A stretch of 64,000 bases of DNA from Nitrospirota bacterium (GTDB taxonomy: Bacteria > Nitrospirota > UBA9217). Made by a program: the position numbers and the translations under genes. The stretch is from assembly GCA_963751455.1 (NCBI GenBank), contig CAVVUN010000012.1, positions 608,001 to 672,000 on the forward strand, written 5' to 3'. The notes beneath the pieces are model-generated. The model saw only the letters and a list, made by a program, of their open reading frames with translations, did not search any database and was not told where the DNA came from. Positions 1 to 64,000 of the stretch are shown here, piece after piece. The first letter of the stretch is position 1; each line of letters begins with the position of its first letter.

Positions 1-315
1 TCTGCCTTTCCACCACGTCTTGTTACCCGGGGTGGTAGTTCCGTCATCATATGCTGCACAATCGACTGTCGAGGTGACGGAGCTGATGATTGCACGGCAG
101 GCGGTTCTACCCGTTGCCGATGAATCAGTATGGCCGGTTATTGCAGAATCCTTTACATAACACTGGCCCGGGTCGGCAATTTCCCATGCGCCGCTCGTAG
201 CGTTCTGGGCAGCGCCGTCTGAGCGGTATTCTGCACTGGCTGTTCCGACGAGAAGCAGCGGAATCGCCAGGGCAAATATGGCTGCCCATAAAATTAGTTT
301 CTTTTTAACATACAT
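1..315 (-). CDS. Secreted protein, 5' part only (runs off the window edge); N-terminal paralogue of the 13965 giant cytochrome
   Basis: Not in the ORF track. Reverse complement reads MYVKKKLILWAAIFALAIPLLLVGTASAEYRSDGAAQNATSGAW..., open to position 1, with RBS AAGGAG. Signal peptide and start resemble MNVRKNLIFWAALFFTAIPL...FNRDGAV at 13965. Confidence 0.8.
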   Translation of the reverse strand, partial: MYVKKKLILWAAIFALAIPLLLVGTASAEYRSDGAAQNATSGAWEIADPGQCYVKDSAITGHTDSSATGRTACRAIISSVTSTVDCAAYDDGTTTPGNKTWWKGR

Positions 316-535
316 GTTGCATCTCCTTTGATTGTTAGGATTTTCAATGTACCAGGCCTGATGCATTCGGCCTGATAACTGTGCTGCAAGCTACGTAACT
401 GCTTAATCTATCAGCGGGTTCGTAAAGAGACTTCCTCCTTTGAATCTCGCAATCTAGCCTGCCATACAGTCCATCTGCTAAATCCTGGAGCCACGGTCAA
501 TCGGGGGAGTGGCACCTTTTTCCAATTATGATTAC

Positions 536-552
536 TGCATAAGAAATGCCAA
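536..552 (-). promoter_or_regulatory. Sigma-54 (-24/-12) promoter for the leftward gene
   Basis: Minus strand TTGGCATTTCTTATGCA, GG-N10-GC spacing. Confidence 0.65.
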
Positions 553-702
553 CAATAGAATAATAGTAATATTTGGGGCTAATTATGTGAATTAGTGTTC
601 ACAACATCTTGAACATTAAATACTTTATATATATTGGAATGCTGTTTTTGAACACTTTTTGTCGAGACAAAAAATGACACTAAGAAAAAAGTAAGGTGGT
701 TA

Positions 703-743
703 AGCGGCATTTGACTCAGAAACTGGTGCGTGATTTCACCCCA
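703..743. promoter_or_regulatory. Putative enhancer (bEBP binding) site pair
   Basis: AGCGGCATTTGACTCAG (703) and TGCGTGATTTCACCCCA (727); the motif recurs upstream of every sigma-54 promoter in the island. Confidence 0.5.
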
Positions 744-1004
744 ATTTGGCCCACCAATTTTGAAGGCAATTTCATCCTGCAATTCAGGCATTCGCGTCCC
801 TTTTCGATCCGACAAAGAAAAACCCATTACCGAAAATTCCACCAAAGAACACTTAAAACCTCACGGAAAAGCTTTATCGCAGCATGACTGGGAAAATCTG
901 TTGTATTATATTGTTTTTATTAATTTTATTTACAATTTAACAACTATTTTTAGAAGCTTTATAAAAATGTGCCTTCCGAAAGAGGGTTCAAGACCCCCTT
1001 TCCT

Positions 1005-1021
1005 GGCGTCATTTCACCCAT
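1005..1021. promoter_or_regulatory. Putative enhancer (bEBP binding) site
   Basis: GGCGTCATTTCACCCAT, about 80 bp upstream of the sigma-54 promoter at 1085. Confidence 0.45.
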
Positions 1022-1084
1022 AAAAACGTGACCCAGCCTGCGTATTGCTACACTTAACTGTTTGAATTATAGTCACATTTGTGA

Positions 1085-1100
1085 TGGCATCAGTATTGCT
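1085..1100 (+). promoter_or_regulatory. Sigma-54 promoter for the tetraheme cytochrome operon
   Basis: TGGCATCAGTATTGCT, close to consensus TGGCAC-N5-TTGC. Confidence 0.75.
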
Positions 1101-1273
1101 AGGTAGAAAGCAGCCTGCCATATCTTCAGGTCTATGTAGCATTCGGGGGAATGCGGCGTAGACAACGCACTAGAGGTGCGGGTAAAAAAGTAAGGAGTTG
1201 TCTTATCGGACGACCCTAACATTAACAGCCATCTTGTCTTATACAAGAGGACGAGAAAAAAGGAGATCAAGTA

Positions 1274-2110
1274 ATGAAAACGTATATGTCAGTACTTCTT
1301 GCAATCGCATTGGTGTTGTCACTCGGTACGGTTGCGATGGCAGATCTGGCGGCAGGGACCGGTATCAAGGGTACCTCCCATGACCTGAGCATGACTGGCG
1401 GCAATACCGGGGCTAATCGCTTCTCAGATGACGCAGGAGCCACCGGTAAAGACAGAATATGCATCTATTGCCATGCGCCGCACAATACCGCAAAAGAATT
1501 GGTTGATGCGTCTATGGATTTCGATTATTTACCTCTCTGGAACCATACAAACACAACGCTTGCTGGATCCTACACGTTATATTCAAACGGCTGGTACGAG
1601 CCCGGTCTTGAGGACCATCGGATCAACGCAAATGATTTTCTGGCGACAGGTCAGCCCGGCGGCGTGTCTCTCCTCTGCCTCAGCTGCCACGACGGTTCGG
1701 TCGGCGTGAACCAGTACGGCTGGTATAATAACCAGTCATCGCACAACGCTGGAGTTGCCGAGCCGATGGACGGACGCGCCTTAATCGGTTCGCTCGGCGA
1801 TCTTACCAATCATCATCCGATCGGATTCAATTACGACGACGTTGCGAACGTGGACCATGAAATCCGCTTGAGCAGCGTACTCATCCCTGCCCAGCCGACC
1901 TATGCCGGCGGTGTTAAACCGGAGGGTCCGGTGTACATTGCCGACCTTCTCTCCACGGACGGTATGTTTGAATGCGTCAGCTGCCATGATGTCCACAACA
2001 CCAAAAACGGCGGAAACAAATTCACGTGGGTCGATGACACCAACAGCAACTTCTGCTTCACCTGCCATGTAAAAGACAACTCAGATCAGACTATGGATTA
2101 CACGTATTAA
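1274..2110 (+). CDS. Secreted tetraheme c-type cytochrome, OmcE-like (candidate nanowire subunit)
   Basis: Signal peptide; four CxxCH motifs (CIYCH, CLSCH, CVSCH, CFTCH); motif order HDLS...CxxCHxPH...PLWN...CLSCHDG...NHHP...CxSCHDVH...FCxxCH as in the Geobacter OmcE family; RBS AAGGAG. Confidence 0.85.
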   Translation: MKTYMSVLLAIALVLSLGTVAMADLAAGTGIKGTSHDLSMTGGNTGANRFSDDAGATGKDRICIYCHAPHNTAKELVDASMDFDYLPLWNHTNTTLAGSYTLYSNGWYEPGLEDHRINANDFLATGQPGGVSLLCLSCHDGSVGVNQYGWYNNQSSHNAGVAEPMDGRALIGSLGDLTNHHPIGFNYDDVANVDHEIRLSSVLIPAQPTYAGGVKPEGPVYIADLLSTDGMFECVSCHDVHNTKNGGNKFTWVDDTNSNFCFTCHVKDNSDQTMDYTY

Positions 2111-2119
2111 TTGAATCGC

Positions 2120-2158
2120 AAAAAAGAAGGGGAATGCAATACTTCCCCTTCTTTTTTT
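2120..2158 (+). terminator. Rho-independent terminator (possibly bidirectional)
   Basis: AAAAAAGAAGGGGAA-loop-TTCCCCTTCTTTTTTT. Confidence 0.85.
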
Positions 2159-2274
2159 CTTTATTCTTGTAATTTCTTAGTATTAGTTTTATAATTAATC
2201 CTCGAAATATGCGCACCTCTCATGGTCCTTTTTCCTTCTGTAAACCGAATTATTCATTAAAGAGGAGCTGTTTT

Positions 2275-3468
2275 ATGAATCGAGCTTTACTAAACTTATC
2301 GGCACTTATCCTTGTCTTTCTTTCAAGCTGCGCGACTGCTCCTCCAGTCGCAAAACCATCGCCCGTCTTTTACCCTGAACCTCCTGCTCCGGCCCGGATC
2401 CAATACCTCAGGTCGTACAACAGCTCGCAGGACATGGGCGCAAAAAAATCCGCATTTGCATCCTTCGTGACCGGACAAAAAGAAATTATTCGGGTAATCG
2501 ACAAACCATACGGCATCGCCGCGTATGCCGGAAAAATATACGTCTGCGACACCAACCAGACGGTTATGGTCCTCAATCTGGAAAAAAATACGTTTGACCG
2601 TCTCGCCGGCGCTCAGGGAGTCGGAAAACTCATCCAGCCGCTCAATATCCGCATCGATAAGGAAGGCAATAAATATGTCTCCGACCCTATCCGCCGCCAG
2701 GTGGTTATGTTCGACAAAAACGATTTCTATGTAAAGGCATTCGGACCCCTGGATAACTGGAAACCCGTCGATGCAGCGCCGTTCGAAGAACTCCTCTATG
2801 TTGCAGATTCAAAGAACGCCGAAATCAAGGTTTTTGATATTCGGACCGGGGCCTTTCGGAACGCTTTTGGGAAAACCGGAGACGACGCGTCAAAGCTTGC
2901 CTTGCCCACCAACATCGCATTCGACAGCGCCGGCTACCTTTACGTATCGGATTTCGGGAGATTTCAGATCGTGAAGTTCGATCGCGACGGCCACGGCCTT
3001 GGTGTAATCGGCGCGCTCGGAACCCATCCGGGGGCTTTTGCACGGCCCCGCGGCATTGCCTTCGACCTGCAGAACAGACTTTATGCCGTTGATGCGGCGT
3101 TCAACAATATCCAGATCTTCAATACGGATGGAAGGTTGCTGCTCTTTTTCGGCAAGGGCGGAAAAAGCCCCGGTGATCTCTATCTCGCTGCCAGCGTGGC
3201 CGTGGACTACGACAATGTGAAATATTTTCAGCAGTATGCCGATCCGAATTTTCAGATCGAATATCTCCTCATCGTTACAAGCCAGTTCGGCGATAAGAAG
3301 GTGAACGTCTACGGCTTCGGGACTGAGAAAGGAAAAACATATCAGACCGACAAGGATCTTGCCGACGCTATCGAGGAAAAGAAGCAGAAGTTCAAACAGG
3401 AACAGTTTGAAAAAACAAACGCTGCAGAACAAAAGGGAACCGACGCTGCCGTGCCGGTGACAAACTGA
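2275..3468 (+). CDS. NHL-repeat (six-bladed beta-propeller) lipoprotein
   Basis: Start at MNRALL (RBS GAGGAG); lipobox LSSC; repeats such as PxGIAxD...YVxD; FARPRGIAFD. Confidence 0.85.
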   Translation: MNRALLNLSALILVFLSSCATAPPVAKPSPVFYPEPPAPARIQYLRSYNSSQDMGAKKSAFASFVTGQKEIIRVIDKPYGIAAYAGKIYVCDTNQTVMVLNLEKNTFDRLAGAQGVGKLIQPLNIRIDKEGNKYVSDPIRRQVVMFDKNDFYVKAFGPLDNWKPVDAAPFEELLYVADSKNAEIKVFDIRTGAFRNAFGKTGDDASKLALPTNIAFDSAGYLYVSDFGRFQIVKFDRDGHGLGVIGALGTHPGAFARPRGIAFDLQNRLYAVDAAFNNIQIFNTDGRLLLFFGKGGKSPGDLYLAASVAVDYDNVKYFQQYADPNFQIEYLLIVTSQFGDKKVNVYGFGTEKGKTYQTDKDLADAIEEKKQKFKQEQFEKTNAAEQKGTDAAVPVTN

Positions 3469-3478
3469 TAGGTCTTAT

Positions 3479-4012
3479 ATGTCTTATAGGTCCTACAGGA
3501 CTTATATACTGATCTGCCTTGCAGGGGCGGTTTTAGTCTGCGGGTGCCGGGCAACAACGCGGTATGAAGTGCTCAGTTTTGTTTTTGACGGCGTTCCGCA
3601 GCCTGTGAACGGATCAGACGGAACTGCAGACTCCGACAATAAGCCTTCAACGGCGAAAGTGCAGCGCCGCCACAGCAAGCACGGGCCCTATGGCGCAAAG
3701 ATGTGCAATGCCTGCCATCAAAAGGGTACGAACACGCTGCTCCTGAAAAAGGAAGAGTTGTGCTTCAAATGCCATTCATTTCAACCGGCAAAAAAACAGC
3801 ATGGTCCCCTCGCTTCGGGCGGCTGCACGGTATGCCATGATCCGCACCGTTCCTCATATGAATATCTTCTTGTGGCAGAAGACAGGGAATTTTGCACTTA
3901 TTGCCATGACCCGAATGATGTATACTCACGGGACGTTCATCAAGGCATTGACAGCGCATGCACCGTTTGCCATAATCCTCATGGATCGGACAACGATTTT
4001 TTGCTCAGATAA
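3479..4012 (+). CDS. Pentaheme c-type cytochrome lipoprotein
   Basis: Lipobox-like VCGC; five CxxCH motifs (CNACH, CFKCH, CTVCH, CTYCH, CTVCH) with CHxPH patterns. Confidence 0.85.
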   Translation: MSYRSYRTYILICLAGAVLVCGCRATTRYEVLSFVFDGVPQPVNGSDGTADSDNKPSTAKVQRRHSKHGPYGAKMCNACHQKGTNTLLLKKEELCFKCHSFQPAKKQHGPLASGGCTVCHDPHRSSYEYLLVAEDREFCTYCHDPNDVYSRDVHQGIDSACTVCHNPHGSDNDFLLR

Positions 4013-4051
4013 CGTCCTGGTCGCCTCACTGAAGCCGGTGGTAACGGGCCG

Positions 4052-6094
4052 TTGAATAACACGGAAAGGGCTATAATCGTACGCGCTGCCGCGTTCGCCT
4101 TCGTCATCATGACCGGTGTTTTCCTTTCTCCTTCTCAAGCGATCGGCGAAGAAATGGACTTCTTTCCCCGGATTTTGGACTTTGGGGGGGCGTTGGAGGT
4201 AGGGGGCTCCCTCAGAGACTACAAGCGTTCAGTGGAAGGCCATGAGTTTAATACCAAGACCGATTTAATTTACGAACGGCTGAAGCTGGGCGCCATCGGC
4301 TACGTCTATCATCCCCGCTTCATGACCTATAGTGTGAGGGGCGCCGCGACCCTGAATGAGAACAGCTTCGATACCGAAAGGGGGTCAAGGAGCAGGTCCC
4401 GCTTTGCCGACGAATACGAAATGAGCACGACATTTCTTCCCGAGCATCCCTACAATTTTCATTTATTCAGGGAACGAAAGATTGTACTGAAGCCCTTGCT
4501 GGTCGGTTCGCCCGACATAGACCGGATAACCACCCTCAAGCAGGGAGCTTCTTTTCAGTATAACGCTCAACCTGCATCTCTTCAGCTCCATGCGGTTTCC
4601 ACCTCTTATGACAATCACTTCTCATCTCAAACAAAAAGATACTCGGCAACAGGAAGCTATTTGATCGGACCGTTCAATAACTCAGCCGGGTATAGCTACA
4701 GCGTTTTGAACACCGACAGCATGCAGGGAACCTATACCACTGCTTACTTCAGCAATAGCGTTTCCGTTTCGGTATTCGGCCTTTCGAGCAGCGTCGCGGA
4801 GAATCATCAGCTCCAGGAATATTATTTGGACGGATTCAGCGAAAATGAGTCTTTTTTATGGACCGAGCGCCTTACCGCGGAACTTCCCCTGAATTTGTCG
4901 GTCGGTATTTTCCATGACATACGACAGGATTCAGTGACGAGCGAGTCGACCGTTTCCGGAGTTCCGGAAATGGACGCTGATACCAGGACCGCTTCTGACG
5001 GCATCAGGGTTGACCATCAGCTCTACCGAAGCCTCAGAACTTCCTATGATCTGCAAAGGCTGTCATTGGAGTCGGACGAAGGAGATACAAAATCAATCGG
5101 CCAAACGCTTGCTGTCAATTATTCCAAGATTATCCCATCCGGGACGGTCAACGCCGGATATACAGCCCAGCATGCCACGCTTGAAAGATCGGGTGCGACC
5201 ACTATCGCAGGAGAATTTTATACAACAGCTGTCCCGGGATCCTTTACTCTGAGTAATCAGGCGGTTGACACGAATTCGATTACTGTTATGATCAAGGACC
5301 CGGTTACGCTCAACCTGGTGCTCTTGCCGGAAGGGACAAGTTACGAAGTACTTACCTTCGGCAACTCGGTCCAGATTACGATTCTGAATGTGCCTGCAGG
5401 GGTCAATCCTCCGCCCCCTCCCATCACAACATTCGATTTTTCTGTAACCTACTCGCTCGCAGTGAGCGCTTCAAGAACGCAAACATGGAGCAACGGCATA
5501 AATCTGGGGCTTATGCTCCTTGACGGACTCTTAAACCCCTACTTCAGTTATTTCACTTCCAATCAGGAAGTCGTGTCCGGGACTTTTTCGGAGGGCAATG
5601 AAACGGCAACCAGCCGGATTATCGGCTACACGGTGCAAAAGGCGCCATTCGTTCTGACGGCTGAGGAGAGCGTGGTCCGTTCGAATATCAGCCCATCACG
5701 GGCGTGGAGGACTGCTGTCGACTACCGGGAATATATATCACAGGACGTAAATGTATTCGCCCGGATCTCGTATAACGTGATAAAACGGGCGGCTTCGGGA
5801 GAGTTTCTGTCGAAGGATTATTCCGAGCAGACGACCGGCATGGATGTATCCATTCAAAAAACTTTTTCTGAAACGCATATGAATCTATTCGCGGGCGGGT
5901 CCTATGTCGATCGAAAGGTTGGGGACATCTCGATCGCGAACTACGGATTCAACACGGGACTCAGATGGCACGTCGGGAAACTTGATGTATCCGCTTCAGG
6001 AGCGCTCAGTCATTCCGCATCCGCGCGGCCGAGCGGCAGACAGACTGCTGAAGCAGTCTCTTATAGCCTCACGGTCAGCAGAAAAATATTCTGA
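4052..6094 (+). CDS. Outer-membrane beta-barrel (porin-like partner of cytochromes) with an inserted beta-rich domain
   Basis: Signal peptide; alternating hydrophobic Ser/Thr/Tyr-rich strands; C-terminal Phe (LTVSRKIF); lies between multiheme genes. Confidence 0.7.
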   Translation: MNNTERAIIVRAAAFAFVIMTGVFLSPSQAIGEEMDFFPRILDFGGALEVGGSLRDYKRSVEGHEFNTKTDLIYERLKLGAIGYVYHPRFMTYSVRGAATLNENSFDTERGSRSRSRFADEYEMSTTFLPEHPYNFHLFRERKIVLKPLLVGSPDIDRITTLKQGASFQYNAQPASLQLHAVSTSYDNHFSSQTKRYSATGSYLIGPFNNSAGYSYSVLNTDSMQGTYTTAYFSNSVSVSVFGLSSSVAENHQLQEYYLDGFSENESFLWTERLTAELPLNLSVGIFHDIRQDSVTSESTVSGVPEMDADTRTASDGIRVDHQLYRSLRTSYDLQRLSLESDEGDTKSIGQTLAVNYSKIIPSGTVNAGYTAQHATLERSGATTIAGEFYTTAVPGSFTLSNQAVDTNSITVMIKDPVTLNLVLLPEGTSYEVLTFGNSVQITILNVPAGVNPPPPPITTFDFSVTYSLAVSASRTQTWSNGINLGLMLLDGLLNPYFSYFTSNQEVVSGTFSEGNETATSRIIGYTVQKAPFVLTAEESVVRSNISPSRAWRTAVDYREYISQDVNVFARISYNVIKRAASGEFLSKDYSEQTTGMDVSIQKTFSETHMNLFAGGSYVDRKVGDISIANYGFNTGLRWHVGKLDVSASGALSHSASARPSGRQTAEAVSYSLTVSRKIF

Positions 6095-6137
6095 TGATGG
6101 ACTAAAGCTGCTGCAAAATCATTTTGAAGGGGGCATT

Positions 6138-7151
6138 ATGAAACTCGGAACACGAACCGGAACAATAGAAGCGCTCATTGCAATGCTCGCTCTGTTTACG
6201 ACCGGCCAGGCACACGCCAGCCAGCTTGCAGACACAACGACTCAATCAGGAATAAGCGAAGAGGCAAAAAATGCAGGCACTGATCGGGAGAACATGGCAG
6301 CAATAGTCAATGGCGTCCAGATAAGCGAAGGCACGGTCAACGAATTGATGAAGCGTCTTGGCACGGAAGATCAAGAGTCGAATCCGCAGCTCCGGAACGA
6401 CGTCAGAAAGAGGGCGTTGAACCAGCTGGTGCTGGAGGAACTCGCGACTCAGGAAGCAGCACGACAAAATATTAATGTAAAAAAGACGGATCTCGACAAA
6501 GCGATGAAGAGAGCCATATCGAATCTGGGCCATGAGGACGGGTATAGGGCTTTCTTGGAGGAGCAGCGCCTTACCGAGCCTGAATTCCGGGCGCAGATTG
6601 AACGATATCTTCTTCTTCAGCACTTGCTATCTAAAGAAGTGACTTCAAAAGTAGCCATAGCAGATAAAGACATACGCGCAGAATACGAGAGAATAAAAGA
6701 AGAGTTTGTGACGCCTGAAAAAATAGGTATCGTAGATGTGGTTTTTTTTCTGAACTATGATGATCCGGCATCGATAAAAAAGGTTGAGGAAACCCTGGCA
6801 AAGATTAAGGCCGACAAGGACAAGAATCCACACAATGTATCGGATCATGATGGCGAATTTGTCATTCGCGACCTGGATCCGCTTGCCAAAGAAAAAGAAC
6901 CGGTCCTTTATGAGGCAGCTCGGAAGCTCAAACAGGGCGACTTGTCGGGAGTAATAAAAACAGGCGACAGCCTCCATATTGTTCAACTGACGACCTATTC
7001 ACCCGAGCAGAAGAAGTCTTATGAAGAGGTGAAGGGGCTTGTGGGAAGCAAACTGAAAGCCGCCGCGCTCAAGAAACGTCGTATCGAGTGGGAGCAAGAA
7101 TTGAAAGAAAAGGCAAAGATTGAACTGATAAATAGCACCGATCCGAAATAA
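6138..7151 (+). CDS. SurA/PrsA-like periplasmic foldase (SurA N-domain plus degenerate parvulin)
   Basis: Likely start MKLGTR; AAIVNGVQI, ALNQLV.EEL..QEA, GDLSGVIKTGDSLHIV, ELKEKAKIE. Confidence 0.8.
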   Translation: MKLGTRTGTIEALIAMLALFTTGQAHASQLADTTTQSGISEEAKNAGTDRENMAAIVNGVQISEGTVNELMKRLGTEDQESNPQLRNDVRKRALNQLVLEELATQEAARQNINVKKTDLDKAMKRAISNLGHEDGYRAFLEEQRLTEPEFRAQIERYLLLQHLLSKEVTSKVAIADKDIRAEYERIKEEFVTPEKIGIVDVVFFLNYDDPASIKKVEETLAKIKADKDKNPHNVSDHDGEFVIRDLDPLAKEKEPVLYEAARKLKQGDLSGVIKTGDSLHIVQLTTYSPEQKKSYEEVKGLVGSKLKAAALKKRRIEWEQELKEKAKIELINSTDPK

Positions 7152-7265
7152 CTGGGTGATCTGTTTTCACTAAGGGAGTTAGTTACAAACAGCTGCCCCG
7201 GAGCTTGCTGTAATGAAAGCCCTCGAGAGAAGCAGGCGGCTTTCTCTCATGAGGGTAAAGGAACA

Positions 7266-8302
7266 ATGTACAAATATCTCGCTTTTTTTTTCCTTGGCTT
7301 GTTGGTTATAACCCCAGGCTGCGCGTCGAAATGGTCATTGGTCGTCGATTCGCCCACGGAACGGCCCGCATGGCCTGATGATTCGAATGGGCAGGTGGCG
7401 ACTTATATCGGAACCATCAGGGGTTTCAAGGAAACCGGAACGACGATATCGACGGTCTTGAGATCGTTCGCCTTTGGCAACAGAGCGGAAGACTATACCA
7501 TCGTCCGTCCCGTTTCAGCCGCGGTCGGACCTGACAACAGGCTTGCAATAGCCGACATCGGACGATCGTGCATTCATCTGTATATCCCTCTGAGCAGAAA
7601 TATATCAGGTTACGCAGAGCGGGTAAGGAGCAGCTGCGCACGCCGGTAAGCGTTGCATTCGATGACGAATCAAGATTATATGTATCCGATTCCACCAATC
7701 AGGTAATTTATGTATTCAACCGGGACGGAGCAGCTCTCGCTCCGATCAAAAAAGCCGGTGAGCATCCGCTTCTCAGACCCACGGGATTGTCCTATGCCCC
7801 CGGGAAAAAAACCCTTTACGCGGTCGACACTCTGGCCCACAGGGTATATGCATTCAGCCCGGACGGTTCCCTTCTCTTTTGGTTCGGAGGACCGGGAGAA
7901 AAGCAAGGGGAATTTAATTACCCGACCCATGCCGTGGCGGCGCCCGATGGCCGTCTGTTTGTGACGGACGCGATGAATTTCAGGATACAGGTGTTCGATT
8001 GGCAGGGGAAATTTTTAACCTCCTTCGGCCATCACGGCAACGGATCAGGCGATTTTGCGATGCCGAAAGGAATCGCAGTGGACAGAGACGGGGTCATTTA
8101 CGTTGTCGACACGCTATTCGACAATATCCAGCTATTCGACTTGAACGGAACTTTTCTTTTTACGATCGGAGGCCGGGGGCCGGGCCTCGGCGAATTCTGG
8201 CTCCCGTCCGGATTGTTTCTGGATGGCGAAGACAAACTGTATATCTGCGATACGTTCAATCAAAGAGTGCAATTATTTCAGTTGAGCGGGAAACATAGAT
8301 GA
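7266..8302 (+). pseudogene. NHL-repeat beta-propeller lipoprotein split by a 1-nt frameshift near 7586-7590
   Basis: ORF 7266-7649 (lipobox TPGC) and ORF 7568-8302 (NHL repeats FNYPTH, FAMPKGIAVD, FWLPSG) join as LYIP/SEQKYI if one base is added at atccctctgag. Confidence 0.75.
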
Positions 8303-10182
8303 AAAATATTTTGTTGATCGTAAACCTGTTGTTTATTTCCTGCGTCTTCTCATCAGCAGAAGCCATCTCAAACCAGGGAATCATCGGCACGAAACACGAC
8401 CTTTCAAGCAGCAATCCTGCGCCGAACGCCTATAAAGCTCTGAACGAAACCAGAATTTGCATATTCTGCCACACGCCGCACAATGCCAATCCCATGACAC
8501 CCCTCTGGAACAAAAACTTGAGCACCAAAACATACGATTTGTACAGCAGCACGACCATGCTTGCCGTGCCGCAGCAGCCGGAGGGGCCGACCCGGCTCTG
8601 CTTGAGCTGCCACGACGGCACCCTCGCTCTGGGTACCGTTTTGAAGCCCGAAGAAAACATAACAATGAGCGGAGCAACGAACCTGATTTCAGGGCCATCC
8701 TACATCGACAACCTCGACAATCATCACCCGGTCTCTTTCGCGTATTCTGATTCACTGCCGAATGACGAGCTTGCCCCGAGTCCCCCTGAGACGCTTCTCT
8801 TTTACAATTACGAAGACATTCACTGCACAACGTGTCACAACCCTCATGACAATAGGTACTCTAAATTCCTTGCCGTCAACAATGAGAACTCCGGTTTGTG
8901 CCTTCTCTGCCACAATAATATGGCAGGATGGAACACGGCATCACACAAAAACTCGCCGAATGTGTACACAGGTCCGCCTCCGCAAAACTCGACTAACCCG
9001 GACTACCCCTGGCCGCGAACAGGGGCAGGCAGCGACTTCGGATGGACAACAGTGCAGATGAACGGTTGTGAAAACTGCCATGCCCCGCATTCAGCCGGCG
9101 GCACGCAGCGGCTGATGAAGTATGAGACTGAGGAGCAGAATTGCTACGCCTGTCATAACGGCAACGTAGCAGCCGCAGCGAAAAACATTGAGACCCAATT
9201 TATGGGGAACACCTCGAGACATCACGTTGAAATGTATACAGACCTCCCGCCGCATGACGGCATAAACAAGCACGATCCCATGGCGGAAGGACAATCTCCT
9301 TTTGTTTATTCAGCCCACGTGGAATGCGTTGACTGCCATAATCCTCATGCGAGCGATAATTCATCGGCAACCGCTCCGGCTCGCTCCGGAAAAATTGCGA
9401 AGGTGACAGGAATTGACAAATCAGGCAACGCGGTTATTGCTCCCAACTTTGCCGCGAACGAATATGAAATCTGTTTTAAATGCCATGCTGACTCGGCCGG
9501 CTCAGACACCTATGACGCGACGATTTTTATCGAACGAAGCATCAGCACCATCAATACGCGTGTTGATTTCAGTGAAAGCAGCCAGATGAACTCGTCTCAT
9601 CATCCCGTCACCGACACTAAAACGAACGCGGATGACATTTCCAGCCTTTCGCCGCCGACTGATCCCGTCACCGATCCGGAAGTCCCGACCGGGCTTACTG
9701 CAATGAGCTATATTTATTGCACGGACTGCCACAGTGATGATAACCCTGCAGTGTCACGCGGTCCGCACGGGTCTCAATATGCGCCGATTCTGCGTAGACA
9801 GTACATTACCGATGTGGGCATGCCCTATAATGACGGCAACTTTCACCTGTGCTACCGATGCCACAACAAAACCAGCATCAAGAACGATGTTAGTTTCCGA
9901 AAAACCGGCGGTATGGGCGGGCACAGCGGGCATCTTCAGTCGCCGACGGACAATAAACCCATGTCCTGCTCCGTATGCCATGATCCGCATGGAGTGCAGG
10001 ACGACAGCGTCTCCGGCTCTCATACGTATCTGATTAATTTCGACATGAGTATCGTGCAACCGCTCGGCGCAAATCCTAAGCCGATTTACACGGACAACGG
10101 CGGCCATTCGGGAAGTTGCACGCTGGAATGTCATTTCCCCGACTTGACGGTCAAGTACCATGACAATGCCCCCTATCCATAA
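8299..10182 (+). CDS. Secreted ~12-heme c-type cytochrome with an OmcE-like N-terminal half
   Basis: Signal peptide; 11 CxxCH plus CTLECH; N-terminal KHDLS...CIFCHTPH...PLWN...CLSCHDG. Confidence 0.9.
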   Translation: MKNILLIVNLLFISCVFSSAEAISNQGIIGTKHDLSSSNPAPNAYKALNETRICIFCHTPHNANPMTPLWNKNLSTKTYDLYSSTTMLAVPQQPEGPTRLCLSCHDGTLALGTVLKPEENITMSGATNLISGPSYIDNLDNHHPVSFAYSDSLPNDELAPSPPETLLFYNYEDIHCTTCHNPHDNRYSKFLAVNNENSGLCLLCHNNMAGWNTASHKNSPNVYTGPPPQNSTNPDYPWPRTGAGSDFGWTTVQMNGCENCHAPHSAGGTQRLMKYETEEQNCYACHNGNVAAAAKNIETQFMGNTSRHHVEMYTDLPPHDGINKHDPMAEGQSPFVYSAHVECVDCHNPHASDNSSATAPARSGKIAKVTGIDKSGNAVIAPNFAANEYEICFKCHADSAGSDTYDATIFIERSISTINTRVDFSESSQMNSSHHPVTDTKTNADDISSLSPPTDPVTDPEVPTGLTAMSYIYCTDCHSDDNPAVSRGPHGSQYAPILRRQYITDVGMPYNDGNFHLCYRCHNKTSIKNDVSFRKTGGMGGHSGHLQSPTDNKPMSCSVCHDPHGVQDDSVSGSHTYLINFDMSIVQPLGANPKPIYTDNGGHSGSCTLECHFPDLTVKYHDNAPYP

Positions 10183-10415
10183 TCCGCGATAATGCCATGC
10201 TTCGTATTCAATTTGCCGGATTCGGAAATAATTTGGGGCTCTGAATCCATAAGGCAACATTTTGTCTTTTTCCAATAAAAAAAATGAAATTAATAGTTCA
10301 ATCATATGGAAATATATTGCCTTCTCTTTAGTTTGCTAATAACTTCGCTTCCAGTCCCTCTCTTCAGATGTGCTTGTACTGAAAACTTTCCTTCGCAGCT
10401 TGTTGCTAAATATTT

Positions 10416-11804
10416 GGTAGCGTTGTCAAGTGGAGACCTGACAAAAGCCCCCCATTTTACGCGCATTATGCATCAAATCCGTTATAGTAATAAGCCAGCC
10501 GGACTTTCATGACATTCAGCGCTCCGGCCTCGGTCCACTTGCTCACGTTTACCCGCATATTGACCGTGCGCATGAGTCGCTCCACCTTGCTCGTGGTCTT
10601 ACCGTCTAATCTCTTCTTGATCGCCGTAAACATATCCGGGCGGGCATTTTCAAGATAAGCGGCTGTGTGAGTATATTCTCTCTCAGCGCACCGCTTTATC
10701 AGTTCATCCAGCCGGGCCTTCTTCGAAGCGATCATCGCGGCTATCGTCTGCTTGTCGTCTACAAACGGCCGTATCGCGCAGATTTCCATCAGCTCCACGA
10801 TCACATACAACCAGTCCTCGCTCTTACGCTTCACTTTGTCCTGCCACAACACATACTTCGCTTGATAGGGAATATGCCACAAGCAGCGCTGAACAATTAT
10901 CTTCACCTTCCCCTTAAGAGCATCCAGGATGGAGGTGTCGCCGTCGGTGATTAAGGAAAACGGACGGGTGAAGCTCCCCAGAGCCTTGAGACTCTTCTTG
11001 AAAAGGTTGTCCCAGGACCCGTTATAATTCCCGATATCAAGGCCCGCCACCCGCACGCCGCCACCCTTCTTGTACTGTATGAACGCCTTCAATTCCTTCC
11101 CGCGCTTCTTGATTCCCTTGATGCCGATCCCGGTCCCGTCAGCCTCGCCCTGGGGAAGCTCCTTTTCATCAACCTTGAACTCTATTTCCGACCCCGTCTT
11201 TTGGACAGCGCTCCAGACCGTCATCTTGTCCACGGCCCAGCCGAACATCTTGCCGATCTTCTCCGCCACACGAAAGGTTGTCAAGGAACCCAGAAGCCCA
11301 AGCTTTCGATAAATTTCTGCCGCTATTCGCTTTTTCGGCTTCATTCCGAGCAGCTTTCGGGTGATGTAGAGCTTACTCCCACAGCGTTTGCAAACAACCT
11401 GGAGCTGCTGTAACCAGACCCATTGGTAAAAGGCATGAATCTTAGTCTTTTTCCCGTGCCGCGTCTTCCATGTGAATTCCCGATCATTGCCGCACCCGCA
11501 GGCAAAAGGCTTTTTCTTAAGAGCCATCACATGCTCGCCAAAGCCTACAAGCACTTTCTGAATGAAGTCCGTCAAAATCTGCGGCAAAAGCTCGGCAAAG
11601 GCGGCGAGTATTGATGAAAGAGAGCTGTCCTTCAAATGCACTTCAAATTGACAATCAAAACTGATGGTGATACCTTTCCTTTGTGGGGTAACACCCATAT
11701 TGCCCTCCTGTTTTATGGTTAGTTTCGTCCAAAACTATTATCCATAAAATGGAGGGCAATTTGTTGTTACTTCATGTCCAAAGTCTCTCCTTTTCTACAC
11801 TACC
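10416..11804 (-). mobile_element. Insertion sequence, ISH6/IS256-like
   Basis: Imperfect terminal IRs GGTAGCGTTGTCAAG (left) and GGTAGTGTAGAAAAG (right, reverse complement); 8-bp target duplication AAATATTT at 10408-10415 and 11805-11812. Confidence 0.85.
10466..11698 (-). CDS. DDE transposase (ISH6/Mutator-like)
   Basis: EADGT, ITDGD, QRCLWH and TTSKVERLMR motifs; lies inside the IR-bounded element. Confidence 0.85.
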   Translation of the reverse strand: MGVTPQRKGITISFDCQFEVHLKDSSLSSILAAFAELLPQILTDFIQKVLVGFGEHVMALKKKPFACGCGNDREFTWKTRHGKKTKIHAFYQWVWLQQLQVVCKRCGSKLYITRKLLGMKPKKRIAAEIYRKLGLLGSLTTFRVAEKIGKMFGWAVDKMTVWSAVQKTGSEIEFKVDEKELPQGEADGTGIGIKGIKKRGKELKAFIQYKKGGGVRVAGLDIGNYNGSWDNLFKKSLKALGSFTRPFSLITDGDTSILDALKGKVKIIVQRCLWHIPYQAKYVLWQDKVKRKSEDWLYVIVELMEICAIRPFVDDKQTIAAMIASKKARLDELIKRCAEREYTHTAAYLENARPDMFTAIKKRLDGKTTSKVERLMRTVNMRVNVSKWTEAGALNVMKVRLAYYYNGFDA

Positions 11805-11853
11805 AAATATTTAACGAGGCAAGGCCTCAGACCGATGAAAAAAATACCTTGGA

Positions 11854-11960
11854 ACCGCGAAGGCGCGAAGGACGCGAGGAAAGCAGGAATTGAAACGGGT
11901 TTAAACCAGAAATAAGATTTTGTCGTATGGTTTCCTTCGCGCTCCTCGCGCCTTCGCGGT
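11854..11960. repeat. REP-like palindrome with 9-nt periodic arms
   Basis: ACCGCGAAGGCGCGAAGGACGCGAGGAA ... TTCCTTCGCGCTCCTCGCGCCTTCGCGGT. Confidence 0.7.
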
Positions 11961-12081
11961 AAATGCTTTTTAGCTTCTCAAAAACTTGATAATCATATGA
12001 AGGCACCTCAGCATACCAGAGCGTCTCAGCACTCTGGTATGCTTCAAGGAAAGAAGCCCATTCTAACCTTGGAGGTGCTAT

Positions 12082-13101
12082 ATGCAATTGTATACGAGTT
12101 TCGATCTTCATTCAACCAATGCATATCTGGGCATCAAAGATGAAAATGGCAAACAGGTACTTAAAAAGAAGCTGCCGAATGATCCCGAAATCATTCTCAA
12201 TTCGCTTAAGCCATACAAAAACGACATCGTCGGGATCGTCGTGGAGTCCACCTACAACTGGTACTGGCTGGTGGACCTGCTTATAAGGGAAGGATACAAG
12301 GTTCATCTTGCAAATCCTGCCGGCATACAGAAATACTCCGGTCTTAAGCACGCCGACGATCAGGACGATGCTTTCTGGTTGTGTGATATGTTGCGCCTCA
12401 ACATTCTGCCCGAGGGATACATATACCCCAGGGAAGACCGGCCAATCCGCGATCTTCTCCGGAAACGGATGCACCTGGTAAAACTGCGGACATCGCTCAT
12501 CGTGAGCCTGCAGAACATCATTTGCCGGAATAACGGCTTCAGGCTCAAGACGAGTGATGTGAAAGCGCTCAGCGAGGACCGTGTAGCCCCGTATCTGTCG
12601 GCAAGCGAAGACCTCGCGTTGGCTGGAACCGTCAGTAAAGAGTCCATCGATTTCCTAACGCGCCAGATCAATAAGATCGAAGCGGTTATCGAAGACAGAG
12701 TGGAACTTAAAGAGCCCTATGCCAAGCTGCAAAGCGTATTCGGCATCGGCAAGACGCTTGCGCTCACCATAATGCTGGAGACCGGGCCGATCACCCGATT
12801 TCCCAAAGTCGGGAACTACGTTTCCTACTGCCGGAAGGTTTCGAGCAAGTGGCTCAGCAACGACAAAGTCAAGGGCAAAGGAAACAAGAAAAGCGGCAAC
12901 AAGTATCTTGCGTGGGCCTATTCCGAGGCCGCTCAGTGCGCGCGCCGCAGTTATGTACAGGCGCGGACATACTACAATCGCAAGATGCAGAAAACGAATT
13001 TCATGGTCGCGCACAACGCTCTTGCCCATAAACTGGCGAGAGCAGCCTACTACGTTATGCGGGATAACGTAGTCTTCAAACCAGAGAAAATTTTCGTATG
13101 A
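12082..13101 (+). CDS. IS110-family DEDD recombinase/transposase
   Basis: FDLHS, VESTYNW, DDQDDA, FGIG...A.TI..E, GNKYL, ALAHKLAR motifs. Confidence 0.93.
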   Translation: MQLYTSFDLHSTNAYLGIKDENGKQVLKKKLPNDPEIILNSLKPYKNDIVGIVVESTYNWYWLVDLLIREGYKVHLANPAGIQKYSGLKHADDQDDAFWLCDMLRLNILPEGYIYPREDRPIRDLLRKRMHLVKLRTSLIVSLQNIICRNNGFRLKTSDVKALSEDRVAPYLSASEDLALAGTVSKESIDFLTRQINKIEAVIEDRVELKEPYAKLQSVFGIGKTLALTIMLETGPITRFPKVGNYVSYCRKVSSKWLSNDKVKGKGNKKSGNKYLAWAYSEAAQCARRSYVQARTYYNRKMQKTNFMVAHNALAHKLARAAYYVMRDNVVFKPEKIFV

Positions 13102-13120
13102 GAAAGACCGATTAAACATA

Positions 13121-13400
13121 GGATGGCTGGAGCGGTGAACCTGCGTTTGAGTGTGGAAAAACCATCAAACTTGATTGGTAATCCGCTCCACCCAATTTTA
13201 TAAAGTTATCGACTGCTTTACTGCCCGTGCCGTGAGCCACCTTGGGGCTGGTTAACAACCACATTACTTGTAATAACCCGTTTTGGACACGGCAAGGAGC
13301 CGAAGATTTTCTGGTCCCCGCTACGCGGGGAAAGGGTCATGGATCCATTGCTTCACCAATGACCTTAATCCTGATGGGTGACTGGTACAGTAATAAACTG
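13121..13400 (+). ncRNA. Putative bridge/seek RNA of the IS110 element (boundaries approximate)
   Basis: Stem TGGAGCGG/CCGCTCCA encloses TTTGAGT (13146) and AAACTTGA (13167), which match both strands of the reconstructed target; ATGGGTGA (13374) matches the donor junction. Confidence 0.65.
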
Positions 13401-13566
13401 ATACCTTAACCGAATGAAACTGCGGCACTGGTAAAGAAATCGATAACTGCAACCCCTCGACGAGAAAATTTCATTTTCTCGCCTCAGGGCGGGCTTTTTC
13501 ACTTGACAACGAGCCTTCAAATGGGTGACTCAAATTTAAAGATAATGCGAAGTAAAGGTTTTTAAA

Positions 13567-13604
13567 TGCGTGAGATGCCTCAATGGTGGCGTCAAATGCC
13601 CCCA
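13567..13604. promoter_or_regulatory. Putative enhancer site pair (21-bp spacing)
   Basis: TGCGTGAGATGCCTCAA (13567) and GGCGTCAAATGCCCCCA (13588). Confidence 0.5.
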
Positions 13605-13750
13605 TTGTGCAATATAAAGCAAAATTCTGGCTATAATCCGCATTTTTGTTTTTTTAGCAGGCCACTGTCTTCATTTCATATTTACCGATAGTTTTCAATG
13701 TGTTATACATTTTTATTATCGTTTCGTAAATTAATAAAATTATCTCTATA

Positions 13751-13766
13751 TGGCACTCATCTTGCG
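13751..13766 (+). promoter_or_regulatory. Sigma-54 promoter
   Basis: TGGCACTCATCTTGCG. Confidence 0.8.
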
Positions 13767-13964
13767 TAGTTATTATTACTGGTTCTCCCATTCTTCCTCG
13801 TATATCAGCCTGTTAAGCGCTCAATCATCTAATCACCTGAGAGCGATGACCGGTAAAAGTGTTTGGGCCAAATCAGCATGCAACAACTATAAGCCCTAAA
13901 CAGTAGTCCAGCATTTTTATTTTTCCGGCATATTAATTATTAATCCATCGAAGGAGATTCCAAC

Positions 13965-16900
13965 ATGAATGTAAGAAAGAATTTAATCTTCTGGGCAGCC
14001 CTATTTTTCACGGCAATACCGCTCTCCGGCAACGCGAACCCTGATTTCAACAGAGATGGCGCTGTACGTGATCCAGCATCGCAAAGCGGGTGGGCGCTGC
14101 CAGCTCTTGACCCGGATACATCGGATCATGACAACTGTCTGCGATGCCATCAGCCGGGCGGACCGGCTGCCGACGTATCAGGGTACCTCAAGGGCGGCCA
14201 CAAAAATATGGCCCGCCCGGCGGACGGGAATGCATGGGGAATGCCCGGCGTAGATGCGACCCATCCCGCATCTTCCTGGCTCGCGGACGCCGGACTTGAT
14301 CCTCTTACCGGATTATTCGAAAAACTGGGGATACAGGAAGACTATCCCCAAATGTTCGTTAACTGGTCCCCCCGGACTATCTCTTTGGCCTACTGCGCAA
14401 AATCCGACGGAACGATAGGTTCGGATGATGTTCCGGATCTGGTCGCATGCCCGACCTGCGAGTCGCCGATAATGGCAAACGGCACTGCCGGATACCCTTT
14501 GAACTATCCAAACCAGACAACCTGCGAGACTGCCAGGCATCCGCTAACAGGCACCACGGATTATTTATGGGTCGATGAGGGCGATCAGCCCTTATACTGG
14601 ATTTACGGCGGCGCAGGACTCCGCCGCAATCCGGCTGTATTCGAGAGGGGTTCTCAAGTCTATTCATGCGCCCGCTGTCACACGACGGGTTGGACGGCAA
14701 ACGACATCAACACGGACCCTGATCTGGATCCCGATCGCGCTTTTGACCCGAACAAACTCCCCTACGGCAATCCTGCATGGTCGCTTGCCACTTTTACGAC
14801 CATGACGACTCTCGGCAACCCTTCCCAGCTTCTTCTTGACCCAGGCATGCCTCTCTGGCCTGCTGACGGCACGACTGCCACAGACACCGCTCGCAACCTT
14901 TCCTCCTGGGACCAGTGGGGCATCGAATGCTCACGGTGCCACATGTCCTTTTATGACGGTCATAGTACCTGGCCTAATCCCAGTTCCGCGTTTAACGGCT
15001 CTGGCATAACGACTGGCGGGGATATCACCGCGCTTTGCATGAACTGCCACCGGCAGGAGAATACGGGCCCGGGAAAAAATGGCGTTCCACTTCTGCTGAC
15101 AAACGGCTCTACAACGTCAGATATGGGGGCTAAACTTCTCTATACCAACAGAGCAGCGCAACCGGACGGCTTCTCGCATCATGCTGACGGAAACGAGTTT
15201 CTGAACAGCCCGCATGCGAAATTCAAGGGCAACTGGGGACAGATAGGCTGTCCGCCGTACTCAATCGTTCCCGGAGATCCGTCTTTTCCCGGAACGCCTC
15301 CAAGAGTTAACTATCCTATTGTTCCAACAGGGGAATACTGCAGTCGGGCTATAATGAACTTCAATGGTACGACAACCGCCTCATTGTATTTTAGCAAGTT
15401 CGCCAGGGCGGTGGTTGTCGATTTAGGCCAAAACACCAGCACGGCCGGAGGCTGCACTTCATGCCACAATGTCCACGAAACAACCAATGAGAACTCCTCA
15501 GGCTGGAGCGCCGGCGCATTTAACGCAACCTGCACGGATTGTCATTCAAATCCGGCCGCCACGATCACCGTTTCTCAGGTAAATCTTTCGTTAATGTACC
15601 ATCCGACCGGGCCGGGCACGCCCATGGAAAACCCGGCCAAGGCGTGCTCGATTTGTCATCAGCCGGAGGGGATGAAGCATCTCTGGAGAATAAACACAGA
15701 CCCGAATTACATTACATTCCCCACCTACACGAACAGTGAATCTCTCGCATCCACGGCAGTCGACACAACAGGGTATAATGCTGTCTGGGTTGACCTGGAT
15801 CATGCATGCGGACAATGCCATGGCGGCGGGGTGTCAGCAACGGACCTTGCAACAACCGGAACGATTGATACCAGTCCTACCGGCTCGAAAACCCTGACCG
15901 TTGACGATGCGACGGGCTTCGCTGCCGGTAAAAAAATCCATATCGCCGATGCAGGCGTGTCCGGAGGTCCTTTTAAGACCATCATCTCATCGGTCTCCGG
16001 AAGCACCGTCAACCTTTCCTATGCTGTGGTTTCATCGGTTGCCGGCGCAGCGGTAACCGTGTCAGGCAACCCTGCTGCCGAAGGCGCGCCCTATCTGACC
16101 GGGACCCAGATTGCAGAATCGGCAAAAACCATTCATGACGGGAACGTGAACAGCATGACTTGTTCGGTTTGCCATACCATCGGGACAGGTCATCACGTTA
16201 CCGGAACTACATCATGCTCGACATGCCATACCGCCCGGCTTCATACCCTTGTTCTGCCGCCTTCCGGAAATCCTTCCTATAATTCAGAGCATGTTACGCC
16301 CGGCACGGGTTGCCTGGGCTGCCATGGCCCTGGCGGCCTGGCGACTCACAACACCATTACTGCGGATGGAGCAGATGATAATCACCACTCCAACGCTGGT
16401 TCCTGTACATCATGCCACGGCGCATCCGGCGGAGAGGCACCGAATAACGCGGGCAAATCTTTGGCCGCTGACCGCAACGATTTTTGTCTAACCTGTCACA
16501 GCAACAGCGGGTCGTACCCGGTACATCACGGGGTCGCGGCAGTTGCAACAGCAGGCAAAGACTGCATGAGCATGGGCTGCCATGCTGCTAATGCCGGCGC
16601 GCCCGGGAACGCGCTCCCGGCCACGAACGCAAACTGCCTGCTGTGCCACAATAGCGCGATCGGCACGGCTCCTGCGATAGTACTCGGCACGAACCACCAT
16701 AGCGGCGTGAATTGCGCAGTATGCCATCTTGCCGAGCCGTTCGCTGTTCTGCCCCCTGCCGGGAATCCCGAATATAATTCTTCTACAGGGCATATAACGC
16801 CGGGCACGGGTTGCCTGGGATGCCATGGCCCCGGCGGCTTGGCGACACACAATACCATTACCGCGGATGGAGCAGGTGATAATCACCATTCCAACCAGGG

Positions 16901-19202
16901 TGCCTGTTCAACGTGCCATGGTGCATACGGCGGAGAGGCTACGAATAACGCGGGTAAATCCCTGGCCGCGGACGGCAACGCTTTCTGTCTCACCTGTCAC
17001 AGCAACACCGGGTCGTACCCGGCACATCATGGGGTCGCGGCAGTAGCAACAGCAGGCAAAGACTGCACCGATTGTCATAAAACTTTGATTGCCGGGCCGG
17101 GACAAGCTGGTGTCCCGGGTAACCCGCTTGCAGCCACGAACGCAAACTGCCTGCTGTGCCACAGCAGCGCTATTGGAACGGCTATAGCGATCATACCCGG
17201 CACGAACCACCATGGAGCCGGATTGCAAAATTGCACGACGTGCCACGGTGCATCCGGCGGAGAGGCGCCGAATAACGGGGGAAAATCCCTGGCTGCGGAC
17301 GGCAATGCTTTCTGTCTTACCTGCCACAGCAACGGCGGCAGTATCCCAGCCCACCATGCTGTTCCTGCCTTGAAGCCCGCGGGCAAGAACTGTTCAGCCT
17401 GTCATAATGGCGGCGGTGTAGCGCCGGCCGATAATAGCAACGCAGCCTGCATGCAGTGCCATGATCAGCCCTGGACCAGAACGGACGGCGTTACAAGCCT
17501 GGCAACGGTGAGCGCGGGCGTAAATCACCACACCGGGACATGTACGACCTGCCACACAGAGGGAGCCGCAACTATGATGTGGGCGGTAAGCCCGAGCGAT
17601 CCCGGTCTGAACTCCGACGGCACCGTAACGAATACGGCTGATGGTAACACTGCATGTATGACCTGTCACAGCACTGCGCAGGGCGGCAAAGTAGCGATTG
17701 TCACGAGCGGGGCCGGCGACAACCACCACGGCATGACCTTCGGCACCCCGGCTGAAACGCGCGCTCCGTGCGTGTCGTGCCACACGGGTAACGGCGGCGT
17801 TGCTTTTTCAGGCGGTAATACGCTCTGTTTGTCGTGCCATCAAAACTACCCGACTCCCAACGCGCTGGTCCAGGAAGCACAAAAGGGTGAGACCCCTGTA
17901 CCAGGCGCAAATCACCATTACGGCGTCTGCCTGAGCTGCCACATCCCGCAGCAGACGAACGGCTCGCTTGGCGTAACAGGGCCCGGAATACTACCGGTCA
18001 CCAGCGGCTGCAATGCATGCCATACCGTCGGAGGGCCGAACGGCCCCGGGATACAACACCATGATACCGTGCAGATTGCCGGCTGCGATCAATGTCATCT
18101 TTCGGCCGGTGTGAGGCCGACAGAGCACGGCACGAACATACTTCAAACATGCACGGATTGTCATACTGCCGCGCTGGCAACGATAAACCATCCGTGGTCG
18201 GGCTTGAATTGTACGAGCTGCCATGGAACGTCCGCGCCGACTGTTCCTGAAGGCGTCTGCGACAAGTGCCATACTTTGGATGCATTCGGCGCTGGCGCCG
18301 TTGTTGTTCGTTTCTGGCAGACGATTCATCAACCTATAGCGACAGCGGAATTCAAGTTCAGCTACAGTACGTCCGTGCCGAAGAAGGTTACGTTCACAAA
18401 TATAGGTACTAATTGTTCCGGTCCTGCCTGGGACTTCGGGGATGGTAGCACCGGAACCGGTTCGTCCGTGGATCATATTTACGATATTGTGGTCTCTTCC
18501 GCCACAATAACGATGACCTGCAGCGAAGGCGCTTCAAAGTCAAGAACCGTCTCCCCCAGGTCATTGTCGGCAGCGGCAGCGCCTTCCGTTGCATTGAACT
18601 TTAGTCCCGCAGTGACAGGCTACTCCATCGATCTTACCGATCTTACCGATTATGGTGTTTACAGTGGTGGTACGGGATCGATAAGAATCTCGTGGGGTGA
18701 CGGCAAATATACGACCGTGCCGAAAGGAACGACAACTATGTCGCATCTTTACCCCAGGGCGAGAAAATATACCATCGTAATTTATGCGACGCTGAATCCG
18801 GCGTCCGGATATTTTGGCCAGAGATTGAGGACAAAAATATCTGTTACGGTGGAACGTTTGATCGTATCCGGCATCATAACCAAGCCCGGCGGCACTACCC
18901 CATTCTCGGGCGTAATAATGACCTTGATGCACAACGGCAAAATCTTGAAAAAAGCAGTTACAAACTCATACGGGATGTACACATTCAGGAATGTAGTGCC
19001 GAACCATGTATTGGCGACGTATCCCACATCGACCAATTACTTCGATTATACAATCGAGGCGACCAAGAGAACCGGCAAGCTGATCAGCGACGGAACAACC
19101 ACGATACGTGAGGTCTACACCTGGACTCCTTCCCTCATCACGACAACGATAACGAATACGAGCCAGAGCGGTAAAAACTTCGAGGCCCTTCCACTGCCGT
19201 AA
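13965..19202 (+). CDS. Giant secreted multiheme cytochrome c (~35 hemes) with C-terminal PKD/Ig-like module
   Basis: Signal peptide; about 34 CxxCH plus CMSMGCH by manual count; internal tandem repeats; PKD-like WDFGDG and ISWGDG; ends NFEALPLP. Confidence 0.9.
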   Translation: MNVRKNLIFWAALFFTAIPLSGNANPDFNRDGAVRDPASQSGWALPALDPDTSDHDNCLRCHQPGGPAADVSGYLKGGHKNMARPADGNAWGMPGVDATHPASSWLADAGLDPLTGLFEKLGIQEDYPQMFVNWSPRTISLAYCAKSDGTIGSDDVPDLVACPTCESPIMANGTAGYPLNYPNQTTCETARHPLTGTTDYLWVDEGDQPLYWIYGGAGLRRNPAVFERGSQVYSCARCHTTGWTANDINTDPDLDPDRAFDPNKLPYGNPAWSLATFTTMTTLGNPSQLLLDPGMPLWPADGTTATDTARNLSSWDQWGIECSRCHMSFYDGHSTWPNPSSAFNGSGITTGGDITALCMNCHRQENTGPGKNGVPLLLTNGSTTSDMGAKLLYTNRAAQPDGFSHHADGNEFLNSPHAKFKGNWGQIGCPPYSIVPGDPSFPGTPPRVNYPIVPTGEYCSRAIMNFNGTTTASLYFSKFARAVVVDLGQNTSTAGGCTSCHNVHETTNENSSGWSAGAFNATCTDCHSNPAATITVSQVNLSLMYHPTGPGTPMENPAKACSICHQPEGMKHLWRINTDPNYITFPTYTNSESLASTAVDTTGYNAVWVDLDHACGQCHGGGVSATDLATTGTIDTSPTGSKTLTVDDATGFAAGKKIHIADAGVSGGPFKTIISSVSGSTVNLSYAVVSSVAGAAVTVSGNPAAEGAPYLTGTQIAESAKTIHDGNVNSMTCSVCHTIGTGHHVTGTTSCSTCHTARLHTLVLPPSGNPSYNSEHVTPGTGCLGCHGPGGLATHNTITADGADDNHHSNAGSCTSCHGASGGEAPNNAGKSLAADRNDFCLTCHSNSGSYPVHHGVAAVATAGKDCMSMGCHAANAGAPGNALPATNANCLLCHNSAIGTAPAIVLGTNHHSGVNCAVCHLAEPFAVLPPAGNPEYNSSTGHITPGTGCLGCHGPGGLATHNTITADGAGDNHHSNQGACSTCHGAYGGEATNNAGKSLAADGNAFCLTCHSNTGSYPAHHGVAAVATAGKDCTDCHKTLIAGPGQAGVPGNPLAATNANCLLCHSSAIGTAIAIIPGTNHHGAGLQNCTTCHGASGGEAPNNGGKSLAADGNAFCLTCHSNGGSIPAHHAVPALKPAGKNCSACHNGGGVAPADNSNAACMQCHDQPWTRTDGVTSLATVSAGVNHHTGTCTTCHTEGAATMMWAVSPSDPGLNSDGTVTNTADGNTACMTCHSTAQGGKVAIVTSGAGDNHHGMTFGTPAETRAPCVSCHTGNGGVAFSGGNTLCLSCHQNYPTPNALVQEAQKGETPVPGANHHYGVCLSCHIPQQTNGSLGVTGPGILPVTSGCNACHTVGGPNGPGIQHHDTVQIAGCDQCHLSAGVRPTEHGTNILQTCTDCHTAALATINHPWSGLNCTSCHGTSAPTVPEGVCDKCHTLDAFGAGAVVVRFWQTIHQPIATAEFKFSYSTSVPKKVTFTNIGTNCSGPAWDFGDGSTGTGSSVDHIYDIVVSSATITMTCSEGASKSRTVSPRSLSAAAAPSVALNFSPAVTGYSIDLTDLTDYGVYSGGTGSIRISWGDGKYTTVPKGTTTMSHLYPRARKYTIVIYATLNPASGYFGQRLRTKISVTVERLIVSGIITKPGGTTPFSGVIMTLMHNGKILKKAVTNSYGMYTFRNVVPNHVLATYPTSTNYFDYTIEATKRTGKLISDGTTTIREVYTWTPSLITTTITNTSQSGKNFEALPLP
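16250..17345 (+). repeat. Intragenic tandem duplication of a ~165-aa multiheme block (two copies plus a partial third)
   Basis: TPGTGCLGCHGPGGLATHNTITADGA...GKSLAAD.N.FCLTCHSN...HHGVAAVATAGKDC...ATNANCLLCH is repeated; GGEAPNN.GKSLAADGNAFCLTCHSN occurs a third time. Confidence 0.85.
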
Positions 19203-19227
19203 ACAGCATTATCTTTACCTGCTAAAT

Positions 19228-19263
19228 AAACAGGCAGTCCCCAGACATCGGGACTGCCTGTTT
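19228..19263 (+). terminator. Terminator shared by the three giant cytochrome genes
   Basis: AAACAGGCAGTCCC-loop-GGGACTGCCTGTTT. Confidence 0.8.
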
Positions 19264-19334
19264 AAGAGTCTTAATCCGGCTCATACGATTTTTATCGCCG
19301 TCCCGCCTAATAACAGCTCAAGATTCGATCAAGA

Positions 19335-19373
19335 TGCGTAATATGACCCCAAAAGGTTGGGTTATACCGCGCA
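19335..19373. promoter_or_regulatory. Putative enhancer site pair
   Basis: TGCGTAATATGACCCCA (19335) and an inverted weaker copy TTGGGTTATACCGCGCA (19357). Confidence 0.5.
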
Positions 19374-19629
19374 AACCCAGGACCTAATACGGCATAGTTT
19401 AGCAATTGCATTGTTTATAAACAATATTTGACATGGTAAGACTATTGCATCTAAAATTATTATTCGCATATTTATCAATGACATTAAGTTGAATATCATT
19501 TATAAGTTCGTTTATGTTATCGCTCATAATGTAAGTTACAATGTTTCGCAAATATGCTACTATAATTATAGAATTTGCAGTATTGCAAAAAAGTAACTTT
19601 ATTTTTATCGAAAAACCAAGGACATATGT

Positions 19630-19645
19630 CGGCATGTTTAGTGCA
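19630..19645 (+). promoter_or_regulatory. Sigma-54 promoter
   Basis: CGGCATGTTTAGTGCA, GG-N10-GC spacing. Confidence 0.55.
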
Positions 19646-19684
19646 TTCAATAAGAACTTAGCCTTTTAAAAATGCTATTGAATT

Positions 19685-19906
19685 GTGAAGGTCGGCGTGA
19701 TGAAAAACGAATCTATTATTCGTTATTGTCTTTCAGAAAAAGGGAATTGCCCTATATGTAAAACAAACGTCAAGCAGGTTGCAAAAGACTACACAATATT
19801 TAAATCCAAGCCCGTAATTATCTATCAGGACAGAATCGAGACAAAATGCCCTAATTGCAGCAGACCGCTTGTCGATAAGATAAATAGTAGACTCTATTCA
19901 GAGTAG
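19685..19906 (+). CDS. Small zinc-ribbon-like protein
   Basis: CPIC...CPNC pairs; has its own promoter and terminator. Confidence 0.55.
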   Translation: MKVGVMKNESIIRYCLSEKGNCPICKTNVKQVAKDYTIFKSKPVIIYQDRIETKCPNCSRPLVDKINSRLYSE

Positions 19907-19934
19907 ACGGCAAAGAAGTCTCTTAAAGACAAAG

Positions 19935-19987
19935 AAGCCGGGATTGTATATTGCGAATGCAATATAATCCCGGCTTTTTATTTTTTT
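19935..19987 (+). terminator. Rho-independent terminator
   Basis: AAGCCGGGATTGTATATTGC-GAAT-GCAATATAATCCCGGCTT followed by a T-run. Confidence 0.75.
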
Positions 19988-20000
19988 GCTTTGAACCGCT

Positions 20001-20206
20001 TAAGCCTAAAAAAGCATTTGGGACGCAGAAAAATCGGATAAACGCAGATAAGGTCGGATAAAAAAACGTTCTTGTATCGTAAAAGCAGTCACCCTGCGGG
20101 TGAATTTTTTCTCTAAAAATTCTTTTGTTTGATCCGCGGTTATCGTTCGACTGAGCTCACGCCGAAGTCTGCGTTCATCTGCGTCCAAATGCCGTTTTCA
20201 GGTTAA
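20001..20206. repeat. ~200-bp MITE/REP-like element, copy 1
   Basis: Near-identical inverted copy at 32418-32606; GACGCAGA...TCTGCGTC arms with a nested GTTCGACTGAGCTCACGCCGAAG palindrome. Confidence 0.85.
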
Positions 20207-20645
20207 TGATTAGATCGTAATCTTGCCTAACCTGAAATTGGCCGAACCAAATTTGCCACGAAGACACAAAGGCACGAGGAATAGAAAATCGATTTCTTGC
20301 TTGTGCTTGATATTATAACTAATTATTTTTTGTGGTTTGTTCACTCCCCCGGGTAACAGCTACAGAAAATAATAAAGTAAAGGAGGTTAAACAAGAAATA
20401 TTACAGTAAAGCTTTGCACATATAATTGCAATGTTATGCATATTTGCAATTATATGTCTTTAAGTTCCCCCAAAAAACTCTAATTAGCTGGCAGGCTGAA
20501 AGGAGGCCACAAACGTATAATAATTCCTCGTGCTTTTTGGTATAAGAAGCGCAACGATCTAACTTTGCCTTTTGCAGGCAAGGTTTTTGTATTCGGTTTC
20601 AAATACTGTTCGTTAGACAATCTATGAATTAGAGGAGACGAAAAC

Positions 20646-23600
20646 ATGGGTAAAATACACCTCAGGGGCAAGATAGTTTTGTTTATTGCTGTCTGCCTCT
20701 TCATGAGTGTTGCGACGGCCTATGCACACACCCTGGATGTCACGTTGAAGGACTCCCTGGGTTCGGCCGTTTCCAGCACAACGCCGTACAGCCCCAAAAT
20801 GACGTGCGGCGGCTGCCACTTCAATTGCAGTGACGGTTCCTACAGCACCGACAAAAACACGTGGTGCGACAACAGCGGCGCCGGCAAAATGCAGAAAGAC
20901 TGCTCTGCAGCCGGCAACTGCCCGGACTATGAATCAGCGGCAACGACGGAAGTCAGCAAGGTGCAGGGTTACGCGGATTCCAATGGCGTTACCACGTACA
21001 TGACGTATACGGTTAAAGCGCCTGTTCACGGCGCTTCCGTGGGCAAACACAGCACGTTAGGCAGGAATGAAGGCCTGGTAGCCGCTCAGCGCTCTATCTG
21101 GGGAGCCCCGGCTACCATCAGCGGGCCCGGCATGTCCGGCCGCTACTGACCGCCCTCCAACCGCCAGTTGGCGGGAAAAATCATCAATGACGACACAGAG
21201 AGCGGTCGTTTAAGAGAAATAGAATTGAGCACTCCGAATTTCGCGAAGGACTGCGGCGTCTGCCATGTAGGCGGCGGACAGATGGAATACGACTACGATA
21301 TGAAAGCCTACGGCGACCCGTCTTCAACGGACATCGCCAGCAGGTATACCTACAGGCCGAACAGGGTTGCCGGAGACGGCAGCATTGTCCCGGGCGGAAT
21401 CGTTTCCACAGATACGAATTCGACCAGGGAGCTTTTCGGCGACAACAAGGTTGAAGTCGATTGTATGATGTGTCACATGGACGGCCTCAGGACAGGCGCT
21501 GCCTGGTACAAGTCCCTGGGGTGCAGCTCCACGAATCCCGTGGGCCCGGCGGACGATCCCACCTGCAGCGGACCGCAGTTTGCGGGTGTGGATACGGATG
21601 CAGGCACGTTCTATGATTCATACAACAGGAACATCTCGGTATCATTGGGCTATCTGAAGCAGGCTGCCACTGCAGGTCTCGGCGCCCTGATTGATCTGGC
21701 AAGCGGTACGCTCAGCAATGTGCCCTCCACGATTCCGGCTGAGAAAATCACTTCAACACCGAACAGCAATAACTGCGCAATGTGCCATGCAAGGACCAAT
21801 TCCGACAGCATCGGTCTTCCCATGGAAGCGGCCAAGTACGGCGGCATGACAACCGGCTTCGGCAACTTCTTCAGGATGACTGCCGCAGAGCAGGCCTTCG
21901 ATTTCGATGAGATTGACGGCAGCGGAGCCATAGCTTCCGGAAAAGACGGCAAAAACGACACACTCTGGAACGAGTTCGGCTGCAAAACCGGCATGGGCAA
22001 GCGGTCCCAGCGCTCAGGTGTCGGCACCCAGGACAGGTTCGGTTTCGGTATCTGTCTCGGTTGCGCCACGTTTAACGCCATGGGCGGCGACATGACGACC
22101 GGCTGGTTTAGCAACGGTCTATGCGCAATGCCGAGTGTTCAGGCGGCCTGCAACGAGGCGGCCGGAACCACGTTACAGGGTAGCGAGGGTCAGTGGATGG
22201 GTATTTTCGAAGATCCTATGACCATGCTGCCTAAGAAAGTCGCGGGCAAGATGTCAGACACCGATGTTCATGATGCCGCCGGGGTAAAGTGCGCAACCTG
22301 CCACTATACCCTCTCCGGAGATTTCGCCGGAAGGACGATCTCGTCCGGCGCGACATCCTATACGTATCCCGGTATTGCGGGCGTGCAGAAGATGGACCAC
22401 CAGGTTGCACAGGGATGGAGCACGCTCGAAAAAGCAAATGACGTGTTTGACGGGACGGTTACCTGCGAAGGCTGTCATATCGAAGGGACCCATCCCAACA
22501 AGGGTACGGCGCCTGTTCCTGCCCACGCCGGCTTCCCGGCATTCCATTTCGAAAAAATCGACTGCAGGACATGCCACATACCCAGAATATTCTCGTCGCC
22601 CGGAAGACTGTTGTTCAGAGACTGGACAACGGGCGGGTACCGGCAGACCGACGGCGCCAACGGCAACGCCAACCACTTCGACTTTGCCTTCAACTTCATG
22701 GAAGGCGGAGCAACGCCGATGATTCCGTTAAAGCAATGGATCAAAGTTCAGGAACCGACCGGTGCTGTAGTGAAGATAGCGCCCGGACTTCCCTCCATGC
22801 TGCCGATGTGGGTGGGCAAGGGTTCTCCGAACGGTGCGGATTACATCCCGCTCAAGACAAGAGACGTCACCGCAGCAGCCGCGCTCGTTGCGGCGAATAA
22901 TCCCAGCTTCGGGATACGCATCAACGAAACGAACGATGTTGCCGCATTCAACGGCTTCCAGCTTACTGATCCCCTGAAGATCGAATCTGCAGCCAAGATC
23001 GCAGCGATGAGAGCCGAGCTTTTGGGAACAGGAGCGGGACTGGCAACGCATAGCGCATATGTCGACCCGAAGATGAACCTGCAGCCCTTCTTCTTCGACC
23101 CGTCCCACGGTATCACCGACAGTTCATTGGCCCTCGGATCGCCGTCAGCCGGCGGCTGCGTGATGTGCCATTCGAGCTCTGTCCCGGGAAATCCGAACTA
23201 CAGCCCCTACTCCGTCGGCTTCTTTGACGGTCAAAAGGAGCTGCTCAAGAACGGGTTTATGCAGATGGCTGATTATGACTGCGGCGGCGATGATATGCAT
23301 CAGCTGAACGCGAGTCTGTACGGTAACACACCCGGCGGCTGGACCGCAGCCAACACGATGTGCCAAATGTTCGATTCCAACGCCAGCGGCACATGCGATG
23401 GTGACGAACTGCTTGCCTGCAAGACGTACATCGCAAGCAACCTGTTCCCGATGTTCGGCATGCCTGCTGACATCTCAACAGCCATGCCGGTCGACGGCAT
23501 CGACATGATGCAGATGTTCTCGATCCGGGAAGGCAGCTTCGCACTCGGCTGCAATCCGGTCTACTCGTTCTTCGGGTTCCCGACTGCAGGCCGTATGACT

Positions 23601-25100
23601 GGACCGGGCTCCATGACGAACGGCACCGGACCTACGAACGGCTGCGAGGCGACTGATTTCTACAGCCGCGACGAGACAAGACTGTATTACAAGAAGAACC
23701 TTCAGCAGGTCCAGGACGGCGGAGCGAACAAGGTCTTCGGCAACATAAAAGTGGGACCGACGTTCGCCACGTACGACATCGGATCAAAGTGCATCACCGA
23801 CCCGATGACAGGCGCAACCGGCACATGCACGAATGGAGGTTATATAGCTACGACGGTCTCTGAGAAGACGCTTCTGGGCTATGACACCGCAACCCTTGAT
23901 AAACTCATGAACGGGTCGGCGGTGAGCACCATGAATTGCGTTGGGTGCCATCCCACCCAGACACATACCACTCACGTGGTTACATATGCCGACACCTGCA
24001 CAACGTGCCATACAACAACGCATATAACCATACCGTCGTCGGCAACAATGTCCTCATGCGAGGGTTGCCACTCTCAGACGATGTCGACTCTGAGCCATTC
24101 TACAACAGGTACTACAACGCCTCAGAATTGCGGCTCCTGCCATGCAACAGCAGGTGTTGTGCCTACAATCTCGGCGTGCGAGTCATGTCATGGTACCCCG
24201 GTTTCGTCTATGGTCGACCTGCGGTTTTCCCAGATTCACAGCGGATCACTGCCAAGGCCGGCTTTCAGCTGGACGAACGACGCTGTAACGCCGTTCAAGA
24301 TCCTGTTTAGCGGAGCGTCGTCAACGAACTGCTCGACCTACTCATGGAATTTCGGCGACGGTTCTTCAGCGACCGGTATAACCACGGACCATACGTATGC
24401 CCTCGCCACTTCCCAGACCGTAACGATGACTTGCGGCGATGCATCAACGTCCGCATCCGTATCCAAAACGGTCTACCCGAGAGCAGCAGCAGCTCCCGCT
24501 ATTACCCCGGCTGCAAACGTAGTCACAGACGGATACCACGTAACCTTAACGGATACGACTGTGGCTTCGGGCATGACAGGGACAATAACAATCATGTGGG
24601 GCGACGGTCAGCGCAGCTACATACGAATGGGCGGCGAAGCCGACCATCTGTACCGCAGAGCGAGAACGTACAATGTCATGATGATGCTAAGAACCGACAC
24701 CCCCGGATACAGGGTAGAGGCCTCCAGGGCTAAGATACCGGTTACGATCGAGCGTTTGATCATATCCGGCCTCGTAACCAAGCCAGGCGGCACTACCCCG
24801 TTCCCGGGCGTGATCATGACCCTGAAGCACAACGGTAATACCGTGAAGAAGGCGGTTACCAACTCCTTCGGTGCATACACGTTCAGAAACGTAGTGCCGA
24901 ACGTGGTATTGGAGACGTATCCGACACCGACGACATACTCTGATTATACGATCGAGGCATTGAAGAGAACCGGCAGACTGGTCAGCGACGGAACAACCAC
25001 AACACGAGAGGTTTATAGCTGGACACCTGCAACCATCACGACAACGGTTACGAATGCCACCGTAACTGTCAACGACTTCGAGGCCCAGCCTTTACCGTAA
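20646..25100 (+). CDS. Secreted ~13-heme cytochrome c (1484 aa) with an in-frame TGA at 21147-21149, probably selenocysteine; C-terminal PKD/Ig-like module
   Basis: ORFs 20646-21149 and 21168-25100 are in the same frame (...PGMSGRY-TGA-PPSNRQLAGK...). Only the first has an RBS and signal peptide. A hairpin follows the TGA. 1+12 CxxCH; ends DFEAQPLP. Confidence 0.75.
21150..21175 (+). promoter_or_regulatory. Candidate SECIS hairpin
   Basis: CCC-T-CCAAC / loop CGCCA / GTTGG-C-GGG immediately 3' of the TGA; the loop contains a G but is closer to the UGA than the usual consensus. Confidence 0.45.
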
Positions 25101-25121
25101 GCAGTATTATTTTCACTTGAT

Positions 25122-25160
25122 AAACAGGCAGTCGCCGAACATCGGGACTGCCTGTTCTTT
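25122..25160 (+). terminator. Terminator (copy 2 of the shared hairpin)
   Basis: AAACAGGCAGTC...GGGACTGCCTGTTCTTT. Confidence 0.75.
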
Positions 25161-25231
25161 CTTGCCTTTTAACGAATAACATTATAGTATTCGAGAACAT
25201 TAAAAAAAATCTCGGTTCAAGGAGTAAATTG

Positions 25232-26227
25232 ATGAGATCAATAATTCGAAGTGCGGGCCACTTTACGATCTGCGTTTTCTTGGCTGTGGTTGTCCTGAGC
25301 GGATGCACGAAGCATTTGCCTGCCGCGGAAAAGGCCTCAAAAGAAGCTGCCGTGGTGAACGATGAAGCAAAAAAAATTGTTGTTGCAAAAGTGAACAACG
25401 CGGAATTGTCCATGGATTCGCTCGTCAAAATCATGAACCGTCTCCCGGATAAAACCGGCGGTGCAACCGAGAGCCTGGAAGAACGCAGGAAAAGGGCGTT
25501 GGACAGCCTGGTCCTGCTGGAGCTGGCATATCAGCGGGCCAAGGAGCAAAAATCGATGGTGGATCCAACCAAGATCGACTTATCAATCAGCAATTTTATA
25601 AATAACACCGGCGGCGAAAAGGAATATTCCGAATACCTGAAGAGTAACAATATCACTGAGGCTGACCTTCGTTCCGAGATAGAGCGGGGTCTTACAATTG
25701 AACAGATTTATGCCAAAGAAGTTGTCGACAGCGTTTCGATTCCCGAAGAAGAACTGCGCAGGGAGTACGAAAATGTACAAGAGCAGCTGATCCAGCCCGA
25801 GAAAGTTTCGATTATTGATGTCCACGTGTTGAAAAACGATGGCAAGGGGGCAAAAACAAAAGCAGAGAAATTACTCCGAATGATAAAAGCGGATGCTCGC
25901 CAGGACCCTTGGAAATTGATACTCGACGGGACCTTCACTGTCCGAAAGCTGCTTGTCCGGCCCGAACGGGAAAGAGAGCTCTACGAAGCTGCGAAGAAAT
26001 TGAAACCTCAACAATTCTCCGGCGTGATAAACGCATCTGACGGGGTCCATATCATCAAGCTGGAAAACTATTCACCCGAGAGAAAGCTTACATTTGAAGA
26101 GGCGAAAACAAAAATGGAGGCAACCTTGAAGGGCCCTGCTGTCGAAAAGAGGACCCGGGAATGGGAAGAGGAGTTGAAAAAAGACGCGAAGATCGAAATA
26201 TTGGATCCCGATATAACACCTCGCTAG
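25232..26227 (+). CDS. PrsA/SurA-like foldase lipoprotein, copy 1
   Basis: Lipobox LSGC; VAKVNN, ALDSLV..EL.YQ.A, QFSGVI...DGVHIIKL, ELKKDAKIE. Confidence 0.85.
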   Translation: MRSIIRSAGHFTICVFLAVVVLSGCTKHLPAAEKASKEAAVVNDEAKKIVVAKVNNAELSMDSLVKIMNRLPDKTGGATESLEERRKRALDSLVLLELAYQRAKEQKSMVDPTKIDLSISNFINNTGGEKEYSEYLKSNNITEADLRSEIERGLTIEQIYAKEVVDSVSIPEEELRREYENVQEQLIQPEKVSIIDVHVLKNDGKGAKTKAEKLLRMIKADARQDPWKLILDGTFTVRKLLVRPERERELYEAAKKLKPQQFSGVINASDGVHIIKLENYSPERKLTFEEAKTKMEATLKGPAVEKRTREWEEELKKDAKIEILDPDITPR

Positions 26228-26290
26228 CTAGTGAAACAAGCTTCTGCTGTGTCGACAAACCGAATAGGAAAGCAAAAGCACCTGCCATAA

Positions 26291-26307
26291 TGGGTGAAAT
26301 AACCCTC
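26291..26307. promoter_or_regulatory. Putative enhancer site
   Basis: TGGGTGAAATAACCCTC; its reverse complement GGGTTATTTCACCCA matches the 1005 site. Confidence 0.45.
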
Positions 26308-26407
26308 TCTCCGCACCTTTTCCCTCCAAAAAATTGTCCTCTTTGTTCAGACATTATGCAACTTAATGATTTATCTAATTTTTTTGGGCTGACAAGCGTA
26401 GATCTGT

Positions 26408-26423
26408 TGGCACGATTCATGCT
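26408..26423 (+). promoter_or_regulatory. Sigma-54 promoter
   Basis: TGGCACGATTCATGCT. Confidence 0.8.
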
Positions 26424-26529
26424 TCGTTAAGAATAGGAACAGTCCTTGATCCCGCATAGATATCGTGAAAACCGGTTATCGCGCCCTTTTTAACAATGTT
26501 AAGGAGACCTTGAGAGGAGGAAGTCTGCT

Positions 26530-27720
26530 ATGTCTCAACGGATTGCAGCCGATGCAGGAACAGGCAGAGAACGTCTGTTAAAATTCATGAAAGTCGCAGT
26601 GATGTTTTTGTTCGCCTCGGCATTTGCACTGTGCATCGTGGGCCTGAATGCATCTTTTTTGAATGCTGATATTGCGTGCGACTGCAGCTCATGCCACTCG
26701 AGCAGCCCTCATGGAAGCAACCCGGTAGGATGCTCCGGTTGTCATGATACTCCTCCGCAAACCGGCTCACATCTGATACACTACGGCAGCACACCCACGA
26801 CTGTAATGGCGTATGGCGACACAGGCGTCAGCAGCACTCGGGAGGCATATAAGTTCGGGTGCGGGAACTGCCATGCCCTGGACTTCACAAAACATAATAA
26901 CGGGTGGGTAGATGTGGAACTTTATGACCCGCATGCTCCTGCAGGGTCGCTCAAGGCAATGAATCCATCGGATGCGGCGTATACGTCCGGACCGAACAGC
27001 AGCACATATCAAAGCAAATTGACCGGCGGCAGATCGTTATCCTATTCGAACGGGACCTGCAACAATATCTATTGTCACAGCGGCTACACTATTGCCTCGA
27101 GCGAGGTGAGCTATCCTATTGGCACGAGCCCAAGGAATCTAACGTATGAGCCTTATACCGTTACGTATTCGAGAGTATATAAGGCCACGCCTGAATGGGG
27201 GGTTTCCGGCGCAACAGCGACTGCGAGCTCAACGGCCGGGTTCCTGTCGTGTACAGAGTGCCACGCATTCCCGTTGATCACTTCCTATCCCACGGTGTCG
27301 GCAGGAGTAGGAGACAGCCACGGATGGGTCGATGATTACGGATATGTGGATCTCCACGCATGGAACATGGGTTCCGGTTCTCCTGTCATGTGCAGGACGT
27401 GCCATTACGGGACCGTCACTACGGCCAATACGTATACATACACGGAGTCCAGCGTTGTATACGGTCCCGTCCCGCTGGCAAGCCGCGAGCTCCATGTCAA
27501 CGGCTCGAACAATGTTGTCCTCGACACCGCGAACACCATCACCTACAACGTATGGTTCACTACGAAGACCTACAATCTGAGCGGCGCCTCATACGATCCT
27601 GTGACGAAATCATGCTCTAACGTCGGGTGTCACAGAGAGCAGACAAGGGTAACCTGGGGAACACCCTATAGATATTGGATTTCCTTAGAGTGCGCTCAAT
27701 GCCATGAATCATTTTATTAA
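26530..27720 (+). CDS. CxxxxCH/CxxCH-type multiheme cytochrome c (~8 hemes)
   Basis: Six CxxCH plus CNNIYCH and CSNVGCH (Geobacter-type C4xCH repeats); N-terminal hydrophobic signal segment. Confidence 0.85.
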   Translation: MSQRIAADAGTGRERLLKFMKVAVMFLFASAFALCIVGLNASFLNADIACDCSSCHSSSPHGSNPVGCSGCHDTPPQTGSHLIHYGSTPTTVMAYGDTGVSSTREAYKFGCGNCHALDFTKHNNGWVDVELYDPHAPAGSLKAMNPSDAAYTSGPNSSTYQSKLTGGRSLSYSNGTCNNIYCHSGYTIASSEVSYPIGTSPRNLTYEPYTVTYSRVYKATPEWGVSGATATASSTAGFLSCTECHAFPLITSYPTVSAGVGDSHGWVDDYGYVDLHAWNMGSGSPVMCRTCHYGTVTTANTYTYTESSVVYGPVPLASRELHVNGSNNVVLDTANTITYNVWFTTKTYNLSGASYDPVTKSCSNVGCHREQTRVTWGTPYRYWISLECAQCHESFY

Positions 27721-27792
27721 CCGCCAACCGATCGGCTGAGCGGAAAACCTTGTGAAACCTGGAACCGGAAATCTTGAGCATCGGAGGGGACC

Positions 27793-29727
27793 ATGCCGGT
27801 AATTGGAAGAAAATCGAAACGTATGACGAAAAGTTCAGGCTGGGCAGCCGGCTTTCTTGTTGTACTGGTGCTTCTTCTTGCGCCGGCATCCGGCTCATAC
27901 GCGGAGACGCCCTGCCAGGATTGCCACGGCGTCACCGGGCCGCACGCGGCGCAATGCCGCGATACGACCTGCGGGGTGAGCTGCCACACGGCCAAACTCG
28001 ACACTATCATGCACCCGTCCGGTGCAGGCACCCCCATAGTGGATACGTCCACGCCGGAGGGCATGACAGCGGCATGCGATACCTGCCACCAGTCTTCCGG
28101 CGCCGTCAGTGTTACGCATCCTTTCCGGATAAACACCGACCCGGCTATGACCACCATCTATCCGGACCTGGACCAGGCCTGCGGCCAGTGTCACGGCGGC
28201 GGAACGAACAGCGTCGCAAATCCCCCGGCGACCGGCGTAGCGTATTTGTCCAAGAACCAGCTTTCGCTGGCGGCACAAAATATCCACAGCGCGGACGCGC
28301 TTAACAACGCTGACTGCCTGGCATGTCACGACGGCTCAATAATCCCGGCAACCCTGAGTCATCCGACGGACACCGGAGCGCCCGGGACCGGCGCAGCCGC
28401 ATGCAAGACCTGTCATTTTGCCAACGGTGCCACATTGCATCAGAACGCCCCGATTGACACTGACAGAATCTGCAGCCAGTGTCATGGCCCGGACGGTACG
28501 GCGCATTTGAGGGCAGCCTCCATTTCAATCTTTTCATCTGCCATACACGGCGGCACGGTACTGTCTACAACGTGCGCAGACTGCCATACTAATACGGCGA
28601 CATTGCATACTACGCATGCCGCGACACATACATCCAACACGGTCTGCAGGCGGTGTCACACGAGACCGGGAGTCAGCCCGACATCCGCAACAATGGCCCT
28701 CTGCACGGGTTGCCATGCTCGGACCATTGCTGAACTGAACCATCCGGCAGGATACAGCACTTCACCCGATGAGTGCACAGATTGCCATTCAACACCCGGC
28801 GTTGCGCCTGCAACGGCAGCGGGAACCTGCGATAAATGTCATACGATTACGGCCTCTGTCGCCGCGCTTTTCACCCGGATCCACAAGTCGTCGCAGGCGG
28901 CCTTCAGCTGGTCCAACGATACCACGACGCCTTACAAAATCGACTTTGATGCATCGGCGTCAGCTAAATGTTCCGACCACTCCTGGAACTTCGGCAATGG
29001 TTTATCGGGGAGCGGTGTGACCACCTCTGCTACGTATACCAACACAGCTGTCAAGACCGTAACGTTGACCTGCGGCAGTTCATCTATCTCGAGGACCGTC
29101 TATCCGAGAATCGCATTGTCAAGCGCTATTTCGCCGACTGCCGACATAGACGTTGACGGGTACCGCGTAACCTTAACGGATACGACTGTGGCTTCGGGCA
29201 TGACAGGGACAATAACAATCATGTGGGGCGACGGTCAGCGCAGCTACATACGAATGAGCGGCCAAGCCGACCATCTGTACCGCAGAGCGAGAACGTACAA
29301 TGTCATGATGATGCTAAGAACCGACACCCCCGGATACACTACACAGGTGGCCAGGACGAAGATACCGGTTACGGTAGAACGTATGACCATGGAGGGCCTT
29401 GTAACGAAACCGGGCGGCACTACTCCGTTCCCGGGAGTGATCATGACCCTGAAGTATAACGATAAGATCCTTAAGAGAGCGGTTACCAACTCCTTCGGTG
29501 CATACACGTTCAGAAACGTAGTGCCAAACGTGGTATTGGCGACGTATCCGACACCGACGACATACTCCGATTATACGATCGAGGCGTTGAAGAGAACCGG
29601 CAGGCTGGTCAGCGATGGTACAACAACCACACGACAGGTGTACGAGTGGAATCCCTCGAACATCGTGACGACGGTTACGAATACCAGCATACTCGACAGA
29701 AACTTCGAGGCACTGCCTTTACCGTAA
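27793..29727 (+). CDS. Secreted ~12-heme cytochrome c with C-terminal PKD/Ig-like module
   Basis: RBS GGAGGG; signal peptide; 11 CxxCH plus CGVSCH; RINTDP...DLDxACGQCHGGG shared with the 13965 protein; ends NFEALPLP. Confidence 0.9.
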   Translation: MPVIGRKSKRMTKSSGWAAGFLVVLVLLLAPASGSYAETPCQDCHGVTGPHAAQCRDTTCGVSCHTAKLDTIMHPSGAGTPIVDTSTPEGMTAACDTCHQSSGAVSVTHPFRINTDPAMTTIYPDLDQACGQCHGGGTNSVANPPATGVAYLSKNQLSLAAQNIHSADALNNADCLACHDGSIIPATLSHPTDTGAPGTGAAACKTCHFANGATLHQNAPIDTDRICSQCHGPDGTAHLRAASISIFSSAIHGGTVLSTTCADCHTNTATLHTTHAATHTSNTVCRRCHTRPGVSPTSATMALCTGCHARTIAELNHPAGYSTSPDECTDCHSTPGVAPATAAGTCDKCHTITASVAALFTRIHKSSQAAFSWSNDTTTPYKIDFDASASAKCSDHSWNFGNGLSGSGVTTSATYTNTAVKTVTLTCGSSSISRTVYPRIALSSAISPTADIDVDGYRVTLTDTTVASGMTGTITIMWGDGQRSYIRMSGQADHLYRRARTYNVMMMLRTDTPGYTTQVARTKIPVTVERMTMEGLVTKPGGTTPFPGVIMTLKYNDKILKRAVTNSFGAYTFRNVVPNVVLATYPTPTTYSDYTIEALKRTGRLVSDGTTTTRQVYEWNPSNIVTTVTNTSILDRNFEALPLP

Positions 29728-29749
29728 GCAGCATTATGCTCATCTGATT

Positions 29750-29787
29750 AACAGGCAGTCCCAATTCCGGGACTGCCTGTTCTTTCT
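29750..29787 (+). terminator. Terminator (copy 3 of the shared hairpin)
   Basis: AACAGGCAGTCCC-loop-GGGACTGCCTGTTCTTT. Confidence 0.8.
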
Positions 29788-29869
29788 TATAAAAAGCCGC
29801 TTGCACTGTATAACGAATCATTATAGTATTCGATAAATTTAAAAAGGAATCTCCATCAAGGAGTAACTT

Positions 29870-30865
29870 ATGAGATTAAACTTGCGAACCATGTGCCAAT
29901 TGACGATCATCATTTTTTTGGTTGCTGTTGTCCTGAACGGATGCATGAAGCATTTGCCTGCTGCGGAAAAGGCCTCAAAGGAAGCCGCCGTGGTGAACAA
30001 TGAAGCAAAAAAGCTTGTTGTTGCAAAGGTGAATAACGCTGAATTATCCATGGACTCGCTCGTCAACATGATGAACCGTCTCCCGGAGAAAGCAGGTGGT
30101 GCGCCGGAGAGTCTGGAGGAACGCCGGAAAAGGGCATTGGACAGCCTGGTCCTGCTGGAGCTTGCGTATCAGCGGGCCAACGAACGGGGGCTCATGGTGG
30201 ATCCGGCCAAAATCGACTTGTCAATCAACAATTTCATAAATAACACCGGCGGCGAAAAAGAATACGCAGAATACCTGAAGAATAACAATATTACCGAGGC
30301 GGATCTTCGTTCCGAGATAGAACGGGGTCTTGCAATTGAACTAATCTACGCGAAAGAAGTCATCGATAGCGTTTCGATTCCCGAACAAGAGCTGCGCAGG
30401 GAGTACGAAAAGGAACAAGAGCAGCTGATCCAGCCTGAGAAAGTTTCGATTGTTGATGTCTACGTGTTTAAAAACGATGCCAAGGGGGCAAAAGCAGAGA
30501 AATTGCTCCGGATGATAAAAGCGGACGCGGCTCAGGACCCCTGGAAGCTGGTACTCGACGGTAGCTTCACTGTCCGAAAGCTGCTTGTCCGATCCGAACG
30601 GGAAAGAGAGATCTACGAAGCTGCGAAGAAATTGAAACCTCAACAATTCTCCGGCGTAATAAGCGCGTCTGACGGGTTCCATATCATCAAGCTGGAGAAC
30701 TATTCACCCGAGAGAAAGCTTACATTTGAAGAGGCGAAAACAAAAATGGAGGCAACCTTGAAGGGCCCTGCTGTCGAAAAGAGGACCCGGGAATGGGAAG
30801 AGGAGTTGAAAAAAGACGCGAAGATCGAAATACTGAATTCAGGATTACAAAATTCACAGTCGTAA
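29870..30865 (+). CDS. PrsA/SurA-like foldase lipoprotein, copy 2
   Basis: Lipobox LNGC; near-identical to 25232-26227. Confidence 0.85.
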   Translation: MRLNLRTMCQLTIIIFLVAVVLNGCMKHLPAAEKASKEAAVVNNEAKKLVVAKVNNAELSMDSLVNMMNRLPEKAGGAPESLEERRKRALDSLVLLELAYQRANERGLMVDPAKIDLSINNFINNTGGEKEYAEYLKNNNITEADLRSEIERGLAIELIYAKEVIDSVSIPEQELRREYEKEQEQLIQPEKVSIVDVYVFKNDAKGAKAEKLLRMIKADAAQDPWKLVLDGSFTVRKLLVRSEREREIYEAAKKLKPQQFSGVISASDGFHIIKLENYSPERKLTFEEAKTKMEATLKGPAVEKRTREWEEELKKDAKIEILNSGLQNSQS

Positions 30866-30906
30866 AGCAAAAGAGAACGGTAAAGATAACAGCGTAGAAA
30901 ATTACA

Positions 30907-32403
30907 TTAGGAAGGGGCGCGGAAACAGCTGCTCGATGAATCGATACCCAGTTTTTTCATTCGATAACGCAGCGTGTCCCTGGTTATATCCAGGAGCTTC
31001 GCTGCCTGTCTTTGATTTCCGTTTGTAGCTTTTAAGGCGGCTTTGATCGACTCTTCTTCAAGTACTTTTAGGGACAGGCTGTTATGGTTCGTTTTTTCTG
31101 AAGACTGGTCCGGAACAGTCACGGCTTCTTTTTGCGGCTTAGGCGCCCGGGCGCCTTTATCGTCAAGAATATATGATGGAAGCTCGTCGACGCCTATCTT
31201 GTCGCCCTTCGACATAACAACAAGTTTTTCCATGAGGTTCTTCAATTCCCTCACATTGCCCGGCCAGGAATAGTTTTTCAGGGCTTCCAAAGCTGCCGCC
31301 GTTATACAGTTGGCAGGGCATGCATGCTTCGTACTGAAGTGTTTCAGGAAATGCTCCAACAGGAGAGGGATGTCTTGTACCCGGGTGCGCAGCGCCGGCA
31401 TTTCAATCGTAACCACATTCAGACGGTAATACAGATCAAGCCTGAACTTGCCTTCCTGAACAAGTTCATGAAGATTTCTATTCGTGGCCGCAAGGATCCG
31501 GACATCTGCATTCAGCTGCTGGAGTCCTCCGATCCTCCTGAATTTCCTCTCTTCGATAAGGCTGAGGATCTTTGATTGCATCGCGGTCGGCATGTCTCCG
31601 ATCTCGTCAAGAAAAACCGTACCGCCCTCCGCAGTCTCGATCAGCCCCTTTTTGGACGCCTTTGCATCGGTAAAAGCGCCTTTCTCATATCCGAAGAGCT
31701 CGCTCTCTATCAGATACTCGGGGATCGTCGAACACCCTATTTCTACAAAGGGCCGTCCCTTTCGCGGACTGAGCTCGTGGATGGTCCTGCACAGGAAACT
31801 CTTTCCCGTCCCGCTTTCCCCGAGAACCAGGACTGTAACATCCGCTTTGTTCGCCAGGCGCTCGGTGATCCTGACTACCTCGTTCATTGCGTCACTCTTA
31901 AAAGCGACGCTTCCGGGCAGGAGCACCAGCTTTTCCTGAGTCCGTTCCTGCTTCAACGTATTCAGGATGCTCCTCAGCTTATCGAGATCAATAGGTTTGT
32001 CCAGATAATCGAAAGCGCCCATCTTCATGGCTTCGACACTGCTTTGAATATCGGGGCAGGCTGTAACCATTATCACGGTTACGGAAGGGCTGATATCCTT
32101 TATCGTTTTCAGAATGGTCAAGCCATTTGCATCAGGAAGGCGGATATCCAGAATAACGATTTCGGGTTTTTCCTGTTCGAATTGCTGAAGCGCCTGGAGA
32201 CCCGAATCGGCAGTGATCACGGAAAAACCGTCCCGTTCGAGGAGCCGCTGCAAGGAATACCTGATCAGAAATTCATCGTCTACGATCAAGATCTTGTTGG
32301 ATGGCTTGACGGGTTCCGTGCGTGACGCGTAAGAAGATATTTTCCCGGATAAATTGGACATATTCAATACGGCGTTGCTCGCTTTCCTCCGGATAGTGAA
32401 CAC
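30907..32403 (-). CDS. NtrC-family sigma-54-dependent response regulator (start may be 32361)
   Basis: REC domain (LIVDDE), GESGTGKS, ESELFGYEKGAFTDA, LDEIG, WPGNVREL, Fis-type HTH. Confidence 0.92.
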   Translation of the reverse strand: MFTIRRKASNAVLNMSNLSGKISSYASRTEPVKPSNKILIVDDEFLIRYSLQRLLERDGFSVITADSGLQALQQFEQEKPEIVILDIRLPDANGLTILKTIKDISPSVTVIMVTACPDIQSSVEAMKMGAFDYLDKPIDLDKLRSILNTLKQERTQEKLVLLPGSVAFKSDAMNEVVRITERLANKADVTVLVLGESGTGKSFLCRTIHELSPRKGRPFVEIGCSTIPEYLIESELFGYEKGAFTDAKASKKGLIETAEGGTVFLDEIGDMPTAMQSKILSLIEERKFRRIGGLQQLNADVRILAATNRNLHELVQEGKFRLDLYYRLNVVTIEMPALRTRVQDIPLLLEHFLKHFSTKHACPANCITAAALEALKNYSWPGNVRELKNLMEKLVVMSKGDKIGVDELPSYILDDKGARAPKPQKEAVTVPDQSSEKTNHNSLSLKVLEEESIKAALKATNGNQRQAAKLLDITRDTLRYRMKKLGIDSSSSCFRAPS

Positions 32404-32417
32404 TCCGGAAAAACCCT

Positions 32418-32606
32418 TTAGCCTGAAAACGGCAGTTGGACGCAGATGAACGCAGACTTCGGCGTGAACTCAGTCGAACGATAACCGCAGATCAAACAAA
32501 AAATTCACCCGCAGGGTGACTGCTTTTACGATACAAGAACGTTTTTTATCGACCTTATCTGCGTTTATCCGATTTTTCTGCGTCCCAAATGCTTTTTTTG
32601 GGTTTA
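32418..32606. repeat. ~190-bp MITE/REP-like element, copy 2 (inverted relative to 20001)
   Basis: Reverse complement matches 20001-20206 apart from a short indel. Confidence 0.85.
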
Positions 32607-32626
32607 GTCGGTTCCTGCTTCTGGAT

Positions 32627-34111
32627 TTAAAAATTAACGATCGCGTCCATTTGCTCCTGGCTCATTCCGTCCCGATACTGCGCCTCTGTCCAGAACTTCG
32701 TCAAGATTTTATAAGTCTCATTGTCGATCTCAGAAGCCTTCGCGGTTGCCGTCGATGCGCTTTGGCCGGTATATTTTCCGTTCATGATGACGAAGTTGAC
32801 CAGAGAAACGCTGCCGTTTGCTGGAACAGTAATGTCATAGGTAACCGTTATTATGTCGTTCCCGTCGTAACTGACTAATCCACTCGCTGAATTATAGTCC
32901 ACGGTTGCCGCCTTTCCAAAGACGAACCCGACATCGCGTACCGATGCCTCGCTGTCCCATGAGGAAAGCGCCCGGATCCGGGTATCACCAGGGATGGACC
33001 GGTAAATTATGCCCGATCCGCCGGAGCCCAGTGCGGATTCATATGTAATCGTCTTGGTGATCGAGCTGCCGGTCGGGTTTGTGAAGACGTCGACCCATCT
33101 GCCCCACAATTTGTTCGGCACCGTATAGAACGACCTCGTAACGGCAAGCCCTTCAAGAGTGCGCGTGCCCGATGTCATGTTCTGCACCTGTGACGGAGTA
33201 TTCGTCGTCCAGTACGACAGACCTGCCTCAAAATCTCCATTTTTTACGTAATTGTAATTGACCATGCCGCTCAGACTGCCATTGATATTGTAATTGTACA
33301 TGCCGCTCGGGTCAAAGATAGCCACGTCGTCCAGGACAGTGAATGTCTGGTACTCGTAGTCGGGAGCGCTTCGCACTTCAAAAGAAAGAACGATGGTTTG
33401 GCCGGCGAATTCGTCCATCGGGAAACCATTGATCCCATCGTAGGCTGAACCTGTGGTTGTCGTAAAGACGGTCCGCAAGGCATTACCTGCAGTATCCCGA
33501 ATCATAACGCTGTATTGCGGTATATAGCCCGATAATCTGCCTGGCTGCAGGAATGAGTCATCAGCCCATGTCAAGGTGTACGTCGTTCCGGACGGTAAAG
33601 ACACCGTCTGCTGCAACCGAGAGTCTGAGGTGGGAGCAATGTACGCTGACATCCCTATTCCTGTTGCGCCGATTGTAGAATAATCTATTCGTGACCCGTC
33701 CGAAACTGACGCAATCTGGATTCCCTCGGATTGACCCAGGAGCGGCGTATAGAAAGTAAGCTCACCGTAGACTTGATCAGCTGGAAAGAACGTTCCCCCA
33801 ACGGTCAGGTCGATTGCCCACGGTAACTGCATATTCACGAGAGCAAAAGTGTTATCGATATCCCAGATATTGGCCTGGTTCTGGAAATATTCAATCCCGT
33901 AAAAATCCGCGTTGCTCACCGTTTGCAGGAATGAAGTGATAGGCTTCGGGTCGGGTGAAGAGATCAATGTTCCGGGCGTCGCCGGAGTTATAACCGCCGG
34001 CCTTTCGTCGGGAATGGGCTCTGTACCTCCCCCTCCGCCCTTACTCTTGCATGCTGCAAGCGTGACAATGAACATTAAAATGAGCAGTGACAAAAATGTC
34101 TTTTTCGTCAT
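32627..34111 (-). CDS. Lipoprotein of unknown function (beta-rich, carbohydrate-binding-like segment)
   Basis: Lipobox LAAC followed by a Gly/Pro linker; NGDFE.GL..W motif. Confidence 0.75.
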   Translation of the reverse strand: MTKKTFLSLLILMFIVTLAACKSKGGGGGTEPIPDERPAVITPATPGTLISSPDPKPITSFLQTVSNADFYGIEYFQNQANIWDIDNTFALVNMQLPWAIDLTVGGTFFPADQVYGELTFYTPLLGQSEGIQIASVSDGSRIDYSTIGATGIGMSAYIAPTSDSRLQQTVSLPSGTTYTLTWADDSFLQPGRLSGYIPQYSVMIRDTAGNALRTVFTTTTGSAYDGINGFPMDEFAGQTIVLSFEVRSAPDYEYQTFTVLDDVAIFDPSGMYNYNINGSLSGMVNYNYVKNGDFEAGLSYWTTNTPSQVQNMTSGTRTLEGLAVTRSFYTVPNKLWGRWVDVFTNPTGSSITKTITYESALGSGGSGIIYRSIPGDTRIRALSSWDSEASVRDVGFVFGKAATVDYNSASGLVSYDGNDIITVTYDITVPANGSVSLVNFVIMNGKYTGQSASTATAKASEIDNETYKILTKFWTEAQYRDGMSQEQMDAIVNF

Positions 34112-34188
34112 GGTAATAGACTCCTTGATCTATTGGGATACAAGAACAACAATGGTCGCTTTTTCAATTAATACTTGTTTCAGTAAAA

Positions 34189-34204
34189 TGCAACCTATAT
34201 ACCA
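34189..34204 (-). promoter_or_regulatory. Sigma-54 promoter for the lipoprotein
   Basis: Minus strand TGGTATATAGGTTGCA. Confidence 0.6.
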
Positions 34205-34366
34205 AAATGGGTTTAATACAATTACTCAAATTTATCAGATATTTATATTGTCATTTGAATCGTAACGTAGATGTTTTTCGGTCGAAGAACCATGTAGGGT
34301 GGTTAAATCACCAGATTTTTTCATACGATAGGACTATTCTTATAAAATGTCTTTTGATCTATAAAT

Positions 34367-34404
34367 TGGTTTAAATACCCACTCTGTTGCGCTATTTCAC
34401 CCCA
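34367..34404. promoter_or_regulatory. Putative enhancer site pair (21-bp spacing)
   Basis: TGGTTTAAATACCCACT (34367) and TGCGCTATTTCACCCCA (34388). Confidence 0.5.
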
Positions 34405-34527
34405 GTTCAAATGAGGTGTAGTTCTATCTATTTAATTTTCCCTCATATTTACCGTGCTTATTCATGAGTATGACAATTGCAGTCTGAACTATGTCCCTTT
34501 ATACTTTGAAATCGCATTCTTCTTACG

Positions 34528-34911
34528 ATGGCAAAAATTTTACTTGTTGATGACGAGAATCTCATCCTCTATTCGCTCTCGACGACTCTTAGACATGACG
34601 GTCTCGATGTAACGGCGGTGGGGAACGGGAAAGATGCGTTGAATGAAATACGCAGTTCCCCGTATGACATCTGTTTTCTGGATATAAACCTTCCGGACGC
34701 CAACGGTCTTAATCTTATGAATGTCTTCCGGGAAATTTCGCCCGGCATGAGAATCATTATTATGACCGCGGTCGACCTCGACGAAGGACAGCTGAGTAGC
34801 CTCCGAAACACCGCAAGTCATTATCTTCCAAAACCGTTTGACCTGGATGAGGTCCGTTCTCTCGTGTCACGTTTAATGAAGCCTGGGCAATCCGGCGCAT
34901 GTGACGCCTGA
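34528..34911 (+). CDS. Single-domain response regulator
   Basis: ILLVDDE...FLDINLPD...MTA...KPF. Confidence 0.9.
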   Translation: MAKILLVDDENLILYSLSTTLRHDGLDVTAVGNGKDALNEIRSSPYDICFLDINLPDANGLNLMNVFREISPGMRIIIMTAVDLDEGQLSSLRNTASHYLPKPFDLDEVRSLVSRLMKPGQSGACDA

Positions 34912-34959
34912 TTAATCAAATAACTCGCAGCATCAGCAACCGCGGCACCTGGTCACGAC

Positions 34960-36351
34960 CTATTCCAGTCCGAACTTTTTCACTTGATAGCGCAGCGTAT
35001 CATAACTGATTTTGAGCAATTTCGCCGCCTGGGTCTTGTTTGATTTCGCACGATCCAGCGCCTGCCGAATCAGGTCCTTCTCAACTTCTTCAAGCGCTAT
35101 TCCGGCTTCGGGAAGAATAAATCCGCCCTTGCGTTTATCGTGGGTGCCGTTGTCCTGATGCCCTATCAGCCAATTGGGCAGGTGCTCGGGCTGTATTTCC
35201 TCCGTGCTCTCCAGCACCACGATTCTTTCAATAACATTTCTCAGTTCCCGGACGTTGCCCGGCCAGTCGTATTCCGTCAATAACGCCTCGGCCTTCGGTG
35301 AGAAGCGCTTAATCGACTTTTTATTGTACCCCGTTTTAAAGGATTCGAGAAAGCTTCTCGCAAGCAGCGTTATATCATCCCTCCTCTGCCTCAGCGGCGG
35401 CACATGAAGGTAGAACGTGCTTAACCTGAAAAAAAGATCGCTTCTAAACTCTCCGGTCTCGACCATCTCCGTAAGATTTTTGTTAGTGGTCGAAATGACC
35501 GTAATATCAATCGGTATCTCTTCGCTTCCGCCTACGTGCCTCACGGTCCTCTCTTCCAGCACGCGCAGGAGCTTGGCCTGCAGGCTCAGCTCCATGTCGC
35601 CGATCTCGTCCAGAAGGATTGACCCTCCCTGAGCCAGTTCGAACAGCCCCTTTTTATCGGCTTTGGCGTCCGTAAACGCTCCCTTTTCATGCCCGAAAAG
35701 TTCGCTCTCAAGCAGGGTTTCCGGCAGCGATGCGCAATTGATCTGGATAAACGGCGAAAAACCCGAACTCGTCTGGCCCCGCATTAGTCGATGCGCATAG
35801 CGGGCGAACAGCTCTTTCCCGGTTCCGCTCTCTCCCGTTATCAGAAGGGTCGATACGGAGGCATTCGCAATTTTTTCTATCTTGGCTTTTAAATCAATTA
35901 CCGGCTTGGACTTTCCTATGATTTCCCGATCGAACAGTTCCGAGTTGACTTTCCTGAGATAGTTTACCTCTTCCTTCAGCTTCTGTTTTTCCAGAATATT
36001 GCTTATTACCAGCTTTACTTCTTCTACGTTGAACGGCTTCGTAATATAATCGGCGGCTCCCAGTTTCATGGCCTTCACAGCGGTCTCCGCGGTATCGTCC
36101 GCGGTCAGCATGACTACCTGCGTTGGCACTGCCTGCTCAATCAGTTCCCGCAGGATGTCTACTCCGCTTTTTTCGGGGAGTCTGTTGTCGAGAAGAACGA
36201 CGGAGGGCGACCAGGTCCTGATCTTGTCGATGATGGCGTCGGCGCTCGTTTCCACCCGGACATCATATCCGCTGTTCTTCAAAACGCGGGAGAGCATGGA
36301 AACGATCAGTTCATCGTCATCAATAATAAATATTCTCCCCTTGCTTTTCAC
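34960..36351 (-). CDS. NtrC-family sigma-54-dependent response regulator (minus strand; the track's '+' label is wrong)
   Basis: Reverse complement gives GTG-KSKGRIF...KKFGLE-TAG; REC domain, GESGTGKE, GAFTDA, WPGNVREL, HTH. Confidence 0.92.
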   Translation of the reverse strand: MKSKGRIFIIDDDELIVSMLSRVLKNSGYDVRVETSADAIIDKIRTWSPSVVLLDNRLPEKSGVDILRELIEQAVPTQVVMLTADDTAETAVKAMKLGAADYITKPFNVEEVKLVISNILEKQKLKEEVNYLRKVNSELFDREIIGKSKPVIDLKAKIEKIANASVSTLLITGESGTGKELFARYAHRLMRGQTSSGFSPFIQINCASLPETLLESELFGHEKGAFTDAKADKKGLFELAQGGSILLDEIGDMELSLQAKLLRVLEERTVRHVGGSEEIPIDITVISTTNKNLTEMVETGEFRSDLFFRLSTFYLHVPPLRQRRDDITLLARSFLESFKTGYNKKSIKRFSPKAEALLTEYDWPGNVRELRNVIERIVVLESTEEIQPEHLPNWLIGHQDNGTHDKRKGGFILPEAGIALEEVEKDLIRQALDRAKSNKTQAAKLLKISYDTLRYQVKKFGLE

Positions 36352-36401
36352 TTGATAATGCCTTTCTCCAAAGCTCCTCCCGTCATGACCACCGTGAATA
36401 T

Positions 36402-38243
36402 TTACCCCGCTGACACCCTTTCCTGGTTTGCGGCAGGGAGCCGGATCTTGAACAGGGCGCCCTTGTCCCTGTTGTTTTGAATGCTGATTTTTCCGCCATG
36501 CTCCTCAACCAGCCGCTTCGTGATGGCCAGTCCGAGGCCTGTGCCCTTCGGCTTTGTCGTAAAAAAGGGTTGAAAGAGCTTGTCGATCACGGCGACATCC
36601 ACGCCGGTTCCCGTATCAGATATCTCGACCCCTACGGATGACGATTCCTCGTCGAAAAAGGTCCGCATGACCAGCGTCCCGCCTTCCGGCATGGCGTCGA
36701 CCGCATTCAGGAGGAGGTTCATAAAAATCTGCTGCAGCTGCATGGGATCGGCATGGATCCGGGGAACGCTCGTTTCGAAGTTCCGGACTATGGTGATAGC
36801 GCGCGACCCTTTTCCCGACCTGGACCGGTCCTTCAGAGCCAGGCTCGCGACGGCGTCCAGGATGGTATTGACGTCGGTATCGATGAATTGCGGCTTCGGC
36901 GGCCGGGCAAAACTGAGCACGCTCTTCATCAAATATTCGATGCGCTTAATCTCATCAATGACCTTTGTAAGAACGTCCCGGTCCTCTTCCGTCAAATATG
37001 CCTCTTCGGACAGCGCAGCCATAGTGACTTTGATGCCTGCGAGCGGGTTCTTGATTTCATGCGCCAGCCCGGTCGCCAGTTCGCCGGCGAGCCGTATCTG
37101 CTGGGCTCTTTGAAGCGCCTCCTCAGCCTGTTTTCTCTCGGTGATATCGCGGTCGATAGCGAGGATATATTTGTGCTCACCTACCTCGAACACGGCCGCG
37201 CTGATTTCTACAGGGAAAACCGTGCCGTCTTTTTTCTGATGGGTGATCTCGGTTTGAAGACGCTCTCCGCTCATGAGCCGGTCTATTCGGACCGGAATGC
37301 CCAAAGCCGCGTCCGGCGTATCAAGGTCCCTGATGTTCATGGTAAGCAGCTCATCGACGGTATAGCCGTGCATCTTGGCCGCGGCCTGGTTTGCCTTCAA
37401 TATATCGCCGGTGAACTCGCTGCCGGCGTCCAGAATAAATATCGCGTCGGCGGCGCTCTCGAACAAAAGCCGGTACCGCTTTTCGCTCTCTTCGATGGCC
37501 CGCATATGTTCCCTAAGAGAGCCCGCCATGTCGTTAAAAGCGATCGCCAGCTCCGCAAACTCGTCCTTCAGGCCTTCGATCCGGTAGTCCAGGTCCCCTG
37601 TCTTTATCCGTTTCGTAGCGCCGAGAAGAATATCGATCGGCTTTGTTAAACTTTTTATCGCTGTGAAAACCGATACTCCTACGAGCAGGGGACCGAAGGC
37701 AACCAGGATAAGCACGATCATTTTGGTACGGTGCAGTCCGCGAAGAGAGTGCTCGGTCTGTTCCCATAGTTTTTTGTGTGTCGCCACGATCACGGTGTCG
37801 ACTTTGCCGATCAGCGAATCTCCGATAATACGCGCTTTTTCATGGGCCTCTTGGAGTCCGTGCGCTTTCTTGACCTGGAGATCCAATACCCGGTTCAATG
37901 CGCCGCTGTATTGGCCGATCTGCTGCTGTATGTCGCTGAGCCGTTCGTTCACTTCGTCGGTATGATGGCAATCAAAGCAGCTGTTGATCCCGTTTACCAT
38001 GTCGCTGACATGATTCAGAATAGCATCGCGGCTTTCCGGGTGCCGTGTTGTCTGGGAGTACAGATCTTCCTGTACACGATGGATATCGAGCAGAAGATGC
38101 TCGCGGAGGATTTCGACCTGGTGCAGCATGATAAGCTTGTTGAAATTATCGGCGCTGCGTTCGATCGCGATGATCAAATAAGTGCCGCCCGCGAATGCGA
38201 GCAGCGAAAAAAAGGTGAATATGATAATGATCTTTTTTTTCAT
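36402..38243 (-). CDS. Sensor histidine kinase: TM, periplasmic domain with CxxCH, TM, HAMP, PAS, HisKA, HATPase
   Basis: CFDCH at 37965-37979 between two TM segments; AHEIKNPL, NLLLNA, DTGTG, GTGLGL. Confidence 0.92.
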   Translation of the reverse strand: MKKKIIIIFTFFSLLAFAGGTYLIIAIERSADNFNKLIMLHQVEILREHLLLDIHRVQEDLYSQTTRHPESRDAILNHVSDMVNGINSCFDCHHTDEVNERLSDIQQQIGQYSGALNRVLDLQVKKAHGLQEAHEKARIIGDSLIGKVDTVIVATHKKLWEQTEHSLRGLHRTKMIVLILVAFGPLLVGVSVFTAIKSLTKPIDILLGATKRIKTGDLDYRIEGLKDEFAELAIAFNDMAGSLREHMRAIEESEKRYRLLFESAADAIFILDAGSEFTGDILKANQAAAKMHGYTVDELLTMNIRDLDTPDAALGIPVRIDRLMSGERLQTEITHQKKDGTVFPVEISAAVFEVGEHKYILAIDRDITERKQAEEALQRAQQIRLAGELATGLAHEIKNPLAGIKVTMAALSEEAYLTEEDRDVLTKVIDEIKRIEYLMKSVLSFARPPKPQFIDTDVNTILDAVASLALKDRSRSGKGSRAITIVRNFETSVPRIHADPMQLQQIFMNLLLNAVDAMPEGGTLVMRTFFDEESSSVGVEISDTGTGVDVAVIDKLFQPFFTTKPKGTGLGLAITKRLVEEHGGKISIQNNRDKGALFKIRLPAANQERVSAG

Positions 38244-38625
38244 CGGAAATGAGCAGCGCTCGGCTAACGAGCGATGCTCGGAATGCGTTTTCTATTCTAA
38301 AGGACTGGACCTCCAGGATCCCGGAGCATGGCATTGACAGATAATTATATAATACAAAAGTTTATGAAATCGTTACATAATATATCAGTTATCCGATACT
38401 TGTCAATACAACAAGCAGTAGCGGTTTCAGTCTGATTTTAGGGAATTTGCGGCGAAGAAAGGCCCTCGGGAGGCCAGTGAAGATAAATTGACGTTGAATA
38501 TTAGGTAATTAGGAGAATTTAGACGAGAGTTTTAACGCAAAAACAGATACAGGGAAATGCTCGTCAATATTTTTTAAGCGTTTACGGACCAAGTAATAAA
38601 GAAACAGATCTATCGGACATCCGGT

Positions 38626-39171
38626 TTACGCTGCCCGGCGTTTGCTTACCGCTACCCTGGCCGCCTGAGGGCCTTCTTTCCCCTGCTCCTCAATAAACGT
38701 GACGTCTGTTCCGATCTTTAACCGGCCAAAGTCCTCGTTGAGCAGGCTGTTGCGATGAAAATAGACGTCCCGTTCATCGGATGTCCGTATAAAGCCATAC
38801 TCCTCGCGCGGAAAAATTTTGATGAGTCGGCCGGTCAGCGGTTCCTCGTGGTTTTTTACGTCGCCTCGCTGACGACGTGCATGCTCCTCCAGCCGCCTCG
38901 CTGCTGCGTTAAAAGCATCCCTGATCGCAATGTAAATGTCTTCGTTTTCCTCGCGGGTAACTGCAATCTCCTTGCGCGGCACAGTTATGTCGATGCGAAC
39001 TTCGTACTGTTTTCCCTGGTGCTGCCTCCGCTGACTGCTGTCGACCACGACACGGCAACTCATGATTCTATCGTGGAATTTGTCCAGCTTCGCCGCCTTT
39101 TCATTGATATTTACTTCGATTGCTTCGGAATAAGGAATATTGCGGAAAGTGACCTGGAGAGGAAGTCTCAT
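38626..39171 (-). CDS. HPF/RaiA ribosome-associated protein fused to a cold-shock domain
   Basis: MRLPLQVTFRN...AIRDAF..A.RRL; C-terminal YGFI...VYFHRNS...GPQA; RBS GGAGG. Confidence 0.88.
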   Translation of the reverse strand: MRLPLQVTFRNIPYSEAIEVNINEKAAKLDKFHDRIMSCRVVVDSSQRRQHQGKQYEVRIDITVPRKEIAVTREENEDIYIAIRDAFNAAARRLEEHARRQRGDVKNHEEPLTGRLIKIFPREEYGFIRTSDERDVYFHRNSLLNEDFGRLKIGTDVTFIEEQGKEGPQAARVAVSKRRAA

Positions 39172-39249
39172 AAAAATACCTCCAAAAAATCGTTCTAAAT
39201 AAAACGTAGCACAAAAAGTTTCATGTGTCAAATCGGTGGGGCCGCATTC

Positions 39250-39347
39250 GCAGAGCGCATGGTGCATAGCGCAGAGCGTATAAAAGCAGCTCTTTACTTT
39301 ACTGTCTTCTCTTTTCTCTTTGCTCCATGCGCTATGCGCTATGCTGC
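39250..39347. repeat. Intergenic palindrome with 7-nt periodic arms
   Basis: GCAGAGCGCATGGTGCATAGCGCAGAGCG ... CTTTGCTCCATGCGCTATGCGCTATGC. Confidence 0.6.
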
Positions 39348-39348
39348 C

Positions 39349-41688
39349 TCACGCGGTAAGGCGCTGGTAAATTTCAGTGATGCGGCTGGGCAGCTTCCGT
39401 ACGTCGTCGATAAAGACATAGCCCGCCCGACCGAACATATGGGGAAGGTAGGTTTGTGCCTCGTGATCTATTGTTATGCAGAAGGGATGGATGCCCTGCA
39501 TCCTGGCTTCGATCAGCGCTTTGCGCGTGTCCTCGACCCCGTAATCCCCCTTATAGCCGTCCCAATCTTCGGGTTTGCCGTCGCTCAGCGTTATCAGAAG
39601 CCGCGTCCGGGCCTCAACTATCTTGAGAAGGCTGGACGAATGGCGGATGAACGGGCCCATGCGCGTATAATCTTTGGTCGTGATGCCGGCGATACGGCTC
39701 TTGACAATGTCGTTGTATCGCTCATTAAACCCTTTGACACGATACAGGTCGCAGCGATTCCTCGTCATGCCGGAAAACCCGTAGACCGCGTAGAGATCGC
39801 CCAGTGTTTCAAGAGCCTCGATCATGAGAACAAGCGATTCTTTTTCCGCCTGGTTTACCCACCCCCGAGTGGATCCGCTCATATCGAGGAGAAAAAGAAC
39901 CGCGATGCTCCGCTCCTGGCGGTCGGTCCTGTTGTAGATATTCTCGCATGGCGAAGCACCCGCCCTGCCGTCGACAAAACACGCGACAGCAGCGTCGAAA
40001 TCTATTTCGTCTCCGTCCTTTTGCCGCCTTTGCAGCCTGCGCTCGCGTTTGAGCAGCTCAAACTTTTTTCGAAGAACCGTAACGTATCCGCTGTACCGTT
40101 TGAGCGTCCGCCCCACAAAGGGTTTGTCTCCAGGATACATGTCATGCTCGAACAAAGTGCACCAGCCCTTTTTATATCCGCCGCGCTTGTAATCCCACTC
40201 GTCGTATTTAAGCCCGCCGTCGGCGGTTCCGGTTTCCTCTTCTTCAAACGGGTCGACGAGCGTAAACAGTATTCCGGCCCCCATGTCGCTTCCTTTAATG
40301 AGGGTGCTGCCGGGTATGCCGCCTTTCTCTTCAATAATCGATTTCAACTCCTCGTCAAGCTTGAGCAGTTTTCCTTTAATCAGGAGATATTCTTTTGACG
40401 GCTCGAGCAGCGGCGCCGGGGAGCCGTTTTTATCGGGATGCCGTTCGGGTATTAAGTCGGGTATTTCCGTAAGCTTCGTGATTATGCTTTCCAGTTTTTT
40501 CCTATGACCGTCTTTGAGTTCGTTGCGCCGCGCAGATATCTTTTCCGGCCGTATTTTGCCCATAAACAGAGGGACCGGCGGAGACGTATACTCCCCGGAG
40601 AGAGAGGTCGCTACATCGTAAAAATCGAACAGCAGTCTGACGGACTCCTCGGGCCCGTGCTCCGGCTGAAGGCCTGAAAGCGCGGCTATGGCTTTCATGA
40701 GGAAGGGCGGCGCGGGGCCTTTCGTTTTTCCCGCAAGACAAAACTGCCATAGTCCTTCCACAAAAGCGGCCTTTTCGGAAAGAAGTCCGATTTTTTGCCG
40801 TTCCTGATAAAGGGCGTTTTTGATCTCCGCTGCCTCTTTCATAAGTCCGGGCAGTTCCTGCCTCAGAAAGGCATCTATTCGAAACGAATCGATGATCGTG
40901 TAGAGATCAAGGGAAAGGTCCCGCTCGGGGAAGAGATTCAGGAGTGCATCGATCCCGATCCGGTCGAGCGGATAATTGCTGAACCGGCTGGTCATCCTTT
41001 TTATATCAACGTCCGCGGTAAGCGTACCGAGCGAAAGCTGGGCCCAGGCATAGGCGGCCGAAAGTTTGTACAGCAGAAAATTATCCTGCCGTTCCGCGAA
41101 CCTCTTGACCGAGCCGGGAAGATACAGGGTGACCGTATCCGTATAGATTTGGTCGTCCTGCCCGATCTTGAGCTCGCGCCCCGACATCGCGCGCAGGTAC
41201 GTTTCGAGCAGGGGGGCCGTATCGGACAGGCGAATCGCTTCCTGCGACTGAAATTTGGCAAGATCGCGGGGAGTCACGCTGGACAAAAATTCAAGACCAC
41301 GGTCCATGCCGTGGGAATCAAGGAGGTCGAAGGCTGCAGTTACCCACAGGTCGAGATCGTCAAGGGGAAAAAATCGCGACGCCGTTTTTGTGTTCCGGAG
41401 CGCGGCCGGCACAAGAGAAGAGCTTGCGTGGGAGAGGGCAAGCGAAAGCGCAAGAATTTTCTGCCTGACCCGGGGATCGTAGGAATCTATTTCCCGCAGA
41501 ATGTGCTCTATCTCTGCGTCCTCGATCGAATCGAGATACAAGTTCCTGATCAAGGTATTTCGCAGTTCGGCGAATTGCTCGGCGTTGATGTCCATACCGG
41601 GAAACCCCTCCGCGCGCCGAAAAGACGCGCCCAGCGACGCCTCTTGAGCAGCAGGACCACTCGGTCTCAGCCTGTGCAATGCCTTCAA
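39349..41688 (-). CDS. NorD/CbbO-like VWA-domain protein
   Basis: [46 protein letters not shown]. Confidence 0.88.
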
Positions 41689-42524
41689 AAAAGGGAGGTG
41701 ATGATCTCTCTCAGTGATGCCAGCATATCACGGTCATCGGTAAGCGGCTCCGCCACGGAACTTTCGCATGCCTTCCTCGGCTCGATGCCGCTGGAGATCA
41801 GTTTTGCCGCGTGGATGAGCAGCCTGGTGCTCGCTCCTTCTGTAAGGCCGCGGTCCTTCAGATTCCGGGTCTTTTCGGCAAGACTCACGAGACTGAGCGC
41901 TATATCTTCGCGGATGCCCGATTCGTGCATTACGATCTCTGCCTCCATATCCTGGTCAGGATACGTAAAATCGAGGGCCAGAAAACGCTGTCGTGTGCTT
42001 TGCTTCAGGTCCTTAAGCACGCTCTGGTAACCCGGGTTGTAGGACAACACGATGAGGAATTCGGGTTCGGCCTTGAGGACTTCTCCTTTTTTCTCGATAG
42101 GCAGCATCCTGCGATCGTCCGTCAGGGAATGGATCACGACGATCGTATCTTTTCGCGCTTCAACTATTTCATCGAGATAACAAAAGGCCCCTGACTTAAC
42201 CGCGATCGTAAGCGGTCCATCAATCCAGGCCGTCTCGCCGCCCCGTATGAGGTATCGGCCGACGAGATCCGAGGCAGTAAGATCATCATGACAGGGAACG
42301 GTGATAAGGGGCCTCTTGAGCTTCCATGCCATGTATTGCATAAACCGGGTCTTCCCGCACCCGGTCGGGCCCTTCAGAAGCACGGGAATCCTGTTACGAT
42401 ACGCGGATTCGAAGAGTTCCTTTTCGTTGCTTTGCGCCAGATAGTACGGTTCATCCGTAATCAGGTACTGTCCGTTATCCGCTGGTCCGGGTTTCATACG
42501 CGCCCCCTCTTGCTGTTTGATCAT
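41685..42524 (-). CDS. CbbQ/NirQ/NorQ MoxR-type AAA+ ATPase
   Basis: [52 protein letters not shown]. Confidence 0.93.
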
Positions 42525-42545
42525 ACGTTTGCTCGCGACGCCAGA

Positions 42546-43289
42546 TCATGCCTGCTTTCTTTCTCCGCAGCTCGGACAATCGGGGTCCTTGCGGATCCTG
42601 TATTTCTTAAAATCGGTTGTGGCCCCTTCCCATACCAGGAGTTGGCCCTTTACCGTGGTGCCCATGCCCGCAAGATACTTCAAGGCCTCGAGCGCCTGAA
42701 GAGAGCCGATAACCGCGGGAGTTGCGCCGATAACCGGAAATACCTCTTTCGGAGGGGCCTCGGGGAAAATACAGCGCAGGCATGGCGTATCGGGCGAGTG
42801 AATAAATGAAAGACGGCCGTCGATACCCCATATGCTTCCGTACACAAGCGGTATTTTCTTTCTCATTGCGCATTCGTTCAGCAGGAACCGGGTCGGAAAG
42901 TTGTCCATACAATCGAGGATGATGTCGGAATTCCCAACAAGTTCATCCACGTTATCCTCGACTATCTTTTCGGTAAAAGCAGTAACCTGTATATCCGGAT
43001 TGAGCCGCTCGAGGGTCATCTTGCCCGACAGTGCCTTGTTGGTGCCGATCCTGGTATGGTCGTGGAGAATCTGGCGGTTCAGGTTTGACCAGTCAGGCGA
43101 GTCAAAGTCGCAGATCCTGATATTTCCTATACCGGCAACGGCAAGATATATCGAAACGGGCGACCCGAGTCCTCCGGCCCCCGCAATGAATACCGTCGAC
43201 TTTTTCAGTTTTTTCTGCGTTTCTTCACCCCACCCCTCTATCATCATCTGCCTGGTATAACGTTTGTGCTCCTGTTCTGAAAGACTCAT
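42546..43289 (-). CDS. ThiF/MoeB/HesA family adenylyltransferase
   Basis: RYTRQ, GAGGLGS, SNLNRQ, CxxC...CxxC. Confidence 0.92.
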   Translation of the reverse strand: MSLSEQEHKRYTRQMMIEGWGEETQKKLKKSTVFIAGAGGLGSPVSIYLAVAGIGNIRICDFDSPDWSNLNRQILHDHTRIGTNKALSGKMTLERLNPDIQVTAFTEKIVEDNVDELVGNSDIILDCMDNFPTRFLLNECAMRKKIPLVYGSIWGIDGRLSFIHSPDTPCLRCIFPEAPPKEVFPVIGATPAVIGSLQALEALKYLAGMGTTVKGQLLVWEGATTDFKKYRIRKDPDCPSCGERKQA

Positions 43290-43372
43290 TTCCCCCCCTT
43301 TTTTAGTTTCAAAGTCCGAGTGTCACGGTATCAGAGTAACGATACTGCTTTGACACTATGATACTTTGACTC

Positions 43373-44239
43373 TCATAGCCCTGGCCGTTCCTTCAGTCTT
43401 ACCCGAGCTTTTCTGAGCAGTGTCTCGGGCGCATAGGAAGACTTGAAAACGCGCAGGTTTTCCTTATCGAGATCCTGCTCCAAGTTGAGATAGGTATACA
43501 TCGGCGGCAGGATGCCGGCAAAATTGTTGAACATGTATTGATAAATCCCCTTGAATTTGATCCGGGCCTTTGCAAAGTGGAGGACGAACGTCGTGGAATT
43601 CAGTTCCTCTCCGAGCACAAACCCCGCCGGCTCGTTGTTTGCATAGTACATGCCTCCGCACAGGACAAGCTCTTCGTAGCGGTCCAAAGCCTCGAGACAC
43701 GGCCCGTAATCCGATTCGTCTTCTTTCATATCGGTCGTCGATCGCCAGTCCTCCAGGACAAACCGCGCTTCTCCCAGAAGATCATTCGTGAGCGGACAGG
43801 CGTCATGGGTATACGCTTCCAGGAACTGCTTCAGCAAATTTCTCTTTTTATGGAGATTCCTTCCCTTGAAGGTGCTCATTTTTTCGACTGTGTAGAGATA
43901 GTCCGCATCGCCCTCCACAAAGCTCAACTCAAACCCATCGGCCGCGAACGGCTCAAGCCACGCTTCCGGTATCGGATACAGGAATTCGACGCCCTGCAGC
44001 AGCTGTTTAATGTATCCGATATCGAGTTTCCGAAGGTCGAGAGTGGGCATGAGATAGCGATGGCCGTCATAAGATCTGCCCTGGATGAATATTTCGTTGT
44101 CAAAAATAACCTCATAGTCGTGATGCGAGCGAAACAGGTAAAGATTTGCGAACGTATATTCCGACAGTTCCGGATTCAATGCCTTAAGGCGGTGAAAAAG
44201 GACGTCCTTATGTCCGATGCTCAATTTTTCGCTCCGCAT
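43373..44239 (-). CDS. DUF2156 / GNAT-like (phosphatidylglycerol lysyltransferase-domain) protein
   Basis: SEYTFANLY, DYLY...GR...KRN, HFAKA...GIYQ, NLEQDL...LR.FK.SY.P. Confidence 0.8.
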   Translation of the reverse strand: MRSEKLSIGHKDVLFHRLKALNPELSEYTFANLYLFRSHHDYEVIFDNEIFIQGRSYDGHRYLMPTLDLRKLDIGYIKQLLQGVEFLYPIPEAWLEPFAADGFELSFVEGDADYLYTVEKMSTFKGRNLHKKRNLLKQFLEAYTHDACPLTNDLLGEARFVLEDWRSTTDMKEDESDYGPCLEALDRYEELVLCGGMYYANNEPAGFVLGEELNSTTFVLHFAKARIKFKGIYQYMFNNFAGILPPMYTYLNLEQDLDKENLRVFKSSYAPETLLRKARVRLKERPGL

Positions 44240-44420
44240 AACGCTACTATAATAGATAGCATATTTTTGTCAAGGCTTGTGGCGGTGTGAAGGTTTTATT
44301 GCGTTTTTTCGCGTTCTTATGCTTATCCTGAAAATAGGCGAAGCCGTTCTGTCTACCGGTTTTTTGCTATACTGAAATCAAAGAATGACCATGAGCTGTA
44401 AATCCATAAAGGAGGCTTTT

Positions 44421-45206
44421 ATGCTCGTCATCGCTGATAATTTGAATATACGGAATTCGGCTTACCGCGAAGCCGTAAAGAAGAAGGACAGGAAAGCTAT
44501 AGAAACAATGTCAAAAGAACTTGCATCGCTTGGAGCTGATATGATCAACATACAGGTGTCGTCCGACAGCGACGGCGATGAAGATGTCCTGCCGTTCGTA
44601 GTGGATACCGTGCAGCAGGCTTTGGATCTGCCGCTCTGCCTGGATTCCAGAAACGTAGCGGCGCTGGCGAAGGCGGTGCCTCTCTGCAAGGAACCGCCGA
44701 TCATCAACTATATCTCGGCGGACGAGAAAAATGCCGACGTGTTCTTGAAGCTGATCAGGGAGACAAAATCGAACCTCGTGATCAGGGCGGTCAAGGGTAC
44801 TGTTCCTATGACGCTCGAGGCAAAGCTAATGATAATAGAAGATCTGATCGAGAAAGCAAATGCCGCGGATATTCCGAACGAACGCCTCTTTGCCGACCCT
44901 TCGGTTGTTCATATCGGAAAGGCGATGGGCCAGGAGCATCTGCTGAACGCGCACGAGAGCATCGTCGTGCTGAACGAGATGGTAGACCCTCCGATCAACA
45001 CCGTGATCTGGCTCTCAAATGTCACGACCGGGCTGCCCCGGAACATCAAATCACGGGTCGCCGCAACATACCTTTCATATCTTGCCGGGGCCGGGCTGCA
45101 TGCCGCCATGCTCAATGTGAAGGACCCGGAGATCATGAACACCGTCTATTTGATTAAAACGTTCCGTGACGAGATAACCTTTGCGGCAGCGGACATTGCT
45201 GCGTAA
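44421..45206 (+). CDS. Pterin-binding TIM-barrel, AcsE/MeTr-like methyltetrahydrofolate:corrinoid methyltransferase
   Basis: MLVIADNLN, GADMI, PLCLDS, IINYIS, ADP, LSNV, AGL.AAM; RBS GGAGG. Confidence 0.7.
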   Translation: MLVIADNLNIRNSAYREAVKKKDRKAIETMSKELASLGADMINIQVSSDSDGDEDVLPFVVDTVQQALDLPLCLDSRNVAALAKAVPLCKEPPIINYISADEKNADVFLKLIRETKSNLVIRAVKGTVPMTLEAKLMIIEDLIEKANAADIPNERLFADPSVVHIGKAMGQEHLLNAHESIVVLNEMVDPPINTVIWLSNVTTGLPRNIKSRVAATYLSYLAGAGLHAAMLNVKDPEIMNTVYLIKTFRDEITFAAADIAA

Positions 45207-45435
45207 AAAAGGCGGAAGGCTGGAAAAAAAGGGCGAGGGACGATGGACGCAGGAGCTGGCCGTTCGTCCACTGTTCTTCGCCTCTTCTTTTTGCTGGAAC
45301 ATGTCAAAGCGAAAAATAATTAAGGTCTCTCATGAATGGTTTAGATCCTTAACATCGTCTCTTTCACCTGCAAGTCTTACCACCGCAAAGCGAAGCGGTG
45401 GGAGGCCGCATGAGCTCAGGCAATAGACAGCAAGA

Positions 45436-46455
45436 TCAGTTTTTGAGCGTGACAAGCTCCAAGCGCTCTCCAGTTTCAGGATTCACTTCGAGAATCAATC
45501 CTATAGCCGGAGCAAAGTATTTGTGTTCGATGACATCGGGCTCAAACGGCGTGAAGTCCTTGGTGACCAGACAATCGCCGTTACACACAGCGGCGGGCGC
45601 CGTGGCGGAACCCGTCAAACTCAGTATTTCACCCACGTCTTCTGCGTTGCCGAGGGAAAATTCCTGGCGATAAACAACCCCGACCACAGGGGCCGCCTTC
45701 ATAATAATGCCGGGCTTGGCCCCATCGACCCCGGCCTTCCACGACCCCTCAAGGCTCACCAGTTCCCCGTCCTCGAACTCTTGCGCGATCTCTCCGAAGT
45801 ACCACACATTCCCGTTAATATCCTGAGCATACCAATCCACGGTGTCCTCTATTACTTCTCCATTATCTTCGACCACGTCATGAACGACTGCGCAGGTCAC
45901 TCCGAGAATCTCCTTGGTTTCCTCCGTTACGGCAACCGTAATCGTTTCAGTTCCGCCCTTGTAGATCCAGGTCCTGCCGCGAACAAGAGGGAAGTACGGA
46001 TTAGGTGCAACCGATTTGCCGATTTCAGCGGGATTGACGAACACCGCTGGGTCGATCTGGGGATCATAGGGGGCTTCCCCGAGAGCGTGGCAGATTGCCA
46101 GGCGTGACTCGAACTGCCCGCCGCACTCCTCCCTGTTCTCCCTTAGCGCGACTTTCGCCTCCTGCTTGCACTGCTCTCGGGCATCAGGCGCCGCGAAATT
46201 ATTACAGTTGCCGATCTCGATCCAAAAATCGTCCTTCACGTCGTGTTGGCACGCTCTGAGCGCAGCGTGTGCTGTTCTTGTGCAAAATCCCGCGTTTTCG
46301 TCTTCTTTGTCGTCGTCATTGCCTTCTGCCAGTGCCGTACCACTGAGAAGACAAAGGACAGCAACAAGCAGCATCGCGAATCGCACAAAAAACCGGGATG
46401 ATCCAGGGAAATGTCCGATTGTCTCTTTATCTGTAAGAAAGTGTCGCGTCTTCAT
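45436..46455 (-). CDS. Secreted hypothetical protein (Cys-rich helical N-part plus beta domain)
   Basis: RBS AGGAGG; signal peptide; NPYFPL..G, DWYAQD..GNVWYFGE, SWKAGVDGA.PG. Confidence 0.75.
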   Translation of the reverse strand: MKTRHFLTDKETIGHFPGSSRFFVRFAMLLVAVLCLLSGTALAEGNDDDKEDENAGFCTRTAHAALRACQHDVKDDFWIEIGNCNNFAAPDAREQCKQEAKVALRENREECGGQFESRLAICHALGEAPYDPQIDPAVFVNPAEIGKSVAPNPYFPLVRGRTWIYKGGTETITVAVTEETKEILGVTCAVVHDVVEDNGEVIEDTVDWYAQDINGNVWYFGEIAQEFEDGELVSLEGSWKAGVDGAKPGIIMKAAPVVGVVYRQEFSLGNAEDVGEILSLTGSATAPAAVCNGDCLVTKDFTPFEPDVIEHKYFAPAIGLILEVNPETGERLELVTLKN

Positions 46456-46685
46456 CTTAGCAACCCTCCTATGGTTACATGTCTGCGCCTCCGGGTCAAC
46501 CTTAGGCGCTTACGCCTATAACATCGACAAAAGATTGTCGATCTTTAAAAAGAATTTAACGCAAAAACAGGATTATATTGCGCTCGCAAAGGAAGGCCAA
46601 ATCGCCGGGTTTAAAACCAGACTTAAAGCTACTTTACGAACCAACATCTTGAGTTTTTAGTCGAGTCAAAACCAAAACCCAATTT

Positions 46686-47166
46686 TCACACAAAGCCACG
46701 AAGCCACAAAGAAGAAAACTGAATTTTTTGTCTTTCGATTTTTTTGTCTTTTTCCGTGTCTTAGTGGCTTCGTGTGAGATCGTTTTAAGGTTTTACTTTT
46801 GCTTTATTGGTCTGAGGCGTAACCTCATAAAAGTTTTCTTTGCGTTCTTTGCGGCTTTGCGAGAGACGCCTTTTACTTTTTGTTGTTATTTCTGTCCCGA
46901 AGGGACCATGTCTGCCGGGCGAAGTCTTGGCAGACACATAGTCAGTTACGATTGAAAATCTTCTCTAAAAGGCAAGAAAATATTTACCGCGATACCCTGC
47001 ACTCGCGCTATAGCACTCGTAAACGCTGGGCACGAGAGACGCGAGGGACGCGAGGAAACCGGAAAACGTTTTTGATATTAAAAATCCAGTATTTGGTTTG
47101 AGCCTTCCTCGCGACCATTGCGCCCTGGCGGTTCAACGGTTTTGGTTCCGGCTTGTCCGGGTTAGG
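46686..47166. repeat. Cluster of REP-like 9-nt periodic palindromes
   Basis: CACACAAAGCCACGAAGCCACAAAG...CTTAGTGGCTTCGTGTG; CTTTGCGTTCTTTGCGGCTTTGCG; ACGCGAGGGACGCGAGG...CCTCGCG; TTTGGTTCCGGCTTGTCCGGGTTAG. Confidence 0.65.
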
Positions 47167-47741
47167 TACTCGTACAGCGCCGCCTTCGAGAGCGCCGGTC
47201 ATGGAGAAGCAGAGAAGAATCAACGACTATTGCGCCACGTGCGTATTATCACTACATTCATTCTGCCAGACAATGAGTTGAACGCGGATGTCTGTTGTTG
47301 TGAGCCTTTAGGCTGTTGGAAGAACAAAAGGCAATTTCCGTGACTTTTTTGATCCTGCAAAAACCTTAACACCCGTTCTGAATGCTGTCAACCTACGGAA
47401 AGAAAAGTAGTAAATTACTACGCAAACGGGGTAACTACTCAGGTCATTTTTTTCTTAGATTTGTCTTAATGCTGTTCTGAAAAGAAGCTGAATAGTTACC
47501 AAACGGGAAGCATTCTTTCAAATCCGATTATCTTTTAGAAATCTGATCGTGGTAAGTGGTAAAAGGAAAGGTTTCCTTAGGCGAGGCGAATATTTGGACT
47601 TCAAAAAAAGCACGGTTTTATTGCCAGATGCCTGTTGCGTTCACCTGTTAATCTTCACTTCAGCTGAAGCGAAATAAATATTAATTACGAGTCGAAACGT
47701 GCACGATTTCCAGAGAATAACTCAATCTTTAAGTCGGCCCC

Positions 47742-49083
47742 CTATGCGTTGTAGGATTCAATCCACTTCTCGATGTCTATTGCTTCCTGTTCCAGCTTTA
47801 GATTCAACTCAAGCATTTTGTCGATAAGCGAATCGAGGATTTTGTGTTCATCTGCTGAGTAAGTTATCCAGCTTTCCACGAATTCGCAATAACCGGATTG
47901 AGTCTGATTTTTCAAGCCGTTTACAGCTACTTTTGTGGCATTCGATTACGTCGGAACTAAGAAGAAATGGATGAATATCAATCCCCGTTGAGTGCCTGAG
48001 GTGCAGAAATATTTCTATTCCGCCGGCGTCGAGATCTCCCCAATGGAAAAAGTTAATCGTCCTGTTTGTTTTTTTTGCAAATTCATTTATTTTTAGCAAA
48101 AATTGCCTTCGCAATCTATTGGAGAATCCTTTAAGAAAAACTACCAGGTAGTTTTCCATTCCTCTTTTTTTCTGACTGATCTGACAAAATTCATAGAAGG
48201 AAGCTTCATTTTCTATCGTAATGATCTTCTCAAACCCCATTTCTTTTATTTCCCATTCCAATGCCGTTTCTGATGAGACGCCGATGAACGGTCGAAAAAT
48301 TCCCATATCTATGCTCTGGTCGTTCTTTTGATCTGCAAGTGTTAATTTGCCGCTAAAGAGAACCTTCTGAGGTGATCTTAATAGCTGATATTCTCTCAGC
48401 ACATCATTGGGATCTTTCAGATCATATTCTTTCAGATCCGGATCGTTTTCTCTAAGAATAGAGGCAATTCTTGGCAATAAATGATCAAGCGCCTTGCTGT
48501 CAGCAAAATTTTTGACGCAAAACTTTCTCCAGGTTTGGGATACGTTATTCTTGGTTATTTTTTCACACGCGGCCAGCAGTAATTTCCCTTCCTCCGGGAG
48601 AGAAGCCGTAATGTAATTGGTTTTCAGTTTCGGGGTGAGAAGGATTTGCTTCTGGCTTTTCAGAAAATCTTGCCACCAGCTTATTTCCGAACTTTCAATA
48701 AAAGAATCGATTATAGATCCGAACTCCTGGCAGATTAAGTGCAGTGGCATGCGGCGTAATTCCGCATAAGCTTCCTGTATCTTATCTCTAATTAATTCGA
48801 GCTTATATATCTCATGATTTCGAGGAGTTCGATGCCATCTAATCCGGCATAATCCTTCATTTTCCAGCATCTCCGCATCATGGTTGATTTGATCTCGCCA
48901 AGCCGGATTCGCCTCATCGTAATACTCTTTGAACCCGGCCTCGGTTATTTCAAAAAGTATCGCTCTTCTCAGTTCGGGCTGCTCATACTGGCTGCTCGCT
49001 TCATATTTATCGAGCATGGCGTTGAGGAGCCTTTTTCTATAGCCTCTTTCGGACATTTCGAAGTCAATACGGCGATTTCCCAT
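47742..49083 (-). pseudogene. jetD: Wadjet JetD (Toprim nuclease) with a frameshift near 47861 that removes the C-terminal EQE segment
   Basis: DSK, ITIENEASF, HWGDLDAGG motifs; the ORF stops at 47848 but the shifted frame continues DEHKILDSLIDKMLELNLKLEQEAIDIEKWIESYNA*. Confidence 0.75.
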
Positions 49084-49099
49084 GTCTCTGTGACATGAC

Positions 49100-52000
49100 C
49101 TAACGCGCCGATATTGTATCCTTTCTGAAATCCGTAACAATAGCTGTTCTTGTCTTATCATCCTTGATGATAAGACTGCAAGAGGTGACATGCGGAACGA
49201 TCATGTCGCATCTCTCCTTGGGGGCGGCAAGAACAAGCTGCATGCCGAGTTCCTGGGAAAACTTCATCATGCCCGCAATTCTTCTTTCATCCATTTTATT
49301 AAAGGCTTCGTCAAACATGATCAAACCGATAGTGCCTTTTTGGGGCTCTTTAAGGCGGCAGATACGGTACATCGATGCGAGCATAGCGATATAATACGCC
49401 GTCTGTGTTTCCCCTCCCGATTTTTCTCCTCCGACCCTGGAAAGACGGGAAACCTGACCGTCTTCGTGGGTTATCTCAACGTCATAATCGAAATATTCCC
49501 GGTAATCGGACCTCTTCTCGATTTCTTCGGTTATTTTTTGGACATTACCCGACACGAGGCTTTGGAATAACTCTTCAAGGGGACCTGACCGATACGCATT
49601 CTTCCATCCCGCCTCGAACAGAGAGTCTCTTTCCACCATAGCGGATTCGGTCACCATCTGGTAAAAATCCTTATAGTCATCTCTTACTCTATGAGTGAAT
49701 TGATATCTGTCGGAACCGATATGAATCTCTTTTAAAGCGCCGTTCAATTCGTCAAATTGACGCTTCACAAGAGAAAGATTCTCCCTCAGTTTATGAACGA
49801 CGTCTTCAGCCAGTTGCTGCAATGCATTGTCCTTCGCTTTCGCAATCTTTTCCTCATATTCCGGGAGAAGGCTCTGCTCCCATCGGGAAAGCTCTTCAAG
49901 ATATTCGGAAATCACATCGCCTGCAACAGTGCCGTTAAATGAAAAGGCATTGTTATAATCAGCTTTTTTGCTGATCAACTGCTCGACCAAATTATTTACT
50001 TTAGTTTCTATTCCGGTTCTTTGTCTCGAAAATACATCGATAATTCTCAGGTTTTCTTTCTCTTTGCGTTCCTCCAGGTATCTTGCTTCCAGTCGTTGCC
50101 TTTCTTCTGCTGTTGCAGAAGCGGTATCTGTCGGCGTTGGGAAGGTCAATTCCAAGCTCTGGATCTTTTGGGCCAGGTCCTCGTTTTTAAGGCGCAGCTG
50201 TATCCTGGTTGTATCGAGTGCTTGGCGAAGTCCACCCTTCTGAGTTAAATTATCTCCCAAACTCTCTTCAATTTTCTGCAAATCATCCTTGAGTAGCTCC
50301 AGCTTCTGTTTTGTTTCTTCAATCTGAGAAAGATCGATATTTTTCAAATCTTCCTCAAGGCTGTCGATATGCTGCGAAGCTTCTTTTATCTGCCTTGGGA
50401 AATCAATTCGCTCTTTGATTATCCGCGTATCTTCCTGTACGTCGCTTAATATCTGCGTGATCTTTTTTACAGCTTCAATACGTTCCGCAAGCCAGATAAC
50501 CGATCCGCGAATTGCCTCAAGGCGGGCTTCCTTCAATCGCAACTGCTGGGTTTTGCCTCTTTCTCCGATATACCAAGTTTCATAAATCTGGAAGGCTGTC
50601 TGCCTGGCGGCATAATTTTGATACACCATGCATGATGCGGTAATGGATTTTTTGTGGAATTTAAGCTCTTTTTCATCCTTACAGCAAATAAGGTCGCCGA
50701 TAAGAAAGTTAATATAGCCTTTGGCCCATTTGTTTTGCGTAGTTACCATTTTGGCGAGTGAATTTTCAGACTGCCTGTCCGCATATGCTTCCACTTCCTT
50801 CGTATTGACCAGGCCGACCCCGGATATATTTGACGACCTCTTCGATCTTTCATAGAGGCTTAGTGCCGCATCAAATCCGTCCGGGTTGACGATCAGATCA
50901 AATCGGCGGGTATTCAAATATCCTTCCACGGCATTCTGCCACTCTTCATCTGCAATTTCTATAATGTCGCAAAGTACCGACACTTGACCGGCGCCCAGTT
51001 CATTCTCGATGAGCTCTTTAAGCCTTGAAACGTCCGGTCTTGCATAAACAGAGCCGCCTCGCTTCATGACTGCAATATCTTTTTGCAGAGCATCCCCTTC
51101 TGTTTTTATATTTTTTAAGGCCTCTTCAGAGCTTCTCTGGATGCCGTAAAGATTGAAGATAAGACTTTTGAGAAAAGCTTCGATTTCCTTATGAGCAGAT
51201 TCAAAAAAATGTATCTGAGTTTCATCGTTACCCTGGGCCGACGCCAGCGCCTTCAACCATGATTCGAGCAACAGTTTATGCTCGTTTGCCATTTTTAAGC
51301 AAAGAACGTCGCTATAACCTGTAAACGCGTCCGGGACCGTATTCTCCGACAGCTTTAATATCCGTTCAAAAACATCCGGGAGGCCACTGCAATGATGACC
51401 AAGCATCCGGATCACATCCTGCCACTTTTGTGAAAGCTCGTCGACCTCATCTTTCAGACGTGATATGTCAGCCTGCACCCGGCTGGCCTGAACATAATTG
51501 GGATTGTCATACAGGATAGACTGATTAATCTCTATCTGGCTTTTTAATCTTTTTTGGTTCTCCTCAAGTGATGCAATGTCTTTCAGACAGCTGTCAAAAA
51601 GCTTTTGCTCGTTTTTTTCCTGGTTCAGCAAAGCGGTTATTTCTTCTCTGCATGCTTGCTCGCCAGCTCTGAGGATAAGGTAGGTAAATACTCTTGCATA
51701 ACCCCTTTCTTTTTCCAACTGCAATGCTGTTTCTTTAATGGGGATCAGAGCAGCAATACGGCTCTTTGCGCCGGCCGCTTTGGCTTCCAACTCTTTGTAA
51801 TGCGCAAGATTTGCCTGCATGCTTTTCGTGTCTACCGGATTTTCATCCAGCAGGTAATTGAATACAAAATCCTTGACCTTGCCGATAGGTTTAAATGCGA
51901 GTCCCTTGACGATCAGACGGTGAAAAGATTCAGGAAGCCTGCCGAGTCTCCCTCGAAGAAAGCTGCGAAACTCCCTGGATTCAGAAAAGGGTTTTGCATC

Positions 52001-52486
52001 TTTTCTGTTTGCAATCTCTTTTTTAAACTCGGACGTGGTAAACGGTCTTGCGCCTTTTGTAAAGGATATATCTGATAATTTCACACGGGGGATGATGAAG
52101 TACAGCTTCTTCACGGGGCGGGAGTCTGCGTAGCTGTCAAGCGCGGCGCCGACAACAAAATACGGCGTATCGGGGTCGTCATTTTTAAACTCCAGGGCGA
52201 CATAACTGCTGCAGTCACCCCTCTCGTATCTTTGTCCGCCTGTATTGTCTTCTGTCCCAAGTTTAAAACGTGTATAGCCTTCCAGGTTTCGTTTTGCAGT
52301 TTCTGTTGCAGCCGTATTGAATTTAACTTCGTTCAGGTCCGCTACCATCACAAACTGCATGGCGTCCAGTACCGTGGATTTGCCGGCGCCATTGTCGCCG
52401 ATAATTAAAAGACTGCCGTCCACCGGGATGGTTTCATCAATGAAATGATACCAGTTTATAAGACGTATAGCCGTAAGCTGTTTCAT
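49100..52486 (-). CDS. jetC: Wadjet JetC SMC-like ATPase
   Basis: L.AIRLINW, GDNGAGKST, long coiled coils, KSGGE, MFDEAF. Confidence 0.9.
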   Translation of the reverse strand: MKQLTAIRLINWYHFIDETIPVDGSLLIIGDNGAGKSTVLDAMQFVMVADLNEVKFNTAATETAKRNLEGYTRFKLGTEDNTGGQRYERGDCSSYVALEFKNDDPDTPYFVVGAALDSYADSRPVKKLYFIIPRVKLSDISFTKGARPFTTSEFKKEIANRKDAKPFSESREFRSFLRGRLGRLPESFHRLIVKGLAFKPIGKVKDFVFNYLLDENPVDTKSMQANLAHYKELEAKAAGAKSRIAALIPIKETALQLEKERGYARVFTYLILRAGEQACREEITALLNQEKNEQKLFDSCLKDIASLEENQKRLKSQIEINQSILYDNPNYVQASRVQADISRLKDEVDELSQKWQDVIRMLGHHCSGLPDVFERILKLSENTVPDAFTGYSDVLCLKMANEHKLLLESWLKALASAQGNDETQIHFFESAHKEIEAFLKSLIFNLYGIQRSSEEALKNIKTEGDALQKDIAVMKRGGSVYARPDVSRLKELIENELGAGQVSVLCDIIEIADEEWQNAVEGYLNTRRFDLIVNPDGFDAALSLYERSKRSSNISGVGLVNTKEVEAYADRQSENSLAKMVTTQNKWAKGYINFLIGDLICCKDEKELKFHKKSITASCMVYQNYAARQTAFQIYETWYIGERGKTQQLRLKEARLEAIRGSVIWLAERIEAVKKITQILSDVQEDTRIIKERIDFPRQIKEASQHIDSLEEDLKNIDLSQIEETKQKLELLKDDLQKIEESLGDNLTQKGGLRQALDTTRIQLRLKNEDLAQKIQSLELTFPTPTDTASATAEERQRLEARYLEERKEKENLRIIDVFSRQRTGIETKVNNLVEQLISKKADYNNAFSFNGTVAGDVISEYLEELSRWEQSLLPEYEEKIAKAKDNALQQLAEDVVHKLRENLSLVKRQFDELNGALKEIHIGSDRYQFTHRVRDDYKDFYQMVTESAMVERDSLFEAGWKNAYRSGPLEELFQSLVSGNVQKITEEIEKRSDYREYFDYDVEITHEDGQVSRLSRVGGEKSGGETQTAYYIAMLASMYRICRLKEPQKGTIGLIMFDEAFNKMDERRIAGMMKFSQELGMQLVLAAPKERCDMIVPHVTSCSLIIKDDKTRTAIVTDFRKDTISAR

Positions 52487-53118
52487 TCCGCGCCCTCCGG
52501 CCCATCCCCGTCTTTTGGTCCCTCATCCATTGCCAGATACTCTCTTATCCTGCTGCTGACGTCCTTGATGTTCTGCCGGTGGACTGCTGCATCTATTGTC
52601 GGCATTATGGTGATCTCGAAATCAGGATCAAAATGAAGTCTCCCATCAGGTAATTGTATGAGACGAAAATGCTCGAACTTTCGGAGCGACGGTCGCAAGA
52701 CCCGCTTTGTCATATAGTCGCCGGCTTTCGAAGTGAGATGGGTGAGGCGCTCCTGCAACTCACCGAGAGTGACGACGACATCGGAAACCTCGGCTATGTC
52801 CTTCATTCTCTCATGATAAATGAGCCGGAGAAGACACAGGAGAACAGATTCAGATTTATTGAATGCCACGCGGCCGCGGCCCTCAGGATGATAAAGGCGG
52901 GCAATACCGCTGGGCCTGTCAACCTGCAGCCTCCAGCCTGCAATTTGCAGATAACCGTCTATCATGTCTTCGTTTTGCTCTATGAAGCGATAGATTTTAT
53001 CAGGATTGAGGGATTCTCCGCGCAGCACGAAGGTCTCTGTCTGCAGTCTTTGCACTGCTTCCGCAAACACTCTTTTTTTCGCTTCTTCCAGTGATTGATA
53101 ATCTTTAATAAAGTCCAT
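52483..53118 (-). CDS. jetB: Wadjet JetB (DUF4194-like)
   Basis: ESVLL.LLRLIY.E motif; coupled to jetA (TAATG overlap) and jetC (ATGA overlap). Confidence 0.8.
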   Translation of the reverse strand: MDFIKDYQSLEEAKKRVFAEAVQRLQTETFVLRGESLNPDKIYRFIEQNEDMIDGYLQIAGWRLQVDRPSGIARLYHPEGRGRVAFNKSESVLLCLLRLIYHERMKDIAEVSDVVVTLGELQERLTHLTSKAGDYMTKRVLRPSLRKFEHFRLIQLPDGRLHFDPDFEITIMPTIDAAVHRQNIKDVSSRIREYLAMDEGPKDGDGPEGAE

Positions 53119-54560
53119 TATCGTTTTCTTATGATCCTTCCCGGCCTGAACCCATAACCATTTTTCCAGACCCATTCATCCCTGCTGAGTTCAACCCTGT
53201 AAGGACTGGAAGAATCGTTACTATAGCTCAGGAGATAAATCATCCTTATAAACTGATGGTCGTCCTCGACAGGAACTTCATCCAGGGATATGCTCAGCCT
53301 GTTGCCGAGAAGTTCAACGGCAAATTGATATATCTTTTTCCTGGTGAATCTTCTGTCCATTTCCTGTTGATGCCTCTTAAGGAGCTCGTCTTTCGTTTGC
53401 ATTGGCATCTTTTTTAGCGACAAGTCGCTCGGTTGGTGAGCTGCGCCTTTTTTGGGGTTGGTATAAAGAGAATCATCGGCAATGGCTTCCATCTCGTAAA
53501 GTTCGAACAATTTCCCTGAGATCGATTCCGCCGTATCTTCCGATATGCCGCGATTCAATAATGCCTCCAGAACCTTCATCAACTGTCCTTCGAGAAGCTT
53601 GTCCTGGTGAAGATGATAATTTATCTTCTGGAGAGTGACGCCCGAGTACCTGGCATTCCTGCGATCGACATCTGAAATTATCCGGTCGACGGAACGGAAT
53701 TGGGCCGTTATGAGTTCACACCATTCTTGGACCTTCTTCCCGGCAGTCTCATTGTCCATCTGATAATTTTCAGCCACCCATGCGCGGGCGGCATCGACGA
53801 GGGCTGAGTCTTTCTGCAGGGCATCTATCCGGTCAACGATAAATTGACGAAACTTATAGATATTATCCGAGGTTTTGAAGCGATGATAATTGCCTTCCAC
53901 AACCTGCTTCTGGTAAATATCCATGTGAAGCCGCAGCAGCTCATCGGCAGCGAGGGCATCCTTGAAAATCCTGTCAACATAGCGATGAATATTTCGATTC
54001 AGTATCTTAAGTTCTCTCACGAGGTCAACGGTATTTTTTTGCGCGGTTTCAAGCGCTACTCCCGGCCTCTCCCGGAAAGACTCCTGTGCGAGGCTGGCTT
54101 TCACCCCATAAGCGAGGCCCTGAAAGCTCACCTGCTCTCTTCTCGCTATTCCGGCAAGCGTATGCATCAGCCTGGCGCTGTAATCGAAAAAGTTCAATAC
54201 GTAGCCGAACTCTTTGCGGTACTCATAATCAAACCATCCGCACAACTGTAATCTTTTTAAAAGCCTTCTTGCGAAAATTCTGGCTTCGCCTTCGGCCTGC
54301 CTTGCCTCATCTTTCTCATAGAGCCCATCAGTCGGTAATTCTTCATCGATATCATGTGAAGTCTTCCATTCATCGTTAGTCTCAAGGATTTGAGATATGT
54401 GGTCAAGAGCGAACTCTTTTGTAATCTCAAAAGGTTCGTCTTCGAAATCGAGATGATAGAGTATATATAAGACTTGCCAGTAGAGATTTGCATGGACACC
54501 GGCGAGAGGACGAAAGAGCTCTTTATGTATTTCTGAAAAAAGATTGGGATTGGGTTGCAT
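53118..54560 (-). CDS. jetA: Wadjet JetA (type III-like)
   Basis: LF..I...LFRPLAG, L.RL..CGW, Y.RFKTSDN.YKFR, SLYT; first gene of the jetABCD order. Confidence 0.8.
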   Translation of the reverse strand: MQPNPNLFSEIHKELFRPLAGVHANLYWQVLYILYHLDFEDEPFEITKEFALDHISQILETNDEWKTSHDIDEELPTDGLYEKDEARQAEGEARIFARRLLKRLQLCGWFDYEYRKEFGYVLNFFDYSARLMHTLAGIARREQVSFQGLAYGVKASLAQESFRERPGVALETAQKNTVDLVRELKILNRNIHRYVDRIFKDALAADELLRLHMDIYQKQVVEGNYHRFKTSDNIYKFRQFIVDRIDALQKDSALVDAARAWVAENYQMDNETAGKKVQEWCELITAQFRSVDRIISDVDRRNARYSGVTLQKINYHLHQDKLLEGQLMKVLEALLNRGISEDTAESISGKLFELYEMEAIADDSLYTNPKKGAAHQPSDLSLKKMPMQTKDELLKRHQQEMDRRFTRKKIYQFAVELLGNRLSISLDEVPVEDDHQFIRMIYLLSYSNDSSSPYRVELSRDEWVWKNGYGFRPGRIIRKR

Positions 54561-54581
54561 AAGTGTTAGGCGAACCTGCTC

Positions 54582-54911
54582 TTAGCCATATACTACTTTA
54601 CCTTCACTTGCATAAAGGCCGACGAGCGAAGAGCCGCTTTCAAACTCCTCCGGCGTCATCGTAATGATATCGAACGGTATCATGAATTTCTTAATCGTCA
54701 GAACTTCCGCATCCATGGTCAGACGCACCCGTTCGAAGATGTCCTTATTTCGAAAATCATCGGATAAGACGACGATATCAATATCACTTTCCTCGGTCGC
54801 TTCTTCCTTCGCCTGCGAGCCGAACAGAATGATCTTGAAAACATGAAGCCCATTTTGCTCCAACTGCTTTTCAAAAAAATCAATGGCATCTAATACAATT
54901 TGTTTAGCCAT
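54582..54911 (-). CDS. Minimal nucleotidyltransferase (MNT antitoxin)
   Basis: ILFGSQA.....ESDIDIVV. Confidence 0.88.
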   Translation of the reverse strand: MAKQIVLDAIDFFEKQLEQNGLHVFKIILFGSQAKEEATEESDIDIVVLSDDFRNKDIFERVRLTMDAEVLTIKKFMIPFDIITMTPEEFESGSSLVGLYASEGKVVYG

Positions 54912-55270
54912 CTCAGCACCTCTCTGCTGCTTTCGAATATTTCCCCGGTCTTCTCCTGCGTGTAATCTTTCATCATCCGCTGAAGATCATCGGGGTAGCG
55001 TGTCGGAATGCTCAGCCGGTTAAGAAAGACAACCGTTTTCTGCAAATCAGCCGGGGGCTGAACTTGTGTTTTCTCGATCAAGTAGAGAAGATTGTGCGTT
55101 CTAGGCGGAATGCTTTCAAGTTTCTTCTGGTAAATGCCCTTCAGGGCCTTTTCAATAGCAAGATGACACATGAACACAGTGTACATGTATCTGCCGCCTT
55201 TATACATGTATTCGGCGGTATCCATGTCATACTCAGCCTGCGTCAGCCATTCCTGCGGGTCTTTCCCCAT
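54890..55270 (-). CDS. HEPN-domain protein (toxin partner)
   Basis: W...AEYD..TA, FMCHLAIEKALK, THNL, TRYP; start MGKDPQ with RBS GGAGG. Confidence 0.88.
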   Translation of the reverse strand: MGKDPQEWLTQAEYDMDTAEYMYKGGRYMYTVFMCHLAIEKALKGIYQKKLESIPPRTHNLLYLIEKTQVQPPADLQKTVVFLNRLSIPTRYPDDLQRMMKDYTQEKTGEIFESSREVLRWLNKLY

Positions 55271-55524
55271 CAGGCCCTCCTTGAATGCCATTTCCAGATT
55301 CAATTATAATGCAATTTCGATAGCGAGCGCAAATCTTATCAGCGACAGGGGTAAGGAGCATTTTGGCGTCGTCGCGATCATTTTCAACTGGTGACAATTT
55401 GTCGCCGACTGCCTGCCTTAGTTATTCACTTGCTCCGCATAAGCAATCCGATAACCCTGAACCTCATAGACGAGCTCGATTAAAGTGTTCTAGTCAGCAT
55501 CCATGAACATATCTGGATGCTTCT

Positions 55525-55890
55525 TCAGCTGCGAGTCGAGTCTTCGAAACCCTTGCAGCCCGTATCTTCAGCATGTTCTCTTGAATGCGGGTAATTCCGG
55601 CAGTGTTTCGGCTTCACATCATGAATAGAACAAATATGCTTATTCTTGCGCGGCAGCTTTCGTAACCAGGGGCATTTCGTCGCTTCTTCGCCGGTCCTTG
55701 GATCGAACCAGAGGTCAGCTGCCAACGTCTCGCCGTCCGCCTGAATAAAAACGACCCATTCCAGGATATCGTAACTGCCCTCATTTTGCCATAAAGTTAT
55801 ATCATCAGGATCGGCACAGGTCACAAAAGCGCCGGACACGTTTAAGCAGCAATTTCCGCATTGTTTGCAGACAAATCCTTCAGGAGGCAT
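55525..55890 (-). CDS. YkgJ-family cysteine-cluster (CxxCxxCC) protein
   Basis: CKQCGNCC...CPWL...CSIH..KP..CR.YP. Confidence 0.85.
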   Translation of the reverse strand: MPPEGFVCKQCGNCCLNVSGAFVTCADPDDITLWQNEGSYDILEWVVFIQADGETLAADLWFDPRTGEEATKCPWLRKLPRKNKHICSIHDVKPKHCRNYPHSREHAEDTGCKGFEDSTRS

Positions 55891-56204
55891 GTCTCAGGAT
55901 TTTCGTTCCTTTCCTTTCCGTTCCGATGGATAGACTTTCGAACTGATCCGTAATGGAATTAAACGATGCCGATCCGTTCCGCCGGCGTCTTCCGCCGCAG
56001 CACGTCCGCCATTGCGTCGTCATAAGCTTGAACACTATTATTCACTGGTGTATAGTATTGCCAAGCCGCAAGGCTGGTGGTCCTTTACCGATGGTTCAGG
56101 ACCGCGGCAGCGCCTCAGTAGCCGTCAAGACAGGGGCTTTTTTATTGATTCTTTCCCCGAGGGGGGACGGGCTGGGTGTAGGGAAAGAAATTCAGATAGG
56201 GTTC

Positions 56205-56399
56205 TTACTTTTGCTTTTCTTCAACAACAATATCTTCCGGTTTAATCAGGATGACCTTGCCGTCACGCCGCGCCGCAACGGGATTCCCGGCTTTTTTGTG
56301 CTGCAAAAGAGCCTGCTGTACGGCCTTTTTTAAAGCCTTATCGATTTCCTTGCCCTCATGGAAAAGTTCATCAATTGTTTTCTTTTCCGCAACGCTCAT
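56205..56399 (-). CDS. Small protein typically paired with zeta-like ATPases
   Basis: AV.QAL..HKKAGNPV...RDGKV..I.PEDI; ATGA overlap with the upstream ATPase. Confidence 0.65.
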   Translation of the reverse strand: MSVAEKKTIDELFHEGKEIDKALKKAVQQALLQHKKAGNPVAARRDGKVILIKPEDIVVEEKQK

Positions 56400-56979
56400 A
56401 TTGTTCCACCTCTGATCAAACTCCACGTTTTTGGATCGTAAATAGTTTCGCTTATATCTTCCCTGCCGTCTGCTACGATGCTCGGCCAGGATGGCTCCGA
56501 ATATCGTACATCCGCCACGTGTCCGTCAACGGCTGGTACAGCCGGAAGAAGTTCTCGATACCCTTATTATACCGCCTCCGAATGGTTTCCTCAGGCACAT
56601 CATGCCCGCCCATGCGTACGCGCTCGGCAACGCGGGCAACGGCAAAATCCGCGTTCGGAGCCACAGGAAAACCAGGTGGAAAGTATACCCGCTTTGCTTC
56701 AGTTTTGCAATCCAGGGGAAATGATCTGCTCGCCAGCGTCGTCTCAAAGGCGAAATCAACCCGCTCCTTCGCAAGAAAGTGCAGCCGCTCCAGCATGACC
56801 CGGCCCGCATGGAACGCCGCGCTCTCCGGCTGGAACGCGGAGAGCCCCTGGGCAATGACGTCGGCATTCACGAACTCCGTCACTCCCAGCGTCCCCTTAA
56901 GGAGCATAGGCGCTGTCGTCGATTTCCCGGCCCCGTTCGGCCCGGCAATGACAATGACATGGGGATTCTTTTCAGACAA
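56396..56979 (-). pseudogene. Zeta-toxin-like AAA ATPase with about three frameshifts
   Basis: IAGPNGAGKST, FVNAD.IA, FETTL; the segment PWIAKLKQSGYTFHLVFLWL lies in another frame; YD(N)S also shifted. Confidence 0.75.
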
Positions 56980-57326
56980 TGGATAGTCCTCTCGAATAAT
57001 ATAACGGCGATTCCGCTTGAAACGGCCAAATGCAAGAGGCAAGACTTGACCCTAAAGGTCCTCTAAAGGTCCCGAGATGAAAAATTTGAAGTTGTTCTCC
57101 CGGACAGGATCGAGAATAACGTATTTTTGCGGAAACGACAAGGGAAAATTCTTCAACTCCGGAGTTCGGCGTTCCTAACAAGTCGCGACAGGTCTTCATT
57201 GGGAAAGGATACTGGATTGGCGACATTGATCATGGTTCTTTTATCATGTATCCTCGTTTGCGGCTTTCTGTGTCTGCCCGGTGAGCGGCAATATCTGCGG
57301 AAACTCCGGTTACCTTATTGTTAATC

Positions 57327-57536
57327 TCATGGATCTCGCTTTGCACGCGGTCCAATTTTTCCGATAAGCATTTGATGCCCTTCGACGGCCAGTTTCGGTT
57401 TGTGTTGAAAATCTTCTGAAAGAATGCCGACCTGTACGCGAAAATCTTTCTTTATCTCTTCTGTAAAACCTGCAATTTCAGCCTTCACGGCCTTACCGAT
57501 CATTTGCTCAACGCGTTGGAAGTCTTTTCCTTCCAT
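57327..57536 (-). CDS. Short hypothetical protein, probably truncated
   Basis: RBS GAGG; coiled-coil-like G.L.EDFQHK..L..EG segment, then the frame breaks down. Confidence 0.35.
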   Translation of the reverse strand: MEGKDFQRVEQMIGKAVKAEIAGFTEEIKKDFRVQVGILSEDFQHKPKLAVEGHQMLIGKIGPRAKRDP

Positions 57537-57855
57537 AGCAGTTGTACCTCGCTTTTTTGGGGGCTCTGGAATTCGTCTTCTTCAATGAAGCGAGCCTACC
57601 GTATTTTGATGAAAGGAGCAAGGGAATTTTCGAATGCGGAATTCAGCCTGCACTCGCGTTTGTACACTCTTAGTCGCTGGCCGCAGGCGGAATGCGTAGT
57701 GCGGAATGGTTTATGCCGATGAATGCATTGTCAGTTACGCGATGTAATCTTTACTAAGCAAAATGCTCCCTAAATCCAGACTTCAGGAAGAACAACACAC
57801 TGCGATTTACCACCCAAAGATTATTGCCTTTAAGTTGTCCGGATATTAAGAAGCT

Positions 57856-58323
57856 TCACCGTTGCCTTGCCAGAAAGGCCTTCGGCGTCAGGGCCTCCAT
57901 GGAGAGCAGGCCTTTGAAATGCGCAGCGTCCCAGCTTACGAACGAAGCGCGTTCCGGAAGAGAGTTGTTCACCAGATTCGCTATCAAGGCGTCGCCGAGG
58001 CTCGCTTTCCTGCAGAGCAATGTCATAAGGTCATTGATCGACGACGATGGAAAGGGGGCATCCATATCATGCGATGGAATCACGTCCACGCCAAACTTTT
58101 GAGGCAGGTAATAGAACAACTCCTGAAGCTGTCGGGCGTTCAGATTGAAAGACAGTATGCCACAAACCTCAAGAAGATTTATGATGCTCGTGACCCCCTT
58201 TCCCTCTTCAGCTATGAAATTAAGGAAGTCTCTGTTCGTTGCGAAATTGGAGTCGTTTTTATACCTGAGTTCTATAATAAAGACATTGGTGTCTATAAAA
58301 GTCACCCTCTTTTTCTTGTCCAA
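57856..58323 (-). CDS. PIN-domain (VapC-like) toxin
   Basis: FIDTNVF...LLE...GDAL...SWD..HF. Confidence 0.8.
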   Translation of the reverse strand: MDKKKRVTFIDTNVFIIELRYKNDSNFATNRDFLNFIAEEGKGVTSIINLLEVCGILSFNLNARQLQELFYYLPQKFGVDVIPSHDMDAPFPSSSINDLMTLLCRKASLGDALIANLVNNSLPERASFVSWDAAHFKGLLSMEALTPKAFLARQR

Positions 58324-58562
58324 GACATTGCCTCCCTTGCGGTTGTAAACTTCGGCCGGCTTTTCTCGAGGGATGCCTCTATATCATCCCAGGCCTTATC
58401 AATGGTTCGAAGAGACGCTTTGCCCAACGCGTCCTTCGTGGCCGGTGATATCAACGCAAACGGCTTTCCGCGCAGCGTCACGACCACCTTTTCCCCCTGT
58501 GAGACCGCTCTCATGGCCTCCCCGGTCCTATTCTTGAGATTTTTCGCAGTCATGGTTTTCAT
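58302..58562 (-). CDS. Phd/YefM-family antitoxin
   Basis: MKTMTAKNLKN.TGE....V..GE.VVVT.RGKP.A. Confidence 0.85.
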   Translation of the reverse strand: MKTMTAKNLKNRTGEAMRAVSQGEKVVVTLRGKPFALISPATKDALGKASLRTIDKAWDDIEASLEKSRPKFTTAREAMSWTRKRG

Positions 58563-58860
58563 ATACGCAGCTTCTCCTTAAATAGCTATTTTATATCTAT
58601 TATAGCTATTTAATTTTCTCAAGGCAAGCGCTTTTTAAGTATATGAAATGTCGACAATGCTGAATGGGAATTATCGGGATAACGCGAACAATTACTGAAT
58701 GCAACACAGGAAAGTTTTATGCTCATCGCCACTCGAGAAGACAAAAACTGTCCAGCCCGATGAGCGAGGAGAAGATTTTAAGCTGACCGGGTAGCGTGGA
58801 GATGGTTAAAAGAGAACCGCGGATTGTGGATTGCTGCTACCGGCAGGATTGGACTCGACT

Positions 58861-59874
58861 TCATCTTCGGTTGGCGTATTCCTTCTGGACTTCCGGAATA
58901 AGCTGCCGGTAATCCTGGTACGGAATTTTCGAATGCCAGTTGCCGGTTGCCATGCCTATGCCTATCACCAGATAGAACAGGATGATCATGACAAACGGGA
59001 AAAGAAGCGGCTTTATCACAGTCGCCTTTTTGCCGCTGCTTACCATAAGATCGAGCGCACCTTCGGAAGGGCAACGGCTGACGCATGTGAGGCAGCCGAA
59101 GCACTCCTCGGATTTGACAACCGTTTTGCTCGCGACATCGATCTGCGTCGGACAATGCGTAGTGCAGGCGTTGCAGTGTATGCACTTTTCATCATTGCGC
59201 CGGATCTTAAAGGGGCTCAACCGGCTGAGCAAACCTGCAAGCGCGCCGTACGGGCACAGGTAGCGGCACCAGAAGTTTTTGTACAGAAGAGAGAGAAATC
59301 CGAGCCCGATAAGCACCCACATACTGAGCGTTGTCATCTCGGTAAAAAATTTCATCATGCGCACATCGGCCGTCTTGTAATAATCGCCAATAAAGAAAAG
59401 CGCAATCATACTGGAGGGCATGGCAATGCCGATTATGAAGAGAAACAGGCCGAGAAGCACGTATTTGAGGGATCGGAGCGAAACGTCGCCGAAACCCGGG
59501 ATGCGAAAGTTTCTGCCGATGACCTTTTGTCCGGCCATCCATACGTATTGCGAAACAGTCCCAATCGGACAGATCCAGCCGCAAAATGACTTTTTTACAA
59601 ACAGGGAAACCGCGAGAATTGCCGTGAACATAACGAAGCCGGAAGGATGCACCGGTTCAACAATGCCGGTCAGAAGAAAATATTTGAAGCCCATAAGTCC
59701 CCCGATCGGCAGAAAAGCATCTACCGATGGAGGCCTCTGAACAAACGGGTGACCGGGGGCTTCGAAATGCTGTACAAATCCGTAAAATCTATAGCCGATA
59801 AAAAGCGTCAGCAGAAGAAAGACGGCCTGTACTGCATACCGAATGAGTCGGACCGATTTTCGGGGATATACCAT
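58861..59874 (-). CDS. Membrane 4Fe-4S binding protein (NapH/MauN/YccM-like)
   Basis: FCGWICP and WCRYLCP motifs, two CxxCxxCxxxCP ferredoxin motifs, several TM helices. Confidence 0.9.
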   Translation of the reverse strand: MVYPRKSVRLIRYAVQAVFLLLTLFIGYRFYGFVQHFEAPGHPFVQRPPSVDAFLPIGGLMGFKYFLLTGIVEPVHPSGFVMFTAILAVSLFVKKSFCGWICPIGTVSQYVWMAGQKVIGRNFRIPGFGDVSLRSLKYVLLGLFLFIIGIAMPSSMIALFFIGDYYKTADVRMMKFFTEMTTLSMWVLIGLGFLSLLYKNFWCRYLCPYGALAGLLSRLSPFKIRRNDEKCIHCNACTTHCPTQIDVASKTVVKSEECFGCLTCVSRCPSEGALDLMVSSGKKATVIKPLLFPFVMIILFYLVIGIGMATGNWHSKIPYQDYRQLIPEVQKEYANRR

Positions 59875-59924
59875 GCGCTATACTTATACTTCCTGTTTGG
59901 AAAATAATATGATATGGATCATAC

Positions 59925-60032
59925 CTAACCCGGACAAGCCGGAAAAGAGCTGCCACAGAGGTCACAGGGAACAGAGAAATCTTTTTCGTTTTTTAGTGGT
60001 TCTTCCTCTGTGCCCTCTGTGTGCTCTGTGAC
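59925..60032. repeat. REP-like palindrome with 9-nt periodic arms
   Basis: CTAACCCGGACAAGCCGGAA (inverse of 47147-47165), then CCACAGAGGTCACAGGGAACAGAG...CTCTGTGCCCTCTGTGTGCTCTGTG. Confidence 0.65.
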
Positions 60033-60077
60033 AAATAATTTTCTTGTCATTTTGGGTAGAATTTGATTCTTCAGTAA

Positions 60078-60410
60078 TTACCGCTTCACCTTCTCCATCA
60101 CTCTTACCATTCCCAGCCGTGTTGCAGAAAAACCATGATCGGTCGGCTCTTCCTGCTTTTTTACCGTATTGAAGAAATCGCAGCGCCAGCAATTAGTCAG
60201 CTTTTGTGCGTACGTACCCTGAATTTTACCTCCGCAAAGGGAGCCTGCGATGACCCAGCACGCTCTGCCCGCGTTCCGGCCTCCGTGCGCTCCATCCAGT
60301 TCTGCATGGATAGTTACCGGGCAGACACCCAGTTGCTCGGCTTTTGTACCTCCCGGGTACCGCCCGCAATTCTTATATTCCCAGCAATTATTTTTTGAAA
60401 TTTGGTCCAT
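60078..60410 (-). CDS. Two-CW-domain cysteine-rich protein
   Basis: NCWEYKNCGR...CP...GRACW.IAGSLCGG...C..C.F...V..QE. Confidence 0.8.
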   Translation of the reverse strand: MDQISKNNCWEYKNCGRYPGGTKAEQLGVCPVTIHAELDGAHGGRNAGRACWVIAGSLCGGKIQGTYAQKLTNCWRCDFFNTVKKQEEPTDHGFSATRLGMVRVMEKVKR

Positions 60411-60637
60411 CTTGAGAAACCCTGCTTTCTTAAAAATCCCGAAAATACGGATGAACAATATACATTTTTTCAAACAACGAAGCCAATTTATTCATACTAT
60501 AGTTTTATAAAATAATCTTATTCAGGTTCTAATTCTCTGTACGACAGCGAACAATGCCTGCGACGGAGCATTTTTCGTATCCCGGGGCCCCCTGTTTTGG
60601 ACTTTGCAATGATTCTAAGAGTATGCTATTTTTGACT

Positions 60638-62020
60638 ATGTCCTCCGATGACTTGAATAATTTCTTCTACCCTCGTACGGTGGCACTGATCGGAGCAACA
60701 GACAAACCGGCAAAACCGGGGAGAGCGATTTTAGAGAACCTTGACCAGTTCAACGGGGTCGTCTATCCAGTCAACCCGAAACACAGCATGCTTCTGGGTC
60801 ACCGCTGCTTTGCCTCTGTTAAGGATATCCCTGACAAAATCGATCTTGCAGTGATTGCCCTGCCCGCGCCTCTCGTTGAGGCGGAGATAGGGGCGCTTGC
60901 GGCAACGGGCGTCAGAAAGGTGATCATTATCAGCTCCGGTTTCTCTGAAGCGGGTGCTGCCGGAGTTCCGATGCAAAAACGGATCGCCGAAATCATAAAA
61001 CGGTCCGGGATGCGTGTAGTCGGGCCGAATGCCCTGGGTATCTATAATTCGGAAAACGGCCTGGACACTTTTTTTGTCTCTCGCGAGCGGGTTTCAAGGC
61101 CGCTTGGCGGTAGGATTTCCATTGTATCTCAAAGCGGCGCGATTACCGTGATCCTTATGGAGGCCTTGTCCAGGGACGGGATCGGCATAGCGAAGGCGGT
61201 GAACTACGGCAATAGGGTGGACGTGGATGACGCTGACTGCCTCGAGTATCTTGCAGCCGATCCTCAGACCGGCGCCGTCGCAATGTACATTGAATCCGTG
61301 GCCAATGGCGGAAAATTCCTGCGCGCGGCAAAAAATTTCGCAGCAAAAAAACCGATGGTCATCTGGAAAGCGGGGAAATTCGAAACCGGAGCCGCTGCCG
61401 TTTCCTCGCATACGGCAACCCTTGCGGGAAGGTACGGCCTTTACCAGGCGGCCATCCAACAGGCCGGCGCGGTTGAGGCTTTTAATTTCGACCATATGAT
61501 CGACTCCGCCAAGGCATTGGCCATCATGGATTACCCCTGTATCGGCAACAGGCTTCTTGTCGTCACGAACGGCGGCGGCATGGCTGTTGCAGCCGCGGAC
61601 GAGGCAAGCAATGAAGGCTTCGAAATGCCCCGTATCCCGGACCGGGTGGCGGAACGTCTGAAGCAGGCATTCCTGCCTTTTTTCATAACCGTCAATCCGA
61701 TCGACATAACCGGCAGTGGAAGAAACGAAGATTATCTGACTGCGCTGACCGAAGCGCTTCCGTACTACGACGCTGCGGTCGTAATCGTGCTGATGGGCGC
61801 AACAACCGTCACCGAAGCGGTGACCGAATTGATCGCCCGGGCATGCCATCAGGCGCGCAAACCGGTCACGTGCTGTATGCTCCAGGGCCTGGGGTACACG
61901 CGCGAAGCAATGTCGCTGCTGTTTAAACTCGGTATCCCGGTATACCCCTCGCCCGAAAGGGCAGTAAGGGCGTTGTCAGCGCTCAGGAAGGTTTCGTGCA
62001 GGAATATAAAGACGGAATAA
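60638..62020 (+). CDS. ADP-forming acyl-CoA synthetase alpha subunit (CoA-binding)
   Basis: FF.PR.VALIGA, YPVNP, SSGFSE, GPNALG, SQSGA, SHT..LAG (phospho-His), TNGGG, NPID. Confidence 0.88.
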   Translation: MSSDDLNNFFYPRTVALIGATDKPAKPGRAILENLDQFNGVVYPVNPKHSMLLGHRCFASVKDIPDKIDLAVIALPAPLVEAEIGALAATGVRKVIIISSGFSEAGAAGVPMQKRIAEIIKRSGMRVVGPNALGIYNSENGLDTFFVSRERVSRPLGGRISIVSQSGAITVILMEALSRDGIGIAKAVNYGNRVDVDDADCLEYLAADPQTGAVAMYIESVANGGKFLRAAKNFAAKKPMVIWKAGKFETGAAAVSSHTATLAGRYGLYQAAIQQAGAVEAFNFDHMIDSAKALAIMDYPCIGNRLLVVTNGGGMAVAAADEASNEGFEMPRIPDRVAERLKQAFLPFFITVNPIDITGSGRNEDYLTALTEALPYYDAAVVIVLMGATTVTEAVTELIARACHQARKPVTCCMLQGLGYTREAMSLLFKLGIPVYPSPERAVRALSALRKVSCRNIKTE

Positions 62021-62149
62021 TTCAGGTCTTACCGCGGGCGCAGAGAACGACACTGAAAAACAAATGTTTCCGGAAGTTGGGGCGAGAGAAACAATTAAGA
62101 ATTTTTGAGAATTTTGTGCATCTTTGCGTCCGGAGACTATTACAATGCT

Positions 62150-62851
62150 ATGAATCCAGCTGATCTCATACAATCCGCAGTCCAGCAAGGCAGAACCGCT
62201 CTCCTGGAGCATGAAGCGAGGGAACTGGTTCGCTCTGTGGGGATCATCACGGCCAAATACGAGCTGGCCGCGCCGGAAGACGATGCTGCAATTATGGCTG
62301 CAGCGGGCAGGCTGGGGTTCCCGATAGCGCTTAAGGCAGTGTCGCCGGGGATTTTGCATAAAACTGAAGCGGGAGCAGTCTTGCTCGACATCAAGACGCC
62401 CGTCGAACTGGCAACAGCGGTGAAACAGATTAAACTGAATGTGCCAGCACGTGCGGCGGGAGCATCAATCAGCTTCTTTTTGATAGAAAAGATGATGCCA
62501 GCCGGTCCTGAGTTTCTGATCGGGGGTCTTCGGGACGAGCAGTTCGGCCCCGCTGTCGCTTTTGGATTGGGAGGGATTCTTGCAGAGGCGCTCAAGGATG
62601 TTGTCTTCGGCATCCTTCCGCTCAACGATATCGACTGTATCGCGATGATCGACCGAACACGGGCGGGTGTGCTGTTCAAGGGATTCAGGGGAGTTGCCGC
62701 GCTGGACCGGACGCCCGTACTGTCCCTCATGACCGCCGTAGGCCGTCTGATGATTGACTACCCGGAGATACGCGAGATCGACCTAAACCCTGTTCGCATT
62801 TACGGACGGGGAGCTGCGGCGCTCGACGTGAGGGTCCTGATCAGGGCATAA
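62150..62851 (+). CDS. ADP-forming acyl-CoA synthetase beta subunit (ATP-grasp)
   Basis: LLEHEA, GFP.ALK..SP.I.HKTE.G.V, D.QFGP.V.FGLGG, EIDLNP. Confidence 0.88.
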   Translation: MNPADLIQSAVQQGRTALLEHEARELVRSVGIITAKYELAAPEDDAAIMAAAGRLGFPIALKAVSPGILHKTEAGAVLLDIKTPVELATAVKQIKLNVPARAAGASISFFLIEKMMPAGPEFLIGGLRDEQFGPAVAFGLGGILAEALKDVVFGILPLNDIDCIAMIDRTRAGVLFKGFRGVAALDRTPVLSLMTAVGRLMIDYPEIREIDLNPVRIYGRGAAALDVRVLIRA

Positions 62852-63186
62852 TCCACTTCCGTAATCAGGAAAACCGCAATTCGCGAAATAACCGTTCACC
62901 CACAAGACGCAGGCCCTTTACCCCGAGGTCGAGCATCGTCTCTTCCCTGAGCGATGGTGCAGACCCGATGTCCAGAATGCTTTTACGCGATAAATAAATC
63001 ATAAGACTGATGGTCATTTTATAACAGTTCAAATATTGAATTTGTGCAAACTAAAGAAGCAAAAGAAATTTGTCTATAATTGATATTTATCGCGACAATT
63101 TGCAAACATGACAACTGTGTGCTATTAATTAAATTATGAGTTCCGGTTCGATGAACCTCAAGTAACATCCGGAAAGGAGAAAAACA

Positions 63187-63846
63187 ATGAAACGACTCAG
63201 TATCGCATTCGCGATAGTATTGATAGCTTCTGCGGCTTCAGTCGGAATTGCTGCAGTAAGCAGCCATGTTGCAAGTTCATATAAGGCGGATTTGTCAGGG
63301 GCTAAGGTGCCTCCGGTTGCAACACGGGCAACGGGCGAGGCCACCTTTGAACTGGTCCAGATGGGCACGGCAGGCGCTGGTACAGGCGGAGTTAGTCCTA
63401 GCGGCAAAGATCCCCTTGCAGCTGATAGGGACATGGGCTATGTGGGTCCCGGTATAGATGACTATCCCTATGAAGGAATAATCGACCGGGGTAGAGAGGA
63501 GTATGGATACGGCGCCGGTGGTACGACAGCTGGCGAGTCTTTGCGGTATAGACTGAACGTCAAGAAAATAGAGAATGTGACAGCGGCGCACCTGCACATG
63601 GGCGGTGCAACTTCGGCTGAAGGACCAGTGGTAGCTTCGTTATATCTTGGTCCCAGAAAGGGTGGTCAATACAGCGGCTTGTTGGCACAGGGAACGATAA
63701 CCGAAAAAGATTTGCAGGGACCGTTAAGCGGAAAGTCGCTTGATGACCTTGTAGCGGCAATCAAAGCCGGCGACATCTATGTCAATGTTCACACAGCAAA
63801 ACATCCTGAAGGAGAAATTCGAGGCCAGGTTGAGCAAAAAGGGTAG
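63187..63846 (+). CDS. Secreted CHRD-domain protein
   Basis: Signal peptide; ADLSGA.VPPV.T.ATG.A, AAHLH, GPVV, YVNVHT..HP.GEIRGQ. Confidence 0.88.
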   Translation: MKRLSIAFAIVLIASAASVGIAAVSSHVASSYKADLSGAKVPPVATRATGEATFELVQMGTAGAGTGGVSPSGKDPLAADRDMGYVGPGIDDYPYEGIIDRGREEYGYGAGGTTAGESLRYRLNVKKIENVTAAHLHMGGATSAEGPVVASLYLGPRKGGQYSGLLAQGTITEKDLQGPLSGKSLDDLVAAIKAGDIYVNVHTAKHPEGEIRGQVEQKG

Positions 63847-63872
63847 AGAGAGTTTTATTTTAGAATTGTGAC

Positions 63873-63904
63873 GAGGAGCCGTTTATCGCGGCTCCTCTTT
63901 TTTT
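63873..63904 (+). terminator. Rho-independent terminator
   Basis: GAGGAGCCG-loop-CGGCTCCTC followed by TTTTTTT. Confidence 0.85.
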
Positions 63905-64000
63905 ATCCCAAATCTCCGTTTGGTTTTTCCGGCCTGGCTATATTTTCCGCACAAGTTCAATGACGGTAACTTCCGGCGGCGAAAGAAACCTGACGGGCGG

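Follow-up and report, generated by a model that had tools for sequence, protein, structure and literature searches.

The window, the whole 64,000-nucleotide stretch that was analysed, contains a reading frame for a multiheme cytochrome that is broken by one TGA codon. This raises the question of whether two genes or one selenoprotein gene lie here and, if the latter, what a selenocysteine (Sec) would do beside the hemes.

Reading frame, Sec codon and hairpin

20646–25100, plus strand: very likely one gene, 1484 amino acids with TGA168 as Sec, 13 CxxCH motifs (open reading frames, homologues)
20646–20726, plus strand: predicted cleavable signal peptide, residues 1–27, ending AYA before H (read from the sequence)
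21147–21149, plus strand: in-frame TGA, almost certainly Sec168 (82 distinct homologous sites: TGA in 69, Cys in 13)
21161–21174, plus strand: conserved SECIS-like hairpin CCGCC-AGUU-GGCGG, 11 nt after the UGA (69 TGA sites)

A single frame runs from ATG 20646 to the stop codon at 25098–25100, and its only interruption is the TGA at 21147–21149; read-through gives a product of 1484 amino acids with SGRY-U168-PPSNRQLAGK at the junction. The coordinates and the read-through agree with the initial annotation, which had described two open reading frames in one frame parted by a single TGA. Its account of the two parts also holds. The upstream part has a ribosome-binding site (AGAGGAG) just 5' of the ATG, the predicted signal peptide and one CxxCH (C54), and the downstream part has the other 12 CxxCH motifs and begins with TTG 21168, whose preceding 18 nt contain no purine-rich ribosome-binding site. 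The protein database starts this part at M213 instead of TTG 21168, and it has no signal peptide. Eight of the 13 motifs are spread over residues 54–842 and five over residues 1098–1182. Scans of sigma-70 promoters and terminators gave nothing above chance. It is very likely that the two annotated fragments form a single gene, which codes for a large, exported cytochrome with 13 hemes. The expectation that annotation would split it is borne out by the two fragments here and by 45 of 54 database homologues, which begin after the Sec codon. One of these 45 is RefSeq WP_448551135.1 of Thiovibrio sp. JS02, with a candidate TGA, which is named for its tail only.

The codon for residue 168, which the initial annotation had proposed to tabulate, is TGA at 69, TGT at 7 and TGC at 6 of 82 distinct homologous sites, a set whose related sequences are not independent. 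No Trp, TAA or TAG codon occurs at this position among the 82, and the TGA is always in frame. All nine full-length homologous proteins have Cys at residue 168, and at least four switches between Sec and Cys have occurred (six on the best tree, of 63 rows). In the wider superfamily (55 rows) the column is variable, with Cys in 40 rows (a read-through TGA in 10 of these), Ser in 6, Asp in 2, Arg in 2 and other residues in 5, which counts against the overall explanation given below. Among the long open reading frames of the genome TGA is the commonest stop (1059 of 2586), and with Trp at none of the 82 sites, a reading of TGA as Trp was rejected.

The hairpin follows the TGA closely. At all 69 TGA sites a stem of 5–7 bp carries an AGUU(A) loop 16 nt after the UGA, as it does here; bacterial hairpins of this kind place the apical loop 16–37 nt after the UGA (PMC10778597). 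A stem of at least 5 bp at the fixed register is found at 69/69 TGA sites versus 0/13 Cys sites, and after 61 of 3912 (1.6%) ordinary TGA stops of the genome, with a rule that was derived from the TGA set itself and related sequences that are not independent. The pairs of CCGCC-AGUU-GGCGG are kept at 65 of the 69 sites, the other four having a shifted hairpin with a 5-nt loop, and two stem pairs change on both sides. The Leu codon in the hairpin is TTG in 65/69, although TTG makes up 10% of the Leu codons genome-wide, and the Gln codon is CAG in 69/69; the Gly and Tyr codons upstream vary freely. These codons, fixed against usage, count for Sec read-through. The initial annotation was right that a SECIS-like hairpin exists 3' of the UGA, but the conserved one lies in another register, at 21161–21174. 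The pairing that it proposed is the minimum-energy fold of this single sequence (−11.7 kcal/mol), and with a z of only −1.2 to −1.9 it is not unusual alone. It was rejected as the conserved element: all its pairs hold at just 4 of the 69 TGA sites, and in 14 hand-chosen rows, variants included, 80% of cells were paired, with no two-sided change and 372 of 500 shuffles equally good.

The genome encodes selA and selB, both over the cut-off, as well as two tRNA-Sec that exceed the Rfam score, and it has three MccSep selenoprotein genes with TGA elsewhere. The fourth component sought, selD, is present with its own TGA and is frameshifted near codon 190 in the assembly. The dsrA gene is likewise split, which suggests assembly indels, and the selD frameshift is probably an assembly error. 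Of seven further genomes with the TGA, six carry both selA and selB; in the seventh, tRNA-Sec and a selD of the TGA type are present. The column of TGA and Cys only, the covarying hairpin and the Sec machinery all point to the reading first proposed for the TGA, which almost certainly encodes Sec by insertion. It is very improbable that the locus instead reflects a sequencing error, a nonsense mutation, a pair of real genes or a Trp codon: the assembly does have indel-like breaks in selD and dsrA, but the same TGA recurs in frame at 68 further distinct sites and never as Trp, TAA or TAG, it is the commonest stop of long frames, and the downstream part would lack a signal peptide. Reads of one run (share 0.05) came only from relatives, with <99% identity.

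The octaheme core and the site of Sec168

20727–23276, plus strand: octaheme core resembling octaheme tetrathionate reductase (OTR), residues 28–877, with large insertions (profile and fold comparison)
21252–21266, plus strand: heme II motif CGVCH, residues 203–207, counterpart of the OTR catalytic heme motif C74-H78 (hhalign)

An octaheme-oxidoreductase core had been suspected, and it is specifically similar to OTR (Shewanella oneidensis SO4144, PDB 1SP3; TIGR04315). Homology is found by hhalign (P 99.7%, E 5.7e-25), and in a fold search 1SP3 was the sole match with Z >5 among 48,161 chains (Z 10.2, rmsd 4.2, 341 aligned). OTR was missed by PDB searches with the single sequence and with 16 rows and was absent at E 0.01 from the matches of an 84-row profile; a 115-row profile reached it at E 4e-8. 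At the sequence level the signal is therefore borderline, and the claim rests on the fold search. As modelled, residues 28–877 have the OTR fold, with its eight hemes in the same order. The core is twice as long as that of OTR, and the TIGR04315 cut-off of 375 is not reached by the whole protein (28.9 bits) or by the core (32.2). Across 301 genomes of the phylum, 20 proteins exceed that cut-off, none with an internal TGA. Outside the heme motifs the conserved core residues are His 135, 542, 585, 627, 634 and 821 and Lys452, which aligns with OTR Lys153 and is retained in 73/80 rows.

Sec168 lies between hemes I and II. The catalytic heme motif of OTR is C74-H78 (PMC3769277), and in both proteins a Sec or Cys sits in the segment ahead of heme II, at 35 residues here and 10 in OTR. 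In 8/8 hhalign runs G165-R166 was paired with OTR G55-K56 (probabilities 86–95%, low column confidence), which sets Sec168 two residues past the Lys56 column. A global hhalign alignment of the entire core had given no definite N-terminal register. When a model was built from G165 onwards, its first residue was paired with 1SP3 residue 58 (rmsd 5.1); the folded models carried Cys for Sec and no hemes. Sec168 thus corresponds to OTR 58–61 across two methods that are 3 residues apart, with the NNF motif absent. By these two imprecise alignments, Sec168 probably falls in the Lys56-Cys64 segment at the catalytic heme II. Residue 166 is K at 51, R at 27, T at 3 and G at 1 of the 82 sites and Arg here; the residue before Sec is aromatic (Y/F/W) at 79/82, and Met163 is present at 77/82, counted without realignment.

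A Sec form of OTR, WP_331457571.1, is already listed, with Sec after NNF at the Cys64 position (PMC12013277 supplement). The Sec cytochrome differs from OTR in lacking both the NNF-C/U motif and an invariant Lys ligand (the Lys56 counterpart is Arg166) and in carrying Arg for the His of KHGD; it also has a PKD tail, additional hemes and neighbours that resemble a conduit.

C-terminal module, neighbours and related systems

23937–24191, plus strand: five further CxxCH motifs, residues 1098–1182, accessory and lineage-specific (motif counts, homologues)
24258–25097, plus strand: PKD domain (residues 1211–1276, over cut-off) and carboxypeptidase-regulatory-like tail (below cut-off) (profiles)
1274–10182, plus strand: genes for 4-heme, NHL, 5-heme, putative 680-aa beta-barrel, SurA-like PPIase, NHL and 11-heme proteins
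13965–19202, plus strand: 34-heme protein that shares the C-terminal module of the Sec cytochrome
25229–26227, plus strand: SurA-like PPIase directly 3' of the Sec cytochrome gene

The five-heme wire that had been postulated after the core is present as five CxxCH motifs but is not conserved: 9/9 full-length Cys homologues have 8 CxxCH, and the five extra hemes are absent from most relatives. Judged by these comparisons, they are a swappable module. The C-terminal module is common to four other giant cytochrome genes on the contig, with at most 96.7% DNA identity over 1164 nt, and is seen in neighbouring 21- to 34-heme proteins.

The layout of 1274–10182 resembles the Tenderia uet conduit cluster. 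The 680-aa putative beta-barrel has no family match and was assigned from composition, its C-terminal Phe and context. Of 24 long related loci, 17 have a homologue of the SurA-like PPIase encoded directly 3' of the Sec cytochrome gene. Judged from gene layout, the locus has in common with the Uet cluster of 'Ca. Tenderia electrophaga' and with DFE_0448-0465 of Desulfovibrio ferrophilus a tetraheme protein, a PPIase, a beta-barrel that is putative here, small cytochromes, a pair of NHL proteins and an undecaheme protein; the available passages on the two clusters mention no selenoprotein. The neighbours resemble a Uet-type outer-membrane conduit in gene set, the comparison being one of layout. 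No sulfur-specific gene was found among the neighbours scanned; they point to electron transfer, not to substrate.

The polysulfide reductase MccSep/ExtKL (GSU2937-2936; NF040886) is likewise an exported multiheme c-type selenoprotein of Nitrospirota and Desulfobacterota that gene callers split, with a SECIS-like hairpin after the UGA and Cys forms nested among Sec forms. However, it has five hemes and Sec near the C-terminus and is periplasmic, whereas the Sec cytochrome has an eight-heme core with Sec between hemes I and II; the two are not homologous at the level tested. NF040886 gave no match in 16 members of the Sec-cytochrome family at E 0.1 and matches three other genes of the genome. 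The parallel with ExtKL/MHSEP drawn in the initial annotation holds in function only, as the three MccSep genes of the genome lie elsewhere. The heptaheme OTR relative MmcA (Methanosarcina) places an OTR-derived fold at the cell surface; heme II is missing from it, whereas the Sec-cytochrome family keeps heme II and adds Sec. TIGR04314 gave weak matches in 4/16 family members.

The 119-entry table of PMC13188914 contains three cytochrome entries, ExtKL, GSU2204 and TIGR04315, and the Sec cytochrome belongs to none of them. The subfamily was not found in the literature searched, that table, or the accessible parts of the supplements of PMC12013277 and PMC13326102.

Possible roles of the Sec cytochrome

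By analogy with OTR and MccSep, from which the reductive direction is assumed, the protein may be a surface reductase of sulfur compounds, a reading to which we give an even chance. SelB would almost surely bind the conserved hairpin, with insertion of Sec at TGA168. The signal peptide would direct the chain to export for heme attachment, and the PKD tail and Uet-like neighbours make a place outside the outer membrane fairly likely. Electrons would pass from conduit cytochromes through bis-His hemes to heme II, where Sec168 would most likely act like OTR Cys64 or MccSep Sec325, its selenolate attacking and holding a sulfur chain. Given catalysis, a sulfur compound is slightly favoured as the substrate, and S-S bonds of polysulfide, sulfur or polythionates would likely be cleaved at the cell surface. 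The Sec of MccSep, beside a heme, acts on polysulfide (PMC13510729), and dsrA in the genome was counted for the sulfur-compound reading; OTR is promiscuous in substrate (PMC13510729), which was counted against it.

Sec168 might instead be the axial iron ligand of heme II in place of OTR Lys56, giving a low-potential Se-ligated c-type heme. The segment has no invariant Lys, hhalign sets Sec near that column, MccSep and TsdA have catalytic His/Cys hemes, and a natural Sec-ligated P450 is reported (PMC11703216). However, the aromatic residue before Sec matches F-C64 of OTR, where Sec is already listed, His207 of heme II's own motif is kept, and Met163 is an alternative ligand candidate; a nucleophile is distinctly the more probable role, and ligation is a rather doubtful one. 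The fuller version of this idea, a surface selenoenzyme on a conduit in which Sec replaces the OTR Lys as c-heme iron ligand and through which sulfur-cycling Nitrospirota and Desulfobulbaceae would exchange electrons with extracellular solid sulfur without an intermediary, is unlikely.

A surface protein that transfers electrons to minerals, electrodes or partner cells, without small-molecule catalysis, would fit the Uet-like neighbours, the C-terminal module in common with 21- to 34-heme proteins and the precedent of MmcA, a non-catalytic conduit (bioRxiv 2023.04.20.537704). But MmcA lost heme II together with its Lys, and here heme II is retained, with a costly Sec or Cys beside it and a conserved Lys452, which makes pure electron transfer improbable. 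Slightly more improbable still is a selenoenzyme acting on selenium oxyanions or on the nitrogen oxides nitrite and hydroxylamine. Both of these nitrogen compounds are reduced by OTR, and MccSep also reduces selenite, but in the one tested case a Sec or Cys working next to a heme is linked to S-S substrates, and surface display suits insoluble substrates.

No new principle is involved, as multiheme selenoenzymes and Sec-type OTRs are already known. The finding brings in a widespread subfamily of selenoproteins whose genes are broken up by gene callers. If the surface location holds, the Sec cytochrome would be a candidate for the cells' step onto insoluble sulfur, beside the periplasmic MccSep, and since Sec and Cys forms both occur in nature, what selenium does at a heme could be tested on such pairs.

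Probable selenocysteine codon and its relatives

A single TGA (21147–21149) parts two ORFs in the same frame of the forward strand (20646–21149 and 21168–25100), and, as the initial annotation claimed, reading through it as Sec yields a protein of 1484 amino acids with 13 CxxCH motifs, eight in residues 54–842 and five in residues 1098–1182. On sequence inspection, the N-terminus resembles a cleavable signal peptide preceded by an RBS, and the downstream ORF has neither signal peptide nor RBS. Pfam places a PKD domain at residues 1211–1276 and a sub-threshold carboxypeptidase-regulatory-like match in the gene, whose family is single-copy in the source genome. Residues 61–92 and 470–502 (window 22053–22151) are subfamily-specific insertions in which sets of Cys are conserved (a CxxC not followed by His, together with two further Cys), candidates for disulfides or a metal site.

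Related loci came from a genome-collection scan (2 loci), from 401 genomes of the phylum, 14 of which matched, and from a metagenome scan, in which the best 80 of 462 confirmed stretches were kept and gave 76 loci. With the heme II motif as anchor, 99 sites were obtained, own site included; merging at 95% nucleotide identity left 82. The codon at the Sec168 site was TGA in 69 of them (own site among these), TGT in 7, and TGC in 6, with TGG, TAA, or TAG in 0/82; the expectation of TGA or Cys only at this position (69 + 13 of 82) thus held. In the first homologue search, 9 of 54 other proteins reach the Sec site, with Cys in 9/9, and 45 start downstream of it. Among 925 representatives of the wider superfamily (E 0.001), the Sec column is looser, with C 40, S 6, D 2, R 2, and others 5 in 55 rows. 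On a quick tree of 63 rows from the 82, which leaves out rows with <200 downstream codons and masks the Sec site and hairpin codons, 6 Sec/Cys changes are required, with at least 4 of these forced by starred branches. Three loci (L026, L052, and L034) each carry tandem Sec-type and Cys-type paralogues.

Downstream hairpin and Sec machinery

The conserved element is the following:

21161–21174: hairpin CCGCC-AGUU-GGCGG, in the register used by 65 of the 69 TGA sites

A stem of at least five pairs, capped by an AGUU or AGUUA loop whose first base is 17 nt after the UGA, was found at 69/69 TGA sites, at 0/13 Cys sites (9 of the 13 in register), and after 61 of 3912 ordinary TGA stops of the source genome; since this rule was derived from the TGA set itself and the rows are kin, formal p-values for the hairpin are overstated. 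The remaining four TGA sites have a shifted stem and a 5-nt loop. Two-sided changes occur in 2/5 stem pairs (14 rows, selected so as to include variants), and synonymous choice is frozen inside the stem only. The hairpin lies within the bacterial SECIS spacing of 16–37 nt given in an excerpt of PMC10778597. The hairpin initially placed just after the TGA is the predicted fold of the own sequence, more stable there by 1.8 kcal/mol, but it is fully kept in just 4/69 TGA sites and the conserved element sits in another register. Masking the first 9–11 nt after the UGA, which the ribosome would cover, makes this fold yield to the conserved hairpin. In L101, a divergent Cys (TGT) member, a SECIS-like hairpin persists at 323–360, shifted two codons, and is possibly a relic.

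The Sec genes sought were recovered from the source genome: selA and selB above their cut-offs, two tRNA-Sec genes above the Rfam score (G000:C1:369631–369725 and C13:3951–4041), and selD (G000:C2:129959–130880; L004, L005), which has its own TGA and hairpin, yet is frameshifted near codon 190. Because dsrA (G000:C2:327037–328180) is split in the same way, both breaks are likely assembly indel errors, which, if the cause, would distort any gene count from this assembly. The C13 tRNA-Sec may be foreign, since it lies on a 9.4-kb contig and the assembly has 5.4% contamination. Three genes of the selenoprotein polysulfide reductase MccSep (NF040886; L103, L104, and L105) each have an in-frame TGA and a downstream hairpin; two are near-identical around Sec. 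Both selA and selB are present in 6/7 other genomes bearing the TGA form; the assembly of the seventh (96% complete) is without them and has tRNA-Sec and a TGA-type selD. Both also occur in 5/6 Cys-only genomes, so their co-occurrence with TGA does not discriminate. Sec insertion at TGA 21147–21149 is near certain, and the reality of this hidden Sec cytochrome gene is well supported.

OTR-like core and the predicted site of Sec168

The top match of a 115-row profile was the octaheme tetrathionate reductase (OTR) of Shewanella oneidensis (PDB 1SP3, E 4e-8), a match not obtained with profiles that were smaller or built in another way. In a profile–profile alignment with 11 true OTRs (P 99.7%), each of hemes II–VIII has its single OTR counterpart. 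Modelled with AlphaFold2 (Cys in place of Sec, heme-free; pLDDT 89, pTM 0.91), residues 28–877 match 1SP3 alone (Foldseek E 4e-4; VIA Z 10.2, rmsd 4.2, 341 residues), the next-best Z among 48,161 chains being 2.9. The proposed octaheme-oxidoreductase-type core is thus borne out as OTR-like.

OTR heme II has the motif C74–H78 and Lys56 as ligand (PMC3769277, in part), and the catalytic site includes a conserved Cys (an excerpt of bioRxiv 2023.04.20.537704), here numbered Cys64 from the printed 1SP3 sequence. The hhalign comparison of N-terminal parts (106 vs 42 rows) placed G165–R166 over OTR G55–K56 in 8/8 runs at low confidence, and a second model, starting at G165, has its residue 1 over 1SP3 residue 58 (Z 8.2, rmsd 5.1). 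Sec168 would accordingly map, at low confidence, to OTR 58–61, a stretch that lies after the Lys ligand and before Cys64; both alignments fit replacement of either. Lys452, retained in 73/80 rows, lies over OTR Lys153, which we take to line the active site. In the listed Sec-type OTR WP_331457571.1, Sec occupies the Cys64 position and the Lys is retained (part of the PMC12013277 supplement).

Tail module, neighbouring genes, and function

The C-terminal module is common to four other giant cytochrome genes on the contig, its closest copy being 88% identical over 432 residues and 96.7% over 1164 nt. Five giant multiheme genes (11, 13, 21, 32, and 34 hemes) share this terminal PKD-containing module at 78–97% DNA identity, and several are followed by a SurA-like gene. 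Such sharing suggests swapping of the module among them. Because the tail is shared and eight hemes are the usual number in full-length relatives, the five extra hemes (1098–1182) are, judging by these comparisons, a recent, swappable addition; the suggested division into eight and five hemes stands as a motif count, with the five-heme part mostly missing from those relatives.

13965–19202: module-bearing giant multiheme gene
27793–29727: module-bearing giant multiheme gene
G000:C12:597309–608390: stretch with module-bearing giant multiheme genes
30907–32403: sigma-54 activator
32627–34111: 494-aa predicted lipoprotein between the two sigma-54 regulators, without a match in Pfam and NCBIfam
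34960–36351: sigma-54 activator
47848–54560: Wadjet-like defence operon (JetA, DUF4194, 1128-aa gene, and JetD matches)

ISH6-like and IS110 transposase genes (10466–13101) break up the cytochrome cluster. A sigma-54 consensus match lies upstream in 19/63 related loci (e.g., L006, L009, and L013; a raw count), and the own locus has a weak variant only (20538–20553). Among 24 related loci of at least 8 kb (some near-duplicates), PPIase genes occur in 17, tetraheme genes in 14, NHL proteins in 13, and a 680-aa barrel-like gene in 13. By layout only, this gene set matches that of uet, the outer-membrane electron conduit cluster of 'Ca. Tenderia electrophaga' (bioRxiv 2022.05.06.490989, in part), and recalls the D. 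ferrophilus clusters (an excerpt of PMC9769857). Homologues with a named source belong to Nitrospirota, Desulfobulbaceae, and Thiovibrio.

A non-catalytic surface conduit, the role to which the uet-like layout would point, is unlikely. It is doubtful that Sec168 serves as an iron ligand; natural Sec–heme ligation is reported for a P450 (part of PMC11703216), and the literature listing searched gave no report of Sec ligating a c-type heme. Nitrogen or selenium oxyanions as substrates are decidedly unlikely, and a protein with no Sec, against the TGA-or-Cys pattern and the hairpin, is highly improbable.

The gene matches no entry in the portion of the selenoprotein table of PMC13188914 consulted. 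It would work like OTR, yet fails that family's test (TIGR04315, its sole NCBIfam match, 28.9 bits against a cut-off of 375), and like MccSep, yet fails the MccSep test. The reading that we prefer, an exported, probably surface-located OTR-like enzyme acting on S–S substrates, is evenly balanced in our judgment because the locus contains nothing naming the substrate. In such an enzyme, modelled on MccSep (PMC13510729, in part) and the Sec-type OTR, Sec168 would work at heme II as the nucleophile attacking S–S substrates.
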